64,000 nucleotides of DNA from a virus. Positions 1 through 64,000 of this stretch are shown here, one piece after another. The DNA lies in IMG/VR virus record IMGVR_UViG_3300032893_000005, positions 1 through 64,000 of that record; one strand, given 5' to 3'. Under the pieces are notes generated by a model. That model ran no database searches, was not told the DNA's origin, and worked only from the letters and a program-made list of their open reading frames with translations. How positions within the stretch are numbered: position 1 is the first letter of the stretch; each line of letters begins with the position of its first letter. The translations under genes were made by a program, and so were the position numbers.

Positions 1-3000
1 GTCTGAAACTGATCGTGGCCTCGCCTATCTTGAACGTGCTTACTGGCGTTGAACGAGCGAGTGCTGAAACCTGTGTCGTGCTCGCTGCCGCCTGGCCTAG
101 CAGAGTCATGGGCATGTTCTATGCTCTCTTGATGTTCAGAATGCAGCTTCTTCTCAACGTCTTCAGACAGCATGTCAGCCATGCGATGGCCTTCCTGCTG
201 CATCTTGGCCCAAGACTGCGTCAGGCGGTCTACCTTAGCCTTGTGAGCGTGCTTCAGGTACTGGTCGAAGGCCTTAGCTTGCTTGGCGCCAGAACTGTAC
301 GCTGCCTCGTGGATCTCAGGCAGACGGTTTAGAGCGTGAGCCATGCGCTGGCGCCCTTCCTGCGTGTTCACCACTTCACTTATGTGCCTTAACAGCTCAG
401 ACTTGTCATCGACCGGATACCCGTTGTCGACCATAGTGGCTCTGATAGCATGTAAGTCGTGTGGATGAACGAAGCTCAGGAGGTGGTCGACTGCGGGCTC
501 GCCGTGGTTGTCCATCAGGTAGTTGATGGGATACTCTAAGCCTTCGCTCTTGAAGATCTTAGAGTCAACGATTGCTCTAGCTGCTGCCGCATGGCGCTCC
601 CGCTCGACGTCGCTTAGCATACCGACATTCTTAGTGTCTTGAGCGCTAACACCAGCGAGCCGTGCGAGCTTAGGCTGCATCATGAACGCAGTTTTCTCGT
701 CCGACTGACGTTGCTCCGGCGTCATGGTAGAAGAAGCGGTAACTTGACCGAGCTGCTTCTGATACTCCCTCGGTGTCATACTGTCGGGTGTCATTAGTTG
801 ATGAGCGTACTCGTGCTCGGGCGAACCCCGCTCAGGCGTGAACAGAAGCTCGTTCTGCTTAGGGCCAACGCCGAAGCGATCTTGCCGGGACGCTCTCGCC
901 TTTATGCCTTGGCGTCCAAGCCAGCCGATGAAGCGCTTAGTGCGGTCATCGGAGCTTAAGTTCCGAGTCTTCTGACGCACGTTCTTCGAGCGCTTCTCTA
1001 GGACATCCTTCTCGGACGCCGCGAGCTGCTCATCTTCGTACTGAGTCAGGAAGTCGTGTAGTGGCTTCTGGGCAGGATGGAGGGCATCACGCTGAACCTT
1101 GAACCGGTTTTCCCAGATCAACTTCTTGGTAGCCGGAGACATGTTCGGCTGAGTCATGATGAGGTATCCAACGTCGCCGGGAGAATACTTTAGAGCTTTC
1201 TCGACGACCTTGTGCAGGAGTGGACCAGGAAGTTGGTTGACCGGCTCCTTACCATAACCGTGGTAGTGGTCTAAGCGTGACCAGCCGTTGTCCAGGGCAT
1301 TGACGTACTTCTCAACGACGTCAGCCGGTACGTCCGGGTGATTAACGATGGCCCTCTTGAGAGAAGACCTGTTGTTCCACGGAACCTGGTCAAACGAAGC
1401 GTGCAAGTTCCTGATCTCGTCAGGAGACATGCGATCGCGACGTATCAACTTCAGAGCCGAGTGGTCAAGCGGCGTCATGTTCATGTGATTGCGGCCTCTG
1501 GGAACTAACTGCATGACGTCAGACTCTTGAGCCGGTACAGGATTATGGCTAGAGACTAGGAACTCCTGCTCGTCGCCGTGATCGTCCGAAGAAGCTTCCT
1601 TAGGACCAACGTCGTACGAGTACCATACCTTACTGAGTGGAACCCATCGACGGTGTGCATGTTCTCCCAGAACTGGATGCTTCGTGTCAGAGTACGAAGC
1701 GAGAGCGTGGTCGGGTCCAGGAGTAGCGGTGCTGAGGCCACGAGTGAGGGCGACGCTGGGAACGCCGTTGACGTTCTTGATGTGCTGACCTGAGTATGTC
1801 TGAAGGAACTGATGTAACTTATTCTTGTGCTGGATGAGTTCGGCAGCCAATCCTTGAGCCTCGGCGACGAACTTCCTTAGAGCTGTCTTCCCGATGAGCC
1901 CGTTCTTCTTGCCCGCGTCACCCTTCTGATGATGAGTTAGGAAGTCAGAGTCGAGTACGTCCCTAGTTCCAGGATCAGCACCGTTGTAGGCATGTGCGTT
2001 TTCGATCCTGTGGATCATGTACTTGAGTGCCAACGCTCTTGGATGATGCGGTGAGTTCTTATATGACCGATAGAGGTCCTCAAGAGTAGCCTGGGGAGTT
2101 ATGGTCGTGTTTGGCTCGAGTTCGTCATTTTTCATCGGAAGATCTGGGTTATCGATCCGATGTTCTTCTTCGTCTGGATTATAGTCTGCCAATACCTTCT
2201 TAGGTTTGTAGTACGGGCCGACCTGACTCTCATCAATCACGTCTCCGTTAAGAGACTGCTGAAAGTTTGCGAACTCTTGTCCTGCGGGAGAGAAGTCTTT
2301 CCTAAGGTCTTCAAGACTGTCTTCACTCTTCTTGACCTTACTGAAACCGCGATCGTTGTAGCGAGCAAGCTCCTCGTCACCTCCACGATCGTGCTTCGCC
2401 TGATCCCAAGGATCGTCGAAGTGCATCTCTCGAACGGTAGGAACGTGCTTCCCTTCCTTCAACTCTTCGCCGTCTATGTGGTGACGGAAGTAGAGCGAGT
2501 TGCCGTGCTTGTCGCGTATGCCTGTGTAGAAGTCTTCGGGAGGCTCGGTGAACCACTGAGTGCCAGAGCCCTCGAGGTACTTGCCAGCATTTGGGCCATT
2601 GTAGAAGAAGAGCTTATGGTTGAACCCGTCAGACTCGATCGCACTCTCTTGGCCGTGCGCCTTGGCAATCTTGTGAAGAAGCTCAATGTTCTTAGGGCTT
2701 CTGACCATGATGGAGTTCTCAGGCGCACCGTAGTGTCCTTCTACCATCTGAGCATCTTCGCCTAGGTTCTTGAGTCGATCAACGACTTCTTCCGGCGTGC
2801 CCGAGGTCTGCTTAGGGTACATCGGGTTTTCGACAGTGAACAGGAAGTGATGTCCGAGAGTATGATCCTCAGACTTCTTCAGCAGAGAAGCCTTCTCGTG
2901 ATGCTCGGGCCGGATCTGCTCCTCAGCCTCGATCTCCTGAGGATGAAAGATGGCTACGACGTTACTCATCGTGCCGTGGCCAGAGTTCGTGAAGCCGTGG

Positions 3001-3329
3001 TAGCCGCGATCCTTGATCGCCTGCAGGTACTCGTCAGAAGTGACGAGGCCGGGGTTGGTGGTCTGGCCGGAGTTCTTCAGCTCTTGGTAGATGCTGTCTG
3101 GATCTTTGTAGACGTCGTAGATTCGCTGGCCAGGATGCAATGTTGCCCGATAGACGTGCGAGGCGCCGCTGGTTACGACGTTCTCTGGCGTAGTACCTTC
3201 AAGGTACCAATAACTACGAGTTACAGATGGAACTCCTTGTTTATTTTCTTCAGCAGGAGCGCCAGTCCCCTGCATCTCGGGGTTAATGGACTTAAGGTTT
3301 GACTTACGTGAATAATGAATTAGTTTCAT
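1..3329 (-). CDS. Modular polyprotein A (3'-truncated by window, >1100 aa): ART-like / SAM lyase-like / RSE-type ADP-ribosyltransferase / HExxH zincin / further module
   Basis: Not in the ORF track because it has no stop in the window. Hand translation from ATG 3329 (MKLIHYSRKSNLK..., ATGA overlap with the upstream stop) stays open to position 1. Motifs: GHYGAPENS..AKAHGQESAI, TRG..SYS..EQE, HEYAH. Linkers: LLKKSE, VKKSE, LAASE..LEKRS, IFKSE. Confidence 0.85.
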   Translation of the reverse strand, partial: MKLIHYSRKSNLKSINPEMQGTGAPAEENKQGVPSVTRSYWYLEGTTPENVVTSGASHVYRATLHPGQRIYDVYKDPDSIYQELKNSGQTTNPGLVTSDEYLQAIKDRGYHGFTNSGHGTMSNVVAIFHPQEIEAEEQIRPEHHEKASLLKKSEDHTLGHHFLFTVENPMYPKQTSGTPEEVVDRLKNLGEDAQMVEGHYGAPENSIMVRSPKNIELLHKIAKAHGQESAIESDGFNHKLFFYNGPNAGKYLEGSGTQWFTEPPEDFYTGIRDKHGNSLYFRHHIDGEELKEGKHVPTVREMHFDDPWDQAKHDRGGDEELARYNDRGFSKVKKSEDSLEDLRKDFSPAGQEFANFQQSLNGDVIDESQVGPYYKPKKVLADYNPDEEEHRIDNPDLPMKNDELEPNTTITPQATLEDLYRSYKNSPHHPRALALKYMIHRIENAHAYNGADPGTRDVLDSDFLTHHQKGDAGKKNGLIGKTALRKFVAEAQGLAAELIQHKNKLHQFLQTYSGQHIKNVNGVPSVALTRGLSTATPGPDHALASYSDTKHPVLGEHAHRRWVPLSKVWYSYDVGPKEASSDDHGDEQEFLVSSHNPVPAQESDVMQLVPRGRNHMNMTPLDHSALKLIRRDRMSPDEIRNLHASFDQVPWNNRSSLKRAIVNHPDVPADVVEKYVNALDNGWSRLDHYHGYGKEPVNQLPGPLLHKVVEKALKYSPGDVGYLIMTQPNMSPATKKLIWENRFKVQRDALHPAQKPLHDFLTQYEDEQLAASEKDVLEKRSKNVRQKTRNLSSDDRTKRFIGWLGRQGIKARASRQDRFGVGPKQNELLFTPERGSPEHEYAHQLMTPDSMTPREYQKQLGQVTASSTMTPEQRQSDEKTAFMMQPKLARLAGVSAQDTKNVGMLSDVERERHAAAARAIVDSKIFKSEGLEYPINYLMDNHGEPAVDHLLSFVHPHDLHAIRATMVDNGYPVDDKSELLRHISEVVNTQEGRQRMAHALNRLPEIHEAAYSSGAKQAKAFDQYLKHAHKAKVDRLTQSWAKMQQEGHRMADMLSEDVEKKLHSEHQESIEHAHDSARPGGSEHDTGFSTRSFNASKHVQDRRGHDQFQ

Positions 3330-3925
3330 GGCAATACAAACCTAACTCTTCCGTCTATCAAGACTTTCTTGCGCCTTCGTATAGAGGCAGCATGATTGCG
3401 AACGTGCCCTGCTGACTTTTTTCGTCCCAGTGCGGCCTTGGAAAGTTTCTCTTTATGTTCTTCGCTTAGAGGCCTGCCTTTCATCTTAGACGGTTTACCG
3501 GCCCTAGCCAATACACGCTTCTGAATATGTTCTGCGGACTGCTTTCTGCCACGCCAGTGGCTGGTGCCCGGTTTAAACTCAGTAGAAGGGCTAGCATGTT
3601 TGCCTTTATTAGCAATGGAGATTTTTTCCTTTACTACTTCAGACTTCTTTACTCCAGCAGATCCTTCTCCTCCCACAGACATATTAGCTTCGCAATACCC
3701 GAGGCTTTTATATAGGCGTATGAGTTCAATCTCCTTATCGAAGGCTTGTTTTTCCGTGAGATTTTTCGCAACAAACTCAAGCCTGCATTGAGTAAACTTC
3801 ATGATGTTTTTGAAGTAGCGGTTCCTGCCATCACTTTTCTTGTAAGCTCTCTTGCCGCATCCTTTACCTACGTAAAATGGGGTATTGGTATCTAATCTGA
3901 TATATCTATAAACGTAAAAGTTCAT
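3326..3925 (-). CDS. GIY-YIG homing endonuclease with NUMOD3-type repeats
   Basis: FYVY...FYVGKG..R..E..N; C-terminal SEEHKEKLS-like repeats; AT-richer than neighbours; 4-nt overlaps at both ends. Confidence 0.88.
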   Translation of the reverse strand: MNFYVYRYIRLDTNTPFYVGKGCGKRAYKKSDGRNRYFKNIMKFTQCRLEFVAKNLTEKQAFDKEIELIRLYKSLGYCEANMSVGGEGSAGVKKSEVVKEKISIANKGKHASPSTEFKPGTSHWRGRKQSAEHIQKRVLARAGKPSKMKGRPLSEEHKEKLSKAALGRKKSAGHVRNHAASIRRRKKVLIDGRVRFVLP

Positions 3926-4335
3926 AAATTACCACCGCCTAAGTCTTCCTGAGGAGTGGTGTACTGGAACTTACTGTCGTGGTCGTCCTGAGCCCGCTGA
4001 AGCAACTGGAAGTACTCGGGCTTAAGGACCTCGTCCTTGTGAGTCCACTCTTCCGGCTTGAACTTCTGAGCATGCTCTTCCCTTGCTTCGTGAAGCGCCT
4101 GGTCAAACTCAGCCTGACCTTCCGGGTCATCGCTGTAGTGATCGCGAAACACTTGAGGAGAGAAGTCGGCCATGTGGTGCTCGAACGCCAAGTTATGGTC
4201 AACGTAGTTGCTACGATGTAGGCCGTAGTTGTGTGCCCTGAACTTCTTCCGGTGCTCGTTGAGTGCGTTCTCGTAGTCTGACTTCGCCTTGAACTGCTTG
4301 AGGATGCCGACGACGTAGTTAGGATCGTTCATCAT
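3922..4335 (-). CDS. Hypothetical protein (His/Asp-rich, possible virion cargo)
   Basis: 137-aa ORF, strong SD (GGAGGAGG), overlaps the end of polyprotein B. Confidence 0.7.
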   Translation of the reverse strand: MMNDPNYVVGILKQFKAKSDYENALNEHRKKFRAHNYGLHRSNYVDHNLAFEHHMADFSPQVFRDHYSDDPEGQAEFDQALHEAREEHAQKFKPEEWTHKDEVLKPEYFQLLQRAQDDHDSKFQYTTPQEDLGGGNL

Positions 4336-7300
4336 CGCCTCCTCCCTTGTTCAAGTCTACCTCTTCTTCTTCGGATGCCGCGAGCTTGTCGTCGTCATCC
4401 TTGAAGCGTATCTTATCACCAAACATCTTCTTCTGTCGACGCTCTTCGATTTGACGCGCCCTGGCATGCTCTGGGTTATCGATCCAGCCTTGCAGAGGGT
4501 GAAAGATGATCTTCCTTGAGAGAACGTCCTCGATGCGCTGCCTGTTCTCGGGAGTGAGGAAGCGAGACTGACGAACTAGGTCAACCCACTTCTCCTTCTT
4601 CTTGCCGATGTTAACTCGAGTGCCAATTACTTGTGGAGGATCTTCAACTGACATGTACGGTGGAGCATCTTTACCTTCGGCTTCTGTGTAATACTTGTTG
4701 GCAGGAAGTCCAAGGTAGCGCCGGATCAACTGCTCAGCAGCCATAGGCTGAACTTCAGCGGAGTGCTTCTTCTGCTTCATGTACCCGTACTGACTCTGGA
4801 TGTCAGAGTACTGCTTGTCCATCAAAGACTGACCTGCCTTAAGGCCAACTCCCTTAGGAAGAAGCATCAAGTGAGCGATCTCATGGATCATGGCGTTCGG
4901 GTTCCACTGAGCCTCGAGCCTACCGCTTCTCCAGTCAGGCTTGTCTTCGCCTGGCTTGTCGTATCCAGGGCGGCGCTTGTTCTTCTTCTCGTCCCACTTA
5001 CCGCCGGACGGGTGAATCTTGAGCTGTAGGAAGTCTTGCGCGAACTTAGAGATATGCTTCATGTGCTTCTCGCGCATCTCAGATCCTGCGGGAGGTTGAT
5101 CCTTGGTTCCGAACACGTCGGCACGCTGCTCGCGGACGTTCTTCGACTTGTTCAACTCTTCGGACTTTCCGAACTGTTCCCTGCCGAGGTCTTCTTGCTG
5201 ATACTCCGAAGCTGCCAGTCGGCGAGGAGCCCGCCAGAGAGTATCGCTTTCCCTCCACATCTCGATCGGGTGAGTCTTAACCTTGATCGACGATGGATCA
5301 GCGATGAACCGATCGTAGACGTGCTTAGGAACGCTGATGTGTGGGATGTAGTTCGGAAACTTGTCAGGTCCGAGGTATTCCTCGAGGCCTTTGTGAACGT
5401 CCTGCATCCACTGCGGATGCTTCGTGAGCTTCAGTACGTGGTAGCGACCGTTCGGAGTATCGAAGATGTGAGGCTGAAGCTCGAACTTGTCTGGAACCAT
5501 GTGGGCCGTAGGTCCAAAGTAGTAGTCCAGGAAGTGCTTGCTTGGAGGATGCTCACCGGCGTGGCGTAGGGTTATGTGGTAGCGATGTCCGGTGACCGGA
5601 TCGCGAGTCTCGTCGTTGATCGTGACCGGCCACATCAGGTATGAGTGACCGTAATCCTTTTCGATGTGTGGAAAGTCCTTGTAGCGCCCAACTATGGGCT
5701 CGCCGACGTAGTCTGGCTCGCTCTTCTTTACCTTCATCTCTTCCCAGGTAGCGGGTTCATGAAAGAACTGATCCTCATAACCCTTCAGACTAGGATGTCC
5801 TAACTTACCCTTGGTAGGTACAAGTTCAGCCTGAACATGAGTATCTCCCCTCTTCTGAGCTGCGAGTACTCTATGATAGCCGTTAAGTAGATACATCTTT
5901 CCGTCTTTAACATGGACACCAACAGCTACCGGCTTGTCACTTACCTTAAAATCAGGAGTCCAATAAAAAGTCTTATGAGCATTTGCAACTCCTCCCGGAT
6001 CTTGATGGAGGTCTGAGATCTGGACCGTGGCAGGTTTTCGATAAACTTTCTTCTTGGCCTTATCTAGGTCATGCTCTGAGGCTGCGAGTTTCTCGGGCTT
6101 AGGCATGTAATCGGAGAAGTGACCGCGAAAGATAGAGTTGTGCTGCGGTTGGGAAGCGTCGGCAACGTAAACTTGATGGCGTTGACTTTCTTGATTGGGA
6201 TCTTTGGCGTATCGTCCAATCAACCCCTTCAGACCAGGGACGGATCTGAAGGAGAGCCACACTTTATGAGCTGCCGGTGAGACCCACGTATCAGACGACA
6301 GTCCTTGTTCCATTCCTTTCCCGTGAAGAAGTGCTGCTAGATAGGCTTGCTTACCGAGCCCTTTACCTCTCCACAACGGATGAACTTCAGACCACTGGAC
6401 TACGTTGGGTACCGTTCTTCCAGCGCCATGATACTCAGGGCCTTCGTTGGCTGTATGTACAACCGCTACGTTGGTATCGTATCCAGGATGAAAGATAGTG
6501 TGGACAAAGTTGTTTTCGTGCGGGAGCGCCTTCTTGTGCTGGTATTGACGGTATTGTAAACCATTAGGCAGCTTGACATTGTGAATGAGTTTATATTCTC
6601 TGCTATCATTGAAGATGTCATAGTCATGAGTTGCGTTCGAGGGATCTTGCTCATAGTCATACTGAAAGGGAGTCTTGCGAAGCGCCTCTGACTTCTTCAC
6701 GTCATCTTCGAGGGCGTTATGAGTGACGGTCTTGTAAGCAAGGTCCGGCAAGAGACCGGCCTTCTGATCTGCGTAGATTGTCTGGTGTGGGTTTGCGCGG
6801 TTATGCTCACCGTGCGGGCCGAAGTTGACCCAGGAGTTCTGACCGCGAGTTTCAGAAGTGAGGGCCTTCTGCGCCTCCGGCGAGTACATCTGCATGTGAT
6901 GTCGCCAAGCGTTCTCCTCACCGTTCGGACCAAAGCCGAAGCCTTCCTTCGCGTGACCGAAGTAGTCGTGCACGATCCTAAACATGTCGTTCGCCATCAT
7001 CGGCTTGCCGTGCTCGTCGAGGTGCTGAGTTGTCTGAAGCATTGGATGGGACTGGTCTACCTCGGCACCGGCTCCGTAACCGGTGCTGGTCGGGTAGTAC
7101 CACATGTGGTTGTTGTTTTCGATGTCGTGGAAGAGGTCTTTGGAGCCGTTCTTGTACGGGTTCTCCATGCCAGCAGGCATGGGCTCGATCTTTAAGCCGG
7201 TATTCTTGATGTGGGCGTACTGATCGCCGGTCTCGCGGACGAGCGCGTCGTACGCGGACTTCACTTCCGGGTGACTCGGGTCATGCTTCATCTGGTGGTA

Positions 7301-7510
7301 GGCGAGGGCGATCTTGGCAGCGTGATCACGATCAACCTTGACAGGCGCGATTGCATGGTTAAGCTGGATACCGCGTTGCGCGGCGTACTGGTCGGCGACC
7401 TGTCGGATGCGATCGTTCGGACGAGACTGCGCCTTCTCCAACTTCTCTTGGAGCTTCTGGGCCAGGACGACTTTGAAGAGGAGATCGACTTTAGACCGGA
7501 GATCAGGCAT
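4319..7510 (-). CDS. Modular polyprotein B (~1063 aa): HDxxGH metallopeptidase-like / GNAT / ParB-Srx-like / 2H phosphoesterase (Acb1-like) / HExxH zincin
   Basis: Motifs RIVHDYFGH..GEE; VHPLWRGKGLG; LLNGYHRVLA; YHITL..PHIS; HEIAH. ATG 7510 preceded by GGAG; LAASE / xxKS linkers between domains. Confidence 0.85.
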   Translation of the reverse strand: MPDLRSKVDLLFKVVLAQKLQEKLEKAQSRPNDRIRQVADQYAAQRGIQLNHAIAPVKVDRDHAAKIALAYHQMKHDPSHPEVKSAYDALVRETGDQYAHIKNTGLKIEPMPAGMENPYKNGSKDLFHDIENNNHMWYYPTSTGYGAGAEVDQSHPMLQTTQHLDEHGKPMMANDMFRIVHDYFGHAKEGFGFGPNGEENAWRHHMQMYSPEAQKALTSETRGQNSWVNFGPHGEHNRANPHQTIYADQKAGLLPDLAYKTVTHNALEDDVKKSEALRKTPFQYDYEQDPSNATHDYDIFNDSREYKLIHNVKLPNGLQYRQYQHKKALPHENNFVHTIFHPGYDTNVAVVHTANEGPEYHGAGRTVPNVVQWSEVHPLWRGKGLGKQAYLAALLHGKGMEQGLSSDTWVSPAAHKVWLSFRSVPGLKGLIGRYAKDPNQESQRHQVYVADASQPQHNSIFRGHFSDYMPKPEKLAASEHDLDKAKKKVYRKPATVQISDLHQDPGGVANAHKTFYWTPDFKVSDKPVAVGVHVKDGKMYLLNGYHRVLAAQKRGDTHVQAELVPTKGKLGHPSLKGYEDQFFHEPATWEEMKVKKSEPDYVGEPIVGRYKDFPHIEKDYGHSYLMWPVTINDETRDPVTGHRYHITLRHAGEHPPSKHFLDYYFGPTAHMVPDKFELQPHIFDTPNGRYHVLKLTKHPQWMQDVHKGLEEYLGPDKFPNYIPHISVPKHVYDRFIADPSSIKVKTHPIEMWRESDTLWRAPRRLAASEYQQEDLGREQFGKSEELNKSKNVREQRADVFGTKDQPPAGSEMREKHMKHISKFAQDFLQLKIHPSGGKWDEKKNKRRPGYDKPGEDKPDWRSGRLEAQWNPNAMIHEIAHLMLLPKGVGLKAGQSLMDKQYSDIQSQYGYMKQKKHSAEVQPMAAEQLIRRYLGLPANKYYTEAEGKDAPPYMSVEDPPQVIGTRVNIGKKKEKWVDLVRQSRFLTPENRQRIEDVLSRKIIFHPLQGWIDNPEHARARQIEERRQKKMFGDKIRFKDDDDKLAASEEEEVDLNKGGGDDERS

Positions 7511-7521
7511 AGACACTCCAG

Positions 7522-7540
7522 ATTAAGATGCTGGCCTAAA
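7522..7540 (-). promoter_or_regulatory. Putative late promoter TTTA-N7-ATCTTAAT upstream of polyprotein operon
   Basis: Minus strand TTTAggccagcATCTTAAT; same motif at four other structural-gene 5' ends. Confidence 0.65.
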
Positions 7541-7552
7541 GTGGCGAAACTC

Positions 7553-8119
7553 TTAGGAGTTCCGAAGGGTTATCTTGTTGGATTTAGATCGATTTTCAGC
7601 AGCGGGAAGAACCTGTAAGTTCCACGGAACATGAAGACCTGATACGTTTTCACCCTGCAGTGGTATGATATGGTCAACGTCCATAGCCACACCAAACTCT
7701 TTGGTGAGCCTCACCGCAGCATCGTAGAAGATCTCGATCTGCTGAAAGTGAGTCTCGGTAAGCCAAGGAGGGGTACGTTGGAGCTTAGCAAGGTCGTGCT
7801 TGGCAGCCTTGGCGCGTGCCTTAGCTGGATTACGTCTTTGCCAACGAGTAGAATGCAGAGTATGGGCCTCGGGATGACTCTTTCTCCAAGCCTCTCTTTG
7901 CTTAGATCGCTTTTCTACATTTTTTTGATAAAGAGATGAAAAACACGCCTTACAAGTACGCTGCAAACCATCGCCATTACAGCGATTTTTATGGAAACTG
8001 TCGAGAGATTTTTTATTTTTGCAAATTGAACAGTGTTTAAGGTGTGCTGAGCCGGACGCTACTCCGGCGGCATGCGTACTAGAGTTCATGCTTTCGCAGA
8101 TTACCTCTGTCTTCGGCAT
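7553..8119 (-). CDS. HNH homing endonuclease with N-terminal CxxC zinc module
   Basis: CSIC..CKAC; VDHIIPL..GLHVPWNL..N..KSN. Confidence 0.88.
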   Translation of the reverse strand: MPKTEVICESMNSSTHAAGVASGSAHLKHCSICKNKKSLDSFHKNRCNGDGLQRTCKACFSSLYQKNVEKRSKQREAWRKSHPEAHTLHSTRWQRRNPAKARAKAAKHDLAKLQRTPPWLTETHFQQIEIFYDAAVRLTKEFGVAMDVDHIIPLQGENVSGLHVPWNLQVLPAAENRSKSNKITLRNS

Positions 8120-8224
8120 CAGGTATTGTCTTCTCCCTGCGTGTTCCAGTGACTTATCCTTCAGGCTTTAATCCCAGCAGGCACCACAGCTTCCACGCCT
8201 TCAGCACATATTCAAAGTATCATG

Positions 8225-9133
8225 TTAGATGTTCGACATCAAGATCTTAACAGAGAAAAACGCCCTGATCAGGTCCTTGAGCTTCTCAGCCTTCTCTTCG
8301 AGTTCCTGATAACGCAGCGCATAAATCTGGTTACCGGGACCGGAGATCGACTGCGACGCGCCGTCGAGTCCTATGGACTGAGAGTTGTACTTGTTCAGAG
8401 GTGCCAGCATCGACAGAACTTCCATCGCGGCGTACGTTCCAATCAGGTCGTTTACCACTGAAGGTACTGAGTTTTCTTGAAAACCCGACGAGTACTTAAT
8501 ATACCAAAATCCAGGAACGTACTGTAACTTAGTGAAAACACTAAACAAAGCCGCAGCAGCACCACCGTACGAACCACCGGGGATCGTGCCGTTGATCGCG
8601 GACTGAAGTGGAACGAAGTCGAGGATGCCCTTGCGAGCCAAGCTCATGTTGACCCAGTCGAGGGTGAAGGTGTAGAGGATCACGCCTTCGCTCGTGGGGT
8701 CGTTCGTAGGATCATCGTAGGGAGCGCTCACGCCGTTCTGAACCGAGTAGGAAGACGACGTTCTGATCGAGATCTCGTGGAGGGTCGTGACGTTGCGGCG
8801 ACCGACCGAGATCTGACCCCAGCCTTGGTCCCACTTCGTCTTGTCCCACATGTCTTTGTAGACGCGGGTGACCGGGAAGACGTCGATGTTGCACTCAAGC
8901 TCGACGCGGGCCGCGCCGTTGTCGATGATCTCCTTCAGAGTCTCGTCGGACAGCGTCTGCTTGGTGAGTGGATGCTTTAGGGGTATGCCGAACAGCCATC
9001 GGGCCTTGAGGCGGTCGACGTCGAGGTACTTTTCGACGCGGGTGAAGCCCGCAGCTCCCTTGCCGTTGACCGTCTGCACGTTCTGTGGGTACGTGCCTGA
9101 TATGTTTGGCTTGAAGTTTGACTGATCGCTCAT
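8225..9133 (-). CDS. Putative head-tail adaptor/neck protein
   Basis: 302 aa; Y.SGF...P..V.DLI..YAA and SIGLDG.SQS motifs resembling Twort/SPO1-like neck proteins; downstream of capsid module. Confidence 0.6.
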   Translation of the reverse strand: MSDQSNFKPNISGTYPQNVQTVNGKGAAGFTRVEKYLDVDRLKARWLFGIPLKHPLTKQTLSDETLKEIIDNGAARVELECNIDVFPVTRVYKDMWDKTKWDQGWGQISVGRRNVTTLHEISIRTSSSYSVQNGVSAPYDDPTNDPTSEGVILYTFTLDWVNMSLARKGILDFVPLQSAINGTIPGGSYGGAAAALFSVFTKLQYVPGFWYIKYSSGFQENSVPSVVNDLIGTYAAMEVLSMLAPLNKYNSQSIGLDGASQSISGPGNQIYALRYQELEEKAEKLKDLIRAFFSVKILMSNI

Positions 9134-9140
9134 GTTCTAC

Positions 9141-9548
9141 CTAACACTGAAAGGGTGACTGAGGAGCGACGTTCACGACGTTGCGTGCGATCGCCTGCAT
9201 GACGCTTGCGCCCTGAACGAGCTTGATGCCAAGGTTCACACCTGCCATCTTCATGGTATCGGCAGAGGTAAGGCTCACAGACCAGATCGACGGGTCGCCC
9301 GCGATCGGCTGCGATCCGACCTTCGAGAAGGCGTTGGCGTCGTTGTTCGAGAAGAAGTTGACGGTGAGGGCCGCGCCAGCGGCGGGCATGTAGCGGGAGT
9401 AGACGTTTGCGGGGCCGAGCGGCTGATCGAGGTCGACGAGCTGCATCCAGATCTGGCCGGTGTCGCCCGCGAAGAACGCAGCCTGGTTGAGGTACTTGAG
9501 CTGGTTCAGAGTAGAGTTTGGGTCGAGGATTGCGATGCCTAGTCTCAT
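9141..9548 (-). CDS. Putative virion structural protein
   Basis: 135-aa beta-rich ORF in a late operon. Confidence 0.5.
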   Translation of the reverse strand: MRLGIAILDPNSTLNQLKYLNQAAFFAGDTGQIWMQLVDLDQPLGPANVYSRYMPAAGAALTVNFFSNNDANAFSKVGSQPIAGDPSIWSVSLTSADTMKMAGVNLGIKLVQGASVMQAIARNVVNVAPQSPFQC

Positions 9549-9890
9549 TTAAATCTTCCCCATCAGCATTCTTACGAGCTGTGCGATGTAGTACATCGCT
9601 GCGGGAAACGCGACGAGCGCGATCATGATCTTACCGAGGAAGTTGACGTTGTTGACGTGCTTCTGAATCGGCGCGATCTTCCCTTCCAGCTCTTGCTTGA
9701 TCAACTCGTTCTGCTCTCGCGCTAGCCGCACTGACTCCATGTGCTGCCTTAAGTTCTCTTCCTGGACGGCCAGGATCTTGTTTACCGACTTCATCTCACC
9801 CTTCAGTTCACTCACGTCAGCCCCTATGAGGCCTACCTTGGTGTCTAGGGAGGCAATCTGGGCGATTGTCTTGGAGTCTCTTGGAGGCAT
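9549..9890 (-). CDS. Coiled-coil protein with C-terminal TM helix (possible holin-like)
   Basis: Heptad N-terminus, hydrophobic FLGKIMIALVAFPAAMYYIA; follows the late motif. Confidence 0.5.
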   Translation of the reverse strand: MPPRDSKTIAQIASLDTKVGLIGADVSELKGEMKSVNKILAVQEENLRQHMESVRLAREQNELIKQELEGKIAPIQKHVNNVNFLGKIMIALVAFPAAMYYIAQLVRMLMGKI

Positions 9891-9947
9891 TGCGTTATCC
9901 TGGAAAGGTCGTTAAAGGCGAAAGAATGGCGCTGTGCACGATTGAGG

Positions 9948-9966
9948 ATTAAGATCTTGAGCTAAA
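9948..9966 (-). promoter_or_regulatory. Putative late promoter
   Basis: Minus strand TTTAgctcaagATCTTAAT. Confidence 0.65.
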
Positions 9967-10312
9967 CCCTTAAAACGACTCGCAATAAGCGACAAAGTCC
10001 AGGTCAAAGAGGTGCCAGTGCTTCTGCACCAGTCGCGCTGCCTCGCGCTCAGAGCCCAGGTCCAGTAATGACCTCATCCGCTTAAGACGGTTCCGGTAAG
10101 TTGTGAACTTACTGATTTTATTGACGATTTTGGGAAACTGTCGCATTGTCCATCTTGTCTCCCTCCAAGTTGTGGTCAAGTATAAGTACGCCCTACTCGT
10201 TCAAGGTAGGTATTTGCTGCACGGCGGCTCGTTTCTGCAGCCTCGCTGTACCGTTCCTGCGGAGACCCCTAACTTGATCTCACCACGCACTCATACAGAC
10301 CTAGGTCAGTAT

Positions 10313-10771
10313 CTACCGGCCCGGCGGAGGTGTCAAGCCTACTCTTGAATCAAACCCATTCATGTAGTAGCCGTACATGAAAGCCTTGGACTGCGCGTCA
10401 CCGTTGTAGTACCCGCTGAATTTCACTCCAGGGAACCACGTCGCACAGAGCTTCTTTGCTACCTTGTCTGTGTACGCCTCTGCGCGGTAAGCGTAGGCGA
10501 TCCTCCACTCCAGCGACATCTTTTCGACCTTACTCCAGGCCCTTGAGTTCGGCCCGGCGTGATAGATGGGGTACTTTCCGTCTATCTGGTTGACGTGATG
10601 GCCGAGTTCGTGGCAGAAGGTTGAGATGAAGTAGGCCTTAGACCCGCCAGTTCCCACTCGGATGCGCCCGTCGAGTTCGGCGGTCCCTGTCATACCCTCT
10701 TCAAAGATTACGCGAGCGCCGTACAGCTTCGCGATGGAGACCATGTAGTTCTTGAGCTTCCTGTGCGTCAT
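10313..10771 (-). CDS. HExxH zinc metallopeptidase-like protein (ImmA/IrrE-like), probably leaderless
   Basis: FCHELGHH...E..TD. Start moved to ATG 10771 because a -10 box lies 7 nt upstream and the longer ORF overlaps a promoter and ncRNA. Confidence 0.7.
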   Translation of the reverse strand: MTHRKLKNYMVSIAKLYGARVIFEEGMTGTAELDGRIRVGTGGSKAYFISTFCHELGHHVNQIDGKYPIYHAGPNSRAWSKVEKMSLEWRIAYAYRAEAYTDKVAKKLCATWFPGVKFSGYYNGDAQSKAFMYGYYMNGFDSRVGLTPPPGR

Positions 10772-10778
10772 CTGTCTC

Positions 10779-10832
10779 AGGATAGCACAATACGTCAAAA
10801 ATTTGCAATACCTTACCGCGTTGTGATATATT
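10779..10832. promoter_or_regulatory. Bidirectional sigma70-type promoter sharing one palindromic -35 (TTGCAA 10803-10808)
   Basis: Plus: TTGCAA-N18-TATATT; minus: TTGCAA-N18-TATCCT; both have an extended TGn. Confidence 0.65.
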
Positions 10833-10840
10833 CTGGCTGT

Positions 10841-10960
10841 GCCTCTGAGACCTTTACTAGGCTGGTAGTAGGGCCTAGCTTGGATGAACGACTGCAGTCG
10901 GGCATTCATTACGTGGCAGGCCAGCCGCGTTGGATGCGGGTTCGACTCCCGCCAGGGGCG
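10841..10960 (+). ncRNA. tRNA-like ~120-nt structured RNA (non-canonical)
   Basis: 7-bp acceptor GCCTCTG/CAGGGGC, canonical T-arm GCGGG-TTCGACT-CCCGC, 7-bp variable-type arm, extra arms; begins at the predicted TSS; no encoded CCA. Confidence 0.6.
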
Positions 10961-10980
10961 GCCTTTTCAATGGAGGAAGT

Positions 10981-11244
10981 ATGGACCTAAAGACAGCGTT
11001 CTTCGTACTCATGATCGCACTTGCCTACGCGCACCTCGCCTTCGCGGACGCCAACGACTACACCGTCGACTTTCCTACCAGTGACGCCAACCATAAAGAG
11101 TCTGTCTTGATCATCTGCAACATGAAGACGAACGTCTGCACGAAGGAAGTTTACAAGAACGACGAACTCGTGCATAAGACGTATGACAAGACCAAGGCCA
11201 CTAAAGCGCTGGAGAGGATTGAAGATGTACAGAACAATGAGTGA
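10981..11244 (+). CDS. Small secreted/membrane protein
   Basis: GGAGG SD, ATG 10981; signal peptide ending AFA. Confidence 0.65.
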   Translation: MDLKTAFFVLMIALAYAHLAFADANDYTVDFPTSDANHKESVLIICNMKTNVCTKEVYKNDELVHKTYDKTKATKALERIEDVQNNE

Positions 11245-11467
11245 GAGTAAGGCTCTAGGAGAGGTGTCTGCCAAGGTCAGAAACCTGATCTTGGAGTTAC
11301 CGGAGCCGAGCATGATGTCCAAGGAGGAAGAAGGGTACTTGAAGCAGGCCGTGACCGGCGTGCTGGCAGTCCTTGAGTCGCGCGGGACAATCCGCCGTGG
11401 CTTTGAGTTCAACATCAACTTCGTCCATATGGGCGTCGACTTCACACATCCCGATGATAGAGCCTAA
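11237..11467 (+). CDS. Hypothetical protein
   Basis: Coupled ORF MSESKALG... Confidence 0.55.
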   Translation: MSESKALGEVSAKVRNLILELPEPSMMSKEEEGYLKQAVTGVLAVLESRGTIRRGFEFNINFVHMGVDFTHPDDRA

Positions 11468-13589
11468 CTGGAAGTTCGCCAAGAATGGGACGAAGTACTG
11501 GACGTGGCTCGTCGCCCAAGACGATCCGAACATGACTTACCAGGTCACCAGGCTCTCGTTCTTCAAGACCGCAAACAAGGTAACGCTTCGCGCCAAGGTA
11601 GCGTCTCACAAGTACGTGTCGTCTCGAGTAAAGGAGACCAAGACTCGCGAGATGAACATCATGTCGTTCTACCTTCGCAAGGGTAAGACGCTCGAGGTCT
11701 ACCGCCGGAAGAACATAGGCTTCCCGCACATCTTGTCCGAGAAGAAGATGAAGTTCAACAACATCTCGAACGAGCTTCAGTCGCACATAGGCCAGATCGC
11801 CAGCCTCGTCAAGTACTCGGGCAAGATCAACAAGATGTTCCATACGCACAAGGTGACTGACTATGCACTTCAGATCTGGTTCTGCCGCTACCTCGAGGCC
11901 GCGCTCAAGGACCTGATGAAGGACAACGGCATCGAGTACAATGTTCCGGATGAAGACTACGACCCGCACCTTCGCTTCGCAGCCAGCATCATCGAGTACC
12001 GCTACCCGATCATCAAGACGCTCAGGCAGGACTGGATCAAGTATCACAGGTCACAGATAGTACCAGGGATCATAGATAAAGCGACGTCGGTAAACAGGGA
12101 GACTGGCCTTGGCAATCCAGAAGTCAAGAAGATCATCCCGTCGTACCGCTTCCACCTAGGACACATAAGACCGATCGTGCTGAAGGAGCTTGCGAAGTGC
12201 AAGGACATCAAGGATGTCGTACGCCGGTTCACAGGGAACGAGGGAAAGCTCTCAACCAAGTCTGTCTTTCAGTGCTTCTACGCCACGATGCACGACTTCT
12301 ACAGCGAAGACCAGTACCGGTCGAACAACCTGTCGGGCAAAGTTCGCGCTCACGAAGTTAGGGAGAAGTACTCAGGAAACGTCTACATGACGATCACCGG
12401 CGGCATCGACGTCAACCTCCTCCTCATGGCGCTCTCGCTCAAGGGCATCCTAACGACCGATCACATGAACAACGTGCTAGGTAACTACCTCTTATCGAAG
12501 CAGTCTGCAGGCTTCCGAGGGTCGAGCAGCTTCTCGAGCGGGATCTACTCACTGCTGGTGGACGCTGCGAAGGACAACCTGTACGACCCGCGTGACGTCG
12601 CCTACAAGTACGCGTTCGAGAACGACCGATCGTGCATAGTTGCGTGGAGGAAATCCCTCAAGAAGTTCCGTAAGGACGACAAGATCGTCATGACCAGGGT
12701 GCGGGAGTTCATAAAGCTGCTTGGTAACTCAAAGAAGATAGCTGACCTCGTCAACGATGACAGCCTCTCGTTCTTCAACGACACGTTCAAGCAATGGTGG
12801 GTCGCAAACGGCAAGATCGCGATGCCGGACAAGATCAAGAGCCTTCGCGAACTGCATGACTACATTGCAAAGGAGTACAGGAAGCTCACGTCGAAGGACT
12901 TCGACCTCGGCCTGATGGAAGTCGACTGGGTGAAGCCCCTGCACGGACTTGAGTTCTCAGACATCAGGACCAAGCGCCACTACATGATCCAGATTCCTCA
13001 GTCGAACTTCGACATCGTCGAGTGGGGCCAGCAGATGAACAACTGCATCGGCGGTTACGGTACCCGCGTCCGCGATGGTAATGGGAAGCAAGTCCTACTT
13101 GCCGTCTGGGTCGCCGGTAAGATGAAGTACAACCTCGAGATCTACGACAAGCAGGTGAAGCAGTTCTACGGCAAGGGGAACTCGACAGCCGACAGGGACG
13201 ACAAGGAAGTCTTCATGGCTTCGTTCAAGTTCCTGAAGGACTACGACGGTATGTTCCGGTACGAGATCCAGGCAGTTCAGGAAGACATCGCGCGGGCTCT
13301 TCAGCTCCCGCCAGGTGATCTACTTGCTAACCCTGAGTACGGCATCGCGGCTCAACGACGCGAAGAAGATCACTACCTTGACGCTATGAGATACGCCATG
13401 GCTCAACCGCAGCAGGTCGTGGTGCCTCCGCCTCCAGGCATCGAGGGAGAGCCTGAAGTGGTCAACATCGAATTGCCGCAGGTCGAGCCGGTCAGGTATC
13501 AGCTCTACAGAGCGCGGGCTGGCGGCGATGATAACGGTGTCAGAGTAAACTGGGACTTATGGGAACAAGAACAAGCCGAGGAGGGCTGA
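11454..13589 (+). CDS. PcfJ-domain protein
   Basis: C-terminal ELHD...IP.S..DIVEWGQQMNNCIGGY...LEI...QFYGKGN; likely start ATG 11454. Confidence 0.75.
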   Translation: MIEPNWKFAKNGTKYWTWLVAQDDPNMTYQVTRLSFFKTANKVTLRAKVASHKYVSSRVKETKTREMNIMSFYLRKGKTLEVYRRKNIGFPHILSEKKMKFNNISNELQSHIGQIASLVKYSGKINKMFHTHKVTDYALQIWFCRYLEAALKDLMKDNGIEYNVPDEDYDPHLRFAASIIEYRYPIIKTLRQDWIKYHRSQIVPGIIDKATSVNRETGLGNPEVKKIIPSYRFHLGHIRPIVLKELAKCKDIKDVVRRFTGNEGKLSTKSVFQCFYATMHDFYSEDQYRSNNLSGKVRAHEVREKYSGNVYMTITGGIDVNLLLMALSLKGILTTDHMNNVLGNYLLSKQSAGFRGSSSFSSGIYSLLVDAAKDNLYDPRDVAYKYAFENDRSCIVAWRKSLKKFRKDDKIVMTRVREFIKLLGNSKKIADLVNDDSLSFFNDTFKQWWVANGKIAMPDKIKSLRELHDYIAKEYRKLTSKDFDLGLMEVDWVKPLHGLEFSDIRTKRHYMIQIPQSNFDIVEWGQQMNNCIGGYGTRVRDGNGKQVLLAVWVAGKMKYNLEIYDKQVKQFYGKGNSTADRDDKEVFMASFKFLKDYDGMFRYEIQAVQEDIARALQLPPGDLLANPEYGIAAQRREEDHYLDAMRYAMAQPQQVVVPPPPGIEGEPEVVNIELPQVEPVRYQLYRARAGGDDNGVRVNWDLWEQEQAEEG

Positions 13590-13590
13590 C

Positions 13591-13941
13591 ATGACAGACA
13601 AGGAAAAACTTCTGAACTTGGACAGTACGATCGCGTCACTCAGAGAGATACGGGCTGAGCTGAAGAAGAAGATCGACAAGGCGCCGAAGGATATGATGGA
13701 CGAGCTGGAAGACATCGTAGGTGACTTCCTGAACCGCAACGAGAAGGCGGTCATTACCAGGATCTTCGTCCCAGCACACAAGGCCGAGAAGTGGCTCGTC
13801 GACAGGATCGAAGCAACAAAGAAAGATCCAGAAGCGGGTATGTTCGCCGGACTCACCGGTGTCGTACTTCACAACGGCGGTCAGTTCTACGCAACCACTT
13901 GGGGAGGCGACAGCTACCGGCTCCTCGTCGAGTACCCTTAA
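13591..13941 (+). CDS. Hypothetical protein
   Basis: 116-aa ORF with GGAGG SD. Confidence 0.6.
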   Translation: MTDKEKLLNLDSTIASLREIRAELKKKIDKAPKDMMDELEDIVGDFLNRNEKAVITRIFVPAHKAEKWLVDRIEATKKDPEAGMFAGLTGVVLHNGGQFYATTWGGDSYRLLVEYP

Positions 13942-13973
13942 AAACAAAAAACCCAGGCTTGCGGCCTGGGTTC
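13941..13973 (-). terminator. Intrinsic terminator after major capsid gene (possibly bidirectional)
   Basis: AACCCAGGC-ttgcg-GCCTGGGTT hairpin with T-run on the minus strand, between convergent genes. Confidence 0.8.
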
Positions 13974-14002
13974 TGTCAGCGTGAGCTGTTTGAGGGGTAA
14001 CC

Positions 14003-15391
14003 TTACTGAGTAAGGTTGTCGACCAGCATGTTGAAGCGGGGAAGCTTCACGACAGCGGTACAGAACCGGAAGTATGCCTTCGGCATGGTCAAGTCTGTGC
14101 GAGCAAGCTCGTAGGACTTGAAGGGCGAGAGTTCGGAGATCTCCAAACCGCGCATGTCGAGGGCGAAGCCAGTCACGAAGCCGGGGACGCGGTTGTTGAG
14201 GTCGTTGAAGACCACAGCCGAGGAGCCCATAGCTTTTACGCGACCGATGTACTGGGTAGCGGTTCCGTTGGCCAGCGAGCGGTACACGTTGTAGTACAAC
14301 ACGCGGGGACCAGCGTTCGGAGTGATGGTCAGGTTGACCTGGTTACCGGTAGCGGCGATCGTAGCAGCGGGCGACAACGAGGCAGCGGGCGACTCACCGA
14401 CTTCGTTTACTGCAGTAGCGATGTACTGGTAAACTTCGCCAGCGTTGAAGCTGGTCGAGGCAGCGGCCTGAGCCGAAGCCAAGGAGGGAGCAGCGGGCGA
14501 ACCGACGAGGACGCGGGCCGGAGCGGTCTTACCAGACAAGAACCGGCTGGACTCGAGGCTGATGGCACCGCCAGCAACGAACTGTTCTTTGAGAGTCGCG
14601 CCAGTGGCGTGCTGGGGAGAACCAGCCAAGAAGATGCGTTCCTTGTTGAACGCGATCTTGTTGTAAGCCGAGAGAGTCAAGGGGTCCAGGTAGATCTTCT
14701 CAGGAGCACCGTGGTTCATCTGCGTACGAGCGTACACATCTTCGATCGTGGTCTGAGTGAGCTGACCGTTCTGGTTCAACTGAACCGACTGGTTGGCACC
14801 GTACTCAGAGAACATCAAGTCCTTAGCGCTGTCGAGGTAGTCGCCGATGCGGATCTGGGGGTCCAGACCTTGCATGCCGGGTTCTTGCTCGGCCATCGCC
14901 AACGGGTTACCGTCGAAGGCACCGCTGTCGGAGTAAGCGGACTTACCACGGAACAGGTGGAACTCGATGTCACCGGCGATCTTTAAGGCTGCGTCAGCGT
15001 CAGCGCGATCTTCCGAGTTCACACCGTCAAAGGTCTGAACCAGAGTCGACTGGAGAGTAACCCGACGGATGTGGACGTAGTAGGCCATCGGAACCACTGC
15101 ACGAATGTACGTGCTGGTATGTTCTTGACCGACTGCACCTTCGTTAACGGCTGATCCGCCGAAAACACCGTAGTCGAGTTGACGGTTGAACTGAACAAGC
15201 GTCCCTTTAGCGGGAGTGGATTTGAAAATCCGTTGCAGCTTGATCATCTGATCTGTGAACGTAGCCACGTTCATGACCGGACTGAGGTCCTCCATCTGGA
15301 GGGCTGAACCTTGGGTGAGAGACGACGGTTGAGCATTATACCCACCGGCTTCAATCGTCTTTCTTAGTTCTTCAACTTGTTGTTGCAACAC
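14003..15391 (-). CDS. Major capsid protein (Twort/SPO1-like, with Ig/FN3-like insertion)
   Basis: N-terminal ELRK/TIEAGG...GSALQMEDL; IEFHLFRG; inserted YQYIATAVNEVGES..YNVYRS; downstream of scaffold; strong SD with GTG start. Confidence 0.9.
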   Translation of the reverse strand: MLQQQVEELRKTIEAGGYNAQPSSLTQGSALQMEDLSPVMNVATFTDQMIKLQRIFKSTPAKGTLVQFNRQLDYGVFGGSAVNEGAVGQEHTSTYIRAVVPMAYYVHIRRVTLQSTLVQTFDGVNSEDRADADAALKIAGDIEFHLFRGKSAYSDSGAFDGNPLAMAEQEPGMQGLDPQIRIGDYLDSAKDLMFSEYGANQSVQLNQNGQLTQTTIEDVYARTQMNHGAPEKIYLDPLTLSAYNKIAFNKERIFLAGSPQHATGATLKEQFVAGGAISLESSRFLSGKTAPARVLVGSPAAPSLASAQAAASTSFNAGEVYQYIATAVNEVGESPAASLSPAATIAATGNQVNLTITPNAGPRVLYYNVYRSLANGTATQYIGRVKAMGSSAVVFNDLNNRVPGFVTGFALDMRGLEISELSPFKSYELARTDLTMPKAYFRFCTAVVKLPRFNMLVDNLTQ

Positions 15392-15408
15392 GTTTTTCTC
15401 CTTTTACC

Positions 15409-16434
15409 TTACTGAATCACTTTTAACAGTTCGGGTGAACGCTTTCCTGTGGCATAGAAGTCCAGGATTGCGTCATGTTCTTTCTTCGAGAAGGTAGCGA
15501 GCTTCTTGTTGTCAGAAGTCACATCCTTCAGCTTCTTCGTGATGTCCTCTTTGGACATCTTCTCGACTTCGGCCTTCTTCAAGGCCTCTTCGCCGCGATC
15601 AACGAACTGTACGTCAGTGATGCTGTTGGCAGCACGAACCTTCGGACGGTTGATCATGTGCGAGACGATGGCGGTCATGTCACCGAGAGCCTTCTTCAGC
15701 TCTTCGTTTTCCTTCTCGGCCTTCGTCATGCGCTCTTCAGCTTTAGCGAGCTTCTCGCCAACTTCCTTCTCAGCCATAGCCATTGCCATAGCGGGAGCAG
15801 GAGCTTGGGCGGGAGCGCCGGGAGCAGCGGGCGAACCTTGAGGAGCAGCGGCAGAACCCGAGGCAGAAGCCATGCGGGCTTCCATCTCAGCCTTCACCTT
15901 CTGGCTCAGCTCTTGAAGCATGTCGTCGTCCAACTGTTGAAGTTGGCTTTCGATGCTTTCCAGCTCAGCACCGGCGGCGGGAGCCGACTCGGACGGAGCG
16001 GGAGCAGATGCAGAGGGGTCGGCAGCGGGGCTCGAAGCAGAAGCCGAAGCTTCGGGAGCTTGCGACTCGTATCCAGAACCTGAAGAAGACTCGTCGTCTT
16101 TCTTCATGCTGGCCGAGCTGGACGAGCTTGAGGACTCTTCACGCTTGGCAACACTGGAACTCGAGCTGGACGAAGAAGACTCTTCACCCTTCTCAACAGA
16201 CTTGCCCTTGGCGTTGCCGGGGCTGTCAGAGTTCAGTTCTTTGCCAGGACGCGATTCAGAGATCGGTTTGGTCTTGTTCGAGGGCTGCGCAGAGTCTGCG
16301 TTCAGCTCCTTGCCAGGACGCGAGAGATCTGCTTTGTTCAGATCTGTGCCTTCCGGCTGAGTTTTCAGAAGTTTCTGGACTTCAGTACTAACTTCAGCGA
16401 GAAGAGCTTTAATGTCGACGTTTTCAACTGACAT
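15409..16434 (-). CDS. Capsid scaffolding protein
   Basis: Low-complexity Ser/Ala/Pro plus coiled coil, many LxK-A/T sites, immediately upstream of MCP. Confidence 0.75.
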   Translation of the reverse strand: MSVENVDIKALLAEVSTEVQKLLKTQPEGTDLNKADLSRPGKELNADSAQPSNKTKPISESRPGKELNSDSPGNAKGKSVEKGEESSSSSSSSSVAKREESSSSSSSASMKKDDESSSGSGYESQAPEASASASSPAADPSASAPAPSESAPAAGAELESIESQLQQLDDDMLQELSQKVKAEMEARMASASGSAAAPQGSPAAPGAPAQAPAPAMAMAMAEKEVGEKLAKAEERMTKAEKENEELKKALGDMTAIVSHMINRPKVRAANSITDVQFVDRGEEALKKAEVEKMSKEDITKKLKDVTSDNKKLATFSKKEHDAILDFYATGKRSPELLKVIQ

Positions 16435-16466
16435 GTTTCTCTTCCTTTCTTAAGGAGAAGTTAGGC

Positions 16467-16943
16467 TTACTGACCAGACAACGGCCACTGGATGTCGGGG
16501 CGGATCGTAGTAGCGAGCGAAGCAGAACCACCGACGGTGCCGTCAGAGTTCAACTGGCTCAAGGCCGGAGCGGTACCGTTCGGCAGAATCCAGCGCTCTT
16601 GCAACAGAGACATGCGGGAAACTTCGTTGTTCACGAACGATGCGTACTTCACGTCGACGATCGATGCGTTGGCATCGGCAGCAGCAGCTTCTTCCAAGAC
16701 TTGACACTTCAGGGGAGCCCAGATAGCTTGTGAGTTACCGACGCTGTCGGTGAAGTCAGAAGCGATCTTCAGGATCTTGACTGCCATAGCTTGATGCGAA
16801 GAGCCGAAGCTCACCAGCAAGCTGGCGCCAGAAGCATCATACTGAACAGAGATGGTCGCCGAAGGAATGAAGAGAGCGAGGCGCTCTTTCAGCTTCAACA
16901 GAAGCGTTGATTCTTTCGCGATTGATTGAGAGTTACTAGCCAT
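16467..16943 (-). CDS. Putative head structural/decoration protein
   Basis: First gene of the capsid operon after the late motif. Confidence 0.5.
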   Translation of the reverse strand: MASNSQSIAKESTLLLKLKERLALFIPSATISVQYDASGASLLVSFGSSHQAMAVKILKIASDFTDSVGNSQAIWAPLKCQVLEEAAAADANASIVDVKYASFVNNEVSRMSLLQERWILPNGTAPALSQLNSDGTVGGSASLATTIRPDIQWPLSGQ

Positions 16944-16994
16944 TTGCGATCTCCCTTAAGGTTCACTTTGGACGCATTGCGTGACTGCTATATA

Positions 16995-17013
16995 CTCAAG
17001 ATTTGGACGTAAA
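16995..17013 (-). promoter_or_regulatory. Putative late promoter (variant) for capsid operon
   Basis: TTTAcgtccaaATCTTGAG followed by ATAGCAGTCA, which is shared with the 24539 copy. Confidence 0.55.
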
Positions 17014-17063
17014 TCTACGAGAACACTGCGTTAAATGACGCGACTTGCTAAAAAACGACCAGG

Positions 17064-18014
17064 TTAGATGGCCTTAAATAAACGCTCGTAAATTACCGTA
17101 AACTCCTGCTCATACCGCTTGAGGCGGCGCTGACGGAGAACCTTCATGATGTTTCCGATCTGCTGTTCCTTCAGGCCGGGTACGGCTGCGGAGATCAGGT
17201 CGCGGCTTATCGGCTTCTCACCTAAAGCGGACTCGAGCTTGTCGAGGTGCGACTTGGACGTCTGCAGGGCCGAGCCCTGAGAGAGTGCAGAGGGAGCGGC
17301 GTTCATACCACCGGCGGCGATCGTCTTCTTGAGTTTACGCAAAGCGTTCGTCAAGCCGAAGTCGTCCAGTACGAAGAACTGACGCTCGTTGTTGAAGCTA
17401 GTTAGGAAAACACTACCGTCCTGGGACGCCTTGGTAACTACCTCGGGCGTGGTGTCTCGCGACGCTGTGTCTTTGATAACCGCTTGAATAACCGCTGCTT
17501 TATTGCATGGCTTGGCCGTAGCCGCCACGCGCCGGATGATGGTTTCCTTAAGGTTACCACCTTCCCGCTTAAGGACGTTACCCTCGACCGAGAACCCGAT
17601 CATGTGATCGAAGTTGCCGTCGCGGGCCTGTCGGATGATCGCTGAAGCCGCCTGAGCATTCGGATGATCCGGCGAGTCAAAGAACTCACAGTATCCGAAG
17701 ATCAGGGGAACCTTCAGGTCGTTCCACGCCTTCTTCTCGAGGTCGTTGTCACAGTCTTCTTCGCCGAAGATCTTCTTGGCGTCCATGACTCGACCGACTA
17801 TCGTATTGAAACCTCTCTCTTTTTCAGCATTGGTGCTCTCAAGATCATCCTTGCCAAGGTCGTCGGGGTTGACGTGCTCGGTGTTGATCGGCGCGTTGCC
17901 GTTCTTGAGCGAACTTATGTCGGCGCCCTTGACGTCGAGCGTCTCGCCGGAGGTATCCGGGCACTCGGCGGTAAGTACGGCAGCAACGACTATGTTCTTC
18001 CTAAGAGCTTCCAT
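17064..18014 (-). CDS. Prohead (maturation) protease
   Basis: D.SGE...INTEH...GFSVEG...VAAT.KPCN (HK97/U35-like His/Ser motifs); lies between portal and scaffold. Confidence 0.85.
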   Translation of the reverse strand: MEALRKNIVVAAVLTAECPDTSGETLDVKGADISSLKNGNAPINTEHVNPDDLGKDDLESTNAEKERGFNTIVGRVMDAKKIFGEEDCDNDLEKKAWNDLKVPLIFGYCEFFDSPDHPNAQAASAIIRQARDGNFDHMIGFSVEGNVLKREGGNLKETIIRRVAATAKPCNKAAVIQAVIKDTASRDTTPEVVTKASQDGSVFLTSFNNERQFFVLDDFGLTNALRKLKKTIAAGGMNAAPSALSQGSALQTSKSHLDKLESALGEKPISRDLISAAVPGLKEQQIGNIMKVLRQRRLKRYEQEFTVIYERLFKAI

Positions 18015-18022
18015 GATCCACT

Positions 18023-18041
18023 ATTAAGATCTAGGCTTAAA
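18023..18041 (-). promoter_or_regulatory. Putative late promoter for protease
   Basis: TTTAagcctagATCTTAAT, 8 nt from the ATG. Confidence 0.65.
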
Positions 18042-18091
18042 CCCTTAATTTAACTACTATTTATCATATTGGGGCGTCGCATTAAATTACT

Positions 18092-18120
18092 TTGCAAATC
18101 TGATCGAGATCGACGATACT
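18092..18120 (+). promoter_or_regulatory. Sigma70-type early promoter
   Basis: TTGCAA-N17-GATACT with AT-rich upstream tract, before the plus-strand island. Confidence 0.55.
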
Positions 18121-18142
18121 GAGTGGGTAGAGGGGGGTATTT

Positions 18143-18454
18143 ATGAGAATGGTTTGCCACAACGCATTGTCTGGGATGACTCAAGAACAGCACCAAGAGA
18201 TGGTTCGCAAGCAAATAGCCGAGCATAAAGCATCGGTCCTGCGGATGTTTGATCAAGGATGCACACCGGCGTCGATGTACGTCATGGGCATGCTCTCTGA
18301 CGCCCAGGAAGCTATGAGCATGGGCATGATGGACGTTGCCATGACGACCCTCAACGATGCCAAGATCATCATCTCCGAACGCTTGACTACCCGCGATCCT
18401 CAAGGCCGTCACGACTTCAACGAGATTGAGAAGCCCTTCAGGAAGAGAGGCTAA
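18143..18454 (+). CDS. Hypothetical early protein
   Basis: SD GAGGGGG; first gene of island. Confidence 0.65.
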   Translation: MRMVCHNALSGMTQEQHQEMVRKQIAEHKASVLRMFDQGCTPASMYVMGMLSDAQEAMSMGMMDVAMTTLNDAKIIISERLTTRDPQGRHDFNEIEKPFRKRG

Positions 18455-18455
18455 G

Positions 18456-18791
18456 ATGAAGTACGATGCGATCGTCATGAAGGCTGGAACCACTCCTATC
18501 CCCGACGACCACCATCGCGTCTTCCAGGCTGGGTATGTGTCCGGCAACGGATGGCGTGCCTGCGGATATGGCAAGACAATCTGGGAAGCCCGCCGGAACC
18601 TCGAGCAGCGCTTGCTCGAGCAACAACTTGAGTCTTTATGTGCCGTCGTGCAAAGTATGACCCGTGACCATGGTCCAGGCTACCGCATGAGCGGCTCCGA
18701 CGCTCGCAAGTTAGTAGAGAACGCGATAGCAGAGACCAAGCAGGCATACCGATACGAAGAGCAGTTTTTTGACGAGAGGGATGGTCAATGA
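18456..18791 (+). CDS. Hypothetical protein
   Basis: Coupled ORF, ATG 18456. Confidence 0.6.
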   Translation: MKYDAIVMKAGTTPIPDDHHRVFQAGYVSGNGWRACGYGKTIWEARRNLEQRLLEQQLESLCAVVQSMTRDHGPGYRMSGSDARKLVENAIAETKQAYRYEEQFFDERDGQ

Positions 18792-19012
18792 TCGGCCAAA
18801 CTTGTAATCCGAGGTTCAAGATCGAAGTTGTGCGCCGCTGCGTGGGCATCCCGCCGTTCAATGACCTGTCCGAGCAGCAGCTCGAGGACCTGTATCAGAT
18901 CGTCGATAACGAAGCTGAAGGGTTCGATGGTGAACCTATAAGCCTGGACCAGATGATAACGCGAATGACACAGCGCTTTAACGCTTACGGCCTCGCGCCG
19001 AGCATAAACTAG
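18788..19012 (+). CDS. Hypothetical protein
   Basis: ATGA overlap with the previous ORF. Confidence 0.55.
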   Translation: MIGQTCNPRFKIEVVRRCVGIPPFNDLSEQQLEDLYQIVDNEAEGFDGEPISLDQMITRMTQRFNAYGLAPSIN

Positions 19013-19020
19013 GAGGATGT

Positions 19021-19440
19021 GTGGTTGAGATCTACCGGAATTTGAATCGAAGAGACGGAGTGTGGTTCTCCATCCGCAGTCGCAAGACTGGCCGCGTCAT
19101 TCAGCGCGTCAACTTGACCGGGGGCGACGAGTTACTCCTCAAGGACGTGACTTTCCGCGTCAGCGAAGCTGGTCGGACCCGCGTTCGCCGCGAGAAGCGC
19201 AAGAACGTGCACGCTTTGATGGTGGGAACGAAGGTTACGCTGAACCACCTCACGCCGTTCGGCAACGATGGCATGTACAGGAAGTACCGCGTGAGCTATA
19301 ACCCATACCGCGACGACAACTTTGTCGGAACTCGATACCTGGAGAACGGACAGTCTGAGAAGATCGTCCTTTACGAAGCTGCCTTCGTCACGATGGACGA
19401 CGGCGGTGTCATTGCTTGGATATACAAGGAGAAAAAATGA
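19021..19440 (+). CDS. Conserved phage protein of unknown function
   Basis: IYRNL..SIR...GR.RV.REKRKNVHA..YNPY pattern common in phages; GGAGG SD. Confidence 0.65.
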   Translation: MVEIYRNLNRRDGVWFSIRSRKTGRVIQRVNLTGGDELLLKDVTFRVSEAGRTRVRREKRKNVHALMVGTKVTLNHLTPFGNDGMYRKYRVSYNPYRDDNFVGTRYLENGQSEKIVLYEAAFVTMDDGGVIAWIYKEKK

Positions 19441-20006
19441 AACAGATAGGACCGATGCAGATTCTTCTGCACATCTACTCGATCTTGAGGTTCAACGGAC
19501 CTATGGCTATGCCAGAGATCGTTGAGAAGTTACTCTTGCGAGGGATCAAGCTCGACAGCAACAGCATACCCAAGCTGCACAGGCTCATCAACACAGAACC
19601 AGCAGCCAGGTTCGGCATCCGTCGCATGGTCAGCACTCAGGTATTCATGATCATGCCAGAAGCTGTCACCGCCAACATCATCAAGAGACCAGTCGAAAAG
19701 ATGCCACTTCCTGTACCACAGGCTGCCCCTCAAAACAAACCTAAGTACGAAAGTGATGACGTCGCCGAGATGAAGTCGCAGATCATCGACTTCTGCAAGA
19801 AGAACAACCGAGCCCCGTCGCAGCTTATAGAGTCAGAGAAGAAGATGTACATCTTCATCTTAAATCACTCTAAGAAGGATGAGACGTTCCGTGAAGCAGT
19901 AGCTCCGTACCGTGGACGTCAACGTGGTCGTCATATGACTCGCAAGCTTGCCGACGAGATCGAGGTTGGCATGCAACTTGCTGAGTCGGGAGGTTCTGGA
20001 CTGTGA
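19437..20006 (+). CDS. Putative winged-helix DNA-binding protein
   Basis: N-terminal IL..NGPM...EIVEKL pattern. Confidence 0.45.
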   Translation: MKQIGPMQILLHIYSILRFNGPMAMPEIVEKLLLRGIKLDSNSIPKLHRLINTEPAARFGIRRMVSTQVFMIMPEAVTANIIKRPVEKMPLPVPQAAPQNKPKYESDDVAEMKSQIIDFCKKNNRAPSQLIESEKKMYIFILNHSKKDETFREAVAPYRGRQRGRHMTRKLADEIEVGMQLAESGGSGL

Positions 20007-20266
20007 TGGAGATAAATGGTCTCGTAAACATGCAAATCCTGCTCGACGAGTATGCCGGGAAGCACCTCGTTCAGGCAGAGTTCGTTAACAAGATGCGGGA
20101 ACAGCTCGACTTGCTCGAGCGCTACCTGCTCGCCCACGACAAGTGGAACCGCGAGCAGTTGACTGCCTTCGTGGAAGGCCGTCCACCATACTGGCACGAA
20201 GTTCGAGCGAATCCGAAGGACTTCCCTACTAACAAGGAGCTGTCAGATGAGTACCGAAAAGCCTAG
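20003..20266 (+). CDS. Hypothetical protein
   Basis: Coupled ORF. Confidence 0.55.
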   Translation: MMEINGLVNMQILLDEYAGKHLVQAEFVNKMREQLDLLERYLLAHDKWNREQLTAFVEGRPPYWHEVRANPKDFPTNKELSDEYRKA

Positions 20267-20492
20267 GGTAAGGTTCTGCTGGGAATGTGGGCGAAAACTT
20301 TGGGGTAACGGCCACGTAAGTGCGACGCTCAAGGCTGACGGCCATGAGAGGGTGATGCATAAGGGATGCTTTGAGGAGAACAAGGCTGACTTTACTGAGG
20401 CCCGCGTTGTTTCGCGATCTCGTCGTGACCCTTCCCAACGTAGATCACCTTCCCGCGTGAATCGAAGCCAAATCCAGGCATTAAAACAGTGA
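20247..20492 (+). CDS. Small zinc-finger protein
   Basis: CWEC...HKGC; 3' end overlaps the convergent MuF-like gene. Confidence 0.5.
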   Translation: MSTEKPRVRFCWECGRKLWGNGHVSATLKADGHERVMHKGCFEENKADFTEARVVSRSRRDPSQRRSPSRVNRSQIQALKQ

Positions 20493-21213
20493 CGACGTCC
20501 CGACAGTTTGGGTGAGTAAGCGTAACAGATGGGTTACGACTGCCAGATTTCTTGCCTGGATCAGCTACAAGCTCAGACATGTAGTACAGGCGCGGTGTAA
20601 CGCGGTCTTCCATAGTCCAAAGTCGCCAGCAGTCCGTGCATCTCTTGTCATCTAAGACACCAATCTTGAATACGACGGGGTCAGAGATCCCGATTCTTTG
20701 CGCGACTGCTAAGATACCGTCGGCTGAGCCTATGTTCTGCGAGTTCGACAGCTCAACTTGAGTGATGCCGTCGACTGCCTTCACGATCTTCTTACGCTGG
20801 GACTCGAGTTCGTCGCGTACGCCGTCAAGTATCTTCTGACCGTCCTCAGTCTTGAGCCAGCTTGCCGGATCTTGCTTGTCTATCTTGCTCTTCCGGTTAG
20901 CTTCGTCGAGCGCGTCAGACACGGTTCGTACGGTATCAGCCTGAACCTTTGCCTTCATCGAGTCGAGGTACTGGCTGGTAACTGCTTCAAGCTTCTTGAT
21001 GCTGGTCTGGTCAGGGAACTGAGTGCCAGCCCCATGGATGGAGTTGGCGTGAAGGTACGCGTGGAGGATAGTGGCCTTCGGATCGTAGTCGCGCATCTGG
21101 AAGATCATGCTGCGAGCGACTGACTGGGGTCCGACGAGGCGGATCTTCGCGTTGTTGAAGTACATGTCGACGATGCTGATGATGATCTTACGTAGTGCTT
21201 CAGTCATGGTCAT
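20392..21213 (-). CDS. MuF/SPP1 gp7-like minor head protein
   Basis: D.RCTDC...HPNCR; directly after portal. Confidence 0.75.
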   Translation of the reverse strand: MTMTEALRKIIISIVDMYFNNAKIRLVGPQSVARSMIFQMRDYDPKATILHAYLHANSIHGAGTQFPDQTSIKKLEAVTSQYLDSMKAKVQADTVRTVSDALDEANRKSKIDKQDPASWLKTEDGQKILDGVRDELESQRKKIVKAVDGITQVELSNSQNIGSADGILAVAQRIGISDPVVFKIGVLDDKRCTDCWRLWTMEDRVTPRLYYMSELVADPGKKSGSRNPSVTLTHPNCRDVVTVLMPGFGFDSRGKVIYVGKGHDEIAKQRGPQ

Positions 21214-23281
21214 GGCCGTCGTGAGGTTTCTTGCCCTCTACCGCGCCCATGATCTCATCGAACATCTTCTTTGAGTCGCGCTCGAAGGCTTCTGTCTGCT
21301 TCTTGCGAATCGCCTTGTGTAGCTTCAGCATCTCTTTGCGGTTGATCGGAAGATCCCTCTCTGCCTTAGTGAGAGCTTCGCCGATCTGACCCATCGCTGA
21401 GTCTAGGTCGGACTGTTCTGGCTGCTGTTCTTGGTCGGGCTGAGCCTTCTGGCCGCGCTGCTGACCCTCGTGTGGAGGAACGCTGGAGTCACCCTGTTCT
21501 GGGTTACCTTGACCATCCCCACCCTGTTCTGGGTTACCCCCACCTTGCTGAGCCTGAAGTGCCATCTGCTGCTGTTGCATCTGCATCTGCTGTTGCTGCA
21601 TCTGAAGGTTCATGAACGTGAACCATGCCTGGTTGTTTATGTAGAACGCAAGCTCAGGATGCTGTGTCGGATCGCCGTAGCCCTTGCACTTGTCTGGATC
21701 AAAGGCTTCCTTGATCTCGCCCATCGTGTAGTACTTCTCGACGTTCGCCATGTACGCGGCGTTCAGTGGGAAGTCTCCACCGATCGGGACGTGCTTCTTC
21801 TCGACGCGGTCCATGATGTCGTTCATGGTCAGGTAGATCGCTGAGTCCTGCTGGAGGCGAGTTGCTTCCTTCTCAGGACTGTCGGCGTCTAAGCCTTCGA
21901 GCGAGATGCGTACGAGCTTTGACCACTCGGGGTTGATGAGCGGGAGCAAGCGCTCGTTCAAGAACGCTTCGATGCTCTTTAAGATCGGGCGAAGACCGTT
22001 GTCGCGGGCTGCGACCATCTTCCACTCGTTGTTTGACTCGGCTAGCGACTGAGAGTTCGTACCCTTCGAGAGGTACGAGAGGGCTGCGACCTCGTCCGGC
22101 GACATCTGGTATGCCGCAAGGATCATGCGCTTGTTCAAGTCGGCTAGGTACTGGAACTCCATGTCCCGGCCAGCAGCGTCGAGTGGCTGGATCGTGATCT
22201 TGTCGTTCTGGCCTACGCCGAACACCGGCATGCGCCAGGCGGCGTTGGCCGAGTTGATGTGGGCAGTCATCTGAGCGCGGATCGCCTGGATGTCGTCTGC
22301 GTCAAGGTTCTCCGACTGGAACACCATCACGTTACGTGCGGCGCGTCCGTTAAGGAAGAACATCTTGTTGTGAGTGGTCAGGTTGATGTGTGTGACGACC
22401 GAGTTGATCAAGCGCTCGATCGGACTAACCGGGTAGCCAGCGCGATCGATGTCGGTCGACGGAGTAAGCGACCAGACAAGCATCTGCTTGTCGGTGAAGA
22501 CCTGGTATGGGCGATCATCGATGACCTGAACCCAGGTATAGTCGCCGTTCGTGAACCTGTCTACGTCGATCTTCTTGTCGGAACCCTGGTTAAGGCGGTC
22601 AAGGATCTTCTTGGCCTGCTCGCGGATAGACTCAAGGTGCTTCTCGTTCGACTTCATGTCGTTCGCGAAGTAGATCGTACCAGCATCAGACGCACGCCAA
22701 CTGTGGAACTTTCCGATCTCGTTTACTCGAACCTCAGAAGCGAACCAGCCGTAGAGGAGGACGTCCTCTGTGATCATGTGCAGCCACTGAGAGAACGTGC
22801 ACTTATCTTTGTCCTTGATGCCGTCGTTGCTACCGCAGTTCAGCAAGATCTCGCGGAGTTTAGGAACGATCTCCTTCTTGATCTTGTCGATCTGCTCTTC
22901 TTCCATCTCCTCGTAGAGGTGTGGCTGAGGGTTTATGACGAAGCCGATGTCGAAGCGGTTCGGGCGCGGATCGCCGTATAGGGAGATCTGCTTGCCACGA
23001 AGGGGTAAGATGATGCCGCCGACCAACTCCTCAGTGTCGCGAGTGCGCTTGAGGATGACCGGAGGGATTGCGAAGATGCGACGCTTGTAGACGGCAGCGT
23101 ACTGCTCGGCCTTCTGCGGATCTTCCGTGAACGACAGCTTGATGGCCTCAAGGTCTTGGGCCTTCTTCAGCGTACCTAGGATCTGACTGATCGGGTCCTG
23201 GGAGTTGTTTCCAGGGTCCATGACGTCAGTCATGATCTTTCGGAACTTTGGATCTGTCTGTGTTGGCAGTTTGTCAGCCAT
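21200..23281 (-). CDS. Portal protein
   Basis: 693 aa; GYPVSPIE...FFLNG...DMEFQ; Gln-rich tail; lies between terminase and protease. Confidence 0.88.
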   Translation of the reverse strand: MADKLPTQTDPKFRKIMTDVMDPGNNSQDPISQILGTLKKAQDLEAIKLSFTEDPQKAEQYAAVYKRRIFAIPPVILKRTRDTEELVGGIILPLRGKQISLYGDPRPNRFDIGFVINPQPHLYEEMEEEQIDKIKKEIVPKLREILLNCGSNDGIKDKDKCTFSQWLHMITEDVLLYGWFASEVRVNEIGKFHSWRASDAGTIYFANDMKSNEKHLESIREQAKKILDRLNQGSDKKIDVDRFTNGDYTWVQVIDDRPYQVFTDKQMLVWSLTPSTDIDRAGYPVSPIERLINSVVTHINLTTHNKMFFLNGRAARNVMVFQSENLDADDIQAIRAQMTAHINSANAAWRMPVFGVGQNDKITIQPLDAAGRDMEFQYLADLNKRMILAAYQMSPDEVAALSYLSKGTNSQSLAESNNEWKMVAARDNGLRPILKSIEAFLNERLLPLINPEWSKLVRISLEGLDADSPEKEATRLQQDSAIYLTMNDIMDRVEKKHVPIGGDFPLNAAYMANVEKYYTMGEIKEAFDPDKCKGYGDPTQHPELAFYINNQAWFTFMNLQMQQQQMQMQQQQMALQAQQGGGNPEQGGDGQGNPEQGDSSVPPHEGQQRGQKAQPDQEQQPEQSDLDSAMGQIGEALTKAERDLPINRKEMLKLHKAIRKKQTEAFERDSKKMFDEIMGAVEGKKPHDGHDHD

Positions 23282-24516
23282 TATTCACCTGAAGCTACTA
23301 GAACTTCTGTAGGGTTCAAGCTCATGTTGTGGATTACGAGCATGTAGTACGGGCCTGTCTTGAGGAGCAGTCCAGGCTTCTCGACGTTGTTTGGCTCGAT
23401 CGACGGGATAACTTGAGTGTTGTCAGAGGCGTCTGCGTTAAACCGGACAGAGATCGTGTCGACGCATGCGATAAGCGCGAACGTCTTCGCCGCGCTGTAG
23501 ATGACCATGCCAGCAGCGGTAGGCATTATGCCAGTCTCAAGAGGTAGGCCGCCTTGGCTTCCGACCGAGAACTCGATCCAGTTAGGGGTAACGTCGCTGA
23601 TCTCGTAGGACCCCAGCGAAGCCGGAGAAAACCCCATAGACAGGATGACAGTATCGCCAATCTGGACTTGGTTTGAGTTGCCGCCGCCAGAGCTGTAGAC
23701 GTAGAACTTAGTCGGGTCCAACACCGTCCATGTTTCGCCAGTTCCGTTCACGTTCTTAATGCTGATTGAACTAGCGGTCTTCGCGATGATGACGAACTCG
23801 CCCTGGTTCGTAGCAGAGTTTCCTACTCCAGGCTCTAGCTTCAAGATGTCACCGACCACGATGTTGGTCGTGTTGATGCCCGTGATGGCGTTTGCGCCGT
23901 TAGCAAGCTGGATAACTGCAGACAAGCTTGGGATCTGGGTTCCGTCGCCGGAAGTAAGCCCAACCTGGTTCGAAGGGTTCGCGATGTTCCAGGCGCTGAT
24001 TAGGGACGAGATCGAAGAGGTGCCGTCGCCGGTCAACGCTATAGAGTTACCGACGGTACCGGCGGTCACCGCCGTAAGAGTGACGTCGGTAGTCATGCCA
24101 GCAACTTGACCTGAGAACGACGCGGGGACAGCCGCAACGGAAGGGGCTGTGAACGTAGCGACCGGTCCGCTCATGGTCATGGTGAACACGGTCGTACCGT
24201 CAACTCCTGGGAGCCGATCGGTGCGAAACGATGGAGGAGTGCCAGCCGAAGCTGTTAGGCGGTAGATGTTGGTGGAAGGATCAGGCAGGGACACGTCGAA
24301 GGCAGTTGTGCCGTCGATCGCAAGAGTTCGAGTTCCGTTGTAAATAGTCCGTACTTCACCAGGAGCGAGCTTGTAGGTCGGACCCGACGGGTTGTCCACA
24401 GAGATACCTGGGATCTTGTAGGTCAGATCGAAGTTCCTGACCAGCGGGTTGTTGGACGCCTGGTTGTCCGAGAAGGCCAGGGCGTTCACTTGGAGGTTAA
24501 TCTGACTCATCTTCAC
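23281..24516 (-). CDS. Virion structural protein (Thr/Gly/Ser-rich, beta-rich)
   Basis: Composition; first gene after the late motif; coupled to portal. Confidence 0.6.
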   Translation of the reverse strand: MKMSQINLQVNALAFSDNQASNNPLVRNFDLTYKIPGISVDNPSGPTYKLAPGEVRTIYNGTRTLAIDGTTAFDVSLPDPSTNIYRLTASAGTPPSFRTDRLPGVDGTTVFTMTMSGPVATFTAPSVAAVPASFSGQVAGMTTDVTLTAVTAGTVGNSIALTGDGTSSISSLISAWNIANPSNQVGLTSGDGTQIPSLSAVIQLANGANAITGINTTNIVVGDILKLEPGVGNSATNQGEFVIIAKTASSISIKNVNGTGETWTVLDPTKFYVYSSGGGNSNQVQIGDTVILSMGFSPASLGSYEISDVTPNWIEFSVGSQGGLPLETGIMPTAAGMVIYSAAKTFALIACVDTISVRFNADASDNTQVIPSIEPNNVEKPGLLLKTGPYYMLVIHNMSLNPTEVLVASGE

Positions 24517-24538
24517 TCCCTACACTTGACTGCTATGG

Positions 24539-24557
24539 ATTAAGATCTGGCGATAAC
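24539..24557 (-). promoter_or_regulatory. Putative late promoter for portal operon
   Basis: GTTAtcgccagATCTTAAT. Confidence 0.6.
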
Positions 24558-24570
24558 TCAGTGTTTTCAC

Positions 24571-26439
24571 TTATATATCCCAATAGTTAGTTTTCGACTT
24601 TGAGGTCTGCAAGCCTTCACCACCGCCGCCGGTTTCGACCGACTGTCGGATCTGATCGCTCAGCCAGTTTTCCTGTTTCTTTGCCACAGCTTGCTGATAC
24701 TGCTTCGGATCTTCCTTCGGCTTCTCATCAACTTGTCCGGCTGTACTCGCGGCCACTCCGCCGGTTCGGGTCTTCCAACGGTTGATGGCTGCATAACGCA
24801 AAGCATCAATAGAATGGTTGAACTCGTCAACCGGTACGTCCGTAAGCTTACCACCCGCGTCGTGATCGTAGTGGTACTTCTCCATCTCCGAGCACATGAA
24901 GTCGCAGTTTCCCTTGATGCCAAAGAACGCCGTGGTACCGCCGGTAGAGTAGAGCTTCTGGCGGATGAGCGTGATGCCGTTCTCGATCTGGCCGGACTTG
25001 TCGAAGTCGTCGAACACCTTCACGACCTTGCGAAGCATCTTGTTCAGCTCAGGACGCGAGGTATCGGGGTAGAGCGTGTGGAAGTCGTACTTCTTCTTCA
25101 TGCTGAAGACGAGTTCCTTCAACTGCTCAGGCTCAAGCTCGGCCTGGGCCGTGACGTTCATGATGTAGATTATGCCGTTGCCGTCTTCGTAGATGACCAC
25201 GACGACTGCAGGATGCGTGCTCCCGTGGTCGAGCCCTGCGTACCGCTTCACACCCTTCTGGATCATGAAGTTGACCAGCTCAGACTCAGCCAGCTCCCGG
25301 CCAGGATCGGTACCGGTGAAGATCCTGTACATCTCGCGCGGCGTCTTCTCAAACACAACTCTCTTGAACTTGGCGAAGATCAGACCCTCCGACGAAGGCT
25401 CCATCGACATCTTCTGCGACAAGAACCAGGAAAGGTCGGCCTTCTTAAACTCCGCGATGACCGACTGGGTGGGACGAAGCGTGCGGCAGGTAGAAGTCTG
25501 CTTCTTGAGGTCACCGGCGCATACGGCGGCCAGCGGACAGGAGAAGCATCCCTTGTACGCGTTGATCCTCTCCATCTTCGACTGCGTTGACTCGTCGGTC
25601 TTGTTGAACTCCTCCTGAGTCATCTTGATGTTTTCTTTGGCGTTGACGTAGTAGGTGAACGGTTCGGTGCCGGAGATCGAGTCAGGGCAGCGCTTGGTGT
25701 TCTCTAAGATCGTCCAGAACCTGAACAGCATCCCAGACTTCTCGCGGTTCTCGTACTCAGTCTCGATGACCGTGTACCGACCCTTGCGAGAAGAGATGCC
25801 AAACTGGAACCATGGCTTCCCGTCGTTCGTGTATACCGGGATACCGCCGACGTCCTGGTAAGCAGCCATCTTCTCCTTGCTAAGAGATGAAAGCTCGTCA
25901 AGGGAGACGATCGGAGCGTGAGATCCTTGAACAGCCATCGGAGATATAGACAAGATCTCAACGTCCACCTCTTCGCCGTCGACGACGAACGTAGTCTTGC
26001 TCTGGGTTGGGTCAGATAACAAGAAGTCTCTGAGGTAGGGTCTGGAAACGAACTTCTTGAAGTACAGGTATGCACGACGAGCTTGATCCTTCGTACCGCC
26101 AAGGTGAACGACTGCTCGACCAAAGTGAAGCGGCAAGATGACCTGAAGTACGGCAACGGCCAGAGTCTTCTGAGAAGCTCGACCGGCGATGTACATGAGC
26201 GAGACCGGCTCCTCGCGGTGATCGTCCGCGCAGAGCTGGTAGATCTCCCAGACCATGTCTAGTGGGTTCGAGTCTGCGAACCGGGATACCGTGCAGTCAG
26301 CAAGGTCGACGTTCATGAAGAACTTGCCCCAGTTGTGCAAGTCTTCGCGAGTCTTGCACCGCATGCGGACTAAGTCCTTGCACAGAAGAGCCTTCTCCTC
26401 TGGCGTCAAACCTTCTAAGAGTTTCTCGATCTCGTTCAT
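24571..26439 (-). CDS. terL: Terminase large subunit
   Basis: Walker A-like GRASQKT, Walker B SLDE, nuclease GLDHG..YPD..NHSIDALRY. Confidence 0.9.
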   Translation of the reverse strand: MNEIEKLLEGLTPEEKALLCKDLVRMRCKTREDLHNWGKFFMNVDLADCTVSRFADSNPLDMVWEIYQLCADDHREEPVSLMYIAGRASQKTLAVAVLQVILPLHFGRAVVHLGGTKDQARRAYLYFKKFVSRPYLRDFLLSDPTQSKTTFVVDGEEVDVEILSISPMAVQGSHAPIVSLDELSSLSKEKMAAYQDVGGIPVYTNDGKPWFQFGISSRKGRYTVIETEYENREKSGMLFRFWTILENTKRCPDSISGTEPFTYYVNAKENIKMTQEEFNKTDESTQSKMERINAYKGCFSCPLAAVCAGDLKKQTSTCRTLRPTQSVIAEFKKADLSWFLSQKMSMEPSSEGLIFAKFKRVVFEKTPREMYRIFTGTDPGRELAESELVNFMIQKGVKRYAGLDHGSTHPAVVVVIYEDGNGIIYIMNVTAQAELEPEQLKELVFSMKKKYDFHTLYPDTSRPELNKMLRKVVKVFDDFDKSGQIENGITLIRQKLYSTGGTTAFFGIKGNCDFMCSEMEKYHYDHDAGGKLTDVPVDEFNHSIDALRYAAINRWKTRTGGVAASTAGQVDEKPKEDPKQYQQAVAKKQENWLSDQIRQSVETGGGGEGLQTSKSKTNYWDI

Positions 26440-27119
26440 TCCTGCGGTTTACCCTTATTCTGAACAGACCCGGCAAGTGCCCGGAGGATCTTCGACTGAA
26501 GTTCCTGAGTTATGGCCGGACGTGAGGGCTCTTGAGTGTTCACGGTTACGCCCTGGTTGACGTTGATCTGCGTAAGGCTAGCTGGGGCCTTGGCCTTATC
26601 TTCTCCGGTGATCTTAGAGATAGTCTCGATCACTTCCTTGTACATCTTCATGCTGGTGATCTGGAACTCAGGCAGGTCATCGGCATTGCCGGTCTGGAGG
26701 TACTTGAGCATCTTCTCGCGGTGCTGCTTGTGCATCACGGACATCGTGTTCGTTAAGAACTCGATCGACTCCATCTTCTGGCGCTGTAGGCTCGCCACGG
26801 CACGCTTCGTCAAGTTGACGGTATACTCGTCCCTCTCTCGGTCCCACTCGAACTTCTTGCGACAGTAGAGGACGTCGGCCTCGCTGAACCCCTTGTTCTG
26901 GGCCGCGATCTCAGCGCACGAGTACCCTTGTATGAACAGTGCGGCCATCTGAGCAGAGAGAGTCGGTGAGATCGGCTTGAAGCCGGTATCCACCGCTCTC
27001 CTCAAGAGTTCCTTCTCATGCTCCGTCCATCCAAGCAGCTCGATGACTGTTGGCTGCTGTGTCACAGGAGTAGTGTCCGGGGGTAGGACCTCTGGTATGC
27101 TAGGCTTGTTCTGTTCCAT
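26436..27119 (-). CDS. Probable terminase small subunit
   Basis: HTH (GYSCAEIA...W), coupled upstream of terL. Confidence 0.6.
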   Translation of the reverse strand: MEQNKPSIPEVLPPDTTPVTQQPTVIELLGWTEHEKELLRRAVDTGFKPISPTLSAQMAALFIQGYSCAEIAAQNKGFSEADVLYCRKKFEWDRERDEYTVNLTKRAVASLQRQKMESIEFLTNTMSVMHKQHREKMLKYLQTGNADDLPEFQITSMKMYKEVIETISKITGEDKAKAPASLTQINVNQGVTVNTQEPSRPAITQELQSKILRALAGSVQNKGKPQE

Positions 27120-27489
27120 CGATATACACCTTCACTGTTTGTACCCAACCAGACAACAAGGCCATAGTCCAGGTTCTGAGGTTAAGAGCTGCGATAGCTC
27201 GCTCCTGTTCGTAAACCTTCTTCGGTATCCGGTACTTGAATACCTTGTACCACCACCCTTTTCGGGGAAGCGGCTTCGACTTCTCCGTGACCAAGTCGTA
27301 CACGATCATCTTCTCGTCCGGCACTATCTTAAAGGTGCTCGGCAGAGAGATGTTGCAGCACGCTATGGTATACTTCTCCATCTGAATGGTCAGGTAGTCG
27401 TGCAAGATGCCGTAGTGCACCAGCGCGATCTTCGCAAGGATGTAGTCTTGGTCCTGCGAGTTTATATTAGACTGCTTACCTTGTGCCAA
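27100..27489 (-). CDS. Hypothetical protein
   Basis: ORF overlapping neighbours in the operon. Confidence 0.55.
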   Translation of the reverse strand: MAQGKQSNINSQDQDYILAKIALVHYGILHDYLTIQMEKYTIACCNISLPSTFKIVPDEKMIVYDLVTEKSKPLPRKGWWYKVFKYRIPKKVYEQERAIAALNLRTWTMALLSGWVQTVKVYIDGTEQA

Positions 27490-28481
27490 ACCTTCTCCCT
27501 TATCTCGGGTTGTATGTCTGCGACTTCAAGGACGTACTTCTTCATAGCCTGCTTGATGTCTCCAGACTCTTCGATCGACACCCTTCCCTCGAGCTTCTTC
27601 TTGATGTTCGGAACAAAGCGAACTCGACCTACTAGGTTCACGTTCTCTTTGGTGAAGGCTTCGTAGAACTCCTCGCTGCCTTCGACGGTGACCTTGATCT
27701 CATCGCCGATCTTGGCATTCAAGGCGTCGACGTTGACCTTTACGACCCCGCCATCTTCCGTATACTTCCACGAAAAGTAACGCTTGGCCAGGTGATCCGT
27801 ACAGATCGGGGCCAGCTCAAAGGTGTGAACCTTGCCGTCGGAGATGTGATAGATGAACTTTGAGTCATTCGCCTCACCGCGAGTTACCATACGCGGAGTT
27901 CCGACGTACGTCACTTTGCCGATAGTCTGGGCTTTGTGTATGTGGCCGGAGATGATGGCTCTGTAGTTGAGGTCTGCGCCTTTGACTCCATGTGGTATCG
28001 GGGTTCCGTTCTCGTAGCATGCACCATCAAACGTCTGGTGACAGAGTAGGATCTTGTCTTGCGTATTGGCGAAGCCATTTGCGACTGATACGAACTTGTC
28101 GTTGTCGTGCATGAACGCAACGTAGACGTAGTCATCATCCCAGGCAGTGCTAGACACAACCTTAACATTCTGAAGCTCGCCGAACGTCGCCTCGCAGATG
28201 TTTATCTGTGCGTTGGATGGTGATATGCCGTCGTGGTTACCAGAAATGATCCAAACTTGAGCGACCGTGGCTATCTCCTGCAAGTATCTACGATAAATAT
28301 GGATTATCTCCTGTCGCACTACTGCATGTGTGTGAAACATGTCGCCTAGAAAGATAACTCTCTTAGGCGATCGATCGATAGCCTGCTGGAGTATGAACTC
28401 GAGTAGGCGTACCGTATCGCCCAAGTTTGATACCTGGGCGTGCATGTCTCCGATGATGAGGTCGTTGTGCCTAGTTGTCAC
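27462..28481 (-). CDS. sbcD: SbcD/Mre11-like nuclease
   Basis: GDMH, GDMFH, GNHD, HQ, GHIH motifs. Confidence 0.85.
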   Translation of the reverse strand: MTTRHNDLIIGDMHAQVSNLGDTVRLLEFILQQAIDRSPKRVIFLGDMFHTHAVVRQEIIHIYRRYLQEIATVAQVWIISGNHDGISPSNAQINICEATFGELQNVKVVSSTAWDDDYVYVAFMHDNDKFVSVANGFANTQDKILLCHQTFDGACYENGTPIPHGVKGADLNYRAIISGHIHKAQTIGKVTYVGTPRMVTRGEANDSKFIYHISDGKVHTFELAPICTDHLAKRYFSWKYTEDGGVVKVNVDALNAKIGDEIKVTVEGSEEFYEAFTKENVNLVGRVRFVPNIKKKLEGRVSIEESGDIKQAMKKYVLEVADIQPEIREKVWHKVSSLI

Positions 28482-28761
28482 TTACGCCTACCGTGAGGTT
28501 CTCGGGAAGCAGGATGAACTCGACCCCGTCGTCAGACAGGCGATGGCGCTCAGAGAAGGTCGTGAGCTTTGAGATCTCAGCCTTGAAGTATATGGTCTGA
28601 CCAGCCTTGAACTGCTTAGAGTCAAACACGACCTTGCTTGAGATGATCGTCCTCATAGTTCGATCTGTACCAGAGAATCCAGCAACGATCCTCTTGCTCT
28701 CGCCCTTGTCGTGCCCAAGCTCTATGGGAGCAACTGCGACGTAGTCATTTAAGGTCTTCAA
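28471..28761 (-). CDS. GroES/Cpn10-like co-chaperonin (divergent)
   Basis: 96 aa; MKTLNDYVAV (cf. PL.DRV.V), KAGQTIYF (cf. KVGD.V.F), DGVEFILLPE (cf. DG.EY.IL.E). Confidence 0.6.
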   Translation of the reverse strand: MKTLNDYVAVAPIELGHDKGESKRIVAGFSGTDRTMRTIISSKVVFDSKQFKAGQTIYFKAEISKLTTFSERHRLSDDGVEFILLPENLTVGVSDN

Positions 28762-29746
28762 CGTGTACCTCCGTAAGTATTCCCTGAACGCCTTTGAGGG
28801 TCAGGATCTTCTTTTCAAGTAAAGTGAGCGTCATCATGAAGTCTTGAAGATGGCTCATCAGGTTGTTGTGCTCGACCATCAAGTATGGATCGTTGTTTGA
28901 GTCGCTAGGATGGGCAAGCGTGTCTACCATCCTCAGGTCAGTTCCCTCAAACTCCTTGTCCAAGGACATGTAGGAAGACGCTGCTATGAGGTCGTTGATC
29001 TCAGACTCCGATGAGTCCGGCACCAGCTTCGCGATCTCCTCTGCCTTAGCGTTGGGGAGCTTCTCGAGGATGCGTCTGATCTTGTAGAGTTTCTTACCTG
29101 CGTGTGGTCCGATCGAGACGCTTAGGTTCAGTAGGTTCCCGTTGATCAGGTAGGCTACCATCCATCCGATCGCGAACTGGTGAAACGGAGTTCCGTCTTC
29201 TAGGATGAACTTGTCGACCGCAGCGATCAGACCCTCGTTGGAGTTCTGGATTAGGTCTGAGAAGTCCATGGTAGCTGACGTGCGAACGTGACCCTTGGCT
29301 CGATTCATTCCAAGCCTCAGGTACATGTTTACTATCGACTCGCGAACCATCTTGATGTCTTCGAAAGTTTCCTTGAGGGCAGGGCTCTCCTTGCCAAGAG
29401 CCTTCAGGGTGTCCATGGCGAACTTGCAGAACTGGAAGTTTACCTTCACGTCGTGAAGCATCTTCGGCTTCGAGTGATCGATCGCGTAGTTGACGGTTTC
29501 CTTGTACGCACCTTCCTTCTCTCTGAAGTAAGGGCGAGCAGTCAGGATGTTGCCTTCTTGGTAGCGGATGAACTTGATGAACTCGTGGTAGACCTGCTTG
29601 CCGCCGCCTACCGACTTCAGCTTTCGCGAGAACTGGTTCTCCAGGCCGTAGAGCTTCTTGAAGAGGTCCTCTACGCTCGCTTGGTCGAGACCTTCCATCG
29701 CCTCGTTCATCTCCTTTACGTACATCTGTACTACTGTAATGCTCAT
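28745..29746 (-). CDS. Phage sigma70-family factor (region 4 apparently truncated)
   Basis: Region 2 DLIQNSNEGLIAAVDKF..G..F..FA..W; region 3 AEEIA..SLD; ends shortly after LT.LEK.IL. Confidence 0.85.
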   Translation of the reverse strand: MSITVVQMYVKEMNEAMEGLDQASVEDLFKKLYGLENQFSRKLKSVGGGKQVYHEFIKFIRYQEGNILTARPYFREKEGAYKETVNYAIDHSKPKMLHDVKVNFQFCKFAMDTLKALGKESPALKETFEDIKMVRESIVNMYLRLGMNRAKGHVRTSATMDFSDLIQNSNEGLIAAVDKFILEDGTPFHQFAIGWMVAYLINGNLLNLSVSIGPHAGKKLYKIRRILEKLPNAKAEEIAKLVPDSSESEINDLIAASSYMSLDKEFEGTDLRMVDTLAHPSDSNNDPYLMVEHNNLMSHLQDFMMTLTLLEKKILTLKGVQGILTEVHVEDLK

Positions 29747-29747
29747 C

Positions 29748-31178
29748 TCATCCTGCCATCTTCACTACTTGAACAGGGCCAACTTCTGAGAAGTAACTCA
29801 TGCAGATGTCACCATGCCTCTTGAGCATGGGGACGTTGGTTATCCTGAAGGCAACGACCTTACACTCGTACTTACCGGTTGGAGGGTCGATGCGTGTACT
29901 CCTACCGATTGGACCTTGCTTAACCTTCGTTCCTGCCTTGTTGCCGAGCCAAGAGATCGTCAGTCTGTTTGGCTTGAAGTCGGTACCGGTCGTCACAGCC
30001 GAAGTTCCGACGACGCACTTTATCTTACCAGCGTTGAACTCTTCGCAGATCGCGTTGCCGTCGGCTTCACCTGAAGCGAACTTGTACGGTACACGCAAGA
30101 GGACTGATAAGATCTCGTTCTGGACGTACTCGTCGACCAAGATCAAGGTCGGCATGCCGCCGAGAACAGCTTCGTTTGCCAGACCTGCGACCATGTGCGC
30201 TATGTCGTAGTTCTTGTAGATGTGGGTCTGGTTCATCTTCACTACGTTATCTGATTTATACGTCGACTTGCTGCTTACGTCAAACACTAAGAACGACAGC
30301 TTAGCAAGTACGCCGTCGGTGATCGCCTGCTGGATCGTGTACGTGTAGACGCGCTTCCCTATGATGCCTTCCAGCATGAGGTCCTTGCCGTCGTTTCGCT
30401 CTTGGGTAGCTGAGAGGAACCATCGGTATGGGCAATGGGCGAGGAGGTCGCAGCAGAAGTACTGGAACTCTTTCGCCGGGAGCGTGTGGCTCTCGTCTGA
30501 GATGAAGACCTTGTACTTGAGGAACTCCTTCTTCATCTCTGGGTCCTTGACCATAGAGAGGCTCTTGCCTACACAGATCAGGATGTCTTTGCCGATCTCC
30601 TTCTTCCCAGCGCCGAACATGCCGACGCGCTTCTTCCCGAAGTACCTGATGGCTTCCTTGTAGAACGCCTTCGCAAGGTTCGTCTTCGGAGTGGAGATTA
30701 TGACTGGGATACCGGCGGCCTTGGTGAGGAGGTGTGCCAGGAAGCTCTTGCCGACGCCAGTTGCCATCTCGACGTGCGAGTGTGGGTTCGCAAGTAGGGC
30801 GGTGAAACCCTTCGTCTGGTGGGCCATAGGATCATACGGCGGCTTGTTGTCCCAGGGGATGAGCTTAAACTCTGGAAGTTCTACCTTAGACTCGAACGTC
30901 GTTCCGGGGAAAGCTTCCTGAACGCGGGTTTGAAGGCCTGACAGGAACCAGTAGTTGTTTCCATCAAACTCGAGCATGCTCCTGTTCAGGTCAGGCTTCA
31001 GCTTCTCGATGCGCTCTAGGCAATAAGCCTCTCCCCACTTGTGCTTCATCTTGGCAAGCGTCTTGATCTGACGCTCGACGGTACGATCCTTGTACGCAAG
31101 GAGACTCCGCAGCTTCGAGATCTCCTCGTCGCTGGCATAAACTACTATCTTTACTGGGTTTTCTTGAACAAGTTGCAT
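29748..31178 (-). CDS. SF2 DExH helicase (UvsW-like)
   Basis: ATGVGKS, DESH, SAT, Q..GRSTR. Confidence 0.9.
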   Translation of the reverse strand: MQLVQENPVKIVVYASDEEISKLRSLLAYKDRTVERQIKTLAKMKHKWGEAYCLERIEKLKPDLNRSMLEFDGNNYWFLSGLQTRVQEAFPGTTFESKVELPEFKLIPWDNKPPYDPMAHQTKGFTALLANPHSHVEMATGVGKSFLAHLLTKAAGIPVIISTPKTNLAKAFYKEAIRYFGKKRVGMFGAGKKEIGKDILICVGKSLSMVKDPEMKKEFLKYKVFISDESHTLPAKEFQYFCCDLLAHCPYRWFLSATQERNDGKDLMLEGIIGKRVYTYTIQQAITDGVLAKLSFLVFDVSSKSTYKSDNVVKMNQTHIYKNYDIAHMVAGLANEAVLGGMPTLILVDEYVQNEILSVLLRVPYKFASGEADGNAICEEFNAGKIKCVVGTSAVTTGTDFKPNRLTISWLGNKAGTKVKQGPIGRSTRIDPPTGKYECKVVAFRITNVPMLKRHGDICMSYFSEVGPVQVVKMAG

Positions 31179-31236
31179 CTGGCCTTTGTATCGGTTTGAG
31201 ACATGGCGTCAATTTTACTTGACAACCATCTCAGAC

Positions 31237-31265
31237 AGGATAGTGCCAGATTGTGTAAAGGTCAA
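31237..31265 (-). promoter_or_regulatory. Sigma70-type promoter for helicase-sigma-terminase operon
   Basis: TTGACC-N17-TATCCT on the minus strand. Confidence 0.6.
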
Positions 31266-31963
31266 GAGAGAGGATTGTCCCTCTTTCGACGCTCCTCAGC
31301 CGTGCGCTTCTCGACGAGGTCTCGGTACTCTTTGCTGCCCACTCTTGGAAGCGGTGCGTCATGCCTGGTAACAATACTCTGTTGTTCACTTACGAGGAGA
31401 GGGACGGTCTCTAAAGCCGTCCCGATCGTACTTCGTGGGACGTTAGTACTACGTACTCCGTCCCCAAGTCCGTCCCCAAGTCCGTCCCCAAGTCCGTCCC
31501 CACTTTTTCCTTGTCGTTTTATGAAAGAAAAACACTCGTTAAGAAGCTCTTCTCGGGAACGGCCCTTCATATGTTTTAGTAGGTCTGAGTCAACAACCTC
31601 CACTATCCATGGCTTACTCTTCTCCTGACTGATGAGCTTCAAGATGTTCGCGGTGAACAGAGCCGATAAGATCTCAGTCCATCGATCGTTCCTGATCCCA
31701 AAGCTGACATGGTTCTTATCCTCCCTGATCAACTTCATGGTCAAGTCTCTGGTCATACATATAATCTGTCGATTGTGATAGTGCAGTGCGTTGTAAATGG
31801 ATACGATGGCTTTCTGGGTATTGTTGTTGGCTTGGTCATAGAGTGACTTACACTCGATCCAACGAGGCTCACGAAGGGCCTCTTCGTTGAGGGTTTTCGT
31901 GTATCGCAGGCAGATCAAAGACTCTTTCGCTTCACCTATCGTGTTCAGTGTTTTCAAATCCAC
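31262..31963 (-). CDS. Hypothetical protein, possible replication initiator
   Basis: 233 aa with internal 12-bp tandem repeats (GDGL x~4); near the strand switch. Confidence 0.5.
   Translation of the reverse strand: MDLKTLNTIGEAKESLICLRYTKTLNEEALREPRWIECKSLYDQANNNTQKAIVSIYNALHYHNRQIICMTRDLTMKLIREDKNHVSFGIRNDRWTEILSALFTANILKLISQEKSKPWIVEVVDSDLLKHMKGRSREELLNECFSFIKRQGKSGDGLGDGLGDGLGDGVRSTNVPRSTIGTALETVPLLVSEQQSIVTRHDAPLPRVGSKEYRDLVEKRTAEERRKRDNPLS
31457..31502. repeat. 12-bp tandem repeat TCCGTCCCCAAG x3.8
   Basis: Exact copies at 31457, 31469, 31481; partial copy at 31493. Confidence 0.95.
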
Positions 31964-32351
31964 AGAATATGCTCCTAGAGGGTAAATAGTCCTTGATTAT
32001 ATCGTTGACGGTCGCCACTGTTATGTTTGACGTATCGCGGCGTACGAACTCACCGTTCTTGTTCTGCGCCGGGATCATATCTAAGATCAGGCGCTCAAGC
32101 CAACCAGCAAACTCACGCGACTTGTACTCGCCCCAAGTATCAAGATTTTCGCTCATCTCTTCAGGAACAGTGTCATAAGTGAACTGCCACACGAAAACCT
32201 TAGTGATTTTTCTATTCCAGGGCCTGCAGTATGACAACATGCGTTCAGGACTTGAGAACTTGCCAACCTTAAAACCATCGACACCTTCAAAGGTGATGAT
32301 GTAGAATCCGGGTAACTTTGGAAGTTCTCTAAACCAGCGAGTAGGTCTCAT
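31932..32351 (-). CDS. GIY-YIG/T5orf172-like protein, probably leaderless
   Basis: GFYII...FKVG.....R...LE...GEF; ATG 7 nt after a TATATT box. Confidence 0.55.
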   Translation of the reverse strand: MRPTRWFRELPKLPGFYIITFEGVDGFKVGKFSSPERMLSYCRPWNRKITKVFVWQFTYDTVPEEMSENLDTWGEYKSREFAGWLERLILDMIPAQNKNGEFVRRDTSNITVATVNDIIKDYLPSRSIFCGFENTEHDR

Positions 32352-32358
32352 AGCCAAG

Positions 32359-32402
32359 AATATAATTCATGTATTGACCACTCGTCAAGCTACTGCTAAC
32401 CT
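32359..32402. promoter_or_regulatory. Overlapping divergent sigma70 promoters at strand switch
   Basis: Plus TTGACC-N17-TAACCT; minus TTGACG-N18-TATATT; the -35 boxes form the inverted repeat TTGAC-N5-GTCAA. Confidence 0.6.
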
Positions 32403-32426
32403 CAGAAGAGGCAATGAAGGAGAAGT

Positions 32427-34232
32427 ATGTACCAGAGAGAACTAACGAAAGCGAAGACTGCAGCCAAGACGATGACGTCCGACAAGGACAAACTTAAAGA
32501 AATCGTCTTAAGCACCGTTGGACGAGCCGCACGCATGGTCGGCGATACTCTTGGTCCGAACGGAAAAGTTGTCTTGATCGAGAGGCAGGAAAACTTGCCG
32601 CCGTTCACCACCAAAGACGGCATCACCGTCTTCAACTCGATGGCGTTCTCGGACCCAACTGCTCAGGCAGTGCTAGAAGTTGCTCGCGACTCGAGTTCCA
32701 AGACTAACTCTGAGGCTGGCGACGGTACCACGACCGCAACGATCTTGGCTGAGGCCCTGATTCGACGCGGGTTCGAGTACATCGAGAAGAATCCCCACAC
32801 GTCTCCGCAGAAGATCATGCGAGACCTAGAGTTCGCGTTCAAGCAGGTCGTAGAGCCTTTCATTAAGGAGAAGTCTCTCAAGATCCCAGCAAAGGACAGC
32901 GACAACCTTCTTCGCAAAGTCTCGACGATCGCAACTAACAACGACGTTGAGATGACCGACGCCGTTCTCGAAGCGTTCGACCTCGTCGGACACAACGGGA
33001 ACATCACCGTGGCGGAGTCTCCCGGATCTTCCGGCTTCGCAGTGGAGCGCGTCGAAGGCTTCCCGATCGCAGTCGGCTTCGAAGAAACTGCCGGTCGCTA
33101 CATCGAAGAGTTCATCAACGACAAGGGCAACTACCGCATCCAGCTCGAGCGTCCGTGGTTCATCCTGTACAACGGAAAGCTCAACGAGCTTGGGCACCTC
33201 CTACCGATCATCGGCATCCTTGGTCAAGGATACGAGGACTCGATCAAGAAGAAGGAGAAGTTCAGCCCGAACGTGGTCGTAGTAGCTCACCAGTTCTCTG
33301 ACCAAGTCCTCTCTGCCTTCGCGTCGAACTTCGCTGACCCTGGCACGCTTAACATCGTACCCCTTCGTACTATGATGACTCAGCAGGCGAACAGCCCGTA
33401 CCACTTCCTGGTGGACCTGTCAGCCTTCACCGGTGCGACCGTGTTCGACCCGCTCACTAAACCGCTCGAGACGGCAAAGCTTGCAGACCTCGGCTTGGAG
33501 ACTATGGACTTGTTCGAGTCATACCGCTACCGCTCCGTCGTGTTTGGAAAACCGCACGAGGTGAACATCTTGGGTAGGGTAGAAGAACTCGAGCAGCAAG
33601 CGAAGCAGGCCGAGAGCATTCTGGACGGAGAGATCCTCCAGGAACGCATGGCACTCCTGACCGGAGGCATCGCTCGCCTGAAAGTACTCGGAAGTTCAGA
33701 AGCTGAGTTGAAGGAGAAGCGTCACCGCGTCGAAGATGCGGTCGCCTCCATCAAGGGAGCGCTCAAGTACGGCGCTCTGCCCGGCGGCGGCAAGACACTG
33801 CTTGCACTTCGCTCTAAGCTGCTCAGCTCTGACGTGTCAGACGCAGTGAAGCAGATCCTCGCTGAGTCCCTCGCAACTCCGTTCGTTCGCTTGCTCGACA
33901 ACGGCGGGTATAACCCCGACGAGATCGGCCAAGTTCTCGGCGGCATGGGAGTAGACCAAGAAGACTCGTTCATGACCACGTACGACGCCCTCAACCACAA
34001 GTTCGGAAACGCCGTATCAATCGGCGTGCTGGACTCCGCTTCTGCCGTCTTGATGGCGATCAAGAACAGCTTGGCCGTCGCCAAGATGCTCATGACCTTG
34101 TCAGGCATCGTAGTGTTCAAGCGCGATCATGCCTTGGAAGACAGCGTCAGCAAGAGTTACGCAGCCGAGCAAGAAGTTATGGAAGCCGCAGTTCAGCGAG
34201 CCTACAAAGAGAAGTTCGAGCCGCCGAACTAA
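32427..34232 (+). CDS. groEL: Phage GroEL-like chaperonin
   Basis: TLGPNG, TKDGITV, AGDGTTTAT, ER.A.L.GG, PGGG; lacks GGM tail. Confidence 0.93.
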   Translation: MYQRELTKAKTAAKTMTSDKDKLKEIVLSTVGRAARMVGDTLGPNGKVVLIERQENLPPFTTKDGITVFNSMAFSDPTAQAVLEVARDSSSKTNSEAGDGTTTATILAEALIRRGFEYIEKNPHTSPQKIMRDLEFAFKQVVEPFIKEKSLKIPAKDSDNLLRKVSTIATNNDVEMTDAVLEAFDLVGHNGNITVAESPGSSGFAVERVEGFPIAVGFEETAGRYIEEFINDKGNYRIQLERPWFILYNGKLNELGHLLPIIGILGQGYEDSIKKKEKFSPNVVVVAHQFSDQVLSAFASNFADPGTLNIVPLRTMMTQQANSPYHFLVDLSAFTGATVFDPLTKPLETAKLADLGLETMDLFESYRYRSVVFGKPHEVNILGRVEELEQQAKQAESILDGEILQERMALLTGGIARLKVLGSSEAELKEKRHRVEDAVASIKGALKYGALPGGGKTLLALRSKLLSSDVSDAVKQILAESLATPFVRLLDNGGYNPDEIGQVLGGMGVDQEDSFMTTYDALNHKFGNAVSIGVLDSASAVLMAIKNSLAVAKMLMTLSGIVVFKRDHALEDSVSKSYAAEQEVMEAAVQRAYKEKFEPPN

Positions 34233-34241
34233 GGAGACACC

Positions 34242-34523
34242 GTGCCACTGTTCCTGTTCAAGTGCAACTTATGCTCTAACGAGATCAAGAAGCTCCTCGA
34301 CAAGCGCCCTGGCTTCCTCCAGTGCGAGTGCGGCGGTGCGATGGAAGTTCAGCAGCCCGACGTTAGCACCACCAGCGTTGAGGTCGTCGACAACGGTGCC
34401 ATGATCAAGAAGGTCGAGCTTCGCCGCGACGCCGTAGCTAAGGCGAAGGAGAAGGGCGATCGGTACATCCAGACTATGGAAACCAGGGATAAGATCTTGA
34501 GGAAAAATGAAGATAACACTTGA
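34242..34523 (+). CDS. FmdB-like zinc-ribbon protein
   Basis: MPLF.FKC..C...C.CGG. Confidence 0.7.
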   Translation: MPLFLFKCNLCSNEIKKLLDKRPGFLQCECGGAMEVQQPDVSTTSVEVVDNGAMIKKVELRRDAVAKAKEKGDRYIQTMETRDKILRKNEDNT

Positions 34524-36639
34524 TAGCTGGACCGTCGATGACTTTCAGAGCATCGGCCCCAACCAGACAGTCGAGCTGAGCCCAGGCCTTTGGGCTGTTC
34601 GCGGAGAGAACCAGGACGACGGCGGATCTAACGGGTCCGGCAAGTCCAGCCTCACTCGCGCAATCAAGGTCGGCACGTTCGGCCCCAAGTTCTGCGACGT
34701 CAACGTCGACGAGCTTAGGAACTGGAACGGTAAGGGCAAGGCTAGGATTCGACTCAACTACACAGTCGACGGCCTGTCACTCGCGATCGACCGTACGCTC
34801 GGCGGCAAGCTGAAGGCTTGGCATGACGGCAAGGAACTTGAGGGCACCAGCGAGCAGGTCCAAGAGAAGATAAACGGTATCCTGAAGCTGACTCCAGAGC
34901 AGATCCTCTATCTGACCGACAAGGCTCAGGGATCGTTCGGTGGGTTCCTCCTGAAGAAGGACAAGGATAAGAAGGAGTTCCTGGGCTCGTTCTTCGAGAT
35001 GGAGAAGCTGGAGAGCGCCGCTGAAGAAGTCTCGGAAGACCTCAAGGACAAGCTGTCCGAGGCCGAGTCCACGATGTCCTGGATCAAGCAGCTTCGCACT
35101 AAGGTCGCCGAGATCGAACCATACATCAGCGACGTTACGTCTAAGATCGCCGAGCGCACGTCGCCCGAGTACACAGCACAGCTCGTCCTAACTCAGACTC
35201 AGATCCAAGAGTTGAAGAGTGAGAAGGAAGCTATTAAGACTGGACTAGAGAAGGCTGCCGCCGATCCGTCTCTCCTGAAGAAGGATTGCCCCACTTATGA
35301 TCAGATGGTTCAGGCTGCCGAGAGGTTAAAGTCTGTCGCTGGGAGTACCGGCGAATCGATGGCGGCCATCAATGCTCGACTTACCGAGCTGACTACTAAG
35401 CTAAACAGTAAGGTCGAAGTTCCCAAGGAGATGACGGACTCCCTTGCCATGATCGACCAGGCCATATCGAACTTTCACCAGGTCATGAGTAACAAGGCTA
35501 GCCTCTCTACTCGGGTCACCACTGCGACAGAGGCCATCAGTAAGTCTAGGGCATCCATAGATGCTATGAAGCCAGACACCTGCTATACCTGCGGTCAGTC
35601 GATCTCCTCTCACATATTCGAGGACCTGCGCTCCAAGGCTATGGGCGAGCATGAGAAGTTGGTCATAGCCCATCAGGAAGCTCAGGCCAAGCTAGAAGAG
35701 CTGAACAAGTTCTGCAGCGGCAGCGAGATCGCCGGTCTAACCAGTGCCAGAGACGGCGCCGTCAAGCAGATCGAGGAGTTCAACAAGTCACAGGACTCAT
35801 CCACGCTCAAGGCTGAGGCTGAGGAGCTGAAGGCAAAGCTTACGAACCTGAACTCTCTGGTGGACTCTGCCAAGAGAGAGCTATCGTTCCACGAGCAGAC
35901 CGTCAACACGTACGCAAACAACGCCTTGAGAGAGGCCAGAACTCGAGATGCTGAGATCGACAAGAGCTTGGCATCTCTGAACTTGCTTGTTAAAGAGCGT
36001 GAAGGCCAAGTGGCGTCCTTGAAGGCGTCCCTTACCTCCCTTGAAGCTCAACGCTCAAAGACGGTAGAGGAAGTAAACCGGTCCGAGAAGCAGCATGAAG
36101 AACTCCTGGCCGAGATAAACGTCTTGACGAAGGCAGCCGAAGTTCTGTCGCACAACGGGTTCCTCGGCTACATCTTTGACACCATCCTTGACGAGCTGAA
36201 CGCCAACCTGAACGAGAACCTTAAGTCTATACCGGTCGCGGCTAAGTTCAGCCTGTACTTTACGCCTGACACAGTAGTAAAGACGACCAAGTCGATCAGC
36301 AAGACCATATCTTACAAGCTGTTCTCTGGTACCCAAGAAGTGTCGTTCGCGACCTTGTCCGGCGGTGAGCAACTGTCAGTCATCCTGTCAGTCGACGAAG
36401 CTCTGGAAACTGTACTGAGCAAGCGACTTGGCGTATCCCTGTCCTGGAAGGTGTTTGACGAGCAGTTCTTCTGGATCGACGAGCACAGTAAAGAGTGCAT
36501 CTTGGACTTCCTTAGACTTAAGGCACAAGATAAAGCCTACCTGATCATCGATCACGCTGGTGAGTTCAACGCGGCCATCGACAACAGGATCAACGTCATC
36601 AAGAAGAACGGTATAGCAACGGTCGAGATATGCCAGTGA
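34507..36639 (+). CDS. sbcC: SbcC/Rad50-like ATPase
   Basis: NGSGKS, hook CYTC, LSGGE, FDE, IDH; long coiled coil. Confidence 0.9.
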   Translation: MKITLDSWTVDDFQSIGPNQTVELSPGLWAVRGENQDDGGSNGSGKSSLTRAIKVGTFGPKFCDVNVDELRNWNGKGKARIRLNYTVDGLSLAIDRTLGGKLKAWHDGKELEGTSEQVQEKINGILKLTPEQILYLTDKAQGSFGGFLLKKDKDKKEFLGSFFEMEKLESAAEEVSEDLKDKLSEAESTMSWIKQLRTKVAEIEPYISDVTSKIAERTSPEYTAQLVLTQTQIQELKSEKEAIKTGLEKAAADPSLLKKDCPTYDQMVQAAERLKSVAGSTGESMAAINARLTELTTKLNSKVEVPKEMTDSLAMIDQAISNFHQVMSNKASLSTRVTTATEAISKSRASIDAMKPDTCYTCGQSISSHIFEDLRSKAMGEHEKLVIAHQEAQAKLEELNKFCSGSEIAGLTSARDGAVKQIEEFNKSQDSSTLKAEAEELKAKLTNLNSLVDSAKRELSFHEQTVNTYANNALREARTRDAEIDKSLASLNLLVKEREGQVASLKASLTSLEAQRSKTVEEVNRSEKQHEELLAEINVLTKAAEVLSHNGFLGYIFDTILDELNANLNENLKSIPVAAKFSLYFTPDTVVKTTKSISKTISYKLFSGTQEVSFATLSGGEQLSVILSVDEALETVLSKRLGVSLSWKVFDEQFFWIDEHSKECILDFLRLKAQDKAYLIIDHAGEFNAAIDNRINVIKKNGIATVEICQ

Positions 36640-37004
36640 TGAAGCGGGTACAGAAGAAGACAGACACGCCTGATAACGTGTGGAGAGAGATCTCGATGGA
36701 AGACCTCGTCTTCGTCTGCTACGGTCCGATGGGCGACTCTCGGGCCGTCATGATCGACCGCGATGACAAGGCCAAGGTAAAGACTCTGTACGTATTCCAG
36801 TCAAAGGATGCCGCAGTGCACTACGTGAAGGAGATGGGATCAAACTTCTTCAGCGGAGAAGTGAAGCTTGGCTTCCTGATCGAGAAGCTTCGGTCAGTGT
36901 ACGAAGAGGAAAAGGATCACCAAGTCAAGTGTGTATTGACAGGCCTGGAGCAAGACGGTATCCTGTACGAACTTGACGTTCTATGGCAATTATTCACTCA
37001 TTAA
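36630..37004 (+). CDS. Hypothetical protein
   Basis: ORF in operon. Confidence 0.6.
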   Translation: MPVMKRVQKKTDTPDNVWREISMEDLVFVCYGPMGDSRAVMIDRDDKAKVKTLYVFQSKDAAVHYVKEMGSNFFSGEVKLGFLIEKLRSVYEEEKDHQVKCVLTGLEQDGILYELDVLWQLFTH

Positions 37005-37013
37005 GGAGTCACG

Positions 37014-37298
37014 ATGGACGAAGCTAAAGAGAACAAGCTGCAGAAGCTGATGAAGAAGGTCGAGGAGACTTTCGTCGATTCAGTTCGTGCTGCGAGCAAC
37101 GAGAAGTTACGTGACGAGATCATCAAGTTGACCGGCGAGATCGACGAGCAGATGGAGTCGAAGAAGAACAACACCGTACTTGCAGAGCACCGCGCCAACG
37201 CGAAGGCTTTGGCTGACGGATACAACAACGTGATCAAGGATCGCAAAGACCGCATCTCATTGATCATGCTTCTGCTGGAGAGTCGGGGAAACCTGTGA
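37014..37298 (+). CDS. Small coiled-coil protein
   Basis: AAGGAG SD; heptad pattern. Confidence 0.65.
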   Translation: MDEAKENKLQKLMKKVEETFVDSVRAASNEKLRDEIIKLTGEIDEQMESKKNNTVLAEHRANAKALADGYNNVIKDRKDRISLIMLLLESRGNL

Positions 37299-38218
37299 AA
37301 CTTTTCGCCCCGGTCCTTATGTTCCTCGCACTTCCCTCGCTGGCGATCGCCGAGCAGAACATCATTCAGAGAGTTGCTCCGAGCATCCACAAGGTCATTA
37401 CCTTCAAGAACCGTAAGGAAGACGACGTTAGTGGGTACGCCACTGCGTTCTTCGCAAAGCTACCTGACGGAAAAGTTCTCGGCATCACCAACAACCACGT
37501 CTGCGCCGTGATGATCGGAAAAGGTCGCGAGACGTTTCTTCGACTCGTCGACAGTAAGGAGAAGATCAACTACGACAAGGAAGCCTTGAAGGTCGACAAG
37601 ATCTCCATGGCCATGGGCGAAGACATCTGCTTCTTCTCCGTGAAGGGAGAGCCCGGCTCTTACCTCGAACTAGGCAACGACGTCACGAAGCTGGACAAGA
37701 TCTCTGTGGTCGGCTATCCCGGCATGCAGTTTAACATCATAGCCGAAGACGGTTACTCGTCCGACTCCATCACCCTGAACGAGGCCGCTGATTTAGTTAA
37801 ATGCCTTGGACCAGTCAACAACGAGTTCGACTACCTGATGTGCAACTCATTCAAAGGCGTGACCTTAAGTTTTCACGACGTTAGTCAGTTCCAGATCACT
37901 CCGAACATTGGGCCAGGATTTTCTGGTTCTCCAGTGATCGATCCACAAGGTAAAGTCATAGGTCTTATCGCAAGGTACGTTGAGCCTACTGAGGAGTACA
38001 CGAACGGACACGGCCTGTTCATACCAGTAAGTAAGATCAAGAAGTACGCCGAGAAGGTCGAACTCTTGAGTCCTGATGATAACCGTGTCATACTGTTCAA
38101 CTTCACTAGAAACGTAGGCATCGGCATCCATGAGTTCCTGGAGTACCAGCAGCGCGAGCGAGAGCAGTTCATCAAAGAATTACCGAAGAGGTTGATGCGT
38201 GAAAGTAATGGCCCTTGA
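37295..38218 (+). CDS. Secreted trypsin-like (S1) serine protease
   Basis: Signal peptide; TNNHV, D, PGFSGSP triad motifs. Confidence 0.85.
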   Translation: MKLFAPVLMFLALPSLAIAEQNIIQRVAPSIHKVITFKNRKEDDVSGYATAFFAKLPDGKVLGITNNHVCAVMIGKGRETFLRLVDSKEKINYDKEALKVDKISMAMGEDICFFSVKGEPGSYLELGNDVTKLDKISVVGYPGMQFNIIAEDGYSSDSITLNEAADLVKCLGPVNNEFDYLMCNSFKGVTLSFHDVSQFQITPNIGPGFSGSPVIDPQGKVIGLIARYVEPTEEYTNGHGLFIPVSKIKKYAEKVELLSPDDNRVILFNFTRNVGIGIHEFLEYQQREREQFIKELPKRLMRESNGP

Positions 38219-38780
38219 TCCAGCAGGCGAGTCGTTCGGAGTAGTGGTCTTAGAACCCACTCCGTCCGGCATGCTAGGCATCTCCTGGAGTCACCTCCTC
38301 TCTGCCCCTTCAGAGTGGGGCATCTCCCAGAAGAACTGCTACATGGCACACGCCGTTGCCGCGATGATCGCCCTAGAAAAGCCTGATCACGTAGTAAGCG
38401 AGAAGCCTTGGGGCATGGGGTTCTCGAAGCAGTCTCTAACCGAGCTGATCGGCGCGATAAAGGCTGAGATCTGGGATGACATATCGTGGCAAAGCATCTC
38501 CGAGGCACGACGCTCTGTGCTGGGAGACGGATGGGGAGACTCCACGAAGCAGATGTCTGCCGAGTGGATCGAGCAATACCCCTGGTCACCCGGAGCTAAG
38601 AAGTTCATCCGCGCACAGCTTGAGAAGGCCAACCCGGAAACCAAGGATGGGTACGACATCCTAGATGCAATTCTACATGGCTTGTGTTTTATGGTGAGCA
38701 AGGGTATTATAGCTCCTAAGCACAAGGAGCCTAAGGCTAAGAAGGAAAGAAAGAAGAAGGTGAAAGATGCAGTCGTTTGA
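38199..38780 (+). CDS. RuvC-like Holliday junction resolvase
   Basis: ALDP....G, VVSE, D..DA. Confidence 0.75.
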   Translation: MKVMALDPAGESFGVVVLEPTPSGMLGISWSHLLSAPSEWGISQKNCYMAHAVAAMIALEKPDHVVSEKPWGMGFSKQSLTELIGAIKAEIWDDISWQSISEARRSVLGDGWGDSTKQMSAEWIEQYPWSPGAKKFIRAQLEKANPETKDGYDILDAILHGLCFMVSKGIIAPKHKEPKAKKERKKKVKDAVV

Positions 38781-39588
38781 TCCAGATGAGTATAACATGG
38801 GAGATCAAGCTGACCAGCTCATCCAAGAAGTTCAGCAGACCGAGGCTGAAGAGGCACAGGTAGAAGCTGAGACTGACGAGGCCCTCGCCGCCGCCATGAT
38901 GCGGATGGAAGAGGCAAACCTTTGGAAGATCCTCATCAAACAAGACGTGTTCGAGCAAGGTTCTGCCCGTCCCGAGATCCTTACCGCAGCTAACAAGAAG
39001 TTGAAGAAGTTTGCACTTACGCAGCTCAACCAACTCTTAAACATTGGCCAGCAAGAGCAAGAGAAGAAGCAGGAGTTCCCCCTCTCTAGGGAAGAGATCT
39101 TCGCACTGAAGGTACTCGCCTCCCGCCTTCTCAAGACAGAGACTCCGTCTGTGCCAGTCCCGACCGATACCGAGCGCGTTCCGAGCGTTAGGACCGTTGC
39201 CGCGCCTGAGCCGTCTGTTCGTACGGTATCTGCCGCCGAGCCGTCAGTGCGTAAGGTAGCTCCTGCTCAGCCGCAGCAGAGACAGGCTCCTCCAAAGCAG
39301 CCTGGAAGGGTAGCTCCTAAGGTTCCAGGTCGTACTCCTAAGAAGGGTGCCGACGCTGGATATGCCTTACCTAAGAATCGACGCCCTATGCCGACAGCAG
39401 ACCAGCTGATCGGAACCATGCAGCAGCCTAAGGTCGCGGTTACCGCTGAAAACATCTCTCAGCGAGACATGAACGTCGTAAACCCGCAAGACCTTGTGAG
39501 TAATTTAGTTCAGCAGTTGACCGGCGGTAACGTAGTAGCGAACGACACGTCGACCACTGATGCAGATGACGTTAACTCAAGAATGTAA
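38767..39588 (+). CDS. Hypothetical protein with Pro-rich 10-aa repeats
   Basis: PSVR[TK]VxAxE x3. Confidence 0.65.
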   Translation: MQSFDPDEYNMGDQADQLIQEVQQTEAEEAQVEAETDEALAAAMMRMEEANLWKILIKQDVFEQGSARPEILTAANKKLKKFALTQLNQLLNIGQQEQEKKQEFPLSREEIFALKVLASRLLKTETPSVPVPTDTERVPSVRTVAAPEPSVRTVSAAEPSVRKVAPAQPQQRQAPPKQPGRVAPKVPGRTPKKGADAGYALPKNRRPMPTADQLIGTMQQPKVAVTAENISQRDMNVVNPQDLVSNLVQQLTGGNVVANDTSTTDADDVNSRM

Positions 39589-39611
39589 GTAAACACGAAC
39601 AGGAGAAAACA

Positions 39612-40322
39612 ATGTCCGACTCTACCCAAGAACAGCCACTCGCAGCGCCCAACGATCCAACCTCGGCACCACCTCAGGCACCGGCGCAAGATGCCGCTCC
39701 TGCTCAGTCGCCAGAACAGCCTCCTCAGGCACCGGCGGCACCGGTAGCTCCTCCTGCTCCCAAGCAAGAGGCTCCAAAGACCTTCTTGCAGCAGTTCAAC
39801 GACCTGCAGGCTGCAGTTGCCCACCACGGACGACTCTTGCAAGAAGTTGAGATGGCGTTCTCGATCACCGGCGCTACGATGAACGAGAGCATCAACGAGC
39901 AGCAGCTCATCACTGACCAACTTCAGGCCATCTACCTCCTCTCAGAGGAAGGAAAACCTCTGACTCGCGTCAACGTCGCGAACAAGGTCAACGACCTGCG
40001 CATCCTGGAAGTGCAAGCTCGCCTGAAGAAGGACGAGGAAGAAAACATCATCCGTAAGATTGACACCGTCAGCCTGCGATCGATCATCGTATACGACGAC
40101 TCTCAGAAGAACGAGGCCTACGCTGTGAAGCCGGTCTCGAAGCTTCCCAAAGAGTTGTCTGACCAGTTGGTCGGCAAGAAGGCTGGTGATACCGTCGGAA
40201 CGATGAAGATCACGGCCATCTACGAGATGGTACCGCAGACTGAACGCCAAGCGGCTCAAGAAGCCAAGGCCGCAGCACTTGCTGCCGCACAATCAGCAGC
40301 TCCGACTGCTCCCCAGGGGTAA
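39612..40322 (+). CDS. Hypothetical protein (C-terminus resembles GreA-C/FKBP-like fold)
   Basis: LVGKKAGDTV; Pro/Ala-rich N-terminus; AGGAG SD. Confidence 0.55.
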   Translation: MSDSTQEQPLAAPNDPTSAPPQAPAQDAAPAQSPEQPPQAPAAPVAPPAPKQEAPKTFLQQFNDLQAAVAHHGRLLQEVEMAFSITGATMNESINEQQLITDQLQAIYLLSEEGKPLTRVNVANKVNDLRILEVQARLKKDEEENIIRKIDTVSLRSIIVYDDSQKNEAYAVKPVSKLPKELSDQLVGKKAGDTVGTMKITAIYEMVPQTERQAAQEAKAAALAAAQSAAPTAPQG

Positions 40323-41578
40323 TGATGAGTAAATCTAAGGCCGAGAAGTCTGTAGCTGACTCAGTCGCTGCAGACATTCGCCTGGTAGCCAAGGCTGCAG
40401 GCGTAGAACCCTGGACTCTGACGAAGGCGCAGTACAACAAGTTCGGAGGTAAGTTCTCCGAGTGGGACGTACGTAAGATTGGCGGCTTCAACAGCGTTCG
40501 CAACTCCTACTTCGCTCCGCAAGAGCCCAAGGATCACGCAATCATATCCGACATGAGCGAGATCCGCCGGGAGTACAACAAGCTCCTGAAAGACTTTGGC
40601 GACGTCGAGAGACTTCACAAGCGAGTCAGAGAGTCTTTGGTTAAGATGCCGAAGATGTCTGGCCCGATGTACAAGCCTAAGAAGGCCACGGCCAAGATCG
40701 AGCGTACCGTAAACGCGGTATGGTCAGATCACCACGTAGGATCTGACATCGTGGCTAAGGAGACCAACATCAACTACGGCAAGGTCGAGGAAGCTCGTGC
40801 CTTGGCAGCCTTAACCCTCAACATCGCAGAGTATAAGACTCAGTACCGGGACAACACCCGACTGAACCTCTTGATCCTCGGCGACTTGATCGAGAACGAG
40901 CTGCACGATCGGACGTCCGCTGACCTCCTGCATATCCAAACGTGCCGTGCGATCTTCATATATCCTCAGGCCATACGGTTCTTAGCATCTCAGTTCCGTA
41001 GGATCGACGTATCGTTCGCAGTTGGTAACCACGGTCGCGATACTGCTGTTCATCACAGTCGTGCCACGGCCCTCAAGTACAACGCGATCGAGACCACGAT
41101 CTACTACGCTATCCGCATCGCCATGTCTGAGTACAAGAACGTGTTCTTCCATCAGCCGATGACTCCTTGGGTTGAGTTCGATGCGTCTGGGTATCGCGGG
41201 TATGCGACTCACGGCGATACCAACTTGAATCCAGGCAATCCTGGCAAGAAGGTGAACATCGAGAGCCTGGAGAACCAGACCAACAAGATCAACGCTTCCT
41301 TGAAGGACACCGACGAGTACAAGATCTTCGTCTGCGGCCACATCCACCAAGCATTGCATACTAGGCTGTCAAACGGAGCACACCTCTTCCTGAACGGAGC
41401 ACTGACGCCGCCGAACACCTTCGCTCAGACCCTAAACATCATGGAAGCACCTCAGGTGCAGGTCATGTGGGAGTCTGTTCCGGGGTACCCCGTCGGCGAC
41501 GTCCGGTTCGTCGATGCATCTGACTCAGCGGGAAAAACAAAACTTGATCAGATCATCACGCCGTTCAAGGAGTTATGA
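40322..41578 (+). CDS. Calcineurin-like metallophosphoesterase
   Basis: SDHH, GDLIE, GNHG, HGD, GHIH. Confidence 0.8.
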   Translation: MMSKSKAEKSVADSVAADIRLVAKAAGVEPWTLTKAQYNKFGGKFSEWDVRKIGGFNSVRNSYFAPQEPKDHAIISDMSEIRREYNKLLKDFGDVERLHKRVRESLVKMPKMSGPMYKPKKATAKIERTVNAVWSDHHVGSDIVAKETNINYGKVEEARALAALTLNIAEYKTQYRDNTRLNLLILGDLIENELHDRTSADLLHIQTCRAIFIYPQAIRFLASQFRRIDVSFAVGNHGRDTAVHHSRATALKYNAIETTIYYAIRIAMSEYKNVFFHQPMTPWVEFDASGYRGYATHGDTNLNPGNPGKKVNIESLENQTNKINASLKDTDEYKIFVCGHIHQALHTRLSNGAHLFLNGALTPPNTFAQTLNIMEAPQVQVMWESVPGYPVGDVRFVDASDSAGKTKLDQIITPFKEL

Positions 41579-41594
41579 TCGTAAGAGAGGCGGC

Positions 41595-41903
41595 ATGGGC
41601 CGAAACTCTAGGAGAAGCGAAGAACCTCGGGATGAGACTCTTCGCGGTAAGCTACGTGAGATGCACAAGGAGCTTAGACGTAAAGACCAAGAGATCCACC
41701 ATCTCCGAGCGGAGATAGACAGGCTCAAGGGACGGTCTAAGGTCAAGGAAAAGGAACCCGTTCGATCCCCAGAGAACCTTTGTCCTAACTGTGGCAGAGG
41801 TCACCTGGACATGGTAGAGATCCCGCGCAGAGGGATGGCGCCACTTAACTTCTTGTCCTGTGACTTCTGCGAGTACAAGGTCAAGAAAAATGACGGAAGA
41901 TGA
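41595..41903 (+). CDS. Coiled-coil plus zinc-ribbon protein
   Basis: CPNC...CDFC. Confidence 0.6.
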   Translation: MGRNSRRSEEPRDETLRGKLREMHKELRRKDQEIHHLRAEIDRLKGRSKVKEKEPVRSPENLCPNCGRGHLDMVEIPRRGMAPLNFLSCDFCEYKVKKNDGR

Positions 41904-42279
41904 GGCAAGATTCTACCAAGCCCTGATGCAGAACCTCCACAACGCCGTGAGCGGCAGGAGAGTCGCGCTGGAAGGATTAGAGCAAGAGAGTGCAATGCTT
42001 GAGATCTACAGGTCTAAGCATGCTTCTCTGCTAGAGATAAAGCGAGCGGCTAGGCGAGAGTACCAGCTACTGAGCATCCAGGACCTTCGCCGCTTGAAGG
42101 CAGAGATGGACGGAGTACGCGGTGCCATCCGACAGTCCAGCGAGATAGTCTCTAGGCTGGAGACTCTGGTTAAGGACCACGACATCGAGATCAGACACCT
42201 GGGAGAACGTATCGACTACTTCGTGATCAAGACGCGACGCGGCGTAGTCCTAGACTTCAAAGGTAGGACGAGTGGATAA
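41890..42279 (+). CDS. Coiled-coil hypothetical protein
   Basis: Coupled ORF. Confidence 0.55.
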   Translation: MTEDEARFYQALMQNLHNAVSGRRVALEGLEQESAMLEIYRSKHASLLEIKRAARREYQLLSIQDLRRLKAEMDGVRGAIRQSSEIVSRLETLVKDHDIEIRHLGERIDYFVIKTRRGVVLDFKGRTSG

Positions 42280-42496
42280 AGACGAACTAAGGAAAAAAGT
42301 CGAGTCTGAGACTGACTTCATCAACTCCAAGAAGTATAACAATAGTTTCAGCGAGTTCGTCGAAAACAACTCGAGTAACCGCAACAACGACAAGCTCATA
42401 TGCACGCTGCTAGTCCTGGAGCCCGACGAACTCGTCAAGCTCTGGAAGGGCATCATAGAGAAGGGTAGACGGTACTTTCGTTTTAAGGTAGATTAG
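42272..42496 (+). CDS. Hypothetical protein
   Basis: GTG start, overlaps the previous ORF. Confidence 0.55.
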   Translation: MDKDELRKKVESETDFINSKKYNNSFSEFVENNSSNRNNDKLICTLLVLEPDELVKLWKGIIEKGRRYFRFKVD

Positions 42497-42501
42497 AGGG
42501 G

Positions 42502-45500
42502 ATGTCATACTTTAAGCAACTCATAAATCCACACAGTCACACGCACTATTCATTGGATGGCGCTGCGACAGTTGAGGACGTAGTCAAGCGAACCAAAGAG
42601 CTTGGTGCTACTCACGTCGCCGTGACGGAGCATGGAAACATGAACTCCGCGCTCGAGCTGTTCGAGAAGGCGGGTAAGTCAGGCCTTAAGCCCATCTGTG
42701 GGATCGAACTCTACGTTCAGTCGCCGTTCTTGGAAGAGCTTCGCAAGATCGTTACGTTTGAAGTTCAGCAGTCAGGAAAGATAAAGGATGCCGAAGACCT
42801 CGAGAAGAAGGTCGAGAAGGCTATGAAGAACGAGTACGTTCACCTCACCGTCCATTTCAAGGACGAGTGGGCCTACCAGTACTTCTGCAAGCTTACTCCT
42901 GCGATGGAAGAGCGAGCCGTGGTCAAGTGGGGAGAGCGCAAGCCGATCGCTACCCTCGAAGAGATCCGAGGAGCTGCCGGTCACATAACTATCTGCTCGT
43001 CATGCCTGATCGGGATGACTCAGAAGTTCATCCTCCCTCGCAAGAAGTCTGGCATCGCCACTCCAGAGCTGGCCGAGAAGGCTTACAGGATCATACGCGA
43101 GATAGCAGGGAAGGATGACTTCTACGTAGAGATCTTTCCTCACGAGATTACCCACGAGTGGTCTCGTCCCGACAAGGACAAGCCTGGTACCGGCAAGTTC
43201 GTTCCGCACGAGTGCACGCAGTACGCACCAGACGGCGACATCCAGAAGCCAGCCAACGAGTTCATGATCCACCTAGCCAACAAGTACAACGACCCGATCA
43301 TAGTATCACTGGACTCTCACTTCGCTTACCCAGAACAGAAGATCGTTCAAGATGCCCGGCTCGGTAACGGTGACGAGAACTGGAAGTTCTACAACTCGTA
43401 CCACATCCTTACGTCTCAAGAGGCATTCCAGTCACTCAACAAGACGCTGAAGGTCGACAAGAAGACATTCGAGGGATGGATCGATAACTCGTACAAGTTC
43501 GGCAGCCGGTTCGACAACTTCAAGCTGGTGACCTCGAAGCAGCGCTGGGTTCTCCAGCCGCTCCCTCCAAACTGGCAAGAACTTCTCCTCAAGTACATCG
43601 AAGCCTTCGGTCGAATGGACTGGAATAACCAAGCCATGCTCGAGCGTCTCAAGTACGAGATCGACGTTCTGGCAAACAACGGCAAGCTCAACCTAATGTC
43701 ATACTTCTTCACCGTGATGGACATAGCAGAGTTCTGCCGTAACAACGACGTCCTTATGAACGTGAGGGGATCTGCTGGCGGCGTACTCCTGCTCTACCTC
43801 GTAGGCGTGAGCGCCGTAAATCCTCTGAAGCATAACCTGTCGTTCGAGCGCTTCCTGACTACTGGCCGCATCAAGGCAAACACCCTGCCAGACGTGGACA
43901 TGGACATCTCCGACCAAGACAAGGTATTCGAGTATCTGACGAACAAGTACGGAGACGCCTTCTGCAGGATCTCAGTAGATTCACAGCTCAAGCTCAAGTC
44001 ATCGATCCAAGACGCTGAGCGCGTTAAGTTTGGCAAAGTTCGACCTGAAACTATGAAGCTGTGCAAGTCAATCAAGGCAGCTCCGACCGGCATGGACGAC
44101 TACTTATACGTCTTTGGCGGCGTCGACCAGCAGGGAAACCCGGTCATAGGCTTACTCGAGACCCATAAAGGCCTCAAAGATTACGCAGAGAACAATCCTG
44201 AAGTCTGGAAGCAAGTAGTGGAGATGTTGGGCATCATTCGACAGAAGAGCCAGCACGCTTGTGGCGTGGTTATCGCTGACAGGCCAGTCCAGGACTACGT
44301 TCCTGTGACCAAGGTTGGCGGAGTCCGAGTAACCGGCTTCTCCCCGAAGCAGCTCGAGGCTGCAGGCCTTGTGAAGCTGGACCTACTAGGCCTAAACACC
44401 CTTCGAGACATGAACTTATGCCTGAAGCTGATCAAGGAGCGCCACGGCGTTACCCTGGACTGGAGCAATCTGCCGTACGACGAGGAGTGCTTCAGGTGGT
44501 TCGCTGAAGGAAAGGTCGCTGGCGTATTCCAGTTCGACTCCTTCACGGCAATCCCCCTCCTCAAGGGAATAAAGCCGAGGGACATAGACGGGCTCTCTGC
44601 TACCACGGCTCTTGGCCGACCAGGTACGACCGACGCTCCTGAGAGCGCAACTTCCAGCCGTACCTTAGCCGACGTGTTCGTTGCTCGAGCGCAGGGCGAG
44701 AAGATTCGGTACGTCAACGATGACCTTGAGCCAATCTTGAAAGAAACATATGGCATCGCACTCTACCAAGAGCAGACGATCCAGATCTTCCGTGACCTGG
44801 CGAACTACACCGCAGAAGACGGTGAAGGTGTTCGTCGCGGTATCGGTAAGAAGGATGCTGACCTACTCGCCAAGTATACCAAGGACCTCAAGGACAAGGT
44901 TCTGGCGCGTGGCTGGACCGAGGAGCAGGTTCAACTTCTCATGGACCAGATCATGGCGAGTTCCCGGTACTCGTTCAACAAGTCTCACTCGACCAGCTAC
45001 GCTTACGTCGCATACGCTGGCATGTACCTGAAGATTCACTACCCTCTTGAGTTCTGGACATCGATCTTGACCTTTGCTTCTAAGAAAGACCTCAAAGACT
45101 ACTGGACGCACGTAGAAGACTTCGTGAAGTATCCTGACGTCAACAGGTCGAAGGAGACTTTCCAGATCGCCAAGAGGGAAGACGGCACTGAGTACATCCA
45201 GTCTCCGATCAACTTGATCGATGGAGTTGGACCGGCCACAGCCAAGGAGATCATCAACAAGGCACCATACGCCTCGCTCGAAGACTTCGTTAAGCGCATC
45301 AATCGACGCATCGTTAACAAGAAGATCGTAACTCGACTGGTGTTCTCTGGAACTATGGACTGCCTGATGCCAGCAGGCCTTAACGACGCTGAGAAGCTCG
45401 ACCTCTACCTTCAGACGAAGGCCCTGGTGGACAACGAGAAGAAGGAAGCTGTCCCAGCCCAGTACCTCTCGTTCACTCCGCTCATGAACTTCCTATTCAA

Positions 45501-45951
45501 GAAGGCCATCTTCAAGGTCTTCAAGGAAGACGTAACACCGCTTACGCTACCGATCTTGGCAGACCGTAGGCTCATCGCGCAGCGCGGCAACTACCTGGTA
45601 TACAAGGACCCAAACAGTAAGAAGCTTGATAACGCACCGCTCATAACGCCTAGCGACTACGAAGTATATGCAGAGGACGAAGACCTCACTGCTACCGTTG
45701 CAATGGTCGCGTACGTGACTGAGTGCGAGGAGAAGTCGTTCGCTGAAGGTTCAAAGACCATGATGAAGCTTACCCTTGAAGCCGGAGACTCGACCATCGA
45801 AACGGTAAAGTTCCCATCATGGGGAGAGACTGAACATGGGGTTGACAAAGACATAGATGGAAGCGTAGCATTGATTGTGATGACGAAGAAGTTCCAGAAG
45901 AACTTCGTAATCGATAAGATCATGAAGCTCGAGAAGATCGAAAACTTCTAA
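42502..45951 (+). CDS. dnaE: DNA polymerase III alpha subunit (C family)
   Basis: PHP HSHTHYSLDG; RGSAGG; FERFL; PDVDMD; KLDLLGL; YSFNKSH; no intein seen. Confidence 0.96.
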   Translation: MSYFKQLINPHSHTHYSLDGAATVEDVVKRTKELGATHVAVTEHGNMNSALELFEKAGKSGLKPICGIELYVQSPFLEELRKIVTFEVQQSGKIKDAEDLEKKVEKAMKNEYVHLTVHFKDEWAYQYFCKLTPAMEERAVVKWGERKPIATLEEIRGAAGHITICSSCLIGMTQKFILPRKKSGIATPELAEKAYRIIREIAGKDDFYVEIFPHEITHEWSRPDKDKPGTGKFVPHECTQYAPDGDIQKPANEFMIHLANKYNDPIIVSLDSHFAYPEQKIVQDARLGNGDENWKFYNSYHILTSQEAFQSLNKTLKVDKKTFEGWIDNSYKFGSRFDNFKLVTSKQRWVLQPLPPNWQELLLKYIEAFGRMDWNNQAMLERLKYEIDVLANNGKLNLMSYFFTVMDIAEFCRNNDVLMNVRGSAGGVLLLYLVGVSAVNPLKHNLSFERFLTTGRIKANTLPDVDMDISDQDKVFEYLTNKYGDAFCRISVDSQLKLKSSIQDAERVKFGKVRPETMKLCKSIKAAPTGMDDYLYVFGGVDQQGNPVIGLLETHKGLKDYAENNPEVWKQVVEMLGIIRQKSQHACGVVIADRPVQDYVPVTKVGGVRVTGFSPKQLEAAGLVKLDLLGLNTLRDMNLCLKLIKERHGVTLDWSNLPYDEECFRWFAEGKVAGVFQFDSFTAIPLLKGIKPRDIDGLSATTALGRPGTTDAPESATSSRTLADVFVARAQGEKIRYVNDDLEPILKETYGIALYQEQTIQIFRDLANYTAEDGEGVRRGIGKKDADLLAKYTKDLKDKVLARGWTEEQVQLLMDQIMASSRYSFNKSHSTSYAYVAYAGMYLKIHYPLEFWTSILTFASKKDLKDYWTHVEDFVKYPDVNRSKETFQIAKREDGTEYIQSPINLIDGVGPATAKEIINKAPYASLEDFVKRINRRIVNKKIVTRLVFSGTMDCLMPAGLNDAEKLDLYLQTKALVDNEKKEAVPAQYLSFTPLMNFLFKKAIFKVFKEDVTPLTLPILADRRLIAQRGNYLVYKDPNSKKLDNAPLITPSDYEVYAEDEDLTATVAMVAYVTECEEKSFAEGSKTMMKLTLEAGDSTIETVKFPSWGETEHGVDKDIDGSVALIVMTKKFQKNFVIDKIMKLEKIENF

Positions 45952-45960
45952 GGAGAAAAG

Positions 45961-46740
45961 ATGCCAGAACAAACTACCAAGACTCTTCGCGAAGAGTACT
46001 TGAAGGCCAAGCAACTCTCGAAGATGAACATCCAGGACGGAAGTCCAGAGACGAAGTTCCAGCGCGAAGGCGCAAAGAACAGAGCCGTGAGCACTCTTCC
46101 CAACATAGAGAGAGACCTGCTTGCGCGGATCACCCGCGACTCCGTAACCGTAGTGGTTACCGAAGACGCAGACGCCTTAGCCTTGGCTAGCCAGCTCGCG
46201 ACTGAGAACGACAACGTCGTGTGCTTGGGCTACAAGGACATCGATCGTCTGATTGCTCAGACCCTTTACCCGAAGGACCTCGCCGCCGGTTACCCGATCA
46301 ACGCTGAGTTCGTCTCGCGGCTGAACTCCCTCCTGGCCGGAGACGTATCTTACCAGATCGGAGCTGACTACATGCCAGCGGTGAAGCCAGCAGCTACCCT
46401 CTACGGAGTTGCCAAGACTCGTGAGGAACTTACCAAGAAGATCACGATCATGCTCCGTGGGGCCTATGGTACCGAGCTGAACCGGATCTACCTCACGAAG
46501 CGCCTCAACGAAGAGATCTTTAAGCGAATCGACAACGACAAGATCATCGCGATCTTGGTCGAAGTTCCTCTCGAGTTAGTCAAGGAGATCGGTAAAGCTA
46601 CCGGTCGCTCGGTGGTTCTCACCACCTCCAACTACCCCGGCGCCATCCAGTATGACCCGGCTATGACAGCGACACAACTGCGCTCGGCTATTGCCAAGGC
46701 CGTGACCGCAGCAAACAAAGGCACGAAAACCAAAAACTAA
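45961..46740 (+). CDS. Hypothetical protein
   Basis: 259-aa ORF with AAGGAG SD. Confidence 0.65.
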   Translation: MPEQTTKTLREEYLKAKQLSKMNIQDGSPETKFQREGAKNRAVSTLPNIERDLLARITRDSVTVVVTEDADALALASQLATENDNVVCLGYKDIDRLIAQTLYPKDLAAGYPINAEFVSRLNSLLAGDVSYQIGADYMPAVKPAATLYGVAKTREELTKKITIMLRGAYGTELNRIYLTKRLNEEIFKRIDNDKIIAILVEVPLELVKEIGKATGRSVVLTTSNYPGAIQYDPAMTATQLRSAIAKAVTAANKGTKTKN

Positions 46741-46751
46741 GGAGAAAACAT

Positions 46752-47876
46752 ATGTCAGTTGGCTCATACGATCCCAACAAACCCCGCCAAGGCGGATACG
46801 GTCCCAAGAAAGTTCGCCTGGGGTTCAACCGTCAAACGAACCTGATCGTCGCTCGTCCCCTACCCCCGTTCGGGTCTCTCAAGGACAGCAACTCGATCAT
46901 GTTCTTCTGGTCAGTGATCTGGCTGGAAGGTTCCGGCGGCAAGAAGTTCCCGACCGCTTCCATCCAACGGAAGAAGAACAAGCAGATCGTTCAGGCCGAT
47001 CCTATCCTCGAGAAGGCCGCAGCGATGAAGACTATGATCGAGAACGCCCAGAAAGCGGGCGAGAATCCTCAGGTCATCGCTCAGATGCTCGAGAAGGTGA
47101 ACTCCCTGGCGCCTGACAACAAGTGCTACTTAAACGTGCTGACCCCCGACGGTCAGATCGCGATCCTGAAGATCCCATGGACTGCATGGACTCAGTTAGA
47201 AGAGAAGCTGAAGAAGCTCTCCTCCCAAGGTCTGGACGCAGTAGGAACCGGCCCCAACAGCGGACTCTTCTTCGAGTTCAAGCGCTGGAAGGACGACAAG
47301 GGAAAGACTCAGTTCTCCGTGGAGCCCGTTACCGAGCTGAAGCGTGATCCCGTCACCGGCATCATCAACCCGAGCTACAAGTTCGCGCCCCTGGACGAGA
47401 TCGTCCTGAAGCGCATCGAAGCCGAGGCTTCTGACCTCACGAAGCTCTACGAGACCCGCTCTGTAGAAGAGCAGGCCCAGCTCGCTACCCTGGACCCGGC
47501 TGTGATCAGCCGCGTGATGATGAAGTCGCGACAGGCACAGGACGACGGTGACAACGATGAGCCGGATGATACTCCGACTCAGACCCTCACCGGATACCAG
47601 ATGCCGACTACGCCCGCTGCACCTACTACACCGGCTGCTCCTGTTGGAGCCCTAGGTGCTCTGGGGGTTCAGTCGCAGATGCCCAGTACGCCAGTCCAGC
47701 CCGTTGCACCTCCTCCTCCCGCTCCGGCAGCTCCGGCAGCTCCAGCAGCCGCAGCTCCTGCTCAGACACCGACTGCTCCCACGGCACCAGCGTTCCCGGC
47801 AGCGCCAGGCATCCCTGACGACGTGAGGAAGTTCCTGTTCAATAACCAAGCCGCTCAGTCAGGAGCTAAAACCTAA
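46752..47876 (+). CDS. Probable single-stranded DNA-binding protein (gp32-like)
   Basis: R.LPP...YLNV....I.ILK...F.FKR; acidic then Pro/Ala tail; precedes UvsY-like and RecA genes. Confidence 0.6.
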   Translation: MSVGSYDPNKPRQGGYGPKKVRLGFNRQTNLIVARPLPPFGSLKDSNSIMFFWSVIWLEGSGGKKFPTASIQRKKNKQIVQADPILEKAAAMKTMIENAQKAGENPQVIAQMLEKVNSLAPDNKCYLNVLTPDGQIAILKIPWTAWTQLEEKLKKLSSQGLDAVGTGPNSGLFFEFKRWKDDKGKTQFSVEPVTELKRDPVTGIINPSYKFAPLDEIVLKRIEAEASDLTKLYETRSVEEQAQLATLDPAVISRVMMKSRQAQDDGDNDEPDDTPTQTLTGYQMPTTPAAPTTPAAPVGALGALGVQSQMPSTPVQPVAPPPPAPAAPAAPAAAAPAQTPTAPTAPAFPAAPGIPDDVRKFLFNNQAAQSGAKT

Positions 47877-48382
47877 TGAGCGAACCAGTTGGAGTCCAGA
47901 ACTACTTGGAGTTGATTACCGGAGACGGTAAGAGCACCTTCAAGCTGGACTTCACTAAACTCAACCAAGTGGAGAGTCGAATCGAAGAGGTTCGGCTCGC
48001 CAATCCCCTCACCCTTCCAGACCTCATCGTTGACTTTACAGTAGCGATGAGTAAGGCCGCCGACTTGATCGGTCAAGTTGAGGTCGAGCTTAGGACAGCT
48101 CAGAGAGAGCTTGACATAACCGAGTCTATCGCCCTACTCGAGAGAGTCGAGATGGTGCTCAAGGATAAGAAGGTTAAGTCTAGCGCAGACACACGCAAGG
48201 CCGCAGTAGCCTTGGACAAAGAAGTTATGGCTGCCAGGGAGCGCGTCGACGTGTTGACTGCCGTGTCGAAGCTCCTGTCTAACAAGAGACTGGCGGTCGA
48301 GATGGCCTACTACAGCGCCAAGAAGGTGTGCGAGTACAACGCACTGCCCCTCTCAACACGAAACCTAGCAGGTGGAAGATAA
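47876..48382 (+). CDS. Probable UvsY-like recombination mediator
   Basis: Helical 168 aa between SSB and RecA. Confidence 0.5.
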   Translation: MSEPVGVQNYLELITGDGKSTFKLDFTKLNQVESRIEEVRLANPLTLPDLIVDFTVAMSKAADLIGQVEVELRTAQRELDITESIALLERVEMVLKDKKVKSSADTRKAAVALDKEVMAARERVDVLTAVSKLLSNKRLAVEMAYYSAKKVCEYNALPLSTRNLAGGR

Positions 48383-49398
48383 TGGATTTCTTATCGAAGC
48401 TTAAGAAAGATGCAGCAAAGCTCGTAACTGGAGCCCGTGAGAGTTGGATTGCCAGGACTGCAAGCGGCGCCTTGAATTACCTGTACGGTAAGCTCATGGG
48501 CATGAAGTCTGGCTACACGCAGCTCCTGTACGGACCTCCGAAGTCTGGTAAGTCACTGATCGCGTTTGCCTACGCCGGTCAGCTTCATAAGGATGATCCA
48601 GAAGCGATCGTCCTTCACTTCGACACTGAGTTCCGTGACAACGTGGACACTTGGGTTGAAGCGTTCGGTATCGACAAGAACCGGTTCATATCGCGTCAGA
48701 CGAACAACCCGGTCGAGATCTTCGATTACATAGCGAACGAAGTTAAGGCCATGCTACAAGACGGTGCTCCGATCAAGATGATCATCATCGACTCGCTCGC
48801 CATGATCAACTACCCGAAGGAAGCCAACCGCGAGAAGACTACAGACTTCGTCATGGGCGATGCTGCCGCATACTTAGGTCCAGCAATGAAGCTGATCTTG
48901 CCAGTCATCAGAACCTTCAAGATCGCCCTCATCCTGTGCCAACACGTACGCGATAACATGGACCCCAACACGGCTAAGTATCGTCCGTACGTCATCCCTG
49001 GCGGCAAAGCACTCAAGCACTCTGTCGAGTACTGGGTTCTCTGCGAGAAGGTGAACTCTAAGGACTCGAAGACGTTCGACAGCGACAAGAAGGATGGAGC
49101 CGGTAATCCGATCCAGACAGGACATACGATCCGCGTAAGGATGGAAGAGAACTCGCTTGGACCTCAGAACAGGGCCGTAGAGATTGACCTGTCCTACACG
49201 CGTGGTATCATCAACCACGGCAAGGCCATCGCCGAGATAGCCATCAACATGGGCATCGTAGAGAGGCCGAACAACGTGCAGTACGTCTACGAAGGAAAGA
49301 AGTGGCAGGGCGCTGCGAACTTCGAGGAAGCTGTCGAGCAAGACACCGACCTCCAGCACAAGCTGGTCAACGCCATCAGAGACAACGACTTAACTTAA
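48382..49398 (+). CDS. recA: RecA/UvsX recombinase
   Basis: GPPKSGKS, DTE, IIDSL, Q.R, PGGKALKH; start ATG 48382. Confidence 0.9.
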   Translation: MDFLSKLKKDAAKLVTGARESWIARTASGALNYLYGKLMGMKSGYTQLLYGPPKSGKSLIAFAYAGQLHKDDPEAIVLHFDTEFRDNVDTWVEAFGIDKNRFISRQTNNPVEIFDYIANEVKAMLQDGAPIKMIIIDSLAMINYPKEANREKTTDFVMGDAAAYLGPAMKLILPVIRTFKIALILCQHVRDNMDPNTAKYRPYVIPGGKALKHSVEYWVLCEKVNSKDSKTFDSDKKDGAGNPIQTGHTIRVRMEENSLGPQNRAVEIDLSYTRGIINHGKAIAEIAINMGIVERPNNVQYVYEGKKWQGAANFEEAVEQDTDLQHKLVNAIRDNDLT

Positions 49399-49403
49399 AC
49401 TTA

Positions 49404-49469
49404 GGAGCCTTCGCGCTCCGCCTGGGCAGCTTGCGAACCCCCTCCATCGCGGCTGCCCAGTTCTTTCTT
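49404..49469 (+). terminator. Two hairpins; second is terminator-like with a CCCCCTCC loop
   Basis: GGAGC/GCTCC; CTGGGCAGC..GCGA-ACCCCCTCCA-TCGC.GCTGCCCAG followed by TTCTTTCTT. Confidence 0.6.
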
Positions 49470-49478
49470 ACGGTGACT

Positions 49479-50450
49479 ATGGAAGTTTCTGAGAAGATAG
49501 AGAAGTTCTTCAATAAGTACGGCATAGAAGCCAGGTACGAGACTTCCAGAAGCTACGTGTTTGACTGCCCTGCCTGCGGAGGCTCTGAGAAGTTATACGT
49601 CGAGAAGGCTACTGGCAAGACGATTTGCTTCAAGGGCGAAGATCACTCCTGTCCGAAGCCGTCCGATAAACTAGAGTTCTGCATGTCGATCGTGTCCGGG
49701 CTAGACCTGGACATGGTTAAGACTGAGTTTGAGCAGGGGCTCCTTCAGGTAGGCGACACGCTCGACATATCGTTTGACGATAAGCCGAAGGTCGCGGACG
49801 TAAAGACCATAGAACCGATCAGCCCCGGCGACCTCCCTCAAGACATCGCACCTATCTCTGCCGACATCTCAGCGCCTGGAAGGGCGTACTTGGAAGGTCG
49901 CGGGATAACCTTTGACATGATGAAGAAGTACGGGATCATGTACGCCTTCGGAGCCCGCCGAGTTATCTTCCCGGTCATCATGGACAACAAGATATACGGG
50001 TATCAGGGCCGAGCGATCGACCCGGTCGACAAGAAGGACCGGATGAGGAACCTTCCTGGTGAATGGAAGTCAAAGACTCTCATGTTTCGCGATAACTTGG
50101 TCGGGTCAGAGCACATCATCATCGCAGAAGGCCCTATCTCGGCACTGAAGTTCGAGCAGGTCGGAGGCTTCGTAGCCACGATGGGCAAGCTCGTAAGCCT
50201 AGATCAGATGCAGATGATCAAGAACTCTGGCGTGAAGAAGGTCTACATGGCCCTTGACCGTGACGCAGCGGACAACACTAAGAAGCTTCGCGACTACTTT
50301 CTCATAGAGAACAACATGCCCTGCTACTTGATCGAGGTCCCCGACCATCGGGATGACTTCGGTGACTGCACCTTCGAGGAGTGCGCTGCGGCATTTAAGG
50401 ACGCAAGGCTCGTTGCCAGAGATGAGCTTTTCCTGTACATTGAGGACTGA
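49479..50450 (+). CDS. DNA primase (zinc finger + TOPRIM)
   Basis: CPAC..C..C; YLEGRGI; GYQGRAI; EG; DRD. Confidence 0.88.
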   Translation: MEVSEKIEKFFNKYGIEARYETSRSYVFDCPACGGSEKLYVEKATGKTICFKGEDHSCPKPSDKLEFCMSIVSGLDLDMVKTEFEQGLLQVGDTLDISFDDKPKVADVKTIEPISPGDLPQDIAPISADISAPGRAYLEGRGITFDMMKKYGIMYAFGARRVIFPVIMDNKIYGYQGRAIDPVDKKDRMRNLPGEWKSKTLMFRDNLVGSEHIIIAEGPISALKFEQVGGFVATMGKLVSLDQMQMIKNSGVKKVYMALDRDAADNTKKLRDYFLIENNMPCYLIEVPDHRDDFGDCTFEECAAAFKDARLVARDELFLYIED

Positions 50451-52078
50451 TGAGCGATAAGAAAACCGACTACACATTTGAGTTTACTCCGGCTTACCAA
50501 GAAGCAATCGTCGGCTACTGCCTTACTGACGCCAAGTTCTTTCACCGCTGCATGAACAAGATCAAGGCTGAGTGGTTTACCTGCAGCCCTACCACGATCT
50601 CAATCTACACTCAGATGGTCGCATTCTACACTCGGCACGGATACGCTCCGAAGTGCATGGAAGTCGGAGGGATCGCCCTCCCTGAGGAGATGCTGAACGA
50701 GACGTGGTTCCTGCAGCAGTCGACCCAAGACCGCGAGAAGATCAAGACCGAGATCGTAAAGTGCATCGCTTCTCGGCAAGCAGTAAACTTCGAGACTCTG
50801 CAGAAGCAGATGACTGGCTGGCTTCGCAAGAAGATGCTGATGGAAACTCTCAGCATCGGTGCTAGCAAGCTCAACAAGAACGGGTACGACGACTCGTACG
50901 AGTGGACGTCCAAACGAGTGAAGGACATCATCGATGCATCCTTCTTCGATGAGTTTAAGACTGAGAGCTTCGAGGGCCTCCTCGAGTTCTTCCAGAAGAC
51001 TGACCCGAACAGTAGGTCGATCTCGACCGGAAGTAAGATCCTAGACAAGAGTCTAGGCGGTGGTCTATTCAAGGGTGAGACTTGCGCAGTCATGGCACCG
51101 ACGAACATGGGTAAGAGTAAGGCCCTCCTAACGATGGCAAGGCACGCTGCCGTTCAGGGATACAAGACCTTGCTGATTAGCCACGAGGATAACGCGAGCA
51201 AGATCAAGGAGCGCCTGACGGCATCGTTCGTCGGCCTTCCTCCCAAGTTCATCAGGTTTGCGCTTGCGAAGGATCACGTCAACTTCGGCGTACCGGCTGA
51301 CAAGATGGAAGCAGTTCACAGGTACGTCGTCCATCAGATCCAGCTTGCAGAAGAACTCATAGGAAGAAACCTTGTCTACTTGCCGTACATCAAGACTGGC
51401 AAGATGTTCGTTGAAGACCTGATCGTAGAGATCCAGCGCCTTCAAGAGAACGAGATCATCAAGACCGGCAAGGGCTTTGACATGATCGTGGACGACTATC
51501 CGAAGAAGCTCCGCCTGAAGAGCCGAGCTGGTGGTAAGGAAAGCCTCTACCGAGCTGAGCTGGCTGATATCTACGACATCTTTAACCAGCTAGCGGTCGA
51601 ACTTGACGCACACTGTCTAGTAGCCATCCAGGTCAACCGGGTCGGTGCCCAGATGAACAAGGGTAAGGTTGAGAACGACCGCTTCCTCGGCAACGAGGAG
51701 ATAGACGAGTCCTACGGCATCGCTCAGAACATGGGGCAAATCATCACCCTTAACAGGTCTGACGACGACAAGGGTATGAACATCCTCCACTACAACATTC
51801 CTAAGTCCAGGAACGAGAGCAACGACATCTCCGTCACGACCAGATCCGACTACGGAGCTAACCTGCTCCACGGCGACTGGGAGATGTTCCAGAAGTACGG
51901 CTCCCTTATCCTCAACAAGCCTCTCGGGTCTAACGGCTACAGCAACAACCTGAAGAGACCAGCGATAGTTTCAGATAAGGACTTGAACGAAGCTGAGGCC
52001 AATGCTAAGATTGCAATTAACCACTACCTTCAAACGAATCAGGAGCTGGCATGTTACCTACAAACTCTTGGAAGATAA
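50450..52078 (+). CDS. DnaB-like replicative helicase
   Basis: APTNMGKS, SHE, IVDDY, Q.NR, KSR. Confidence 0.88.
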   Translation: MSDKKTDYTFEFTPAYQEAIVGYCLTDAKFFHRCMNKIKAEWFTCSPTTISIYTQMVAFYTRHGYAPKCMEVGGIALPEEMLNETWFLQQSTQDREKIKTEIVKCIASRQAVNFETLQKQMTGWLRKKMLMETLSIGASKLNKNGYDDSYEWTSKRVKDIIDASFFDEFKTESFEGLLEFFQKTDPNSRSISTGSKILDKSLGGGLFKGETCAVMAPTNMGKSKALLTMARHAAVQGYKTLLISHEDNASKIKERLTASFVGLPPKFIRFALAKDHVNFGVPADKMEAVHRYVVHQIQLAEELIGRNLVYLPYIKTGKMFVEDLIVEIQRLQENEIIKTGKGFDMIVDDYPKKLRLKSRAGGKESLYRAELADIYDIFNQLAVELDAHCLVAIQVNRVGAQMNKGKVENDRFLGNEEIDESYGIAQNMGQIITLNRSDDDKGMNILHYNIPKSRNESNDISVTTRSDYGANLLHGDWEMFQKYGSLILNKPLGSNGYSNNLKRPAIVSDKDLNEAEANAKIAINHYLQTNQELACYLQTLGR

Positions 52079-52512
52079 CCGCGATCGTGGGCATAGTCGC
52101 CCTTGTCGTCGGTTACGGAACCGCACGCATGACCGTGCCTACGAAGGTCGTCACTAAGACCCAGGAAGTCATCAGGACCGTAACGGTCGAGAACAAGGAT
52201 CAAGTTACGACAGAGACTACGATCAAGAAGCCCGACGGCACCGTGATCACTCAAGAAAGAACAGAGGACAAAGACCTCATCACCACGCACGAAGATGAGT
52301 CCATCAAGGTAGATAAGACCGTGACAAACGAGAAGCCGAGCTGGATGATCTCCGGCGGTTACGGATACGACTTCGGCGGCGGTACTCCCACTCCTACTTA
52401 CATGTTCCAAGCTCAGAAGCGAATAATTGGGAACATCTTTGCCGGTGGTATGGTCAACACCAACCTCGGGAACAGAACTAGCGGCCTGCTGACTGTAGGG
52501 TTCGAGTTCTGA
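52051..52512 (+). CDS. Membrane-anchored protein with C-terminal beta-strands ending in Phe
   Basis: N-terminal TM, Thr/Val/Lys-rich stalk, amphipathic strands ending GLLTVGFEF. Confidence 0.65.
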   Translation: MLPTNSWKITAIVGIVALVVGYGTARMTVPTKVVTKTQEVIRTVTVENKDQVTTETTIKKPDGTVITQERTEDKDLITTHEDESIKVDKTVTNEKPSWMISGGYGYDFGGGTPTPTYMFQAQKRIIGNIFAGGMVNTNLGNRTSGLLTVGFEF

Positions 52513-52724
52513 TGAAGAAGGAAGGGGTCTCACCACATGACCTCGAGAAGTCTCTCAACCAGAGAGACTTTAGCCAGGTAAAAGACCTGGCACTGGCTAG
52601 GTTTAGGGAGACGATGCCCGACAGGCACAGTCCAGACAACCACATGGCGAGCTGCTACACGCATGGGGTCCTGATACTACTTGCGTCCAAAGGATACGAA
52701 CTTGTCAAGAAGGAGACAAAGTGA
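52512..52724 (+). CDS. Hypothetical protein
   Basis: Coupled ORF. Confidence 0.5.
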   Translation: MKKEGVSPHDLEKSLNQRDFSQVKDLALARFRETMPDRHSPDNHMASCYTHGVLILLASKGYELVKKETK

Positions 52725-53731
52725 GCACCACAAGTAAGAGTAAGTTTAAGATCAAGAAAGTCACCAAGTTTGATGACCTGCTCGGCGAAGCAGGAAGCAA
52801 GGTTGAGCTTCCTACCTCAGACCTATGCCTCACTTCTGACACAGTGATCGCCCAGTTCGACTACGAAGAGGGCGACGAACAAGAGGAGCAGAAGAAGATC
52901 AAGGTTCATCCTGGCATCTACACGATGACCATGACTATGGCTGGTATGCGGCTGGATCAGACTGAGCTTCGCACTGACGAGCTGCTTGCTGGGGTTGCAA
53001 ACACGACAACGATCGTCAACCAGGGAAAACACTTCTTCAAGAAGCTCCACGTCTACCAGAAGCGCAAGCGCCCGGCAAAGCGCTCGATCTTGTTCTACAG
53101 CGGACCCGGCATGGGCAAGAGCGCAGCCATCCGCTTCTCGATCAAGGAGCTGGTCGCAGAAGATCCTGGAACCGTTGCCTTGATCTGGCCGTCTTCTGAA
53201 GTAAAGCCTGAGCACGTTGGGCGCTTCTTCACCTTCAACGCTGAATATGTCCAGGGATGTACCCGAGTCATCCTGGTCGTAGAAGAGATCGGCGGCAGCG
53301 AGGAAGATGGGGCACACGCAAGGCGTGAGGTTAGCGCTGGACTACTCAACTTCCTGGACGGCATCAACGTGACCTTCAAGCTCCCTACCTTCATCGTAGC
53401 TACCACGAACTACCCGCAGAACCTCCTGAAGGAACTCGCGGATCGCCCTGGTCGCTTCGACCGACTCATCGAGCTGGACCCGCCGTCACTGGCCGAGAAG
53501 ATCAAGCTTCTTGAGTTCTTCGAAGGTCGACCTTTGAACGAGTCCGAGCAAGCTGCGCTCGCCGCTAACGACGCCAAGGACCTCAGCATAGCGCATATCC
53601 AAGAGATCGGCATACGCGCCGAGATCGAGGACCTATCCTTCGAGGAAGTCATCAGGCAGATGGTCGAACATCGTGCTCGCTTCGCCAAAGGATTCGACAA
53701 GAAAGGATCGCTGGGCTTACACCGTGACTGA
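52721..53731 (+). CDS. AAA+ ATPase (classic clade)
   Basis: GPGMGKS, VEEI, TTN, DRPGRFD. Confidence 0.88.
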   Translation: MSTTSKSKFKIKKVTKFDDLLGEAGSKVELPTSDLCLTSDTVIAQFDYEEGDEQEEQKKIKVHPGIYTMTMTMAGMRLDQTELRTDELLAGVANTTTIVNQGKHFFKKLHVYQKRKRPAKRSILFYSGPGMGKSAAIRFSIKELVAEDPGTVALIWPSSEVKPEHVGRFFTFNAEYVQGCTRVILVVEEIGGSEEDGAHARREVSAGLLNFLDGINVTFKLPTFIVATTNYPQNLLKELADRPGRFDRLIELDPPSLAEKIKLLEFFEGRPLNESEQAALAANDAKDLSIAHIQEIGIRAEIEDLSFEEVIRQMVEHRARFAKGFDKKGSLGLHRD

Positions 53732-53954
53732 AGTCTGGTCGATCATCTTCACCTACCAAGACCGGGAGGGACAGTACGTCCAGCGGGAAGTCTTTAGGTC
53801 GGAAGAGATCGCGGCCCTCAAGGTCTCAGCCGAGATCAGAACGCGCATAGAACGACTTGGCATGAAGTTCTACTGGAGCCAGGTCAAGAAGCTCGATGAC
53901 GCAGAGCTTCAAACACTCGAGGATTACGTTTACGAAGACGTCATGGTACACTAG
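53724..53954 (+). CDS. Hypothetical protein
   Basis: GTG-start ORF between the AAA and ClpP genes. Confidence 0.45.
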   Translation: MTEVWSIIFTYQDREGQYVQREVFRSEEIAALKVSAEIRTRIERLGMKFYWSQVKKLDDAELQTLEDYVYEDVMVH

Positions 53955-53960
53955 GGGCAT

Positions 53961-54548
53961 ATGTCAGCGAACAAACTTGACAGCATCAAGACAATCCATG
54001 AAGCCGACGTCGACGTTAAGAACCGTCGCGTCTACCTGTTTACCGACGTATCCCCTGACTCCGCTAGGAAGACGGTTCAGAGCCTTCACTTTCTTGACAA
54101 GACCGAAGGTGAGATCTACGTCTACTTTAACACTCCTGGCGGCGAGTGGGACGATGGGATCGCCATCTACAACGCCATATTACACTGTAAAAACACTATC
54201 ATAGGCGTAGTCATCGGGCAATGCTCGAGCATGGGCTCAGTCATCCTGCAGGCATGTGACCGTCGCGTAATTCATCAATACTGCTGCATGCTAGTCCACC
54301 CTGGAAGTGCCAGACACAGCTCAGTCGTTCCTGACTTCATCGAGCGGGCCGAGTTTGAGAAGAAGACGTTGGAGATTATGAACAGGATCTACTACGACCG
54401 CATGAAGCAGACGATCACTGATCCAGAAAACTTGCCATCGTTCAAAAAATTTGTTAGCTTTATATCGCGAGATCGCTACATCTTTGCCGAGGAAGCAGTT
54501 GAGCTTGGCTTGGTTGATGAGATGACGATTCTCGAACAGGAGGAGTAG
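53961..54548 (+). CDS. clpP: ClpP-like serine protease
   Basis: NTPGG, CSSMGS, MLVHP, RDRY..AEEAVELGLVD. Confidence 0.85.
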   Translation: MSANKLDSIKTIHEADVDVKNRRVYLFTDVSPDSARKTVQSLHFLDKTEGEIYVYFNTPGGEWDDGIAIYNAILHCKNTIIGVVIGQCSSMGSVILQACDRRVIHQYCCMLVHPGSARHSSVVPDFIERAEFEKKTLEIMNRIYYDRMKQTITDPENLPSFKKFVSFISRDRYIFAEEAVELGLVDEMTILEQEE

Positions 54549-55099
54549 TGATGGAGGAGCAGAAGGGTACGATCGACGAAGGACTGGTGGAAGCCATCGC
54601 TGAAGCCGATGCCAATGCTGACGAGGCAAAGCCAGAAGAGAAGAAGGCTGCCCCGCTCTCTAAGAAGGTTGAGAAGCAGCGCAAGGCTCAGGAAAAGCAG
54701 TTTAAGAAGATGATGGATAACTTTCGCGCAAACCGCGTGAAGGCAAACCAGACTCTGAAGTTCCGGCTAGACCTCCTAAAGCGCCAGCTTGGAAAAGATG
54801 ACTTCAACGCACTCAAGTCGATCTGCACCGTCGAAGTTCCAGAGCAGAAGGATGCTGACGGAAAGGTTATCCAAGAGGCAAAGACCGTCGTCAACAAGCA
54901 AGCCCTGCTCGTCGAAGCTAGTCACTTACTGGTCTTGATGCGCGAAGAGCGCATGAAGAAGGGGCTTCGCAAGCGCACTACCGGTCGCTCCAGCGATCGC
55001 AAGGCACACAAGTCGATGCTTGCGTTCTTGACTAAGCGCAACAAGCAGAGTGCTGCCGAGAACGTCACCGCGAAGGTGATCGCAGGCAAGCAGGGGTAG
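54548..55099 (+). CDS. Hypothetical basic protein
   Basis: AGGAGG SD; Lys/Arg-rich. Confidence 0.65.
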   Translation: MMEEQKGTIDEGLVEAIAEADANADEAKPEEKKAAPLSKKVEKQRKAQEKQFKKMMDNFRANRVKANQTLKFRLDLLKRQLGKDDFNALKSICTVEVPEQKDADGKVIQEAKTVVNKQALLVEASHLLVLMREERMKKGLRKRTTGRSSDRKAHKSMLAFLTKRNKQSAAENVTAKVIAGKQG

Positions 55100-55330
55100 A
55101 TGTTCTTCCTAGTCATCGTCGGGTTCTTACTGATGCTGTCCGGTCAAGGAGAGGTGGGTTTCCTACTCATGCTCCTTGGCCTGATCTTCTTAGTAGTCGA
55201 GCATCAGAGCCTGTCTGAGAACCCGCCGTCCAAGTGTCCGCCGCACAGGTGGACTCGCCGCGAGAACGGCGACATGTGGTGCCCCGAGTGCAAGCGTACT
55301 CCGCAAGGGAGAAGGTTCAGTGGAGATTGA
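55100..55330 (+). CDS. Small two-TM protein with Cys/His zinc motif
   Basis: Hydrophobic N-terminus; CPPH..CPEC. Confidence 0.55.
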   Translation: MFFLVIVGFLLMLSGQGEVGFLLMLLGLIFLVVEHQSLSENPPSKCPPHRWTRRENGDMWCPECKRTPQGRRFSGD

Positions 55331-55649
55331 GATCCCCAACGACTTCATCGAGGCGCTTATCGGAAGGCTTGGCATCTTAAGGCCTAGGGTCGAGATCAAC
55401 CCGAAGAACCAGACCGTTGGCTATCGGTTCAAGAACGATGACATAAACATAGAAGCCATCGTCGGAGCAGTAATCGTAGCGAACCAGTCACCGCGACCTC
55501 CAGGCATCCCTATCTTGCCAAATGCCATTGGCTTGAACTTCCAGCAGGTTGAGATCCTCAGCGGTCGATACGACTCTTTGATCTGTACTACCCTATACAA
55601 CATGTCCGTCCTGGACTACGTCGGGGAGCACAGGATTGACTTCAACTGA
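55320..55649 (+). CDS. Hypothetical protein
   Basis: Coupled ORF. Confidence 0.5.
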   Translation: MEIEIPNDFIEALIGRLGILRPRVEINPKNQTVGYRFKNDDINIEAIVGAVIVANQSPRPPGIPILPNAIGLNFQQVEILSGRYDSLICTTLYNMSVLDYVGEHRIDFN

Positions 55650-55680
55650 GACTTCCCTTATCCTGAGATCAGGAGGGAAG

Positions 55681-56502
55681 ATGCTCGTTAAGTCTCTGGT
55701 AGCCGCTAACGTAGCCGCTATGATGTTCGTCTTCGTGATACTTTCAGGAGCCACGTCGTGCTCTATCGAGAAAGTCAAGGAAACTTTTCCCGCACCGTCG
55801 TCTGGCGACATCTTAGTGATGATGATCGATACCGGCATCGACGCCGATCATAAGCTTCTAAAAGACTACGTCGACCGCAGCAGAAGCGTCGACCTCGAAG
55901 ACGGAGATGACCAGGGCGACGCGCACGGAACCCACGTCGCCGGACTCATAGTCTACGGCAGGACCATAGACGAAGGTCACCCTGTTGGCCTATGCCACAG
56001 AGTCAGGATCATCTCCTGCAACAAGCTGCACAGAGACAACAGTGACATACCAGCATGCCTAGACCTTGCCCTGAAGATGGGAGTTCAGTACATAAACATC
56101 TCCGGCGGAGGCGATAAGGCCATGCCTCTCGAGAGGACTCTCATGCAAGAGCTTGACTCTAAGGGCGTCGTGATAGTGATGGCTGCTGGCAACGAGAATA
56201 ACGACCTCGCGGAGAAGCCGTACTACCCAGCATCCTACAAGCTCAAGCACAGCATCGTCGTAGCAAATGGAACCGACAGAGAGCACAAGGCTCTAACCTC
56301 CAACTACGGAACTGATGTGGTATGGGAATGGGGTAGCGATGTACTGTCGACAGCTCCCATGGACAGATTCGACCGCATGACTGGAACCTCCCAGGCAGCG
56401 CCCATACGCCTGCACAAGATCTTGATGTCTCTTTGTGAGACAGGAGTAAACTATAAACTTTACAACGCGCCTTTCCGTGATACGATGGTGCGATACAAAT
56501 AG
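55681..56502 (+). CDS. Subtilisin-like (S8) serine protease, exported
   Basis: IDTG, HGTHV, AAGN, TGTSQAAP; N-terminal hydrophobic segment; start ATG 55681. Confidence 0.88.
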   Translation: MLVKSLVAANVAAMMFVFVILSGATSCSIEKVKETFPAPSSGDILVMMIDTGIDADHKLLKDYVDRSRSVDLEDGDDQGDAHGTHVAGLIVYGRTIDEGHPVGLCHRVRIISCNKLHRDNSDIPACLDLALKMGVQYINISGGGDKAMPLERTLMQELDSKGVVIVMAAGNENNDLAEKPYYPASYKLKHSIVVANGTDREHKALTSNYGTDVVWEWGSDVLSTAPMDRFDRMTGTSQAAPIRLHKILMSLCETGVNYKLYNAPFRDTMVRYK

Positions 56503-56510
56503 GAGAGGAC

Positions 56511-56849
56511 ATGGAAGCAGCTATGGACCAAAACGAACAGTCTGTGATGACTCCCGAACAGAAGACAGATCGCATGCTCAAGATCATAGAGCGCCTTGCG
56601 ACCATCGAGATGACGCTCAACGCTGTCAAGAGCTTGTACAACGAGAAGGACAGCTTGACCCTTGAGTTGAAAGACCTGATGGGCGTCGGCGTCGAGCTGA
56701 CCCACGGCGACGCGATCATAAAGGTGGTCGACAACTTCGCCGAGAAGAACACCGTGTTTCGAACCGCTGGCGTGAAGCGCTTCGAGCTTGAGATCGACTC
56801 GGTCTCAGCTCGCGTGGAGAAGCTCCTCAAGAAGGAGAAGAAGAAGTGA
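56511..56849 (+). CDS. Hypothetical protein
   Basis: AGGAGAGG SD. Confidence 0.65.
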   Translation: MEAAMDQNEQSVMTPEQKTDRMLKIIERLATIEMTLNAVKSLYNEKDSLTLELKDLMGVGVELTHGDAIIKVVDNFAEKNTVFRTAGVKRFELEIDSVSARVEKLLKKEKKK

Positions 56850-57166
56850 TGGACCTTAACCAGTCTGAAAACTTATGCCGTAAGCTCGGTAACGTGATCG
56901 ACTTGGTTAAGCCAACCGCGAGCCAGGACTTTGGTCAAGTTACGGAAGACATCGAAGGGTTCACCGTCCTAAGCAGCATCAACTGCCTCAAGGCTGGTCT
57001 CTTCCAGTGTCGCCTGTCTGTGGCCGGTGACTACGTGAAGACCAAGAGTGGATTGAAGCAGGTGTCTGGCATCTCGCAGACTGGGACCAAGCAAGAAGTG
57101 ATCGACTGGGTCAAGTACACTCTGCCCATGTTCATCAGCAGCCTCAAGAAGTCGGCGGATGCATGA
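56846..57166 (+). CDS. Hypothetical protein
   Basis: Coupled ORF. Confidence 0.55.
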   Translation: MMDLNQSENLCRKLGNVIDLVKPTASQDFGQVTEDIEGFTVLSSINCLKAGLFQCRLSVAGDYVKTKSGLKQVSGISQTGTKQEVIDWVKYTLPMFISSLKKSADA

Positions 57167-57642
57167 GCTTAGTCGTCCTGACTGACGACCACCCAGTCCT
57201 GAAGATGAAGAGTGAGAAGGTTGAAGCTGCAGCCTTAGCAGCCTTGGATACTTTCATGAAGGAGTTGGTCGAAGTGATGAAGGCCAACAACGGTATCGGC
57301 ATAGCAGCACCTCAAGTTGGAGTACTGAAGCAGATCATCGTGATAAACACCAAGCTGGTCGGCGGCACTCTTGAGAACGAGATCATGATCAACCCAGTAA
57401 TCGTAAAGCAGAGTCATGAGAAAAGTACAGACAGCGAGGGATGCCTCAGCTTGCCTGGTAAGCACTACCTAGTTCAGAGAAGGGACGAAGTCTTCGTCTC
57501 GTACATGACTCCGGCGGGAAAGACCAGGTCCCAGAACCTGTCGGAGATCGATGCCCGGTGCGTACAACATGAGGTGGACCATCTTCGCGGTATATTGATG
57601 AGTGATGTTGGAGTTCCAGTTGAAGATCCTAAGACTACGTGA
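57163..57642 (+). CDS. def: Peptide deformylase
   Basis: GIGIAAPQ, EGCLS, QHEVDHL. Confidence 0.95.
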   Translation: MSLVVLTDDHPVLKMKSEKVEAAALAALDTFMKELVEVMKANNGIGIAAPQVGVLKQIIVINTKLVGGTLENEIMINPVIVKQSHEKSTDSEGCLSLPGKHYLVQRRDEVFVSYMTPAGKTRSQNLSEIDARCVQHEVDHLRGILMSDVGVPVEDPKTT

Positions 57643-57740
57643 TCGCTTACTATTACTGCTCCTCATCGTGGTCGCCACTGTAGCCTTGACTATCAACTTT
57701 GCATGGTGTTATCTTAGTGACATGTATCACCGGAGGAAAG

Positions 57741-58052
57741 ATGACTCGAAAAGATCGTGAAGAGCTGAACGCCATGTCCCTTGACGTGTACGGCAACAGG
57801 AATGCCTGGGCAAAGCAAGTTCGCAAAGGTGAGTATCGCTCGGAAGCCTCTATGACTAACAGTGGTCAGCCGATCAACGTCAAGCGTTGGTACCCGATCA
57901 CGCCGGAAGAAGCGAAGAAGCGCATGGAGAAGATGTTGGCCGATCGTGCGTTGGCAAAGATTGAAGCACAGAAGAAGCCACTTGAACTTAAAGGAGGGCC
58001 AGATGGCTCGGAAAAGCAAGAAAGCAAAGAAATCGCGCAGCCCGCGCAGTAA
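57741..58052 (+). CDS. Hypothetical protein
   Basis: GGAGG SD, ATG 57741. Confidence 0.6.
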   Translation: MTRKDREELNAMSLDVYGNRNAWAKQVRKGEYRSEASMTNSGQPINVKRWYPITPEEAKKRMEKMLADRALAKIEAQKKPLELKGGPDGSEKQESKEIAQPAQ

Positions 58053-58560
58053 TCCCGTCGTCGAGGCTCTTACCGCTGTCAGCGGCGAGCTGAACGGCAT
58101 CAACGAGCGCCTGAACACAGTTCAGGAAAACGTCGAGACGCTTCGCGGAGAAGTGTCGGAAGTGAAGACTACGACGTCTTCGCTGAAGACCGATGCTGCT
58201 CCTGCGGCACCAGCAAACACCGATGCGCTGGACGCCCTGGTCAAGACACAACAAGTTGAGGCTGCTAAGCGCTTGCGTGAGGAAGTCCTCCCTGAGGCAC
58301 GCCGCGCTCAGCGCTTCTACGGATACTTGACCCTGTCGGTTAACGGCGGTGAGTTCAAGATGGAGAAGATCGAGAGTGTATCGCGCCTTGAAGAAGTTCT
58401 TAAGGGCGTCGAGGACGGCACGATTCGCATCTTGATGAACCCCTTCGCAGCTCAGCCGACTGCTCACGTCGAGAAGGTGTCTGAAGTAACGCAGGCTCTG
58501 AAAGCCACGGAGACTCCTAAGCGGGGCCTCTTGCAACGCCTGCTCGACCTAGGGAAGTAA
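58003..58560 (+). CDS. Coiled-coil hypothetical protein
   Basis: AAGGAGG SD, ATG 58003. Confidence 0.6.
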   Translation: MARKSKKAKKSRSPRSNPVVEALTAVSGELNGINERLNTVQENVETLRGEVSEVKTTTSSLKTDAAPAAPANTDALDALVKTQQVEAAKRLREEVLPEARRAQRFYGYLTLSVNGGEFKMEKIESVSRLEEVLKGVEDGTIRILMNPFAAQPTAHVEKVSEVTQALKATETPKRGLLQRLLDLGK

Positions 58561-59229
58561 GTGAAGATAACCTGCCTCTCAGACACACACATGCGCCTCG
58601 ACAAGGTCCCTGCCCTTCCGGGTGGGGACACGATCGTTCACTCTGGTGACTTGACCGGTCGCGGTGAGATCTGGGAGATGGAGCGAGAACTGAAGAAGTT
58701 AGGGGACCTTAAGAAGCGGTACCAGTATGTTCACTGCATATACGTGGCCGGTAACCACGACTGGCTTGCCTTCCGTGATCAGACTAGGGTACGAGAACTT
58801 TGTAAGAAGAACGGCATCATCTACCTCCAAGACGAAGAAGTGACCCTCGACGGGGTAAGGTTCTACGGCTCTCCGTGGCAGCCTGCCTTCTGCGGATGGG
58901 CATTTAACCTCCCACGCGGCGAAGCCTTAAGGAAGGTATGGGATCAGATCCCCACCAATGGCATAGATTACCTTATCACTCACGGCCCACCTTATGGTAT
59001 CCTGGACGAGGTCGTTAAGGTTGATGGAACCTCTTACCACCCGCCGGAGCTTGTCGGATGTGCTGACCTACTGAACAGACTGCTTCACGTTAAGCCGAAG
59101 GTTCACCAGTTTGGTCACATCCACTGCGCTTCTGGCGAGAAGACGTTCATGGACATAAAGTTCATCAACGCGAGCATGTGTGATGAGATGTATATGGTAA
59201 CCAATCCGGTAAGGGAAGTAGAGATCTAA
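58561..59229 (+). CDS. Metallophosphoesterase (239FB-like)
   Basis: SDTH, GD, GNHD, THGPP, GHIH. Confidence 0.88.
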   Translation: MKITCLSDTHMRLDKVPALPGGDTIVHSGDLTGRGEIWEMERELKKLGDLKKRYQYVHCIYVAGNHDWLAFRDQTRVRELCKKNGIIYLQDEEVTLDGVRFYGSPWQPAFCGWAFNLPRGEALRKVWDQIPTNGIDYLITHGPPYGILDEVVKVDGTSYHPPELVGCADLLNRLLHVKPKVHQFGHIHCASGEKTFMDIKFINASMCDEMYMVTNPVREVEI

Positions 59230-59232
59230 TCC

Positions 59233-59736
59233 ATGAGTAAGACGATACCGCTCACGAAAGGATACGTGACTGTCGTTGACGATGAAGATTACGATATGCT
59301 CATGCAGTGGAAGTGGCAAGCGCGGCCAACCAGAAGTAGTGGAAAGTACATCAGAAACAAGACTGATGTTTATGCTGCCAGAACCGGTAAAGATAAAGGC
59401 CGGTCGTATCCAATCCTCCTACATCGACTGATTATGGGCTTCCCAGCCTGCCAGGTAGACCATAAAAACGGCAATACTCTCGATAATCAAAAAACCAACT
59501 TAAGACTGTGTACAAACTCTAGTAACCGGGCCAACAGCGCGAAGATGTCTGGCAGATCGTCTAGCTATAAAGGTGTCACTTGGGACAAAAATCGATCAAA
59601 GTGGAAGACTGCTATTAAAGTAAATGGTAAGATGATTAACGCAGGTCGGTTCGACGACGAGATCTTAGCAGCTAAAACATATGACGAACTTGCATTAAAG
59701 TACTTTGGAGAGTTTGCTAAAACAAACTTTAAGTAA
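59233..59736 (+). CDS. HNH-AP2 homing endonuclease
   Basis: LHR.I...VDHKNGNTLDN...NLR; YKGV.W...W; AT-rich. Confidence 0.9.
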   Translation: MSKTIPLTKGYVTVVDDEDYDMLMQWKWQARPTRSSGKYIRNKTDVYAARTGKDKGRSYPILLHRLIMGFPACQVDHKNGNTLDNQKTNLRLCTNSSNRANSAKMSGRSSSYKGVTWDKNRSKWKTAIKVNGKMINAGRFDDEILAAKTYDELALKYFGEFAKTNFK

Positions 59737-60519
59737 ATGACGAAGCCGGTCGCTCTAATAGGAGATGTTCATGCGATACCTGACGAGTTTCAGGAACTCC
59801 TGGCATGGATCAACGATCAGGGCATCCCAAATAACAGGATCTGGGTCCTCGGGGACTTGTGGGATCGCGGTCCTGACTCGGGAGCGATCAGCCGCATCTG
59901 TCGTCAGCGCGGGATCAACTCGATCTTGGGAAACCATGAGCAGTCGATCATCAACCGCTGGTCTGCCAAGGTCAAGGGTAACAAGATGCGTCATCCGAAC
60001 CCCGACAAAGAGCGCACGATCGCATCAGTTACCCAGGAAGACATCGACTGGGCTTCAAAGCTACCGCCTATCCACATCTTCGACGACTTGAAGCTAGTCA
60101 TAGCCCACGGCGGCGTCTGGCCCCGCATACCGTTCTACAAGCAGCCCAAGAACGTCATCAGGGCTCAGATGATCCAGGCATGGAACCCTGGACCGTCGAG
60201 GTGGTGGGGTCCGCAGGCTAAGGCGGGCAGCGGATACTCAGAAGAGGAGTCCTACGCTCAGGGCTGGAGGCGATGGTACGAGGTCTACGATCACCAGTAC
60301 GACATCGCGTTTGGCCACAGCGTCTTCCAGCAGCCTCTTATCTATAAGAATCCAGGCGCCGGGACCGTGTTCGGCTTGGATACCGGCGGAGTATTTGGTG
60401 GTTGTCTGACCGGCATGATATACTACGGAAAAGGCGAGTACCACATCAAGCAGGTGACGGCGAAGAAGGTGTACTGCCAAGACATGAACAAGCAGTTTGG
60501 GGTCGACGATGAAGGATAA
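59737..60519 (+). CDS. PPP-family phosphatase (ApaH/PrpE-like)
   Basis: GDVH, GDL.DRGPDS, GNHE, HGG, GH, LDTG. Confidence 0.88.
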   Translation: MTKPVALIGDVHAIPDEFQELLAWINDQGIPNNRIWVLGDLWDRGPDSGAISRICRQRGINSILGNHEQSIINRWSAKVKGNKMRHPNPDKERTIASVTQEDIDWASKLPPIHIFDDLKLVIAHGGVWPRIPFYKQPKNVIRAQMIQAWNPGPSRWWGPQAKAGSGYSEEESYAQGWRRWYEVYDHQYDIAFGHSVFQQPLIYKNPGAGTVFGLDTGGVFGGCLTGMIYYGKGEYHIKQVTAKKVYCQDMNKQFGVDDEG

Positions 60520-60967
60520 GATACACGTAGACATCAACACCCAAGAGCGCATAGTCCTGTGGAACGACCAGGCGGTCTTCGTAGACTGCGACGACACTAT
60601 GATCTTATGGTCTTACCCGGAAGGCATCGACACGCGGCACTTAACCCATGCCAAGGATGTTCATGGAAACGATACGTTAGTATTCTTGAATCATCAACGC
60701 CACATAGACTTCGTAAAGCGCCTGTACAGGCAGGGCGTAATGGTCATCGTATGGAGCGCAGCCGGAACACGCTGGGCAGACCATACCGCCGACATCCTAG
60801 GACTTGATGGCTTCGTGACGGTGACCATGTGCAAGCCGAAGTTCATGCTGGACGATCTGTCAGCCGACAAGTTCATGCCTAAGAACACGTTCCTTGATCC
60901 TTTTAATCCTATGAAGGACAAGGACGAGGACAACCGCTTCCACACGGATGGCAAAGATGAGCCGTAA
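60509..60967 (+). CDS. HAD-family phosphatase
   Basis: FVDCDDT, WS, KP..LDD. Confidence 0.75.
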   Translation: MKDKIHVDINTQERIVLWNDQAVFVDCDDTMILWSYPEGIDTRHLTHAKDVHGNDTLVFLNHQRHIDFVKRLYRQGVMVIVWSAAGTRWADHTADILGLDGFVTVTMCKPKFMLDDLSADKFMPKNTFLDPFNPMKDKDEDNRFHTDGKDEP

Positions 60968-61193
60968 GCTCCGACCGCTTGGTCAGGTAACCCAGGACAT
61001 GGAACCCCTCCTGTTCGAGATGTGCGACGATCATGACCTTCAGCACGGGGAGATCCTTGGCCTGGTCAAGGCTTGGCTGGACATCCACTACCCGGCTGGA
61101 CGCGAAGAGTACGTTGACGGCAGTGGACATCCTGTGGTAAAGATCGTAGAGTATAGGCCTGTAACACAAACTCCTAAGGAGAAGAAAAAATGA
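60957..61193 (+). CDS. Hypothetical protein
   Basis: Overlapping ORF in operon. Confidence 0.55.
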   Translation: MSRKLRPLGQVTQDMEPLLFEMCDDHDLQHGEILGLVKAWLDIHYPAGREEYVDGSGHPVVKIVEYRPVTQTPKEKKK

Positions 61194-61618
61194 AGAAGTT
61201 GCTCTTAGCGGCCATCGCCGCCGCAGTCGTCCTCGCAGGTACGGTGCAGTATGCCGCGTACCAAGTTGCTCACCAGTCGTACGTCACCCAGCTCACCTCG
61301 AAGGAGCAGTTGACGAAGAGCCTTCAGGATCTTCAGACTAGCAAGCTCACTACGGCTCTAATTCTTGTCACCAGCGGCGACAAGGAGATGGAAGCTATGT
61401 TCAAGGCATCGGCTAAGAAGTACCACGGCAAGATCTTGTTCTTGGAAGTCGATCCTTCTAAAGTTCAGGAAGCCTCCGTTGGCGAAGACCCCGCAGTGGT
61501 GGTCGTCGACAAGGTCGTCGGCCTGCAAGTTCTGCGCGGTAAGGCGCCGAGCCAGCAAGCCCTCGACAACGTGATCGAGCAGCTACTCGCCATCAACGGA
61601 CAGTTCCAGCGTAAGTAG
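61190..61618 (+). CDS. Exported thioredoxin-fold-like protein lacking CxxC
   Basis: Signal/TM; A.KY.GKI.FL.VD...P pattern; no Cys. Confidence 0.5.
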   Translation: MKKLLLAAIAAAVVLAGTVQYAAYQVAHQSYVTQLTSKEQLTKSLQDLQTSKLTTALILVTSGDKEMEAMFKASAKKYHGKILFLEVDPSKVQEASVGEDPAVVVVDKVVGLQVLRGKAPSQQALDNVIEQLLAINGQFQRK

Positions 61619-62056
61619 ATGAAGATCATCTTCGTCGGCTGCAATCCTTCTCCGAAGAACGCGGACAGTCGGGTACCCTTCGTAGGTACCCGTTCTGGCT
61701 CCATCTTCTTTCGGTGGACGGAAGAGCTTGGTCTGAGCCGGGACCAGTACGAGATCATCAACGTGTCGAGCAAGGTGACCAAGTCGTCGGCTCAAGTCAA
61801 GAAGTCAGACATCTCTCTGGAGCAGGTCGCGAAGGCGATCTTGCTCTTGTCTGGCAAGAAGACGAAGATCATCACTCTAGGAACTATGGCCGCCTGGGCT
61901 CTCGAGCAGCTCAAGATCGACCACTTCTCGCTACCTCACCCGTCGGGGCTTAACCGCAAGCTCAACGACAAGAACTTCGCGAAGGAACAGTTACGCCTAT
62001 GCAAGAAGTACCTAAGAAGCGATTCGACTTCGGATTCGGCGAAGCCGTCTGCGTAA
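61619..62056 (+). CDS. Uracil-DNA glycosylase-superfamily protein
   Basis: FVGCNPS..PF.G; LG..A; HPSGLN. Confidence 0.78.
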   Translation: MKIIFVGCNPSPKNADSRVPFVGTRSGSIFFRWTEELGLSRDQYEIINVSSKVTKSSAQVKKSDISLEQVAKAILLLSGKKTKIITLGTMAAWALEQLKIDHFSLPHPSGLNRKLNDKNFAKEQLRLCKKYLRSDSTSDSAKPSA

Positions 62057-62985
62057 GAGAAGTCCTCGCTAACTTCTATACTCCGCACATGGGAGAGCAC
62101 AACACGATCCTCTCGGTTCGTGACATGGGTTATCCGGGCACAGGCCCCGGACTCCCAGAGCTGATCGAAGACACCCGCAGCGTCATACGTGACGAGACGG
62201 GCTACAACTACAAGCATGTCCTGATTACGGCTGGAGCTGCTCAAGCAATCATCGTTGCCGTCAAAGCACTGTCTCTGAGCGACTGCACGTTTGTCAGGTA
62301 CCACGAGCCGTACTTCTCTCACTACCCGTCATTGATAGAGATGGCCGGGGCCAACCCGGTCCCGTTCGCGGACGACGCAATCGAGTACAGGGACGAGGTC
62401 CGTCTGGTTGACTCTCCGTCAAACCCTGAGGGGAAAACACGACTCGACGACTGCGACATCTGGGATGCTACGTACGCGAACCGAATCTACAGCAAGCTCC
62501 ATGCTGCTAATCCTAAGCATAAGATCATGATCGGCAGCTTCGGGAAGCTGCTTGGACTCAACGGCGTTCGCCTTGGGTGGATCGCAACAGATGACTCGTA
62601 CTTGTTTGATAAGATGGTTGACATAAACTACCACATGACCCTAGGCGTGAGCGTTCCCTCTCAGCGGCTCGTCTCGAGCATCATAGAGAACGTAGAGATG
62701 GGTCAGTTCACTCAAGAAGCGGCCTTACAGATCGACTGTAACCGCGAGGAGATGTCAAAGCTCGAGTACTTGTCTGGAGACGATGAAGTACCATCAAGCG
62801 GCATGTTCTACTGGGCTTCCATGGACTCGAAGGCTCGCGGCCTACTGAAGATCGCGGGAGTTAAGTGGATAGAAGGGACTGACTGCGGCGGGACAGAATA
62901 TCACTTAAGGTTAAACCTTGCTCAGTCAAGAAAGCTCACTCAAGAGATGGTGAGGGCGGTCAGGAAGCTCGATGGAAAGAAGTAG
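61999..62985 (+). CDS. PLP-dependent aminotransferase (class I/II)
   Basis: GAAQA, SPSNPEG, D.TY, SFGK..G..G.RLGW. Confidence 0.85.
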   Translation: MQEVPKKRFDFGFGEAVCVREVLANFYTPHMGEHNTILSVRDMGYPGTGPGLPELIEDTRSVIRDETGYNYKHVLITAGAAQAIIVAVKALSLSDCTFVRYHEPYFSHYPSLIEMAGANPVPFADDAIEYRDEVRLVDSPSNPEGKTRLDDCDIWDATYANRIYSKLHAANPKHKIMIGSFGKLLGLNGVRLGWIATDDSYLFDKMVDINYHMTLGVSVPSQRLVSSIIENVEMGQFTQEAALQIDCNREEMSKLEYLSGDDEVPSSGMFYWASMDSKARGLLKIAGVKWIEGTDCGGTEYHLRLNLAQSRKLTQEMVRAVRKLDGKK

Positions 62986-63493
62986 TCACAAGTACGTACT
63001 AGCAAGCGCTATCGCCCATGCGCTGATCTTCCTGTCGATGTCTCCGATGCATGGATGTGTGACCGGCAGTAAGGGCGCTGCGATGAAGATGGCGAACGGT
63101 GCCCAGTCAGGCGTTAAGCACGTAGAACATGTAACCGTTGACCTGATCACCGAGGAGATCAAGGATAAGAAGACTGACGAGGGGAAGACTAAAGACAAGA
63201 AGCCAGGCCTTGTCACTGAGCCCGCAAAGATGGTTCACGAGAACGACGACTGCAAGCGCTGGTTTGGCGGCATAGGCATCACAGTGACCAACCTTAATGC
63301 CCTAGGCGTCGAGATCTTGAAAGTTCACCATGGGTATCCTGCCGAGAGAGCAGGTCTCATGGCCGGAGACGTGATCATCCACGTGAGTGACAGGGAGATT
63401 CGCGGAGAGGTTGGAACTGAGGTTACACTGACGGTACTCCGAAGCGGAGCGCCTATCATGTTTACGATGCTTAGGGACAAGATCTGTTATTAA
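62972..63493 (+). CDS. Membrane-anchored PDZ-domain protein
   Basis: TonB-like S...H anchor; FGGIG..PAERAGL..GDVI. Confidence 0.8.
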   Translation: MERSSHKYVLASAIAHALIFLSMSPMHGCVTGSKGAAMKMANGAQSGVKHVEHVTVDLITEEIKDKKTDEGKTKDKKPGLVTEPAKMVHENDDCKRWFGGIGITVTNLNALGVEILKVHHGYPAERAGLMAGDVIIHVSDREIRGEVGTEVTLTVLRSGAPIMFTMLRDKICY

Positions 63494-63495
63494 AT

Positions 63496-63924
63496 ATGGC
63501 ATATAACCCTGAAAGCAGTAGAAAGTGGTATCAGAAAAATCGCGAAAAACGACTCGCAGCGATGCTGGAGAGGTATCAAGACCCTGAAGTAAAGAAACGA
63601 AAACAGGAATATGACCGTCAAAGGCGACAGCGCCTGAAGGATGCAGGAGAAAAACAGTTTTCAGAAGCTCAGAGGCAGACCCACTACCGAAAACGGTACG
63701 GTATAGATATAAATATTTACGAAAAAATGTTAGAAAGTCAAAACGGCTGTTGTGCTATATGCGGGACGGCTCAAGCAGAATTAAAGAAAACTTTAGCCGT
63801 AGACCATTGTCATGTGACAGGCAGGGTGCGCGGTCTTTTATGTGATCCATGCAATAAAGGTTTAGGTTACTTCAGAGATAGTTTAGAGATTATGAGTAGG
63901 GCCATAGATTATCTTAAGGATTAA
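63496..63924 (+). CDS. Endonuclease VII-family homing endonuclease
   Basis: Q.G.CAIC..VDHCH.TG.VRGLLC..CN.GLG; AT-rich. Confidence 0.9.
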   Translation: MAYNPESSRKWYQKNREKRLAAMLERYQDPEVKKRKQEYDRQRRQRLKDAGEKQFSEAQRQTHYRKRYGIDINIYEKMLESQNGCCAICGTAQAELKKTLAVDHCHVTGRVRGLLCDPCNKGLGYFRDSLEIMSRAIDYLKD

Positions 63925-64000
63925 ACCATCGCGTACCGCCAGGTTTATATGATCCAAATGGTTTATTTTGGAAATGTACCCAGTTTTGATTGCCATTCTC

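What the first reader, a model, noticed from the sequence alone, without database searches (positions are those of the whole stretch)
1..7510. Candidate head-packaged counter-defence polyproteins cut by the prohead protease
Seen: two ~1100-aa proteins made of unrelated ~100-250-aa modules, with a short recurring linker at every boundary. B: LEKA 7430; VKKSEALRKT 6671; LAASE..LDKA 6056-6088; VKKSE 5717; LAASE..FGKSEELNKS 5144-5218; LAASE..LNKG 4343-4384. A: LLKKSE 2868; VKKSE..LRKD 2295-2336; LAASE..LEKRS 984-1025; IFKSE 543. The same hydrophobic-x-K-[S/A/T/G] motif occurs at the capsid N-terminus (LRK/T), repeatedly in the scaffold, and in portal (LKKA, LTKA) and protease (VTKA, LKKT). The operon sits behind the same late motif as the head genes. 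Known: Twort/SPO1-like capsid proteins lose a short propeptide after Lys (e.g. Listeria phage A511 Cps, Lys/Ser). Inference: the polyproteins are loaded into the prohead, cut into separate enzymes and injected with the DNA as a cassette-style anti-defence/host-takeover kit.
Basis: partly seen in the sequence, partly recalled or inferred. Interest (0 to 1): 0.92.

Follow-up and report, generated by a model that had tools for sequence, protein, structure and literature searches.

The report
Phage effector polyproteins with protease-site joints
Two long late proteins of an uncultured Mx1-like phage are chains of unrelated enzyme modules, and the short conserved linker between modules looks like the site where this phage lineage's capsid-maturation protease cuts, so the chains are probably loaded into the head, cut apart and injected, though no cut or packaging has been measured.

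Summary
The window is the first 64 kb of a 154-kb phage contig whose nearest named relative is Myxococcus phage Mx1.

- **The proteins.** B (4319-7516, minus strand) and A (3-3329, minus strand, cut by the contig end) are modular. Every module boundary carries phi-[K/A]-[K/A]-S-E, usually followed within 16 residues by phi-x-K-[G/A/S/T].
- **Enrichment.** [KA]SE occurs 27 times in the proteome and 11 of those are in A+B (p=8e-9).
- **Modules are real units.** Independent homology shows the modules are shuffled. Some are separate genes in relatives that share the capsid family.
- **What they are.** They are phage-type polyvalent proteins (Iyer et al. 2017).
- **What is new here.** The joints resemble Lys-type prohead-protease sites:
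  - Capsid K11|T12 aligns with K24|S25, where the mature phage 812 capsid chain starts.
  - The protease has a T4 gp21-like fold and an invariant Lys at a copy of that site.
  - Relatives' scaffolds and portal tails carry phi-x-K-S-E.
  - Relatives fuse the protease directly to effector modules across the same linker.
- **Limits.** Cleavage, packaging and injection remain inferred. Cutting by the polyproteins' own zincin modules is the main rival.
- **Context.** This scan has reported protease-jointed polyproteins on other genomes, mostly with Glu-type sites. This is a Lys-type, bipartite variant.

The parts
4319..7516 (-). Polyprotein B (P0001; 1065 aa from the GTG, probably 1063 aa from the ATG at 7510): leader, five modules and five linkers
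7433..7516 (-). B N-terminal leader, residues 1-28, ending in EKLEK|A. It lies outside the M1 homology footprint and is a candidate clipped targeting peptide.
   Evidence: inference
6701..7432 (-). B module M1 (residues ~29-272). A widespread uncharacterised polyvalent-protein domain (phrog_3170) with a confident model and no solved structural neighbour.
6674..6700 (-). B linker 1, VKKSEALRK (residues 273-281)
6089..6673 (-). B module M2 (residues 282-476), GNAT-like (RGKGLGK motif). Its nearest language-model clusters are viral GNAT acetyltransferases (score 0.91).
6059..6088 (-). B linker 2, LAASEHDLDK (residues 477-486)
5732..6058 (-). B module M3 (residues 487-595), ParB/Srx-like core (LNGYHR..AAQKRG). 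Support is weak.
5717..5731 (-). B linker 3, VKKSE (residues 596-600)
5219..5716 (-). B module M4 (residues 601-766), 2H phosphoesterase-like, with two H-x-T/S motifs and a phrog_755 'RNA ligase' hit (E=2e-4)
5147..5218 (-). B linker 4, double: LAASE..FGKSEELNK (residues 767-790)
4385..5146 (-). B module M5 (residues 791-1044), zincin-like with HEIAH. It starts SKNVREQ directly after L-N-K and is widespread in polyvalent proteins.
4322..4384 (-). B linker 5 and short C-terminal tail: LAASEEEEVDLNK|GGGDDERS
3..3329 (-). Polyprotein A (P0002, at least 1109 aa, cut by the contig end): five modules and four linkers
2868..2885 (-). A linker 1, LLKKSE (residues 149-154). In relative L002 this boundary is a gene boundary.
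2298..2336 (-). A linker 2, VKKSEDSLEDLRK (residues 332-344)
993..1025 (-). A linker 3, LAASEKDVLEK (residues 769-779), followed by a zincin-like module that starts RSKNVRQ and carries HEYAH
543..557 (-). A linker 4, IFKSE (residues 925-929)
7522..7546 (-). Late-promoter-like motif upstream of B (TTTAGG..GCATCTTAAT). It is a variant of TTA-N7-AGATCTTAAT, which is found 10 times before minus-strand late genes of this genome.
17064..18014 (-). Prohead protease (316 aa) with a gp21/assemblin fold. H47, S142 and K230 are invariant. Its C-terminal part copies the capsid cleavage site and N-arm.
14003..15391 (-). Major capsid protein (SPO1 gp6.1 / phage 812 family). The candidate maturation site is EELRK11|T12.
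15409..16434 (-). Scaffold-like acidic protein. phi-x-K-[STAG] occurs 7 times against 2.5 in shuffles.
21200..23281 (-). Portal protein. A conserved C-tail site reads EALTK|AE here, SLNK|SE in L002 and MISK|SE in Mx1.
20392..21213 (-). Portal-adjacent minor head protein. The N-terminus is MTMTEALRK|I. It resembles MuF/gp7 only by position and an HPNCR motif, and no profile hit supports this.
   Evidence: inference

Best explanation
A and B are phage-type polyvalent proteins: chains of unrelated effector enzymes drawn from a shared, shuffled pool of modules.

- **Expression.** They are expressed late, together with the virion genes.
- **The joints.** Modules are joined by a conserved bipartite linker. 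Element 1 is phi-[K/A]-[K/A]-S-E. Element 2 is phi-x-K followed by a small residue.
- **Who cuts (inferred).** The linker is read by the phage's own prohead protease, a Ser protease of the T4 gp21/assemblin fold. In this capsid lineage that protease cuts after Lys.
- **Proposed sequence of events (inferred).**
  1. The chains enter the prohead, either through an N-terminal leader or, in relatives, by direct fusion to the protease.
  2. They are cut at the joints into single-domain enzymes during head maturation.
  3. The enzymes leave the head with the DNA and act before any phage gene is expressed.

**Shown here:** modularity, linker conservation and enrichment, the late-gene context, the protease fold, and the site homology with a processed capsid.

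**Inferred:** cleavage, the exact scissile bond, packaging, injection, and the anti-defence role.
For: 1. **Modules and boundaries.**
   - 4812 representative proteins match B. The footprints are B ~25-262 and ~780-1020/1050, at any position in proteins of up to 3703 aa.
   - A_M1, A_M2 and A_M4 also occur in the proteins that were retrieved with B.
   - In L002, A_M1 and A_M2 are separate adjacent genes. In L006 their order is reversed, with MKKSE between them. In L008 they sit in a 2470-aa chain.
2. **Linker statistics.**
   - In this genome the SE-type linker is concentrated in A+B (p=8e-9 to 8e-10).
   - In 254 homologues, LAASE occurs 32 times against 0.8 in shuffles, and phi[KA][KA]SE 70 times against 6.9.
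   - About 60% of element-1 sites have phi-x-K-[GASTM] within 16 aa, against 10.6% at random positions.
   - Linker motifs are 3-5-fold enriched just outside the homology boundaries.
   - The next module starts right after the Lys, for example SKNVREQ.., GSLQRR.. and GLKGDW...
3. **Link to head maturation.**
   - The capsid belongs to the SPO1 gp6.1 / phage 812 family. The 439-aa phage 812 chain (9row) starts at S25 of the 463-aa chain (5lii), and our K11|T12 aligns on K24|S25. SPO1 has DALNK|A at that position.
   - The capsids of Mx1, L002, L006 and L008 all have L-x-K|A there.
   - The protease carries a copy of the site plus the capsid arm (75% identity over 24 aa). That Lys (K230) is invariant in 34 homologues, as are H47 and S142.
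   - Scaffolds of relatives are enriched in K-S-E: 8 against 0.97, 6 against 0.69, and 3 against 0.15.
   - The portal C-tail carries a conserved phi-x-K-[S/A]-E.
4. **Protease identity.** The best of 48,161 solved chains is T4 gp21 (Z 9.9, rmsd 3.5, 124 aligned). Next are the VZV protease (Z 8.9) and the HCMV protease (Z 6.9). Foldseek's top hits are herpesvirus assemblins.
5. **Physical link to the prohead.**
   - In Mx1 the protease is the N-terminus of a 1239-aa protein.
   - Nine further fusions of 574-1313 aa were found. P0246, P0222 and P0257 carry M1 or M5 behind a protease domain.
   - The junctions carry MKKSE..LAK|A-type linkers.
6. **Late context.** A variant late motif lies upstream of B, and the genes sit between the head and tail modules.
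7. **Class membership.** Relatives carry ART-PolyVal, NUDIX, GNAT and LPD38 domains. Iyer et al. predicted that such proteins are packaged and processed.
Against: - No experimental data exist for any phage of this lineage.
- Within this genome, the phi-x-K-[STAG] motif shared with the head proteins is only about 2-fold enriched in the head proteins and is not significantly enriched in A+B.
- The SE-type element is absent from this phage's own capsid, protease and scaffold.
- LAASE has no Lys, and A and K interchange at two positions. Element 1 may therefore be a recognition or structural element rather than a scissile site.
- A-type and K-type sites do not differ in how often they have a downstream Lys site (63% against 56%).
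- Nearly every long linker-bearing polyprotein also contains an HExxH module that could do the cutting.
- The mature start of the phage 812 capsid is read from PDB chain lengths, not from a paper I could retrieve.
- A has no obvious N-terminal leader.
Confidence: 0.55

Rival explanations
1. The polyproteins are cut at the linkers by their own zincin-like (HExxH) modules, in cis or in trans. This could happen inside the head or after injection, as Iyer et al. proposed for polyvalent proteins. The prohead protease plays no part.
For: - B has HEIAH and A has HEYAH, each in a module that begins right after a linker.
- Most long linker-bearing homologues, and Mx1's 1479-aa polyprotein, also contain an HExxH.
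- The metallopeptidase is the hub domain of polyvalent proteins and the published candidate for processing.
- Each linker starts with a hydrophobic residue. From my own knowledge, many zincins prefer a hydrophobic residue just after the cut.
Against: - The same motifs occur at conserved positions in the capsid N-terminus, the protease's own C-terminus (invariant Lys), scaffolds and portal tails. These are the classical prohead-protease substrates.
- Short linker-bearing proteins lack any HExxH, for example P0072.
- The B-type zincin module has no match in any deposited phage, including Mx1, whose polyprotein still has the linkers.
Confidence: 0.2
2. The linkers are not cut. They are conserved docking or spacer elements, for example helices that bind scaffold, protease or the capsid interior for loading. 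The polyproteins stay whole in the virion, like the N4 virion RNA polymerase.
For: - A and K interchange in element 1, which suits an exposed helix.
- The protease's C-terminal region mimics the capsid arm, which shows that this lineage uses sequence mimicry for co-assembly.
- Iyer et al. note that some polyvalent proteins are transferred at full length.
Against: - The element-2 Lys aligns with a capsid site after which the mature phage 812 chain begins.
- Modules begin immediately after that Lys in many homologues.
- The same modules exist as separate genes in relatives, so they work as separate proteins.
Confidence: 0.12
3. The prohead protease does cut the linkers, but after the Glu of S-E, as the T4 gp21 and phiKZ gp175 proteases do, not after Lys.
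For: - S-E is the invariant core of element 1, including LAASE, which has no Lys.
- The protease's closest solved fold is T4 gp21. From my own knowledge gp21 is Glu-specific.
- Mx1-like capsids have a conserved Glu three residues after the Lys.
Against: - The phage 812 mature chain starts directly after the Lys and has no Glu nearby.
- The protease's own site keeps the Lys in 34 of 34 sequences, but not a following Glu. This phage has KK|TIAAGG.
- This reading leaves element 2 unexplained.
Confidence: 0.1
4. A and B are late cytoplasmic multi-enzyme proteins that are never packaged. The resemblance of the linker to head-protein sites is compositional.
For: - The loose Lys motif is common, with 239 copies in the proteome.
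- No curated family was found for most modules.
Against: - The linker is conserved at the protein level with saturated synonymous change.
- Relatives fuse the same modules to the prohead protease itself.
- The genes sit in the virion gene block behind a late motif.
Confidence: 0.03

Closest known systems
Polyvalent proteins of phages and conjugative elements (Iyer, Burroughs, Anand, de Souza, Aravind 2017, PMC5512222)
   Same: - Long single polypeptides made of 2-15 unrelated effector domains drawn from a shuffled pool, including zincin peptidase, ParB-like, 2H, GNAT, ART and NUDIX.
- Encoded next to late virion genes.
- Predicted to be packaged, injected and processed into units.
- Relatives of A and B carry the Pfam families named for this class, ART-PolyVal and LPD38.
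   Different: - That work proposes the embedded metallopeptidase as the processing enzyme. It mentions assemblin-like peptidases only as rare C-terminal fusions, and its main text does not contain the word 'linker'.
- Here a sequence-defined bipartite joint matches the lineage's capsid-maturation site.
- In relatives the protease is fused at the N-terminus.
T4 internal proteins IPI-III and Alt (capsid-targeting sequence plus gp21 cleavage); own knowledge, also summarised
   Same: - Effector proteins made late, loaded into the prohead, trimmed by a gp21-fold prohead protease and injected with the DNA.
- The protease fold match is to gp21 itself.
   Different: - The T4 cargo proteins are single-domain, with one N-terminal site cut after Glu.
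- Here, chains of up to 5 or more enzymes have internal sites at every joint, probably cut after Lys.
phiKZ / SPN3US head and ejection proteins processed by gp175 / gp245 (PMC5694885, PMC10052503, PMC7411985; seen, abstracts only)
   Same: Many head-internal and ejected proteins are cut by the prohead protease at a short consensus, some at several sites.
   Different: - Different capsid and protease lineage.
- A Glu-type motif (from my own knowledge, S/A/G-x-E).
- The substrates are not described as shuffled enzyme cassettes with a standard joint.
Capsid maturation in SPO1/Twort-like (Herelleviridae) phages: phage 812 MCP, SPO1 gp6.1
   Same: - The capsid is homologous (E=3e-21 to SPO1 gp6.1).
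- The short N-terminal propeptide ends in Lys at the aligned position.
   Different: - This phage and Mx1 are a distant, higher-GC branch, with about 26% capsid identity to SPO1-like phages.
- I know of no report that Herelleviridae use this site as a joint in effector polyproteins.
Myxococcus phage Mx1 (OR576727.2; PMC10720576, a genome announcement)
   Same: - Nearest named relative: capsid 51% identity and protease 34%.
- Same capsid site, same arm mimic in the protease, and KKSE / LKSEDLDK / EKSEQWLAK linkers in a 1479-aa GNAT-ART-NUDIX-ParB polyprotein.
   Different: - In Mx1 the protease is fused to a 1000-aa extension, and the module sets differ.
- The record annotates these proteins only as 'NUDIX hydrolase', 'kinase' and 'putative prohead protease'.

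Membership tests
Phage-type polyvalent proteins (Iyer et al. 2017) | Several unrelated globular domains in one polypeptide | tested here: met
   - Five independent homology footprints were found in B and at least three in A. None of them crosses a linker in unrelated hits.
- M1 folds alone with pLDDT 91.8.
Phage-type polyvalent proteins (Iyer et al. 2017) | Domains recur in many different orders and combinations in other elements (shuffled pool) | tested here: met
   M1 and M5 occur at any position in proteins of 200-3703 aa. A_M1 and A_M2 are reversed, split or fused in L002, L006 and L008.
Phage-type polyvalent proteins (Iyer et al. 2017) | Hallmark domains (zincin MPTase, DdrB-like ParB, 2H, ART, RelA/SpoT, LPD families) | tested here: inconclusive
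   - Pfam and NCBIfam give no hit on A or B themselves.
- Motif-level or weak evidence supports a zincin (HExxH), a 2H domain (phrog_755, E=2e-4), a ParB-like core and a GNAT (pLM score 0.91).
- Homologues that share M1 carry ART-PolyVal, LPD38, NUDIX and ParBc.
Phage-type polyvalent proteins (Iyer et al. 2017) | Encoded among late or virion genes of a phage | tested here: met
   The genes lie between the head genes and the tail sheath block, on the same strand, behind a variant of the late motif.
Substrates of the prohead protease (head-internal cargo) | Carries the protease's cleavage motif at exposed sites | tested here: inconclusive
   - The motif matches the capsid site homologous to phage 812 K24|S25, the protease's invariant K230 site, relatives' scaffolds and the portal tail.
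- The specificity of this protease has not been measured.
Substrates of the prohead protease (head-internal cargo) | Present in virions as processed fragments | not testable with these tools
   This needs virion proteomics. No such data were found for Mx1.
gp21/assemblin-fold prohead proteases (for gene 17064-18014) | Assemblin-like fold | tested here: met
   - VIA-align against 48,161 chains: T4 gp21 5jbl_A (Z 9.9, rmsd 3.5, 124 aligned), VZV protease (Z 8.9) and HCMV protease (Z 6.9). The next unrelated rows score Z 6.0 or less.
- Foldseek's top hits are herpesvirus proteases, with probability up to 0.93.
gp21/assemblin-fold prohead proteases (for gene 17064-18014) | Conserved catalytic His and Ser; gene located between the portal and scaffold/capsid genes | tested here: met
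   - H47 and S142 are invariant in 34 homologues.
- The gene order is portal, minor head protein, protease, 158-aa protein, scaffold, capsid.
- phrog_1028 head maturation protease, E=9e-6.
SPO1 gp6.1 / phage 812 major capsid family | Sequence homology over the capsid, including the N-terminal arm | tested here: met
   9vel_C (SPO1 Gp6.1) E=3.1e-21; 5lii_P E=1.1e-7; phrog_752 E=3e-41.
SPO1 gp6.1 / phage 812 major capsid family | Short N-terminal propeptide removed after a Lys | tested here: inconclusive
   The alignment places K11|T12 on K24|S25, where the 439-aa phage 812 chain begins. Processing of this phage's capsid has not been observed.

The most novel reading that the evidence does not exclude
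In a large, mostly uncultured Mx1/SPO1-related phage lineage, the Lys-type prohead-protease site has become a standard bipartite joint (phi-[K/A][K/A]-S-E ... phi-x-K|small).

- Any enzyme module can be spliced through this joint into head-loaded chains, or onto the protease itself.
- The head protease would therefore act as the release mechanism for an exchangeable arsenal of injected effectors.
- The joint would also give a sequence rule for finding such cargo in metagenomes and for loading foreign proteins into capsids.
Probability: 0.45. Interest if true: 0.72.

Novelty: new variant of a known kind. Interest (0 to 1): 0.58.

Why it matters
- **It turns a prediction into a test.** Polyvalent proteins are a predicted but largely untested way for phages to deliver ready-made enzymes ahead of their genes. 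A defined joint that matches the capsid-maturation site makes the idea directly testable: mass spectrometry for neo-termini after the linker Lys, and protease co-expression. Myxococcus phage Mx1 is available as a cultured model.
- **It gives a search rule.** The joint offers a simple way to delimit and catalogue effector modules. One example is the widespread module M1. It matches 4812 representative proteins, has no Pfam family and no solved structural neighbour.
- **It suggests a tool.** The joint could be a portable tag for loading cargo into capsids.
- **It extends earlier reports.** The protease-jointed polyprotein theme, previously seen mainly with Glu-type sites, now reaches a Lys-type protease lineage.

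Tried and rejected
- **Sequence profiles.** Pfam and NCBIfam gave nothing above threshold for A or B. PDB sequence searches gave nothing for A, B or the protease.
- **DNA search.** A megablast of 1-7600 against deposited phages found no match.
- **Linkers as DNA-level recombination or duplication scars.** Rejected. The four LAASE and the K-S-E sites use different codons, including both Ser codon families.
- **LAASE-type against K-type sites.** I tested whether LAASE-type sites need a downstream Lys site more often than K-type sites. There was no difference (63% against 56%, p=0.63), so this does not discriminate between the cleavage readings.
- **Fold of module M1.** The model is confident, but there is no convincing neighbour. 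The best Foldseek hit is E 0.085 (aromatic amino-acid hydroxylases). The best VIA score is Z 3.3. The ESM Atlas returns only unnamed viral clusters.
- **A_M3 (residues 345-773).** It has no homologue among the fetched proteins and no language-model hit.
- **Literature.** I could not retrieve a paper stating the mature N-terminus of A511, phage 812 or SPO1 capsids, nor any virion proteome of Mx1. The linker words gave no hits.
- **Complex prediction.** The protease domain with B residues 258-300 returned no answer. This is not evidence either way.
- **Contexts of polyvalent proteins without the linker.** One contig had no DNA held. The other is a 51-kb phage of another type. This is too few to test whether linker type tracks head type.

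Full report
**Setting.** The window is bases 1-64000 of a single 154,091-bp contig. It has no near DNA match among deposited phages.

PHROG profiles identify, on the minus strand, a terminase (24571-26439), a portal (21200-23281), a head maturation protease (17064-18014) and a major head protein (14003-15391). The two long ORFs lie downstream on the same strand:
- B = 4319-7516.
- A = 3-3329, which runs off the contig start. If the contig is circular, A is 1133 aa.

B and A are separated by a 137-aa ORF and a free-standing GIY-YIG/NUMOD3 homing endonuclease. An HNH-type endonuclease lies just upstream of B.

The capsid is 51% identical to that of Myxococcus phage Mx1 and about 26% identical to SPO1-like Bacillus phage capsids. 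IMG/VR holds relatives with 63-70% capsid identity (L002-L005).

In a simple gene call of the whole contig (205 ORFs, 49,531 aa):
- [KA]SE occurs 27 times, 11 of them in A+B, which make up 4.4% of the residues (p=7.9e-9).
- LAASE is found only in A and B (4 of 4).
- KKSE is 4 of 5 in A and B.

The codons at the repeated linkers differ freely, so the conservation is at the protein level.

It has 239 copies, is only about 2-fold enriched in the five head proteins (p=0.003), and is not significantly enriched in A+B (p=0.06). The sharper E-x-LRK form is 5 of 7 in capsid, protease, the portal-adjacent protein, A and B.

**The modules are real and shuffled.** A profile-free search of B against 1.84 billion representative proteins gave 4812 hits. 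The hits fall into discrete footprints: B ~25-262 (M1) and ~780-1020/1050 (M5). These occur at any position in proteins of up to 3703 aa, and the edges coincide with the linkers at 273-281 and 767-790.

Local BLAST of each module against the fetched proteins shows the following:
- A_M1 occurs in 42 of them, A_M2 in 27 and A_M4 in 3, even though these proteins were retrieved with B.
- B_M2, B_M3 and B_M4 have 12, 4 and 3 hits.

Relatives that share the capsid family arrange the modules differently:
- In L002, A_M1 ends one gene and A_M2 is the next gene. A's LLKKSE boundary is therefore a gene boundary there.
- In L006 the two modules are in reverse order in one 413-aa protein, with MKKSE between them.
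- In L008 they are part of, or next to, a 2470-aa chain.

**What the modules are.** Neither protein has a Pfam or NCBIfam hit. The evidence for each module is:
- **B_M1:** phrog_3170. It is a very widespread domain without a Pfam family. It gives a confident model (pLDDT 91.8) with no convincing solved neighbour, and it has invariant Arg, His, Asp and His residues.
- **B_M2:** looks like a GNAT, with an RGKGLGK motif. Its nearest language-model clusters are viral GNATs (score 0.91).
- **B_M3:** has a ParB/Srx-like G-x-H-R core, shared with a region of P0227 that has faint ParB_N hits.
- **B_M4:** has two H-x-T/S motifs and a weak phrog_755 hit, which fits a 2H phosphoesterase.
- **B_M5 and A_M4:** carry HEIAH and HEYAH, so both look like zincins.
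- **A_M2:** is homologous to the N-terminal module of two proteins that have weak or faint S-AdoMet lyase hits.
- **A_M3 and A_M5:** remain unlabelled.

Homologues that share M1 carry NUDIX, ART-PolyVal, LPD38, lysozyme and ParBc domains. Mx1's '1479-aa NUDIX hydrolase' is a GNAT + ART-PolyVal + NUDIX + ParB-like chain.

This is the class defined by Iyer et al. 2017. They predicted packaging into the head, injection, and processing by the embedded metallopeptidase. They saw assemblin-like peptidases only as rare C-terminal fusions.

**The linker is bipartite and widespread.** In 254 fetched homologues (196,554 aa):
- LAASE occurs 32 times against 0.8 in shuffles.
- phi[KA][KA]SE occurs 70 times against 6.9.

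The contexts show a second element, [D/N/E]-L-x-K followed by G/A/S/M, within a few residues. The next module begins directly after the Lys, for example SKNVREQ (the zincin start), GSLQRR.. and GLKGDW... About 60% of element-1 sites have element 2 within 16 residues, against 10.6% at random positions. Both elements are 3-5-fold enriched just outside the homology boundaries. Only about 40 of the 254 proteins have the strict element 1, so the joint is specific to a lineage.

**Link to head maturation.**
1. **Capsid site.** HMMER aligns the capsid to SPO1 Gp6.1 (E=3e-21) and to the phage 812 capsid. The PDB holds a 463-aa chain (5lii) and a 439-aa chain (9row) of the phage 812 capsid. The offsets show that the shorter chain starts at S25, right after K24 (EDVVK|SFQTGYG). 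Our EELRK11|T12 aligns on that bond, and SPO1 has DALNK|A there. The capsids of Mx1, L002, L006 and L008 have ..L-[RKM]-K|A at the same place.
2. **The protease's own site.** Protease residues 228-251 are 75% identical to capsid residues 9-32. In an alignment of 34 homologues, the Lys before this arm copy (K230) is invariant, as are H47 and S142. The N-terminus M-x-x-L-[KR]-K-N is also conserved.
3. **Protease fold.** The protease model's best match among 48,161 solved chains is T4 gp21 (Z 9.9). Herpesvirus proteases follow (Z 8.9 and 6.9), and unrelated rows score 6.0 or less.
4. **Scaffolds.** Scaffolds of relatives are rich in phi-x-K-S-E:
   - L006 has 8 K-S-E against 0.97 in shuffles.
   - L008 has 6 against 0.69.
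   - Mx1 has 3 against 0.15.
   - phi-x-K-[STAG] is enriched in all five scaffolds, including this phage's own (7 against 2.5).
   - L006 and L008 are the contigs that encode the linker-rich proteins P0072 and P0227.
5. **Portal tail.** The portal C-tail has a conserved site: EALTK|AE here, SLNK|SE in L002 and MISK|SE in Mx1.
6. **Protease-effector fusions.**
   - In Mx1 the protease is the N-terminal part of a 1239-aa protein.
   - Nine further fusions of 574-1313 aa exist, some with PI3/4-kinase or GGDEF domains.
   - P0246, P0222 and P0257 place M5 or M1 behind a protease domain.
   - The junctions carry MKKSE..LAK|A-type linkers.

**Expression.** The motif TTA-N7-AGATCTTAAT occurs ten times on the minus strand, directly upstream of late genes including the protease and the sheath. 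B has the variant GCATCTTAAT 6 nt from its ORF.

**Mechanism and rivals.** The best reading is that the joints are sites for the prohead protease, cut after Lys. The chains would then be loaded into proheads, cut into single enzymes, and delivered with the DNA.

Entry into the prohead could be through a leader. B's first 28 residues lie outside M1 and end in EKLEK|A. Other relatives share an MSYKKVLK.. leader. In some relatives, entry could instead be by direct fusion to the protease.

The main rival is cutting by the embedded zincin. It cannot be excluded, because almost every long linker-bearing chain has an HExxH. It does not explain why the same motifs sit in the capsid, protease, scaffold and portal. 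It also does not explain the linkers in short proteins without a zincin, or in Mx1, which lacks the B-type zincin.

Other rivals are:
- A Glu-type cut after S-E. This fits LAASE and the gp21 fold, but not the phage 812 chain start or the invariant K230.
- A non-cleaved docking role for the linker.

Nothing here measures cleavage, packaging, injection or any anti-defence activity.

**Novelty.** The class (polyvalent proteins) and the principle (cargo trimmed by the head protease, as in T4 IPs/Alt and phiKZ-like ejection proteins) are both known. What appears undescribed is the defined Lys-type bipartite joint shared with the head-maturation substrates.

This scan has already reported protease-jointed polyproteins on many other genomes, mostly with Glu-type sites. 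It has also reported an Mx1-like protease-kinase fusion with the capsid-arm copy.

Noticed in passing
window 17064-18014 (-), protein residues 221-252: The prohead protease's C-terminal part repeats the capsid's cleavage site and N-terminal arm. Residues 228-251 are 75% identical to capsid residues 9-32, and this is conserved in 34 homologues and in Mx1. It may be a co-assembly mimic that is released by self-cleavage at the invariant K230.
   Followed up: partly
window 6701-7432 (-), B module M1: This domain matches 4812 representative proteins but has no Pfam family. The model is confident (pLDDT 91.8) with no solved structural neighbour. It has invariant R, H-D and H residues (FRxVHDYFGH), which suggests a metal-dependent enzyme of unknown activity.
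   Followed up: partly
window 3326-3925 (-) and 7553-8119 (-): Free-standing homing endonucleases flank or split the polyprotein genes. One is a GIY-YIG/NUMOD3 type between the 137-aa ORF and A. The other is an HNH/endonuclease VII type just upstream of B.
   Followed up: no
L002:4482-6320: In an IMG/VR relative, the portal-adjacent minor head protein is 612 aa instead of 273 aa. An intein-like insert with an endonuclease-like middle part sits between HPNC and SSNCRD.
   Followed up: no
window 2337-2867 (-), A module M2: This module is homologous to the N-terminal module of two relatives' proteins that carry weak or faint PF23780 S-AdoMet lyase hits. There is no direct profile hit on A itself.
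   Followed up: partly
window 7522-7529, 9948-9957, 18023-18032, 24539-24548, plus six more sites beyond the window (G000:C1 106509-153534): A late-promoter-like bipartite motif (TTA, 7-nt spacer, AGATCTTAAT) lies 6-58 nt upstream of minus-strand virion genes.
   Followed up: partly
G000:C1:151059-152354 (-), outside the window: A 431-aa Lys/Pro/Ala-rich protein lies between A (in circular order) and the tail sheath. It contains LPKSE, AKASE and MDK|A sites and may be a further head-internal protein.
   Followed up: no
window 11373-13941 (+): Two plus-strand genes (738 aa and 116 aa; the 738-aa one hits phrog_3169, function unknown) interrupt the otherwise minus-strand late operon between the capsid gene and the downstream genes.
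   Followed up: no

Follow-up and report, generated by a model that had tools for sequence, protein, structure and literature searches.

We identify, in a giant late phage protein (polyprotein A), a domain at residues ~159-290 whose homology to T3-type SAM lyases is solid. On balance we think it probable that this domain is a divergent T3-type SAM lyase cassette, packaged in the phage head and injected, where it would lower host SAM; the SAM cleavage itself, the nature of the substrate (free SAM, or a derivative like SAM-AMP), and the processing, packaging, injection and target of the protein are what we infer. In T3-like podoviruses a SAM lyase is known as the product of the first early gene, T3 gp0.3 being a 152-aa protein expressed first in infection, whereas the domain described here forms a cassette inside a late protein that exceeds 1100 aa; the T3 SAM-lyase fold thus appears, conserved, as a building block of giant late proteins encoded in the head operon. 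If the domain is active and injected, a counter-defence based on loss of SAM would set in ahead of all phage transcription.

The window, i.e. the whole stretch of DNA that was analysed, covers positions 1 to 64,000 of IMG/VR virus record IMGVR_UViG_3300032893_000005 (64,000 nucleotides), and polyprotein A comes from an uncultured Mx1-like phage. As its open reading frame runs off the start of the contig, the C-terminus of the protein is missing. The features of polyprotein A that concern us are as follows:

3..3329, minus strand: polyprotein A (P0001), an open reading frame of at least 1109 aa, with its start ATG at 3329
2886..3329, minus strand: N-terminal module with a predicted ART-like fold, residues 1-148 (AF2 pLDDT 77)
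2868..2885, minus strand: upstream linker LLKKSE, residues 149-154; candidate L-x-K / L-K-K processing site
2460..2855, minus strand: SAM-lyase-fold domain, residues 159-290; eight strands and two helices
2340..2459, minus strand: tail modelled with low confidence (pLDDT 51-70), residues 291-330, joining the domain to the downstream linker
2298..2339, minus strand: downstream linker, VKKSE (residues 331-335, nt 2325-2339) and then LRK (342-344)
801..815, minus strand: HEYAH (residues 839-843), a zincin-like motif of HExxH type that lies in a later module, read from the translation

Fold and sequence family of the domain

The AlphaFold (AF2) model of the domain has a core pLDDT of 94-98, and in this model the fold is a T3-type beta-barrel with two outer helices. 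Its best five Foldseek matches in the PDB are all SAM lyases; VIA aligns 118 residues with the T3 SAM lyase chain 8bb1_E (Z 10.2, rmsd 3.5), and an independent scan of 48,161 chains aligns 122 residues with 7ock_L, also T3 SAM lyase (Z 9.8), with Svi3-3 second at Z 5.5 and no other chain above 4.8. The structural likeness to T3 SAMase or Svi3-3, which the first-pass annotation had proposed to look for by Foldseek, is therefore present, with T3 as the only strong match.

T3 gp0.3 (PF23780; 8BB1, 7OCK) has the same fold, aligned over 118-122 of ~150 residues at ~12-17% identity; it is of the monomeric barrel type, to which we assign the module as well, with matching G-x-Y, E-x-S/T, Q-D/E and H positions. 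Svi3-3 (6ZM9) and the C. botulinum SAM-AMP lyase have in common with the module a ferredoxin-like core, a Glu at the end of the T-loop and a Gln in the B-loop; however, these two form PII-like trimers whose active sites lie at the subunit interfaces, and the module differs from them in its T3-like C-terminal strands, which close the barrel, and in its much shorter T-loop. T3 SAMase is a monomeric barrel in its solved complex and Svi3-3 is trimeric; we suggest that being monomeric fits the T3-type domain for use as a module or cassette, and would explain how it has been shuffled between proteins, unlike the trimeric Svi3-3.

The sequence strings quoted in the first reading of this DNA were all found in the minus-strand frame of the open reading frame at 3..3329: FLFTVENP begins at residue 162, MVEGHYGAPENSIMV corresponds to residues 195-209, IAKAHGQESAI to residues 221-231 and EDFYT to residues 265-269 of polyprotein A. 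The module had been placed at 2475-2860 with no strand named; its location stands, the strand is minus, and the conserved domain is slightly wider (residues 159-290, nt 2460-2855). Because a word-index protein search limited to 99-317 aa returned zero homologues, an exhaustive search of 1.84 billion representatives was needed; this gave 406 proteins at E<=1e-3, of which 204 lie at E<=1e-10, and all of the matches align over module residues about 5-135. Judged by these alignments, the stretch is far beyond a chance motif match. The sub-family of the window copy amounts to 406 clusters, almost only metagenomic, and among 131 long proteins the domain sits N-terminally, internally or C-terminally.

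Twelve of the 19 short family members match PF23780 (S-AdoMet_lyase) at E<=0.1, with a best value of 6.2e-9, and two homologues that are 39-41% identical to the window copy, P0086 (33 bits) and P0118 (34.1 bits), pass its gathering score of 28 bits over profile positions 1-131. T3 gp0.3 itself scores 143 bits with this profile, and the window copy gives no match, even at E<=10. PF11697 (DUF3293) is matched by three of 19 family members at E<=0.1 (best 4.4e-6); the Mx1 homologue reaches 21.5 bits against a cut-off of 25 bits, the window copy again gives no match, and in the Atlas DUF3293 clusters are among the nearest to the window family. Taken with the structure, these matches uphold the initial assignment of T3-type SAM lyase homology with a weaker likeness to DUF3293. 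Scanned directly against Pfam and PHROGs, neither full-length polyprotein A nor the module gave anything useful; phmmer of the module against PDB sequences gave nothing relevant, the family profile found no chain among PDB sequences, and a scan with PF23780 along all 154 kb of the contig revealed no canonical SAM lyase encoded on its own. The window copy escapes standard annotation, and the number of such cargo enzymes is therefore probably underestimated.

Predicted active-site residues and the T-loop

In Svi3-3 and T3 SAMase the active-site residues hold SAM such that its own carboxylate attacks the gamma-carbon, yielding MTA and homoserine lactone. The ligand-orienting residues are G56/Y58/E69/Q104 in Svi3-3 and G55/Y57/E68/Q94 in T3, with E69/Q104 and E68/Q94, respectively, validated by mutation (PMC7877911, bioRxiv 10.1101/2023.02.27.530186). 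When the family was compared by hhalign with T3 alone, or with a narrow T3 family, no meaningful alignment was obtained, and an HMM of the narrow T3 family placed no window-family member below E 0.1; a broader T3-like set was therefore needed. Profile-profile comparison (hhalign) of 151 domain sequences with 85 T3-like proteins then gave a full-length alignment with a score of 24.3, against 9.3-14.7 for 20 column-shuffled controls and 15.1 for the reversed alignment, and set G198/Y200/E204/S206/Q227/E228/H238 onto T3 G55/Y57/E68/T70/Q94/D95/H105. The corresponding elements are:

2712..2738, minus strand: G198-H-Y200-G-A-P-E204-N-S206, comprising the end of strand 2, a very short T-loop and the start of strand 3
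2643..2654, minus strand: B-loop G226-Q227-E228-S229, following helix 2; its counterparts are T3 Q94-D95-C96 and Svi3-3 Q104-E105-S106
2616..2618, minus strand: H238, aligned with T3 H105

Across the 151 sequences, conservation is 95% for G198, 96% for Y200, 97% for E204 and 90% for S206, and in the B-loop it is 100% for G226, 99% for Q227 and 97% for S229; H105 is invariant in the T3-like family. That the G/Y/E/Q/H ligand-binding positions are 95-99% conserved, in a family otherwise ~40% identical, is a sign of selection acting on the active site. The same figures weigh against the idea that catalysis has been lost, leaving a binding module (e.g. a MetK-type inhibitor) or inert head cargo or scaffold. 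Such a role has a precedent of sorts, in that catalytically dead T3 SAMase still blocks BREX via MetK binding, and a short T-loop could impair enclosure of the substrate; but the free N-terminal tail with which T3 SAMase binds MetK is absent from the module, and would have no free counterpart in a domain held internally, and we regard this as the least probable of the readings considered here.

The G-x-Y, E-x-S and Q-E-S residues of the domain align with T3 G55/Y57, E68/T70 and Q94/D95; in the pattern ‘G.Y..E’ put forward at first the spacing was slightly off, the actual sequence being G-H-Y-G-A-P-E. The spacing from Y to E is 4-5 in 150 of the 151 family members vs 11 in 84 of the 85 T3-like proteins, and the resulting T-loop has 3-4 residues, 6-7 fewer than that of any SAM or SAM-AMP lyase so far characterised; in known enzymes ~10-12 residues separate the Tyr strand from the catalytic Glu (PMC12255297). 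On the alignment, this shortening, which the first reading had not noticed, is the one clear departure from the T3-type residue pattern. The T-loop encloses the substrate and sets specificity for SAM vs SAM-AMP, such that the pocket, and hence the substrate, may differ in this family, which offers a natural test of substrate choice in the SAM-lyase fold.

It is conceivable, though in our view unlikely, that fold and chemistry are retained and that the substrate is a SAM conjugate (e.g. SAM-AMP, which acts as signal in type III CRISPR-CorA defence) or some other sulfonium nucleoside, in which case the domain would be a virion-delivered destroyer of signals. [quoted passage not shown] Nevertheless, the best match by far is to the monomeric T3 SAM lyase and not to a trimeric, PII-like SAM-AMP lyase, both the sulfonium-stacking tyrosine and the H105 equivalent are T3-like, and the AMP-binding residues of the C. 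botulinum enzyme (W64, C66, F84 and Y122) are not traceable in the module. Slightly less likely again is a more specific proposal, that the sub-family, rather than destroying SAM in bulk, is a virion-delivered lyase of some scarce immune signal derived from SAM (e.g. SAM-AMP, or a sulfonium nucleotide not yet described), freed from head-packaged polyproteins by the prohead protease; if true, signalling defences would be silenced before any phage gene is expressed.

Late gene position, and proposed processing and delivery

The polyprotein A gene lies downstream of those for TerL, portal, protease, scaffold and MCP, on the same strand, and its start ATG (3329) overlaps the stop of an upstream homing-endonuclease gene. 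One further feature bears on its transcription:

7523..7540, minus strand: promoter-like motif that precedes polyprotein B and recurs before other head operons

It also stands before the operons for the protease, for scaffold/MCP and for the portal (5 matches, each of them on the minus strand, vs 0.05 expected), and from 7516 to 3 there is no minus-strand terminator-like site; a scan of 1-8400 for sigma-70-type promoters and terminators stayed at or below background. Position in the head operon and the common motif lend support to the earlier description of the gene as ‘late’, and to the view that polyprotein A is probably transcribed with the head genes.

In the model that we favour, the SAM-lyase-fold domain is one cassette of a polyvalent late protein, alongside ART-like and HExxH modules. 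Polyprotein A would be loaded into the prohead, where it may be cut at L-x-K-type linkers to release a fragment of ~190 aa (roughly residues 153-344); protein or fragment would then be ejected together with the DNA, lowering SAM at the very start of infection and so weakening SAM-dependent defences (type I/III restriction, BREX). Svi3-3 has a kcat of about 10 per second, and about 10,000 copies of T3 SAMase are made per cell; by our own estimate, a few tens of copies working at ~10 per second would need many minutes to drain the SAM of a cell, and bulk depletion by virion cargo therefore calls for a high copy number.

The boundaries at LLKKSE and VKKSE, proposed from the outset, are real. In 37 of 70 homologues a related motif, [LIVMFY]-x-K-[SNATD]-[ED], falls within the 30 aa that precede the domain, which amounts to a 7-fold enrichment. 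A common L-x-K junction, with identical sequence after it, occurs at the N-terminus of the MCP and in an internal segment of the protease. The orthologue of polyprotein A, P0002 (1080 aa, with residues 1-858 aligning at 34% identity), is without KKSE strings, and conserves the tail at residues 291-330 in part.

For the N-terminal module, the VIA list consists almost entirely of ART-fold proteins at Z 4-5.9, and a language-model (Atlas) lead points to ART-PolyVal; PF18760 (ART-PolyVal) has no match in the genome at E<=10 and none in the isolated module at E<=1. We take the ADP-ribosyltransferase-like fold, as modelled, to be a lead and not proof. The position of this ART-like module varies among proteins of 483-2938 aa. 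A family match was sought for the HEYAH-bearing module, and none was obtained.

An active SAM lyase that is not packaged, and that acts late in the producing cell (e.g. to keep progeny DNA unmethylated, or to shut down host SAM metabolism), would also be compatible with a late operon position, which alone is no proof of packaging; in the literature library searched, no virion proteome of the window phage or of Mx1 turned up. We hold this to be as improbable as a switch of substrate to a SAM conjugate, for several reasons: multi-cassette proteins with ART-like and HExxH modules among virion genes follow the pattern predicted to be packaged (PMC5512222), the ART-like module resembles, weakly, a cyanophage A4 pre-ejectosome chain (VIA Z 5.6), processing-type linkers flank the domain, and a PF23780 protein is present in virions of cyanophage S-CREM2.

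Relation to polyvalent proteins and virion-borne SAM lyases

Polyvalent proteins, as described by Iyer et al. 2017, carry conflict modules, are encoded among virion genes and are predicted to be packaged and injected (PMC5512222). Polyprotein A likewise is giant and holds unrelated conflict-type modules (ART-like, HExxH) that are shuffled between proteins; several unrelated conflict-type domains, recurring modules and a place with the virion genes of a portal-terminase phage were all found. The terms SAMase, SAM hydrolase, S-adenosylmethionine, AdoMet and DUF3293 are all absent from the text of Iyer et al. 2017, and the L-x-K / K-S-E linker punctuation of polyprotein A is not described there (PMC5512222). 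In the literature, searched for SAM lyase domains, also in polyvalent proteins, and for DUF3293, we found no account of this arrangement.

A packaged SAM lyase does have a precedent: mass spectrometry of purified S-CREM2 virions detected the ‘SAM hydrolase’ gp6 (PMC10665884). This protein has a PF23780 domain (E 2.3e-19, 70 bits) fused to extra sequence, and matches the window family weakly (hhalign E 0.039). Unlike the short-loop module, it is canonical, with 11-residue Y-to-E spacing, and it is a two-part protein of 414 aa from a T4-like cyanophage rather than a polyvalent-protein cassette. A virion-borne PF23780 protein is thus already known, and the short-loop cassette in a polyvalent protein is a variant.

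Myxococcus phage Mx1, which is related to the window phage (their MCPs are 51% identical), is the only deposited phage carrying the window sub-family, and the only relative in culture. Its protein WNM70344.1 (hypothetical, 559 aa) is 35% identical over the module and is without the ART-like N-terminal module; here, the domain is flanked by proline-rich repeat linkers, and the gene adjoins that of the tail sheath.

The module and its relationship to SAM lyases

The IMG/VR virus contig is 154,091 bp long (CheckV completeness 94%; no end repeats found); the window covers its first 64 kb, and polyprotein A (P0001) is encoded at its very edge. The first-pass annotation had read a SAM lyase module, bounded by LLKKSE and VKKSE, from this protein; all of the strings it quoted are present on the minus strand and both linkers were found. 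The observation of a SAM-lyase-like module is confirmed.

Features of polyprotein A
From 3329 off the contig start, minus strand: polyprotein A ORF, at least 1109 aa
2886-3329 (residues 1-148), minus strand: N-terminal module, ADP-ribosyltransferase-like predicted fold (pLDDT 77)
Residues 149-154, minus strand: LLKKSE linker, upstream of the module
2460-2855 (residues ~159-290), minus strand: SAM-lyase-like block, conserved between the two linkers
Residues 331-335, minus strand: VKKSE linker, downstream of the module
801-815 (residues 839-843), minus strand: HEYAH (HExxH) zincin-like motif in a later module

The reading frame is open at the contig start (window 1-3; contig end 154091); were the contig ends joined without missing sequence, it would stop some 24 codons further on.

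Sequence searches of Pfam, PHROGs and the PDB gave no match for polyprotein A or the module. Using an AlphaFold2 model built on a 19-sequence alignment (mean pLDDT 86.7; 94-98 over module residues 5-135), we ran the Foldseek comparison proposed at first pass, and the top five PDB matches were T3 SAM lyase (8BB1, 7OCK) and Svi3-3 (6ZM9). VIA-align superposed module residues 5-131 on 10-153 of 8bb1_E (Z 10.2, rmsd 3.5, 118 residues aligned), and when 48,161 representative chains were scanned independently of Foldseek, T3 SAMase scored Z 9.8, Svi3-3 5.5 and all others 4.8 or less. Among the BFVD matches are T7-like phage early proteins, some of which bear the name SAM hydrolase, and proteins of large size labelled ‘ART-PolyVal-like’ or ‘structural’. 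The 2.8-Å structure of T3 SAMase bound to MetK shows a monomeric barrel of nine strands, whereas Svi3-3 forms trimers whose active sites lie between the subunits; the module is of the T3 type, so that a free-standing oligomer would not be needed to form the site, which would explain how a SAM-lyase fold can be a module.

The proposed likeness to SAM lyases, and a weaker one to DUF3293, can also be seen in the sequences of the family: at E ≤ 0.1, 12 of 19 short members match PF23780, the best at 6.2e-9, and 3 of 19 match DUF3293. Two family members, P0086 and P0118, exceed the 28-bit PF23780 cut-off across almost the entire model, on which T3 gp0.3 scores 143 bits; the copy in Myxococcus phage Mx1 has sub-threshold matches to PF23780 (S-AdoMet_lyase) and DUF3293, and the window copy has no PF23780 match even at E ≤ 10. 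Its ESM Atlas neighbours, all scoring below 0.9, are clusters with PF23780 or DUF3293, a pointer to SAM lyases that we treat as a lead only.

Aligning the module family with T3 alone, or with a narrow T3 family, gave no meaningful hhalign alignment. Setting 151 domain sequences against a broader set of 85 T3-like PF23780 proteins, whose identity falls as low as 33%, produced a single alignment over the full length (115 columns), scoring 24.3 versus 15.1 for the reversed control and 9.3-14.7 for 20 column shuffles.

Residues of polyprotein A and T3 SAMase paired by hhalign
G198 with G55
Y200 with Y57
E204 with E68
S206 with T70
Q227 with Q94
E228 with D95
S229 with C96
H238 with H105

In Svi3-3, G56, E69 and Q104 are the only residues strictly conserved among active SAM lyases, the sulfonium is packed against Y58, and the E69Q change almost abolishes activity (Guo et al., PMC7877911). 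For T3, Andriianov et al. report that activity is lost when E68Q and Q94A are combined (bioRxiv 10.1101/2023.02.27.530186). Conservation at the mapped positions of the 151-sequence family (G 95%, Y 96%, E 97%, S 90%, Q 99%, H 97%), against an overall identity of ~40%, argues for preservation of the active site.

Probable late expression and candidate processing

From 26.4 kb downward, the minus strand encodes first the large terminase, then the portal, the head-maturation protease, a scaffold-like acidic protein and the major capsid protein (MCP). Several genes later come polyprotein B (a second large protein, 1065 aa), an ORF of 137 aa, a homing endonuclease and polyprotein A. There are five copies of a promoter-like motif, KTTA-N7-ATCTTRA, always on the minus strand, versus 0.05 copies expected.

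Copies of KTTA-N7-ATCTTRA
7523-7540, minus strand: just upstream of the polyprotein B operon
9949-9966, minus strand: upstream of the gene at 9549-9890
16996-17013, 18024-18041 and 24540-24557, minus strand: upstream of the scaffold/MCP, protease and portal operons

Because head operons and polyprotein B have this motif in common, and no minus-strand terminator-like site was found between polyproteins B and A, polyprotein A and the head genes are very probably expressed together, in keeping with the ‘late’ assignment made at first pass. The homing-endonuclease gene (3326-3925, minus) has a stop that overlaps the polyprotein A start (ATGA), and this gene and an HNH/endonuclease VII-like gene (7553-8119, minus) are interleaved with both polyprotein genes. 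On the opposite strand of the structural region, a 738-aa protein (11373-13589, plus) carries a PcfJ-like domain (PF14284, E 1.9e-10).

The MCP (14003-15391, minus) begins ELRK then TIEAGG and the protease (17064-18014, minus) has an internal LRKLKK then TIAAGG, with ~20 near-identical residues after the L-x-K junction; together with several L-x-K-A/T sites in the scaffold-like protein (15409-16434), this suggests an L-x-K cleavage rule. The module is flanked by LLKK and LRK, and cuts at both would release a fragment of ~190 aa. Of the 70 homologues in which 30 or more residues precede the domain, 37 have [LIVMFY]-x-K-[SNATD]-[ED] within the 30 aa before it, a density seven times that in the remainder of these proteins (binomial P ~6e-24, which overstates independence as the sequences are related). 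The close orthologue P0002 (1080 aa) has L-Y-K-N and L-K-K-N where polyprotein A has KKSE, so that L-x-K is the more likely core, if these sites are functional.

A short T-loop and the choice of substrate

Spacing between the conserved Tyr and Glu is 4-5 residues in 150 of the 151 family members, as against 11 in 84 of 85 T3-like proteins, in Svi3-3 and in cyanophage S-CREM2 gp6. This stretch, the T-loop in PII-like nomenclature, closes around the ligand, and SAM lyases differ from SAM-AMP lyases in the conformation that it takes (PMC12255297, PMC7877911). We therefore take the family to be a distinct structural variant, whose substrate should not be taken for granted.

Svi3-3 turns over ~10 SAM per second (PMC7877911) and T3 makes ~10,000 enzyme molecules per cell; we estimate that injecting a few tens of copies would not be enough to empty the cellular SAM pool within the first minute. 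Either a copy number as high as that of some internal head proteins or a local or scarce target would be called for. For this reason we keep alive the alternative that the module cleaves a SAM conjugate, such as SAM-AMP, instead of free SAM; suggestive here are two metagenomic homologues, P0004 (1165 aa) and P0077 (1461 aa), in which the domain is fused in one polypeptide to mCpol, a Cas10-palm-like minimal CRISPR polymerase (E 3e-15 and 4e-13, respectively). Homology, fold and genomic context all support the SAM lyase interpretation offered at first pass; that the module is active, acts on SAM, is cut out at its linkers and is injected is inferred.

Polyvalent architecture, precedent and distribution

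Structural neighbours of residues 1-148 in VIA are almost all ADP-ribosyltransferase-fold proteins, at a modest Z of 4-5.9 (MbcT, RES, the diphtheria toxin catalytic domain, AcrIF11, tankyrases and a cyanophage A4 pre-ejectosome chain); ESM Atlas points to ART-PolyVal, which Pfam does not detect in this module. On six IMG/VR contigs (L006-L011) the ART-like module occupies varied positions in proteins of 483-2938 aa, one of which also has a SAM-lyase-like segment, in a different order. The HEYAH-bearing module has no family match. Polyprotein A fits the pattern that Iyer et al. (PMC5512222) described for polyvalent proteins, which they predicted to be packaged and injected; a term search of that paper found no mention of SAMase, SAM hydrolase, S-adenosylmethionine, AdoMet or DUF3293.

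A packaged SAM lyase is not a new idea, since 19 peptides of S-CREM2 gp6 (414 aa), whose PF23780 domain is canonical (E 2.3e-19), were recovered from purified virions (PMC10665884); its T-loop, however, has the longer spacing. What is new is the divergent short-T-loop sub-family, missed by Pfam in the window copy, its size (406 clusters) and near-absence from cultured phages, and its occurrence in head polyproteins of Mx1-like phages as a cassette bounded by linkers.

Exhaustive HMMER searching of 1.84 billion cluster representatives returned 406 homologues at E ≤ 1e-3 (204 at E ≤ 1e-10), all aligning on one common stretch of ~130 residues. In the best 150 of these the domain is N-terminal in a long protein in 84, internal in 28 and C-terminal in 19, with short proteins making up the other 19. 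Protein length has a median of 628 aa and reaches 2570 aa at most. Among 50,697 deposited phage genomes Mx1 is the sole carrier.

L001:5197-6876: Mx1 WNM70344.1, 559-aa hypothetical protein with the module; the tail sheath gene adjoins

The major capsid proteins of the two phages are 51% identical, on which basis we class the window phage as Mx1-like. In WNM70344.1 a proline-rich unit, K-M-E-x-P-A-x-K-E-x-A-N-G-G-P, is repeated on both sides of the module, whereas the window phage linkers differ in style. Other homologues carry PI3/PI4-kinase-like and GNAT segments. P0118 (L005:6001-6414; 137 aa, above the PF23780 cut-off) stands alone, with stop/start overlaps with the 163-aa and 1218-aa genes on either side and a 969-aa GNAT/kinase-like gene upstream; this locus has the look of a polyvalent protein whose parts have become separate genes.
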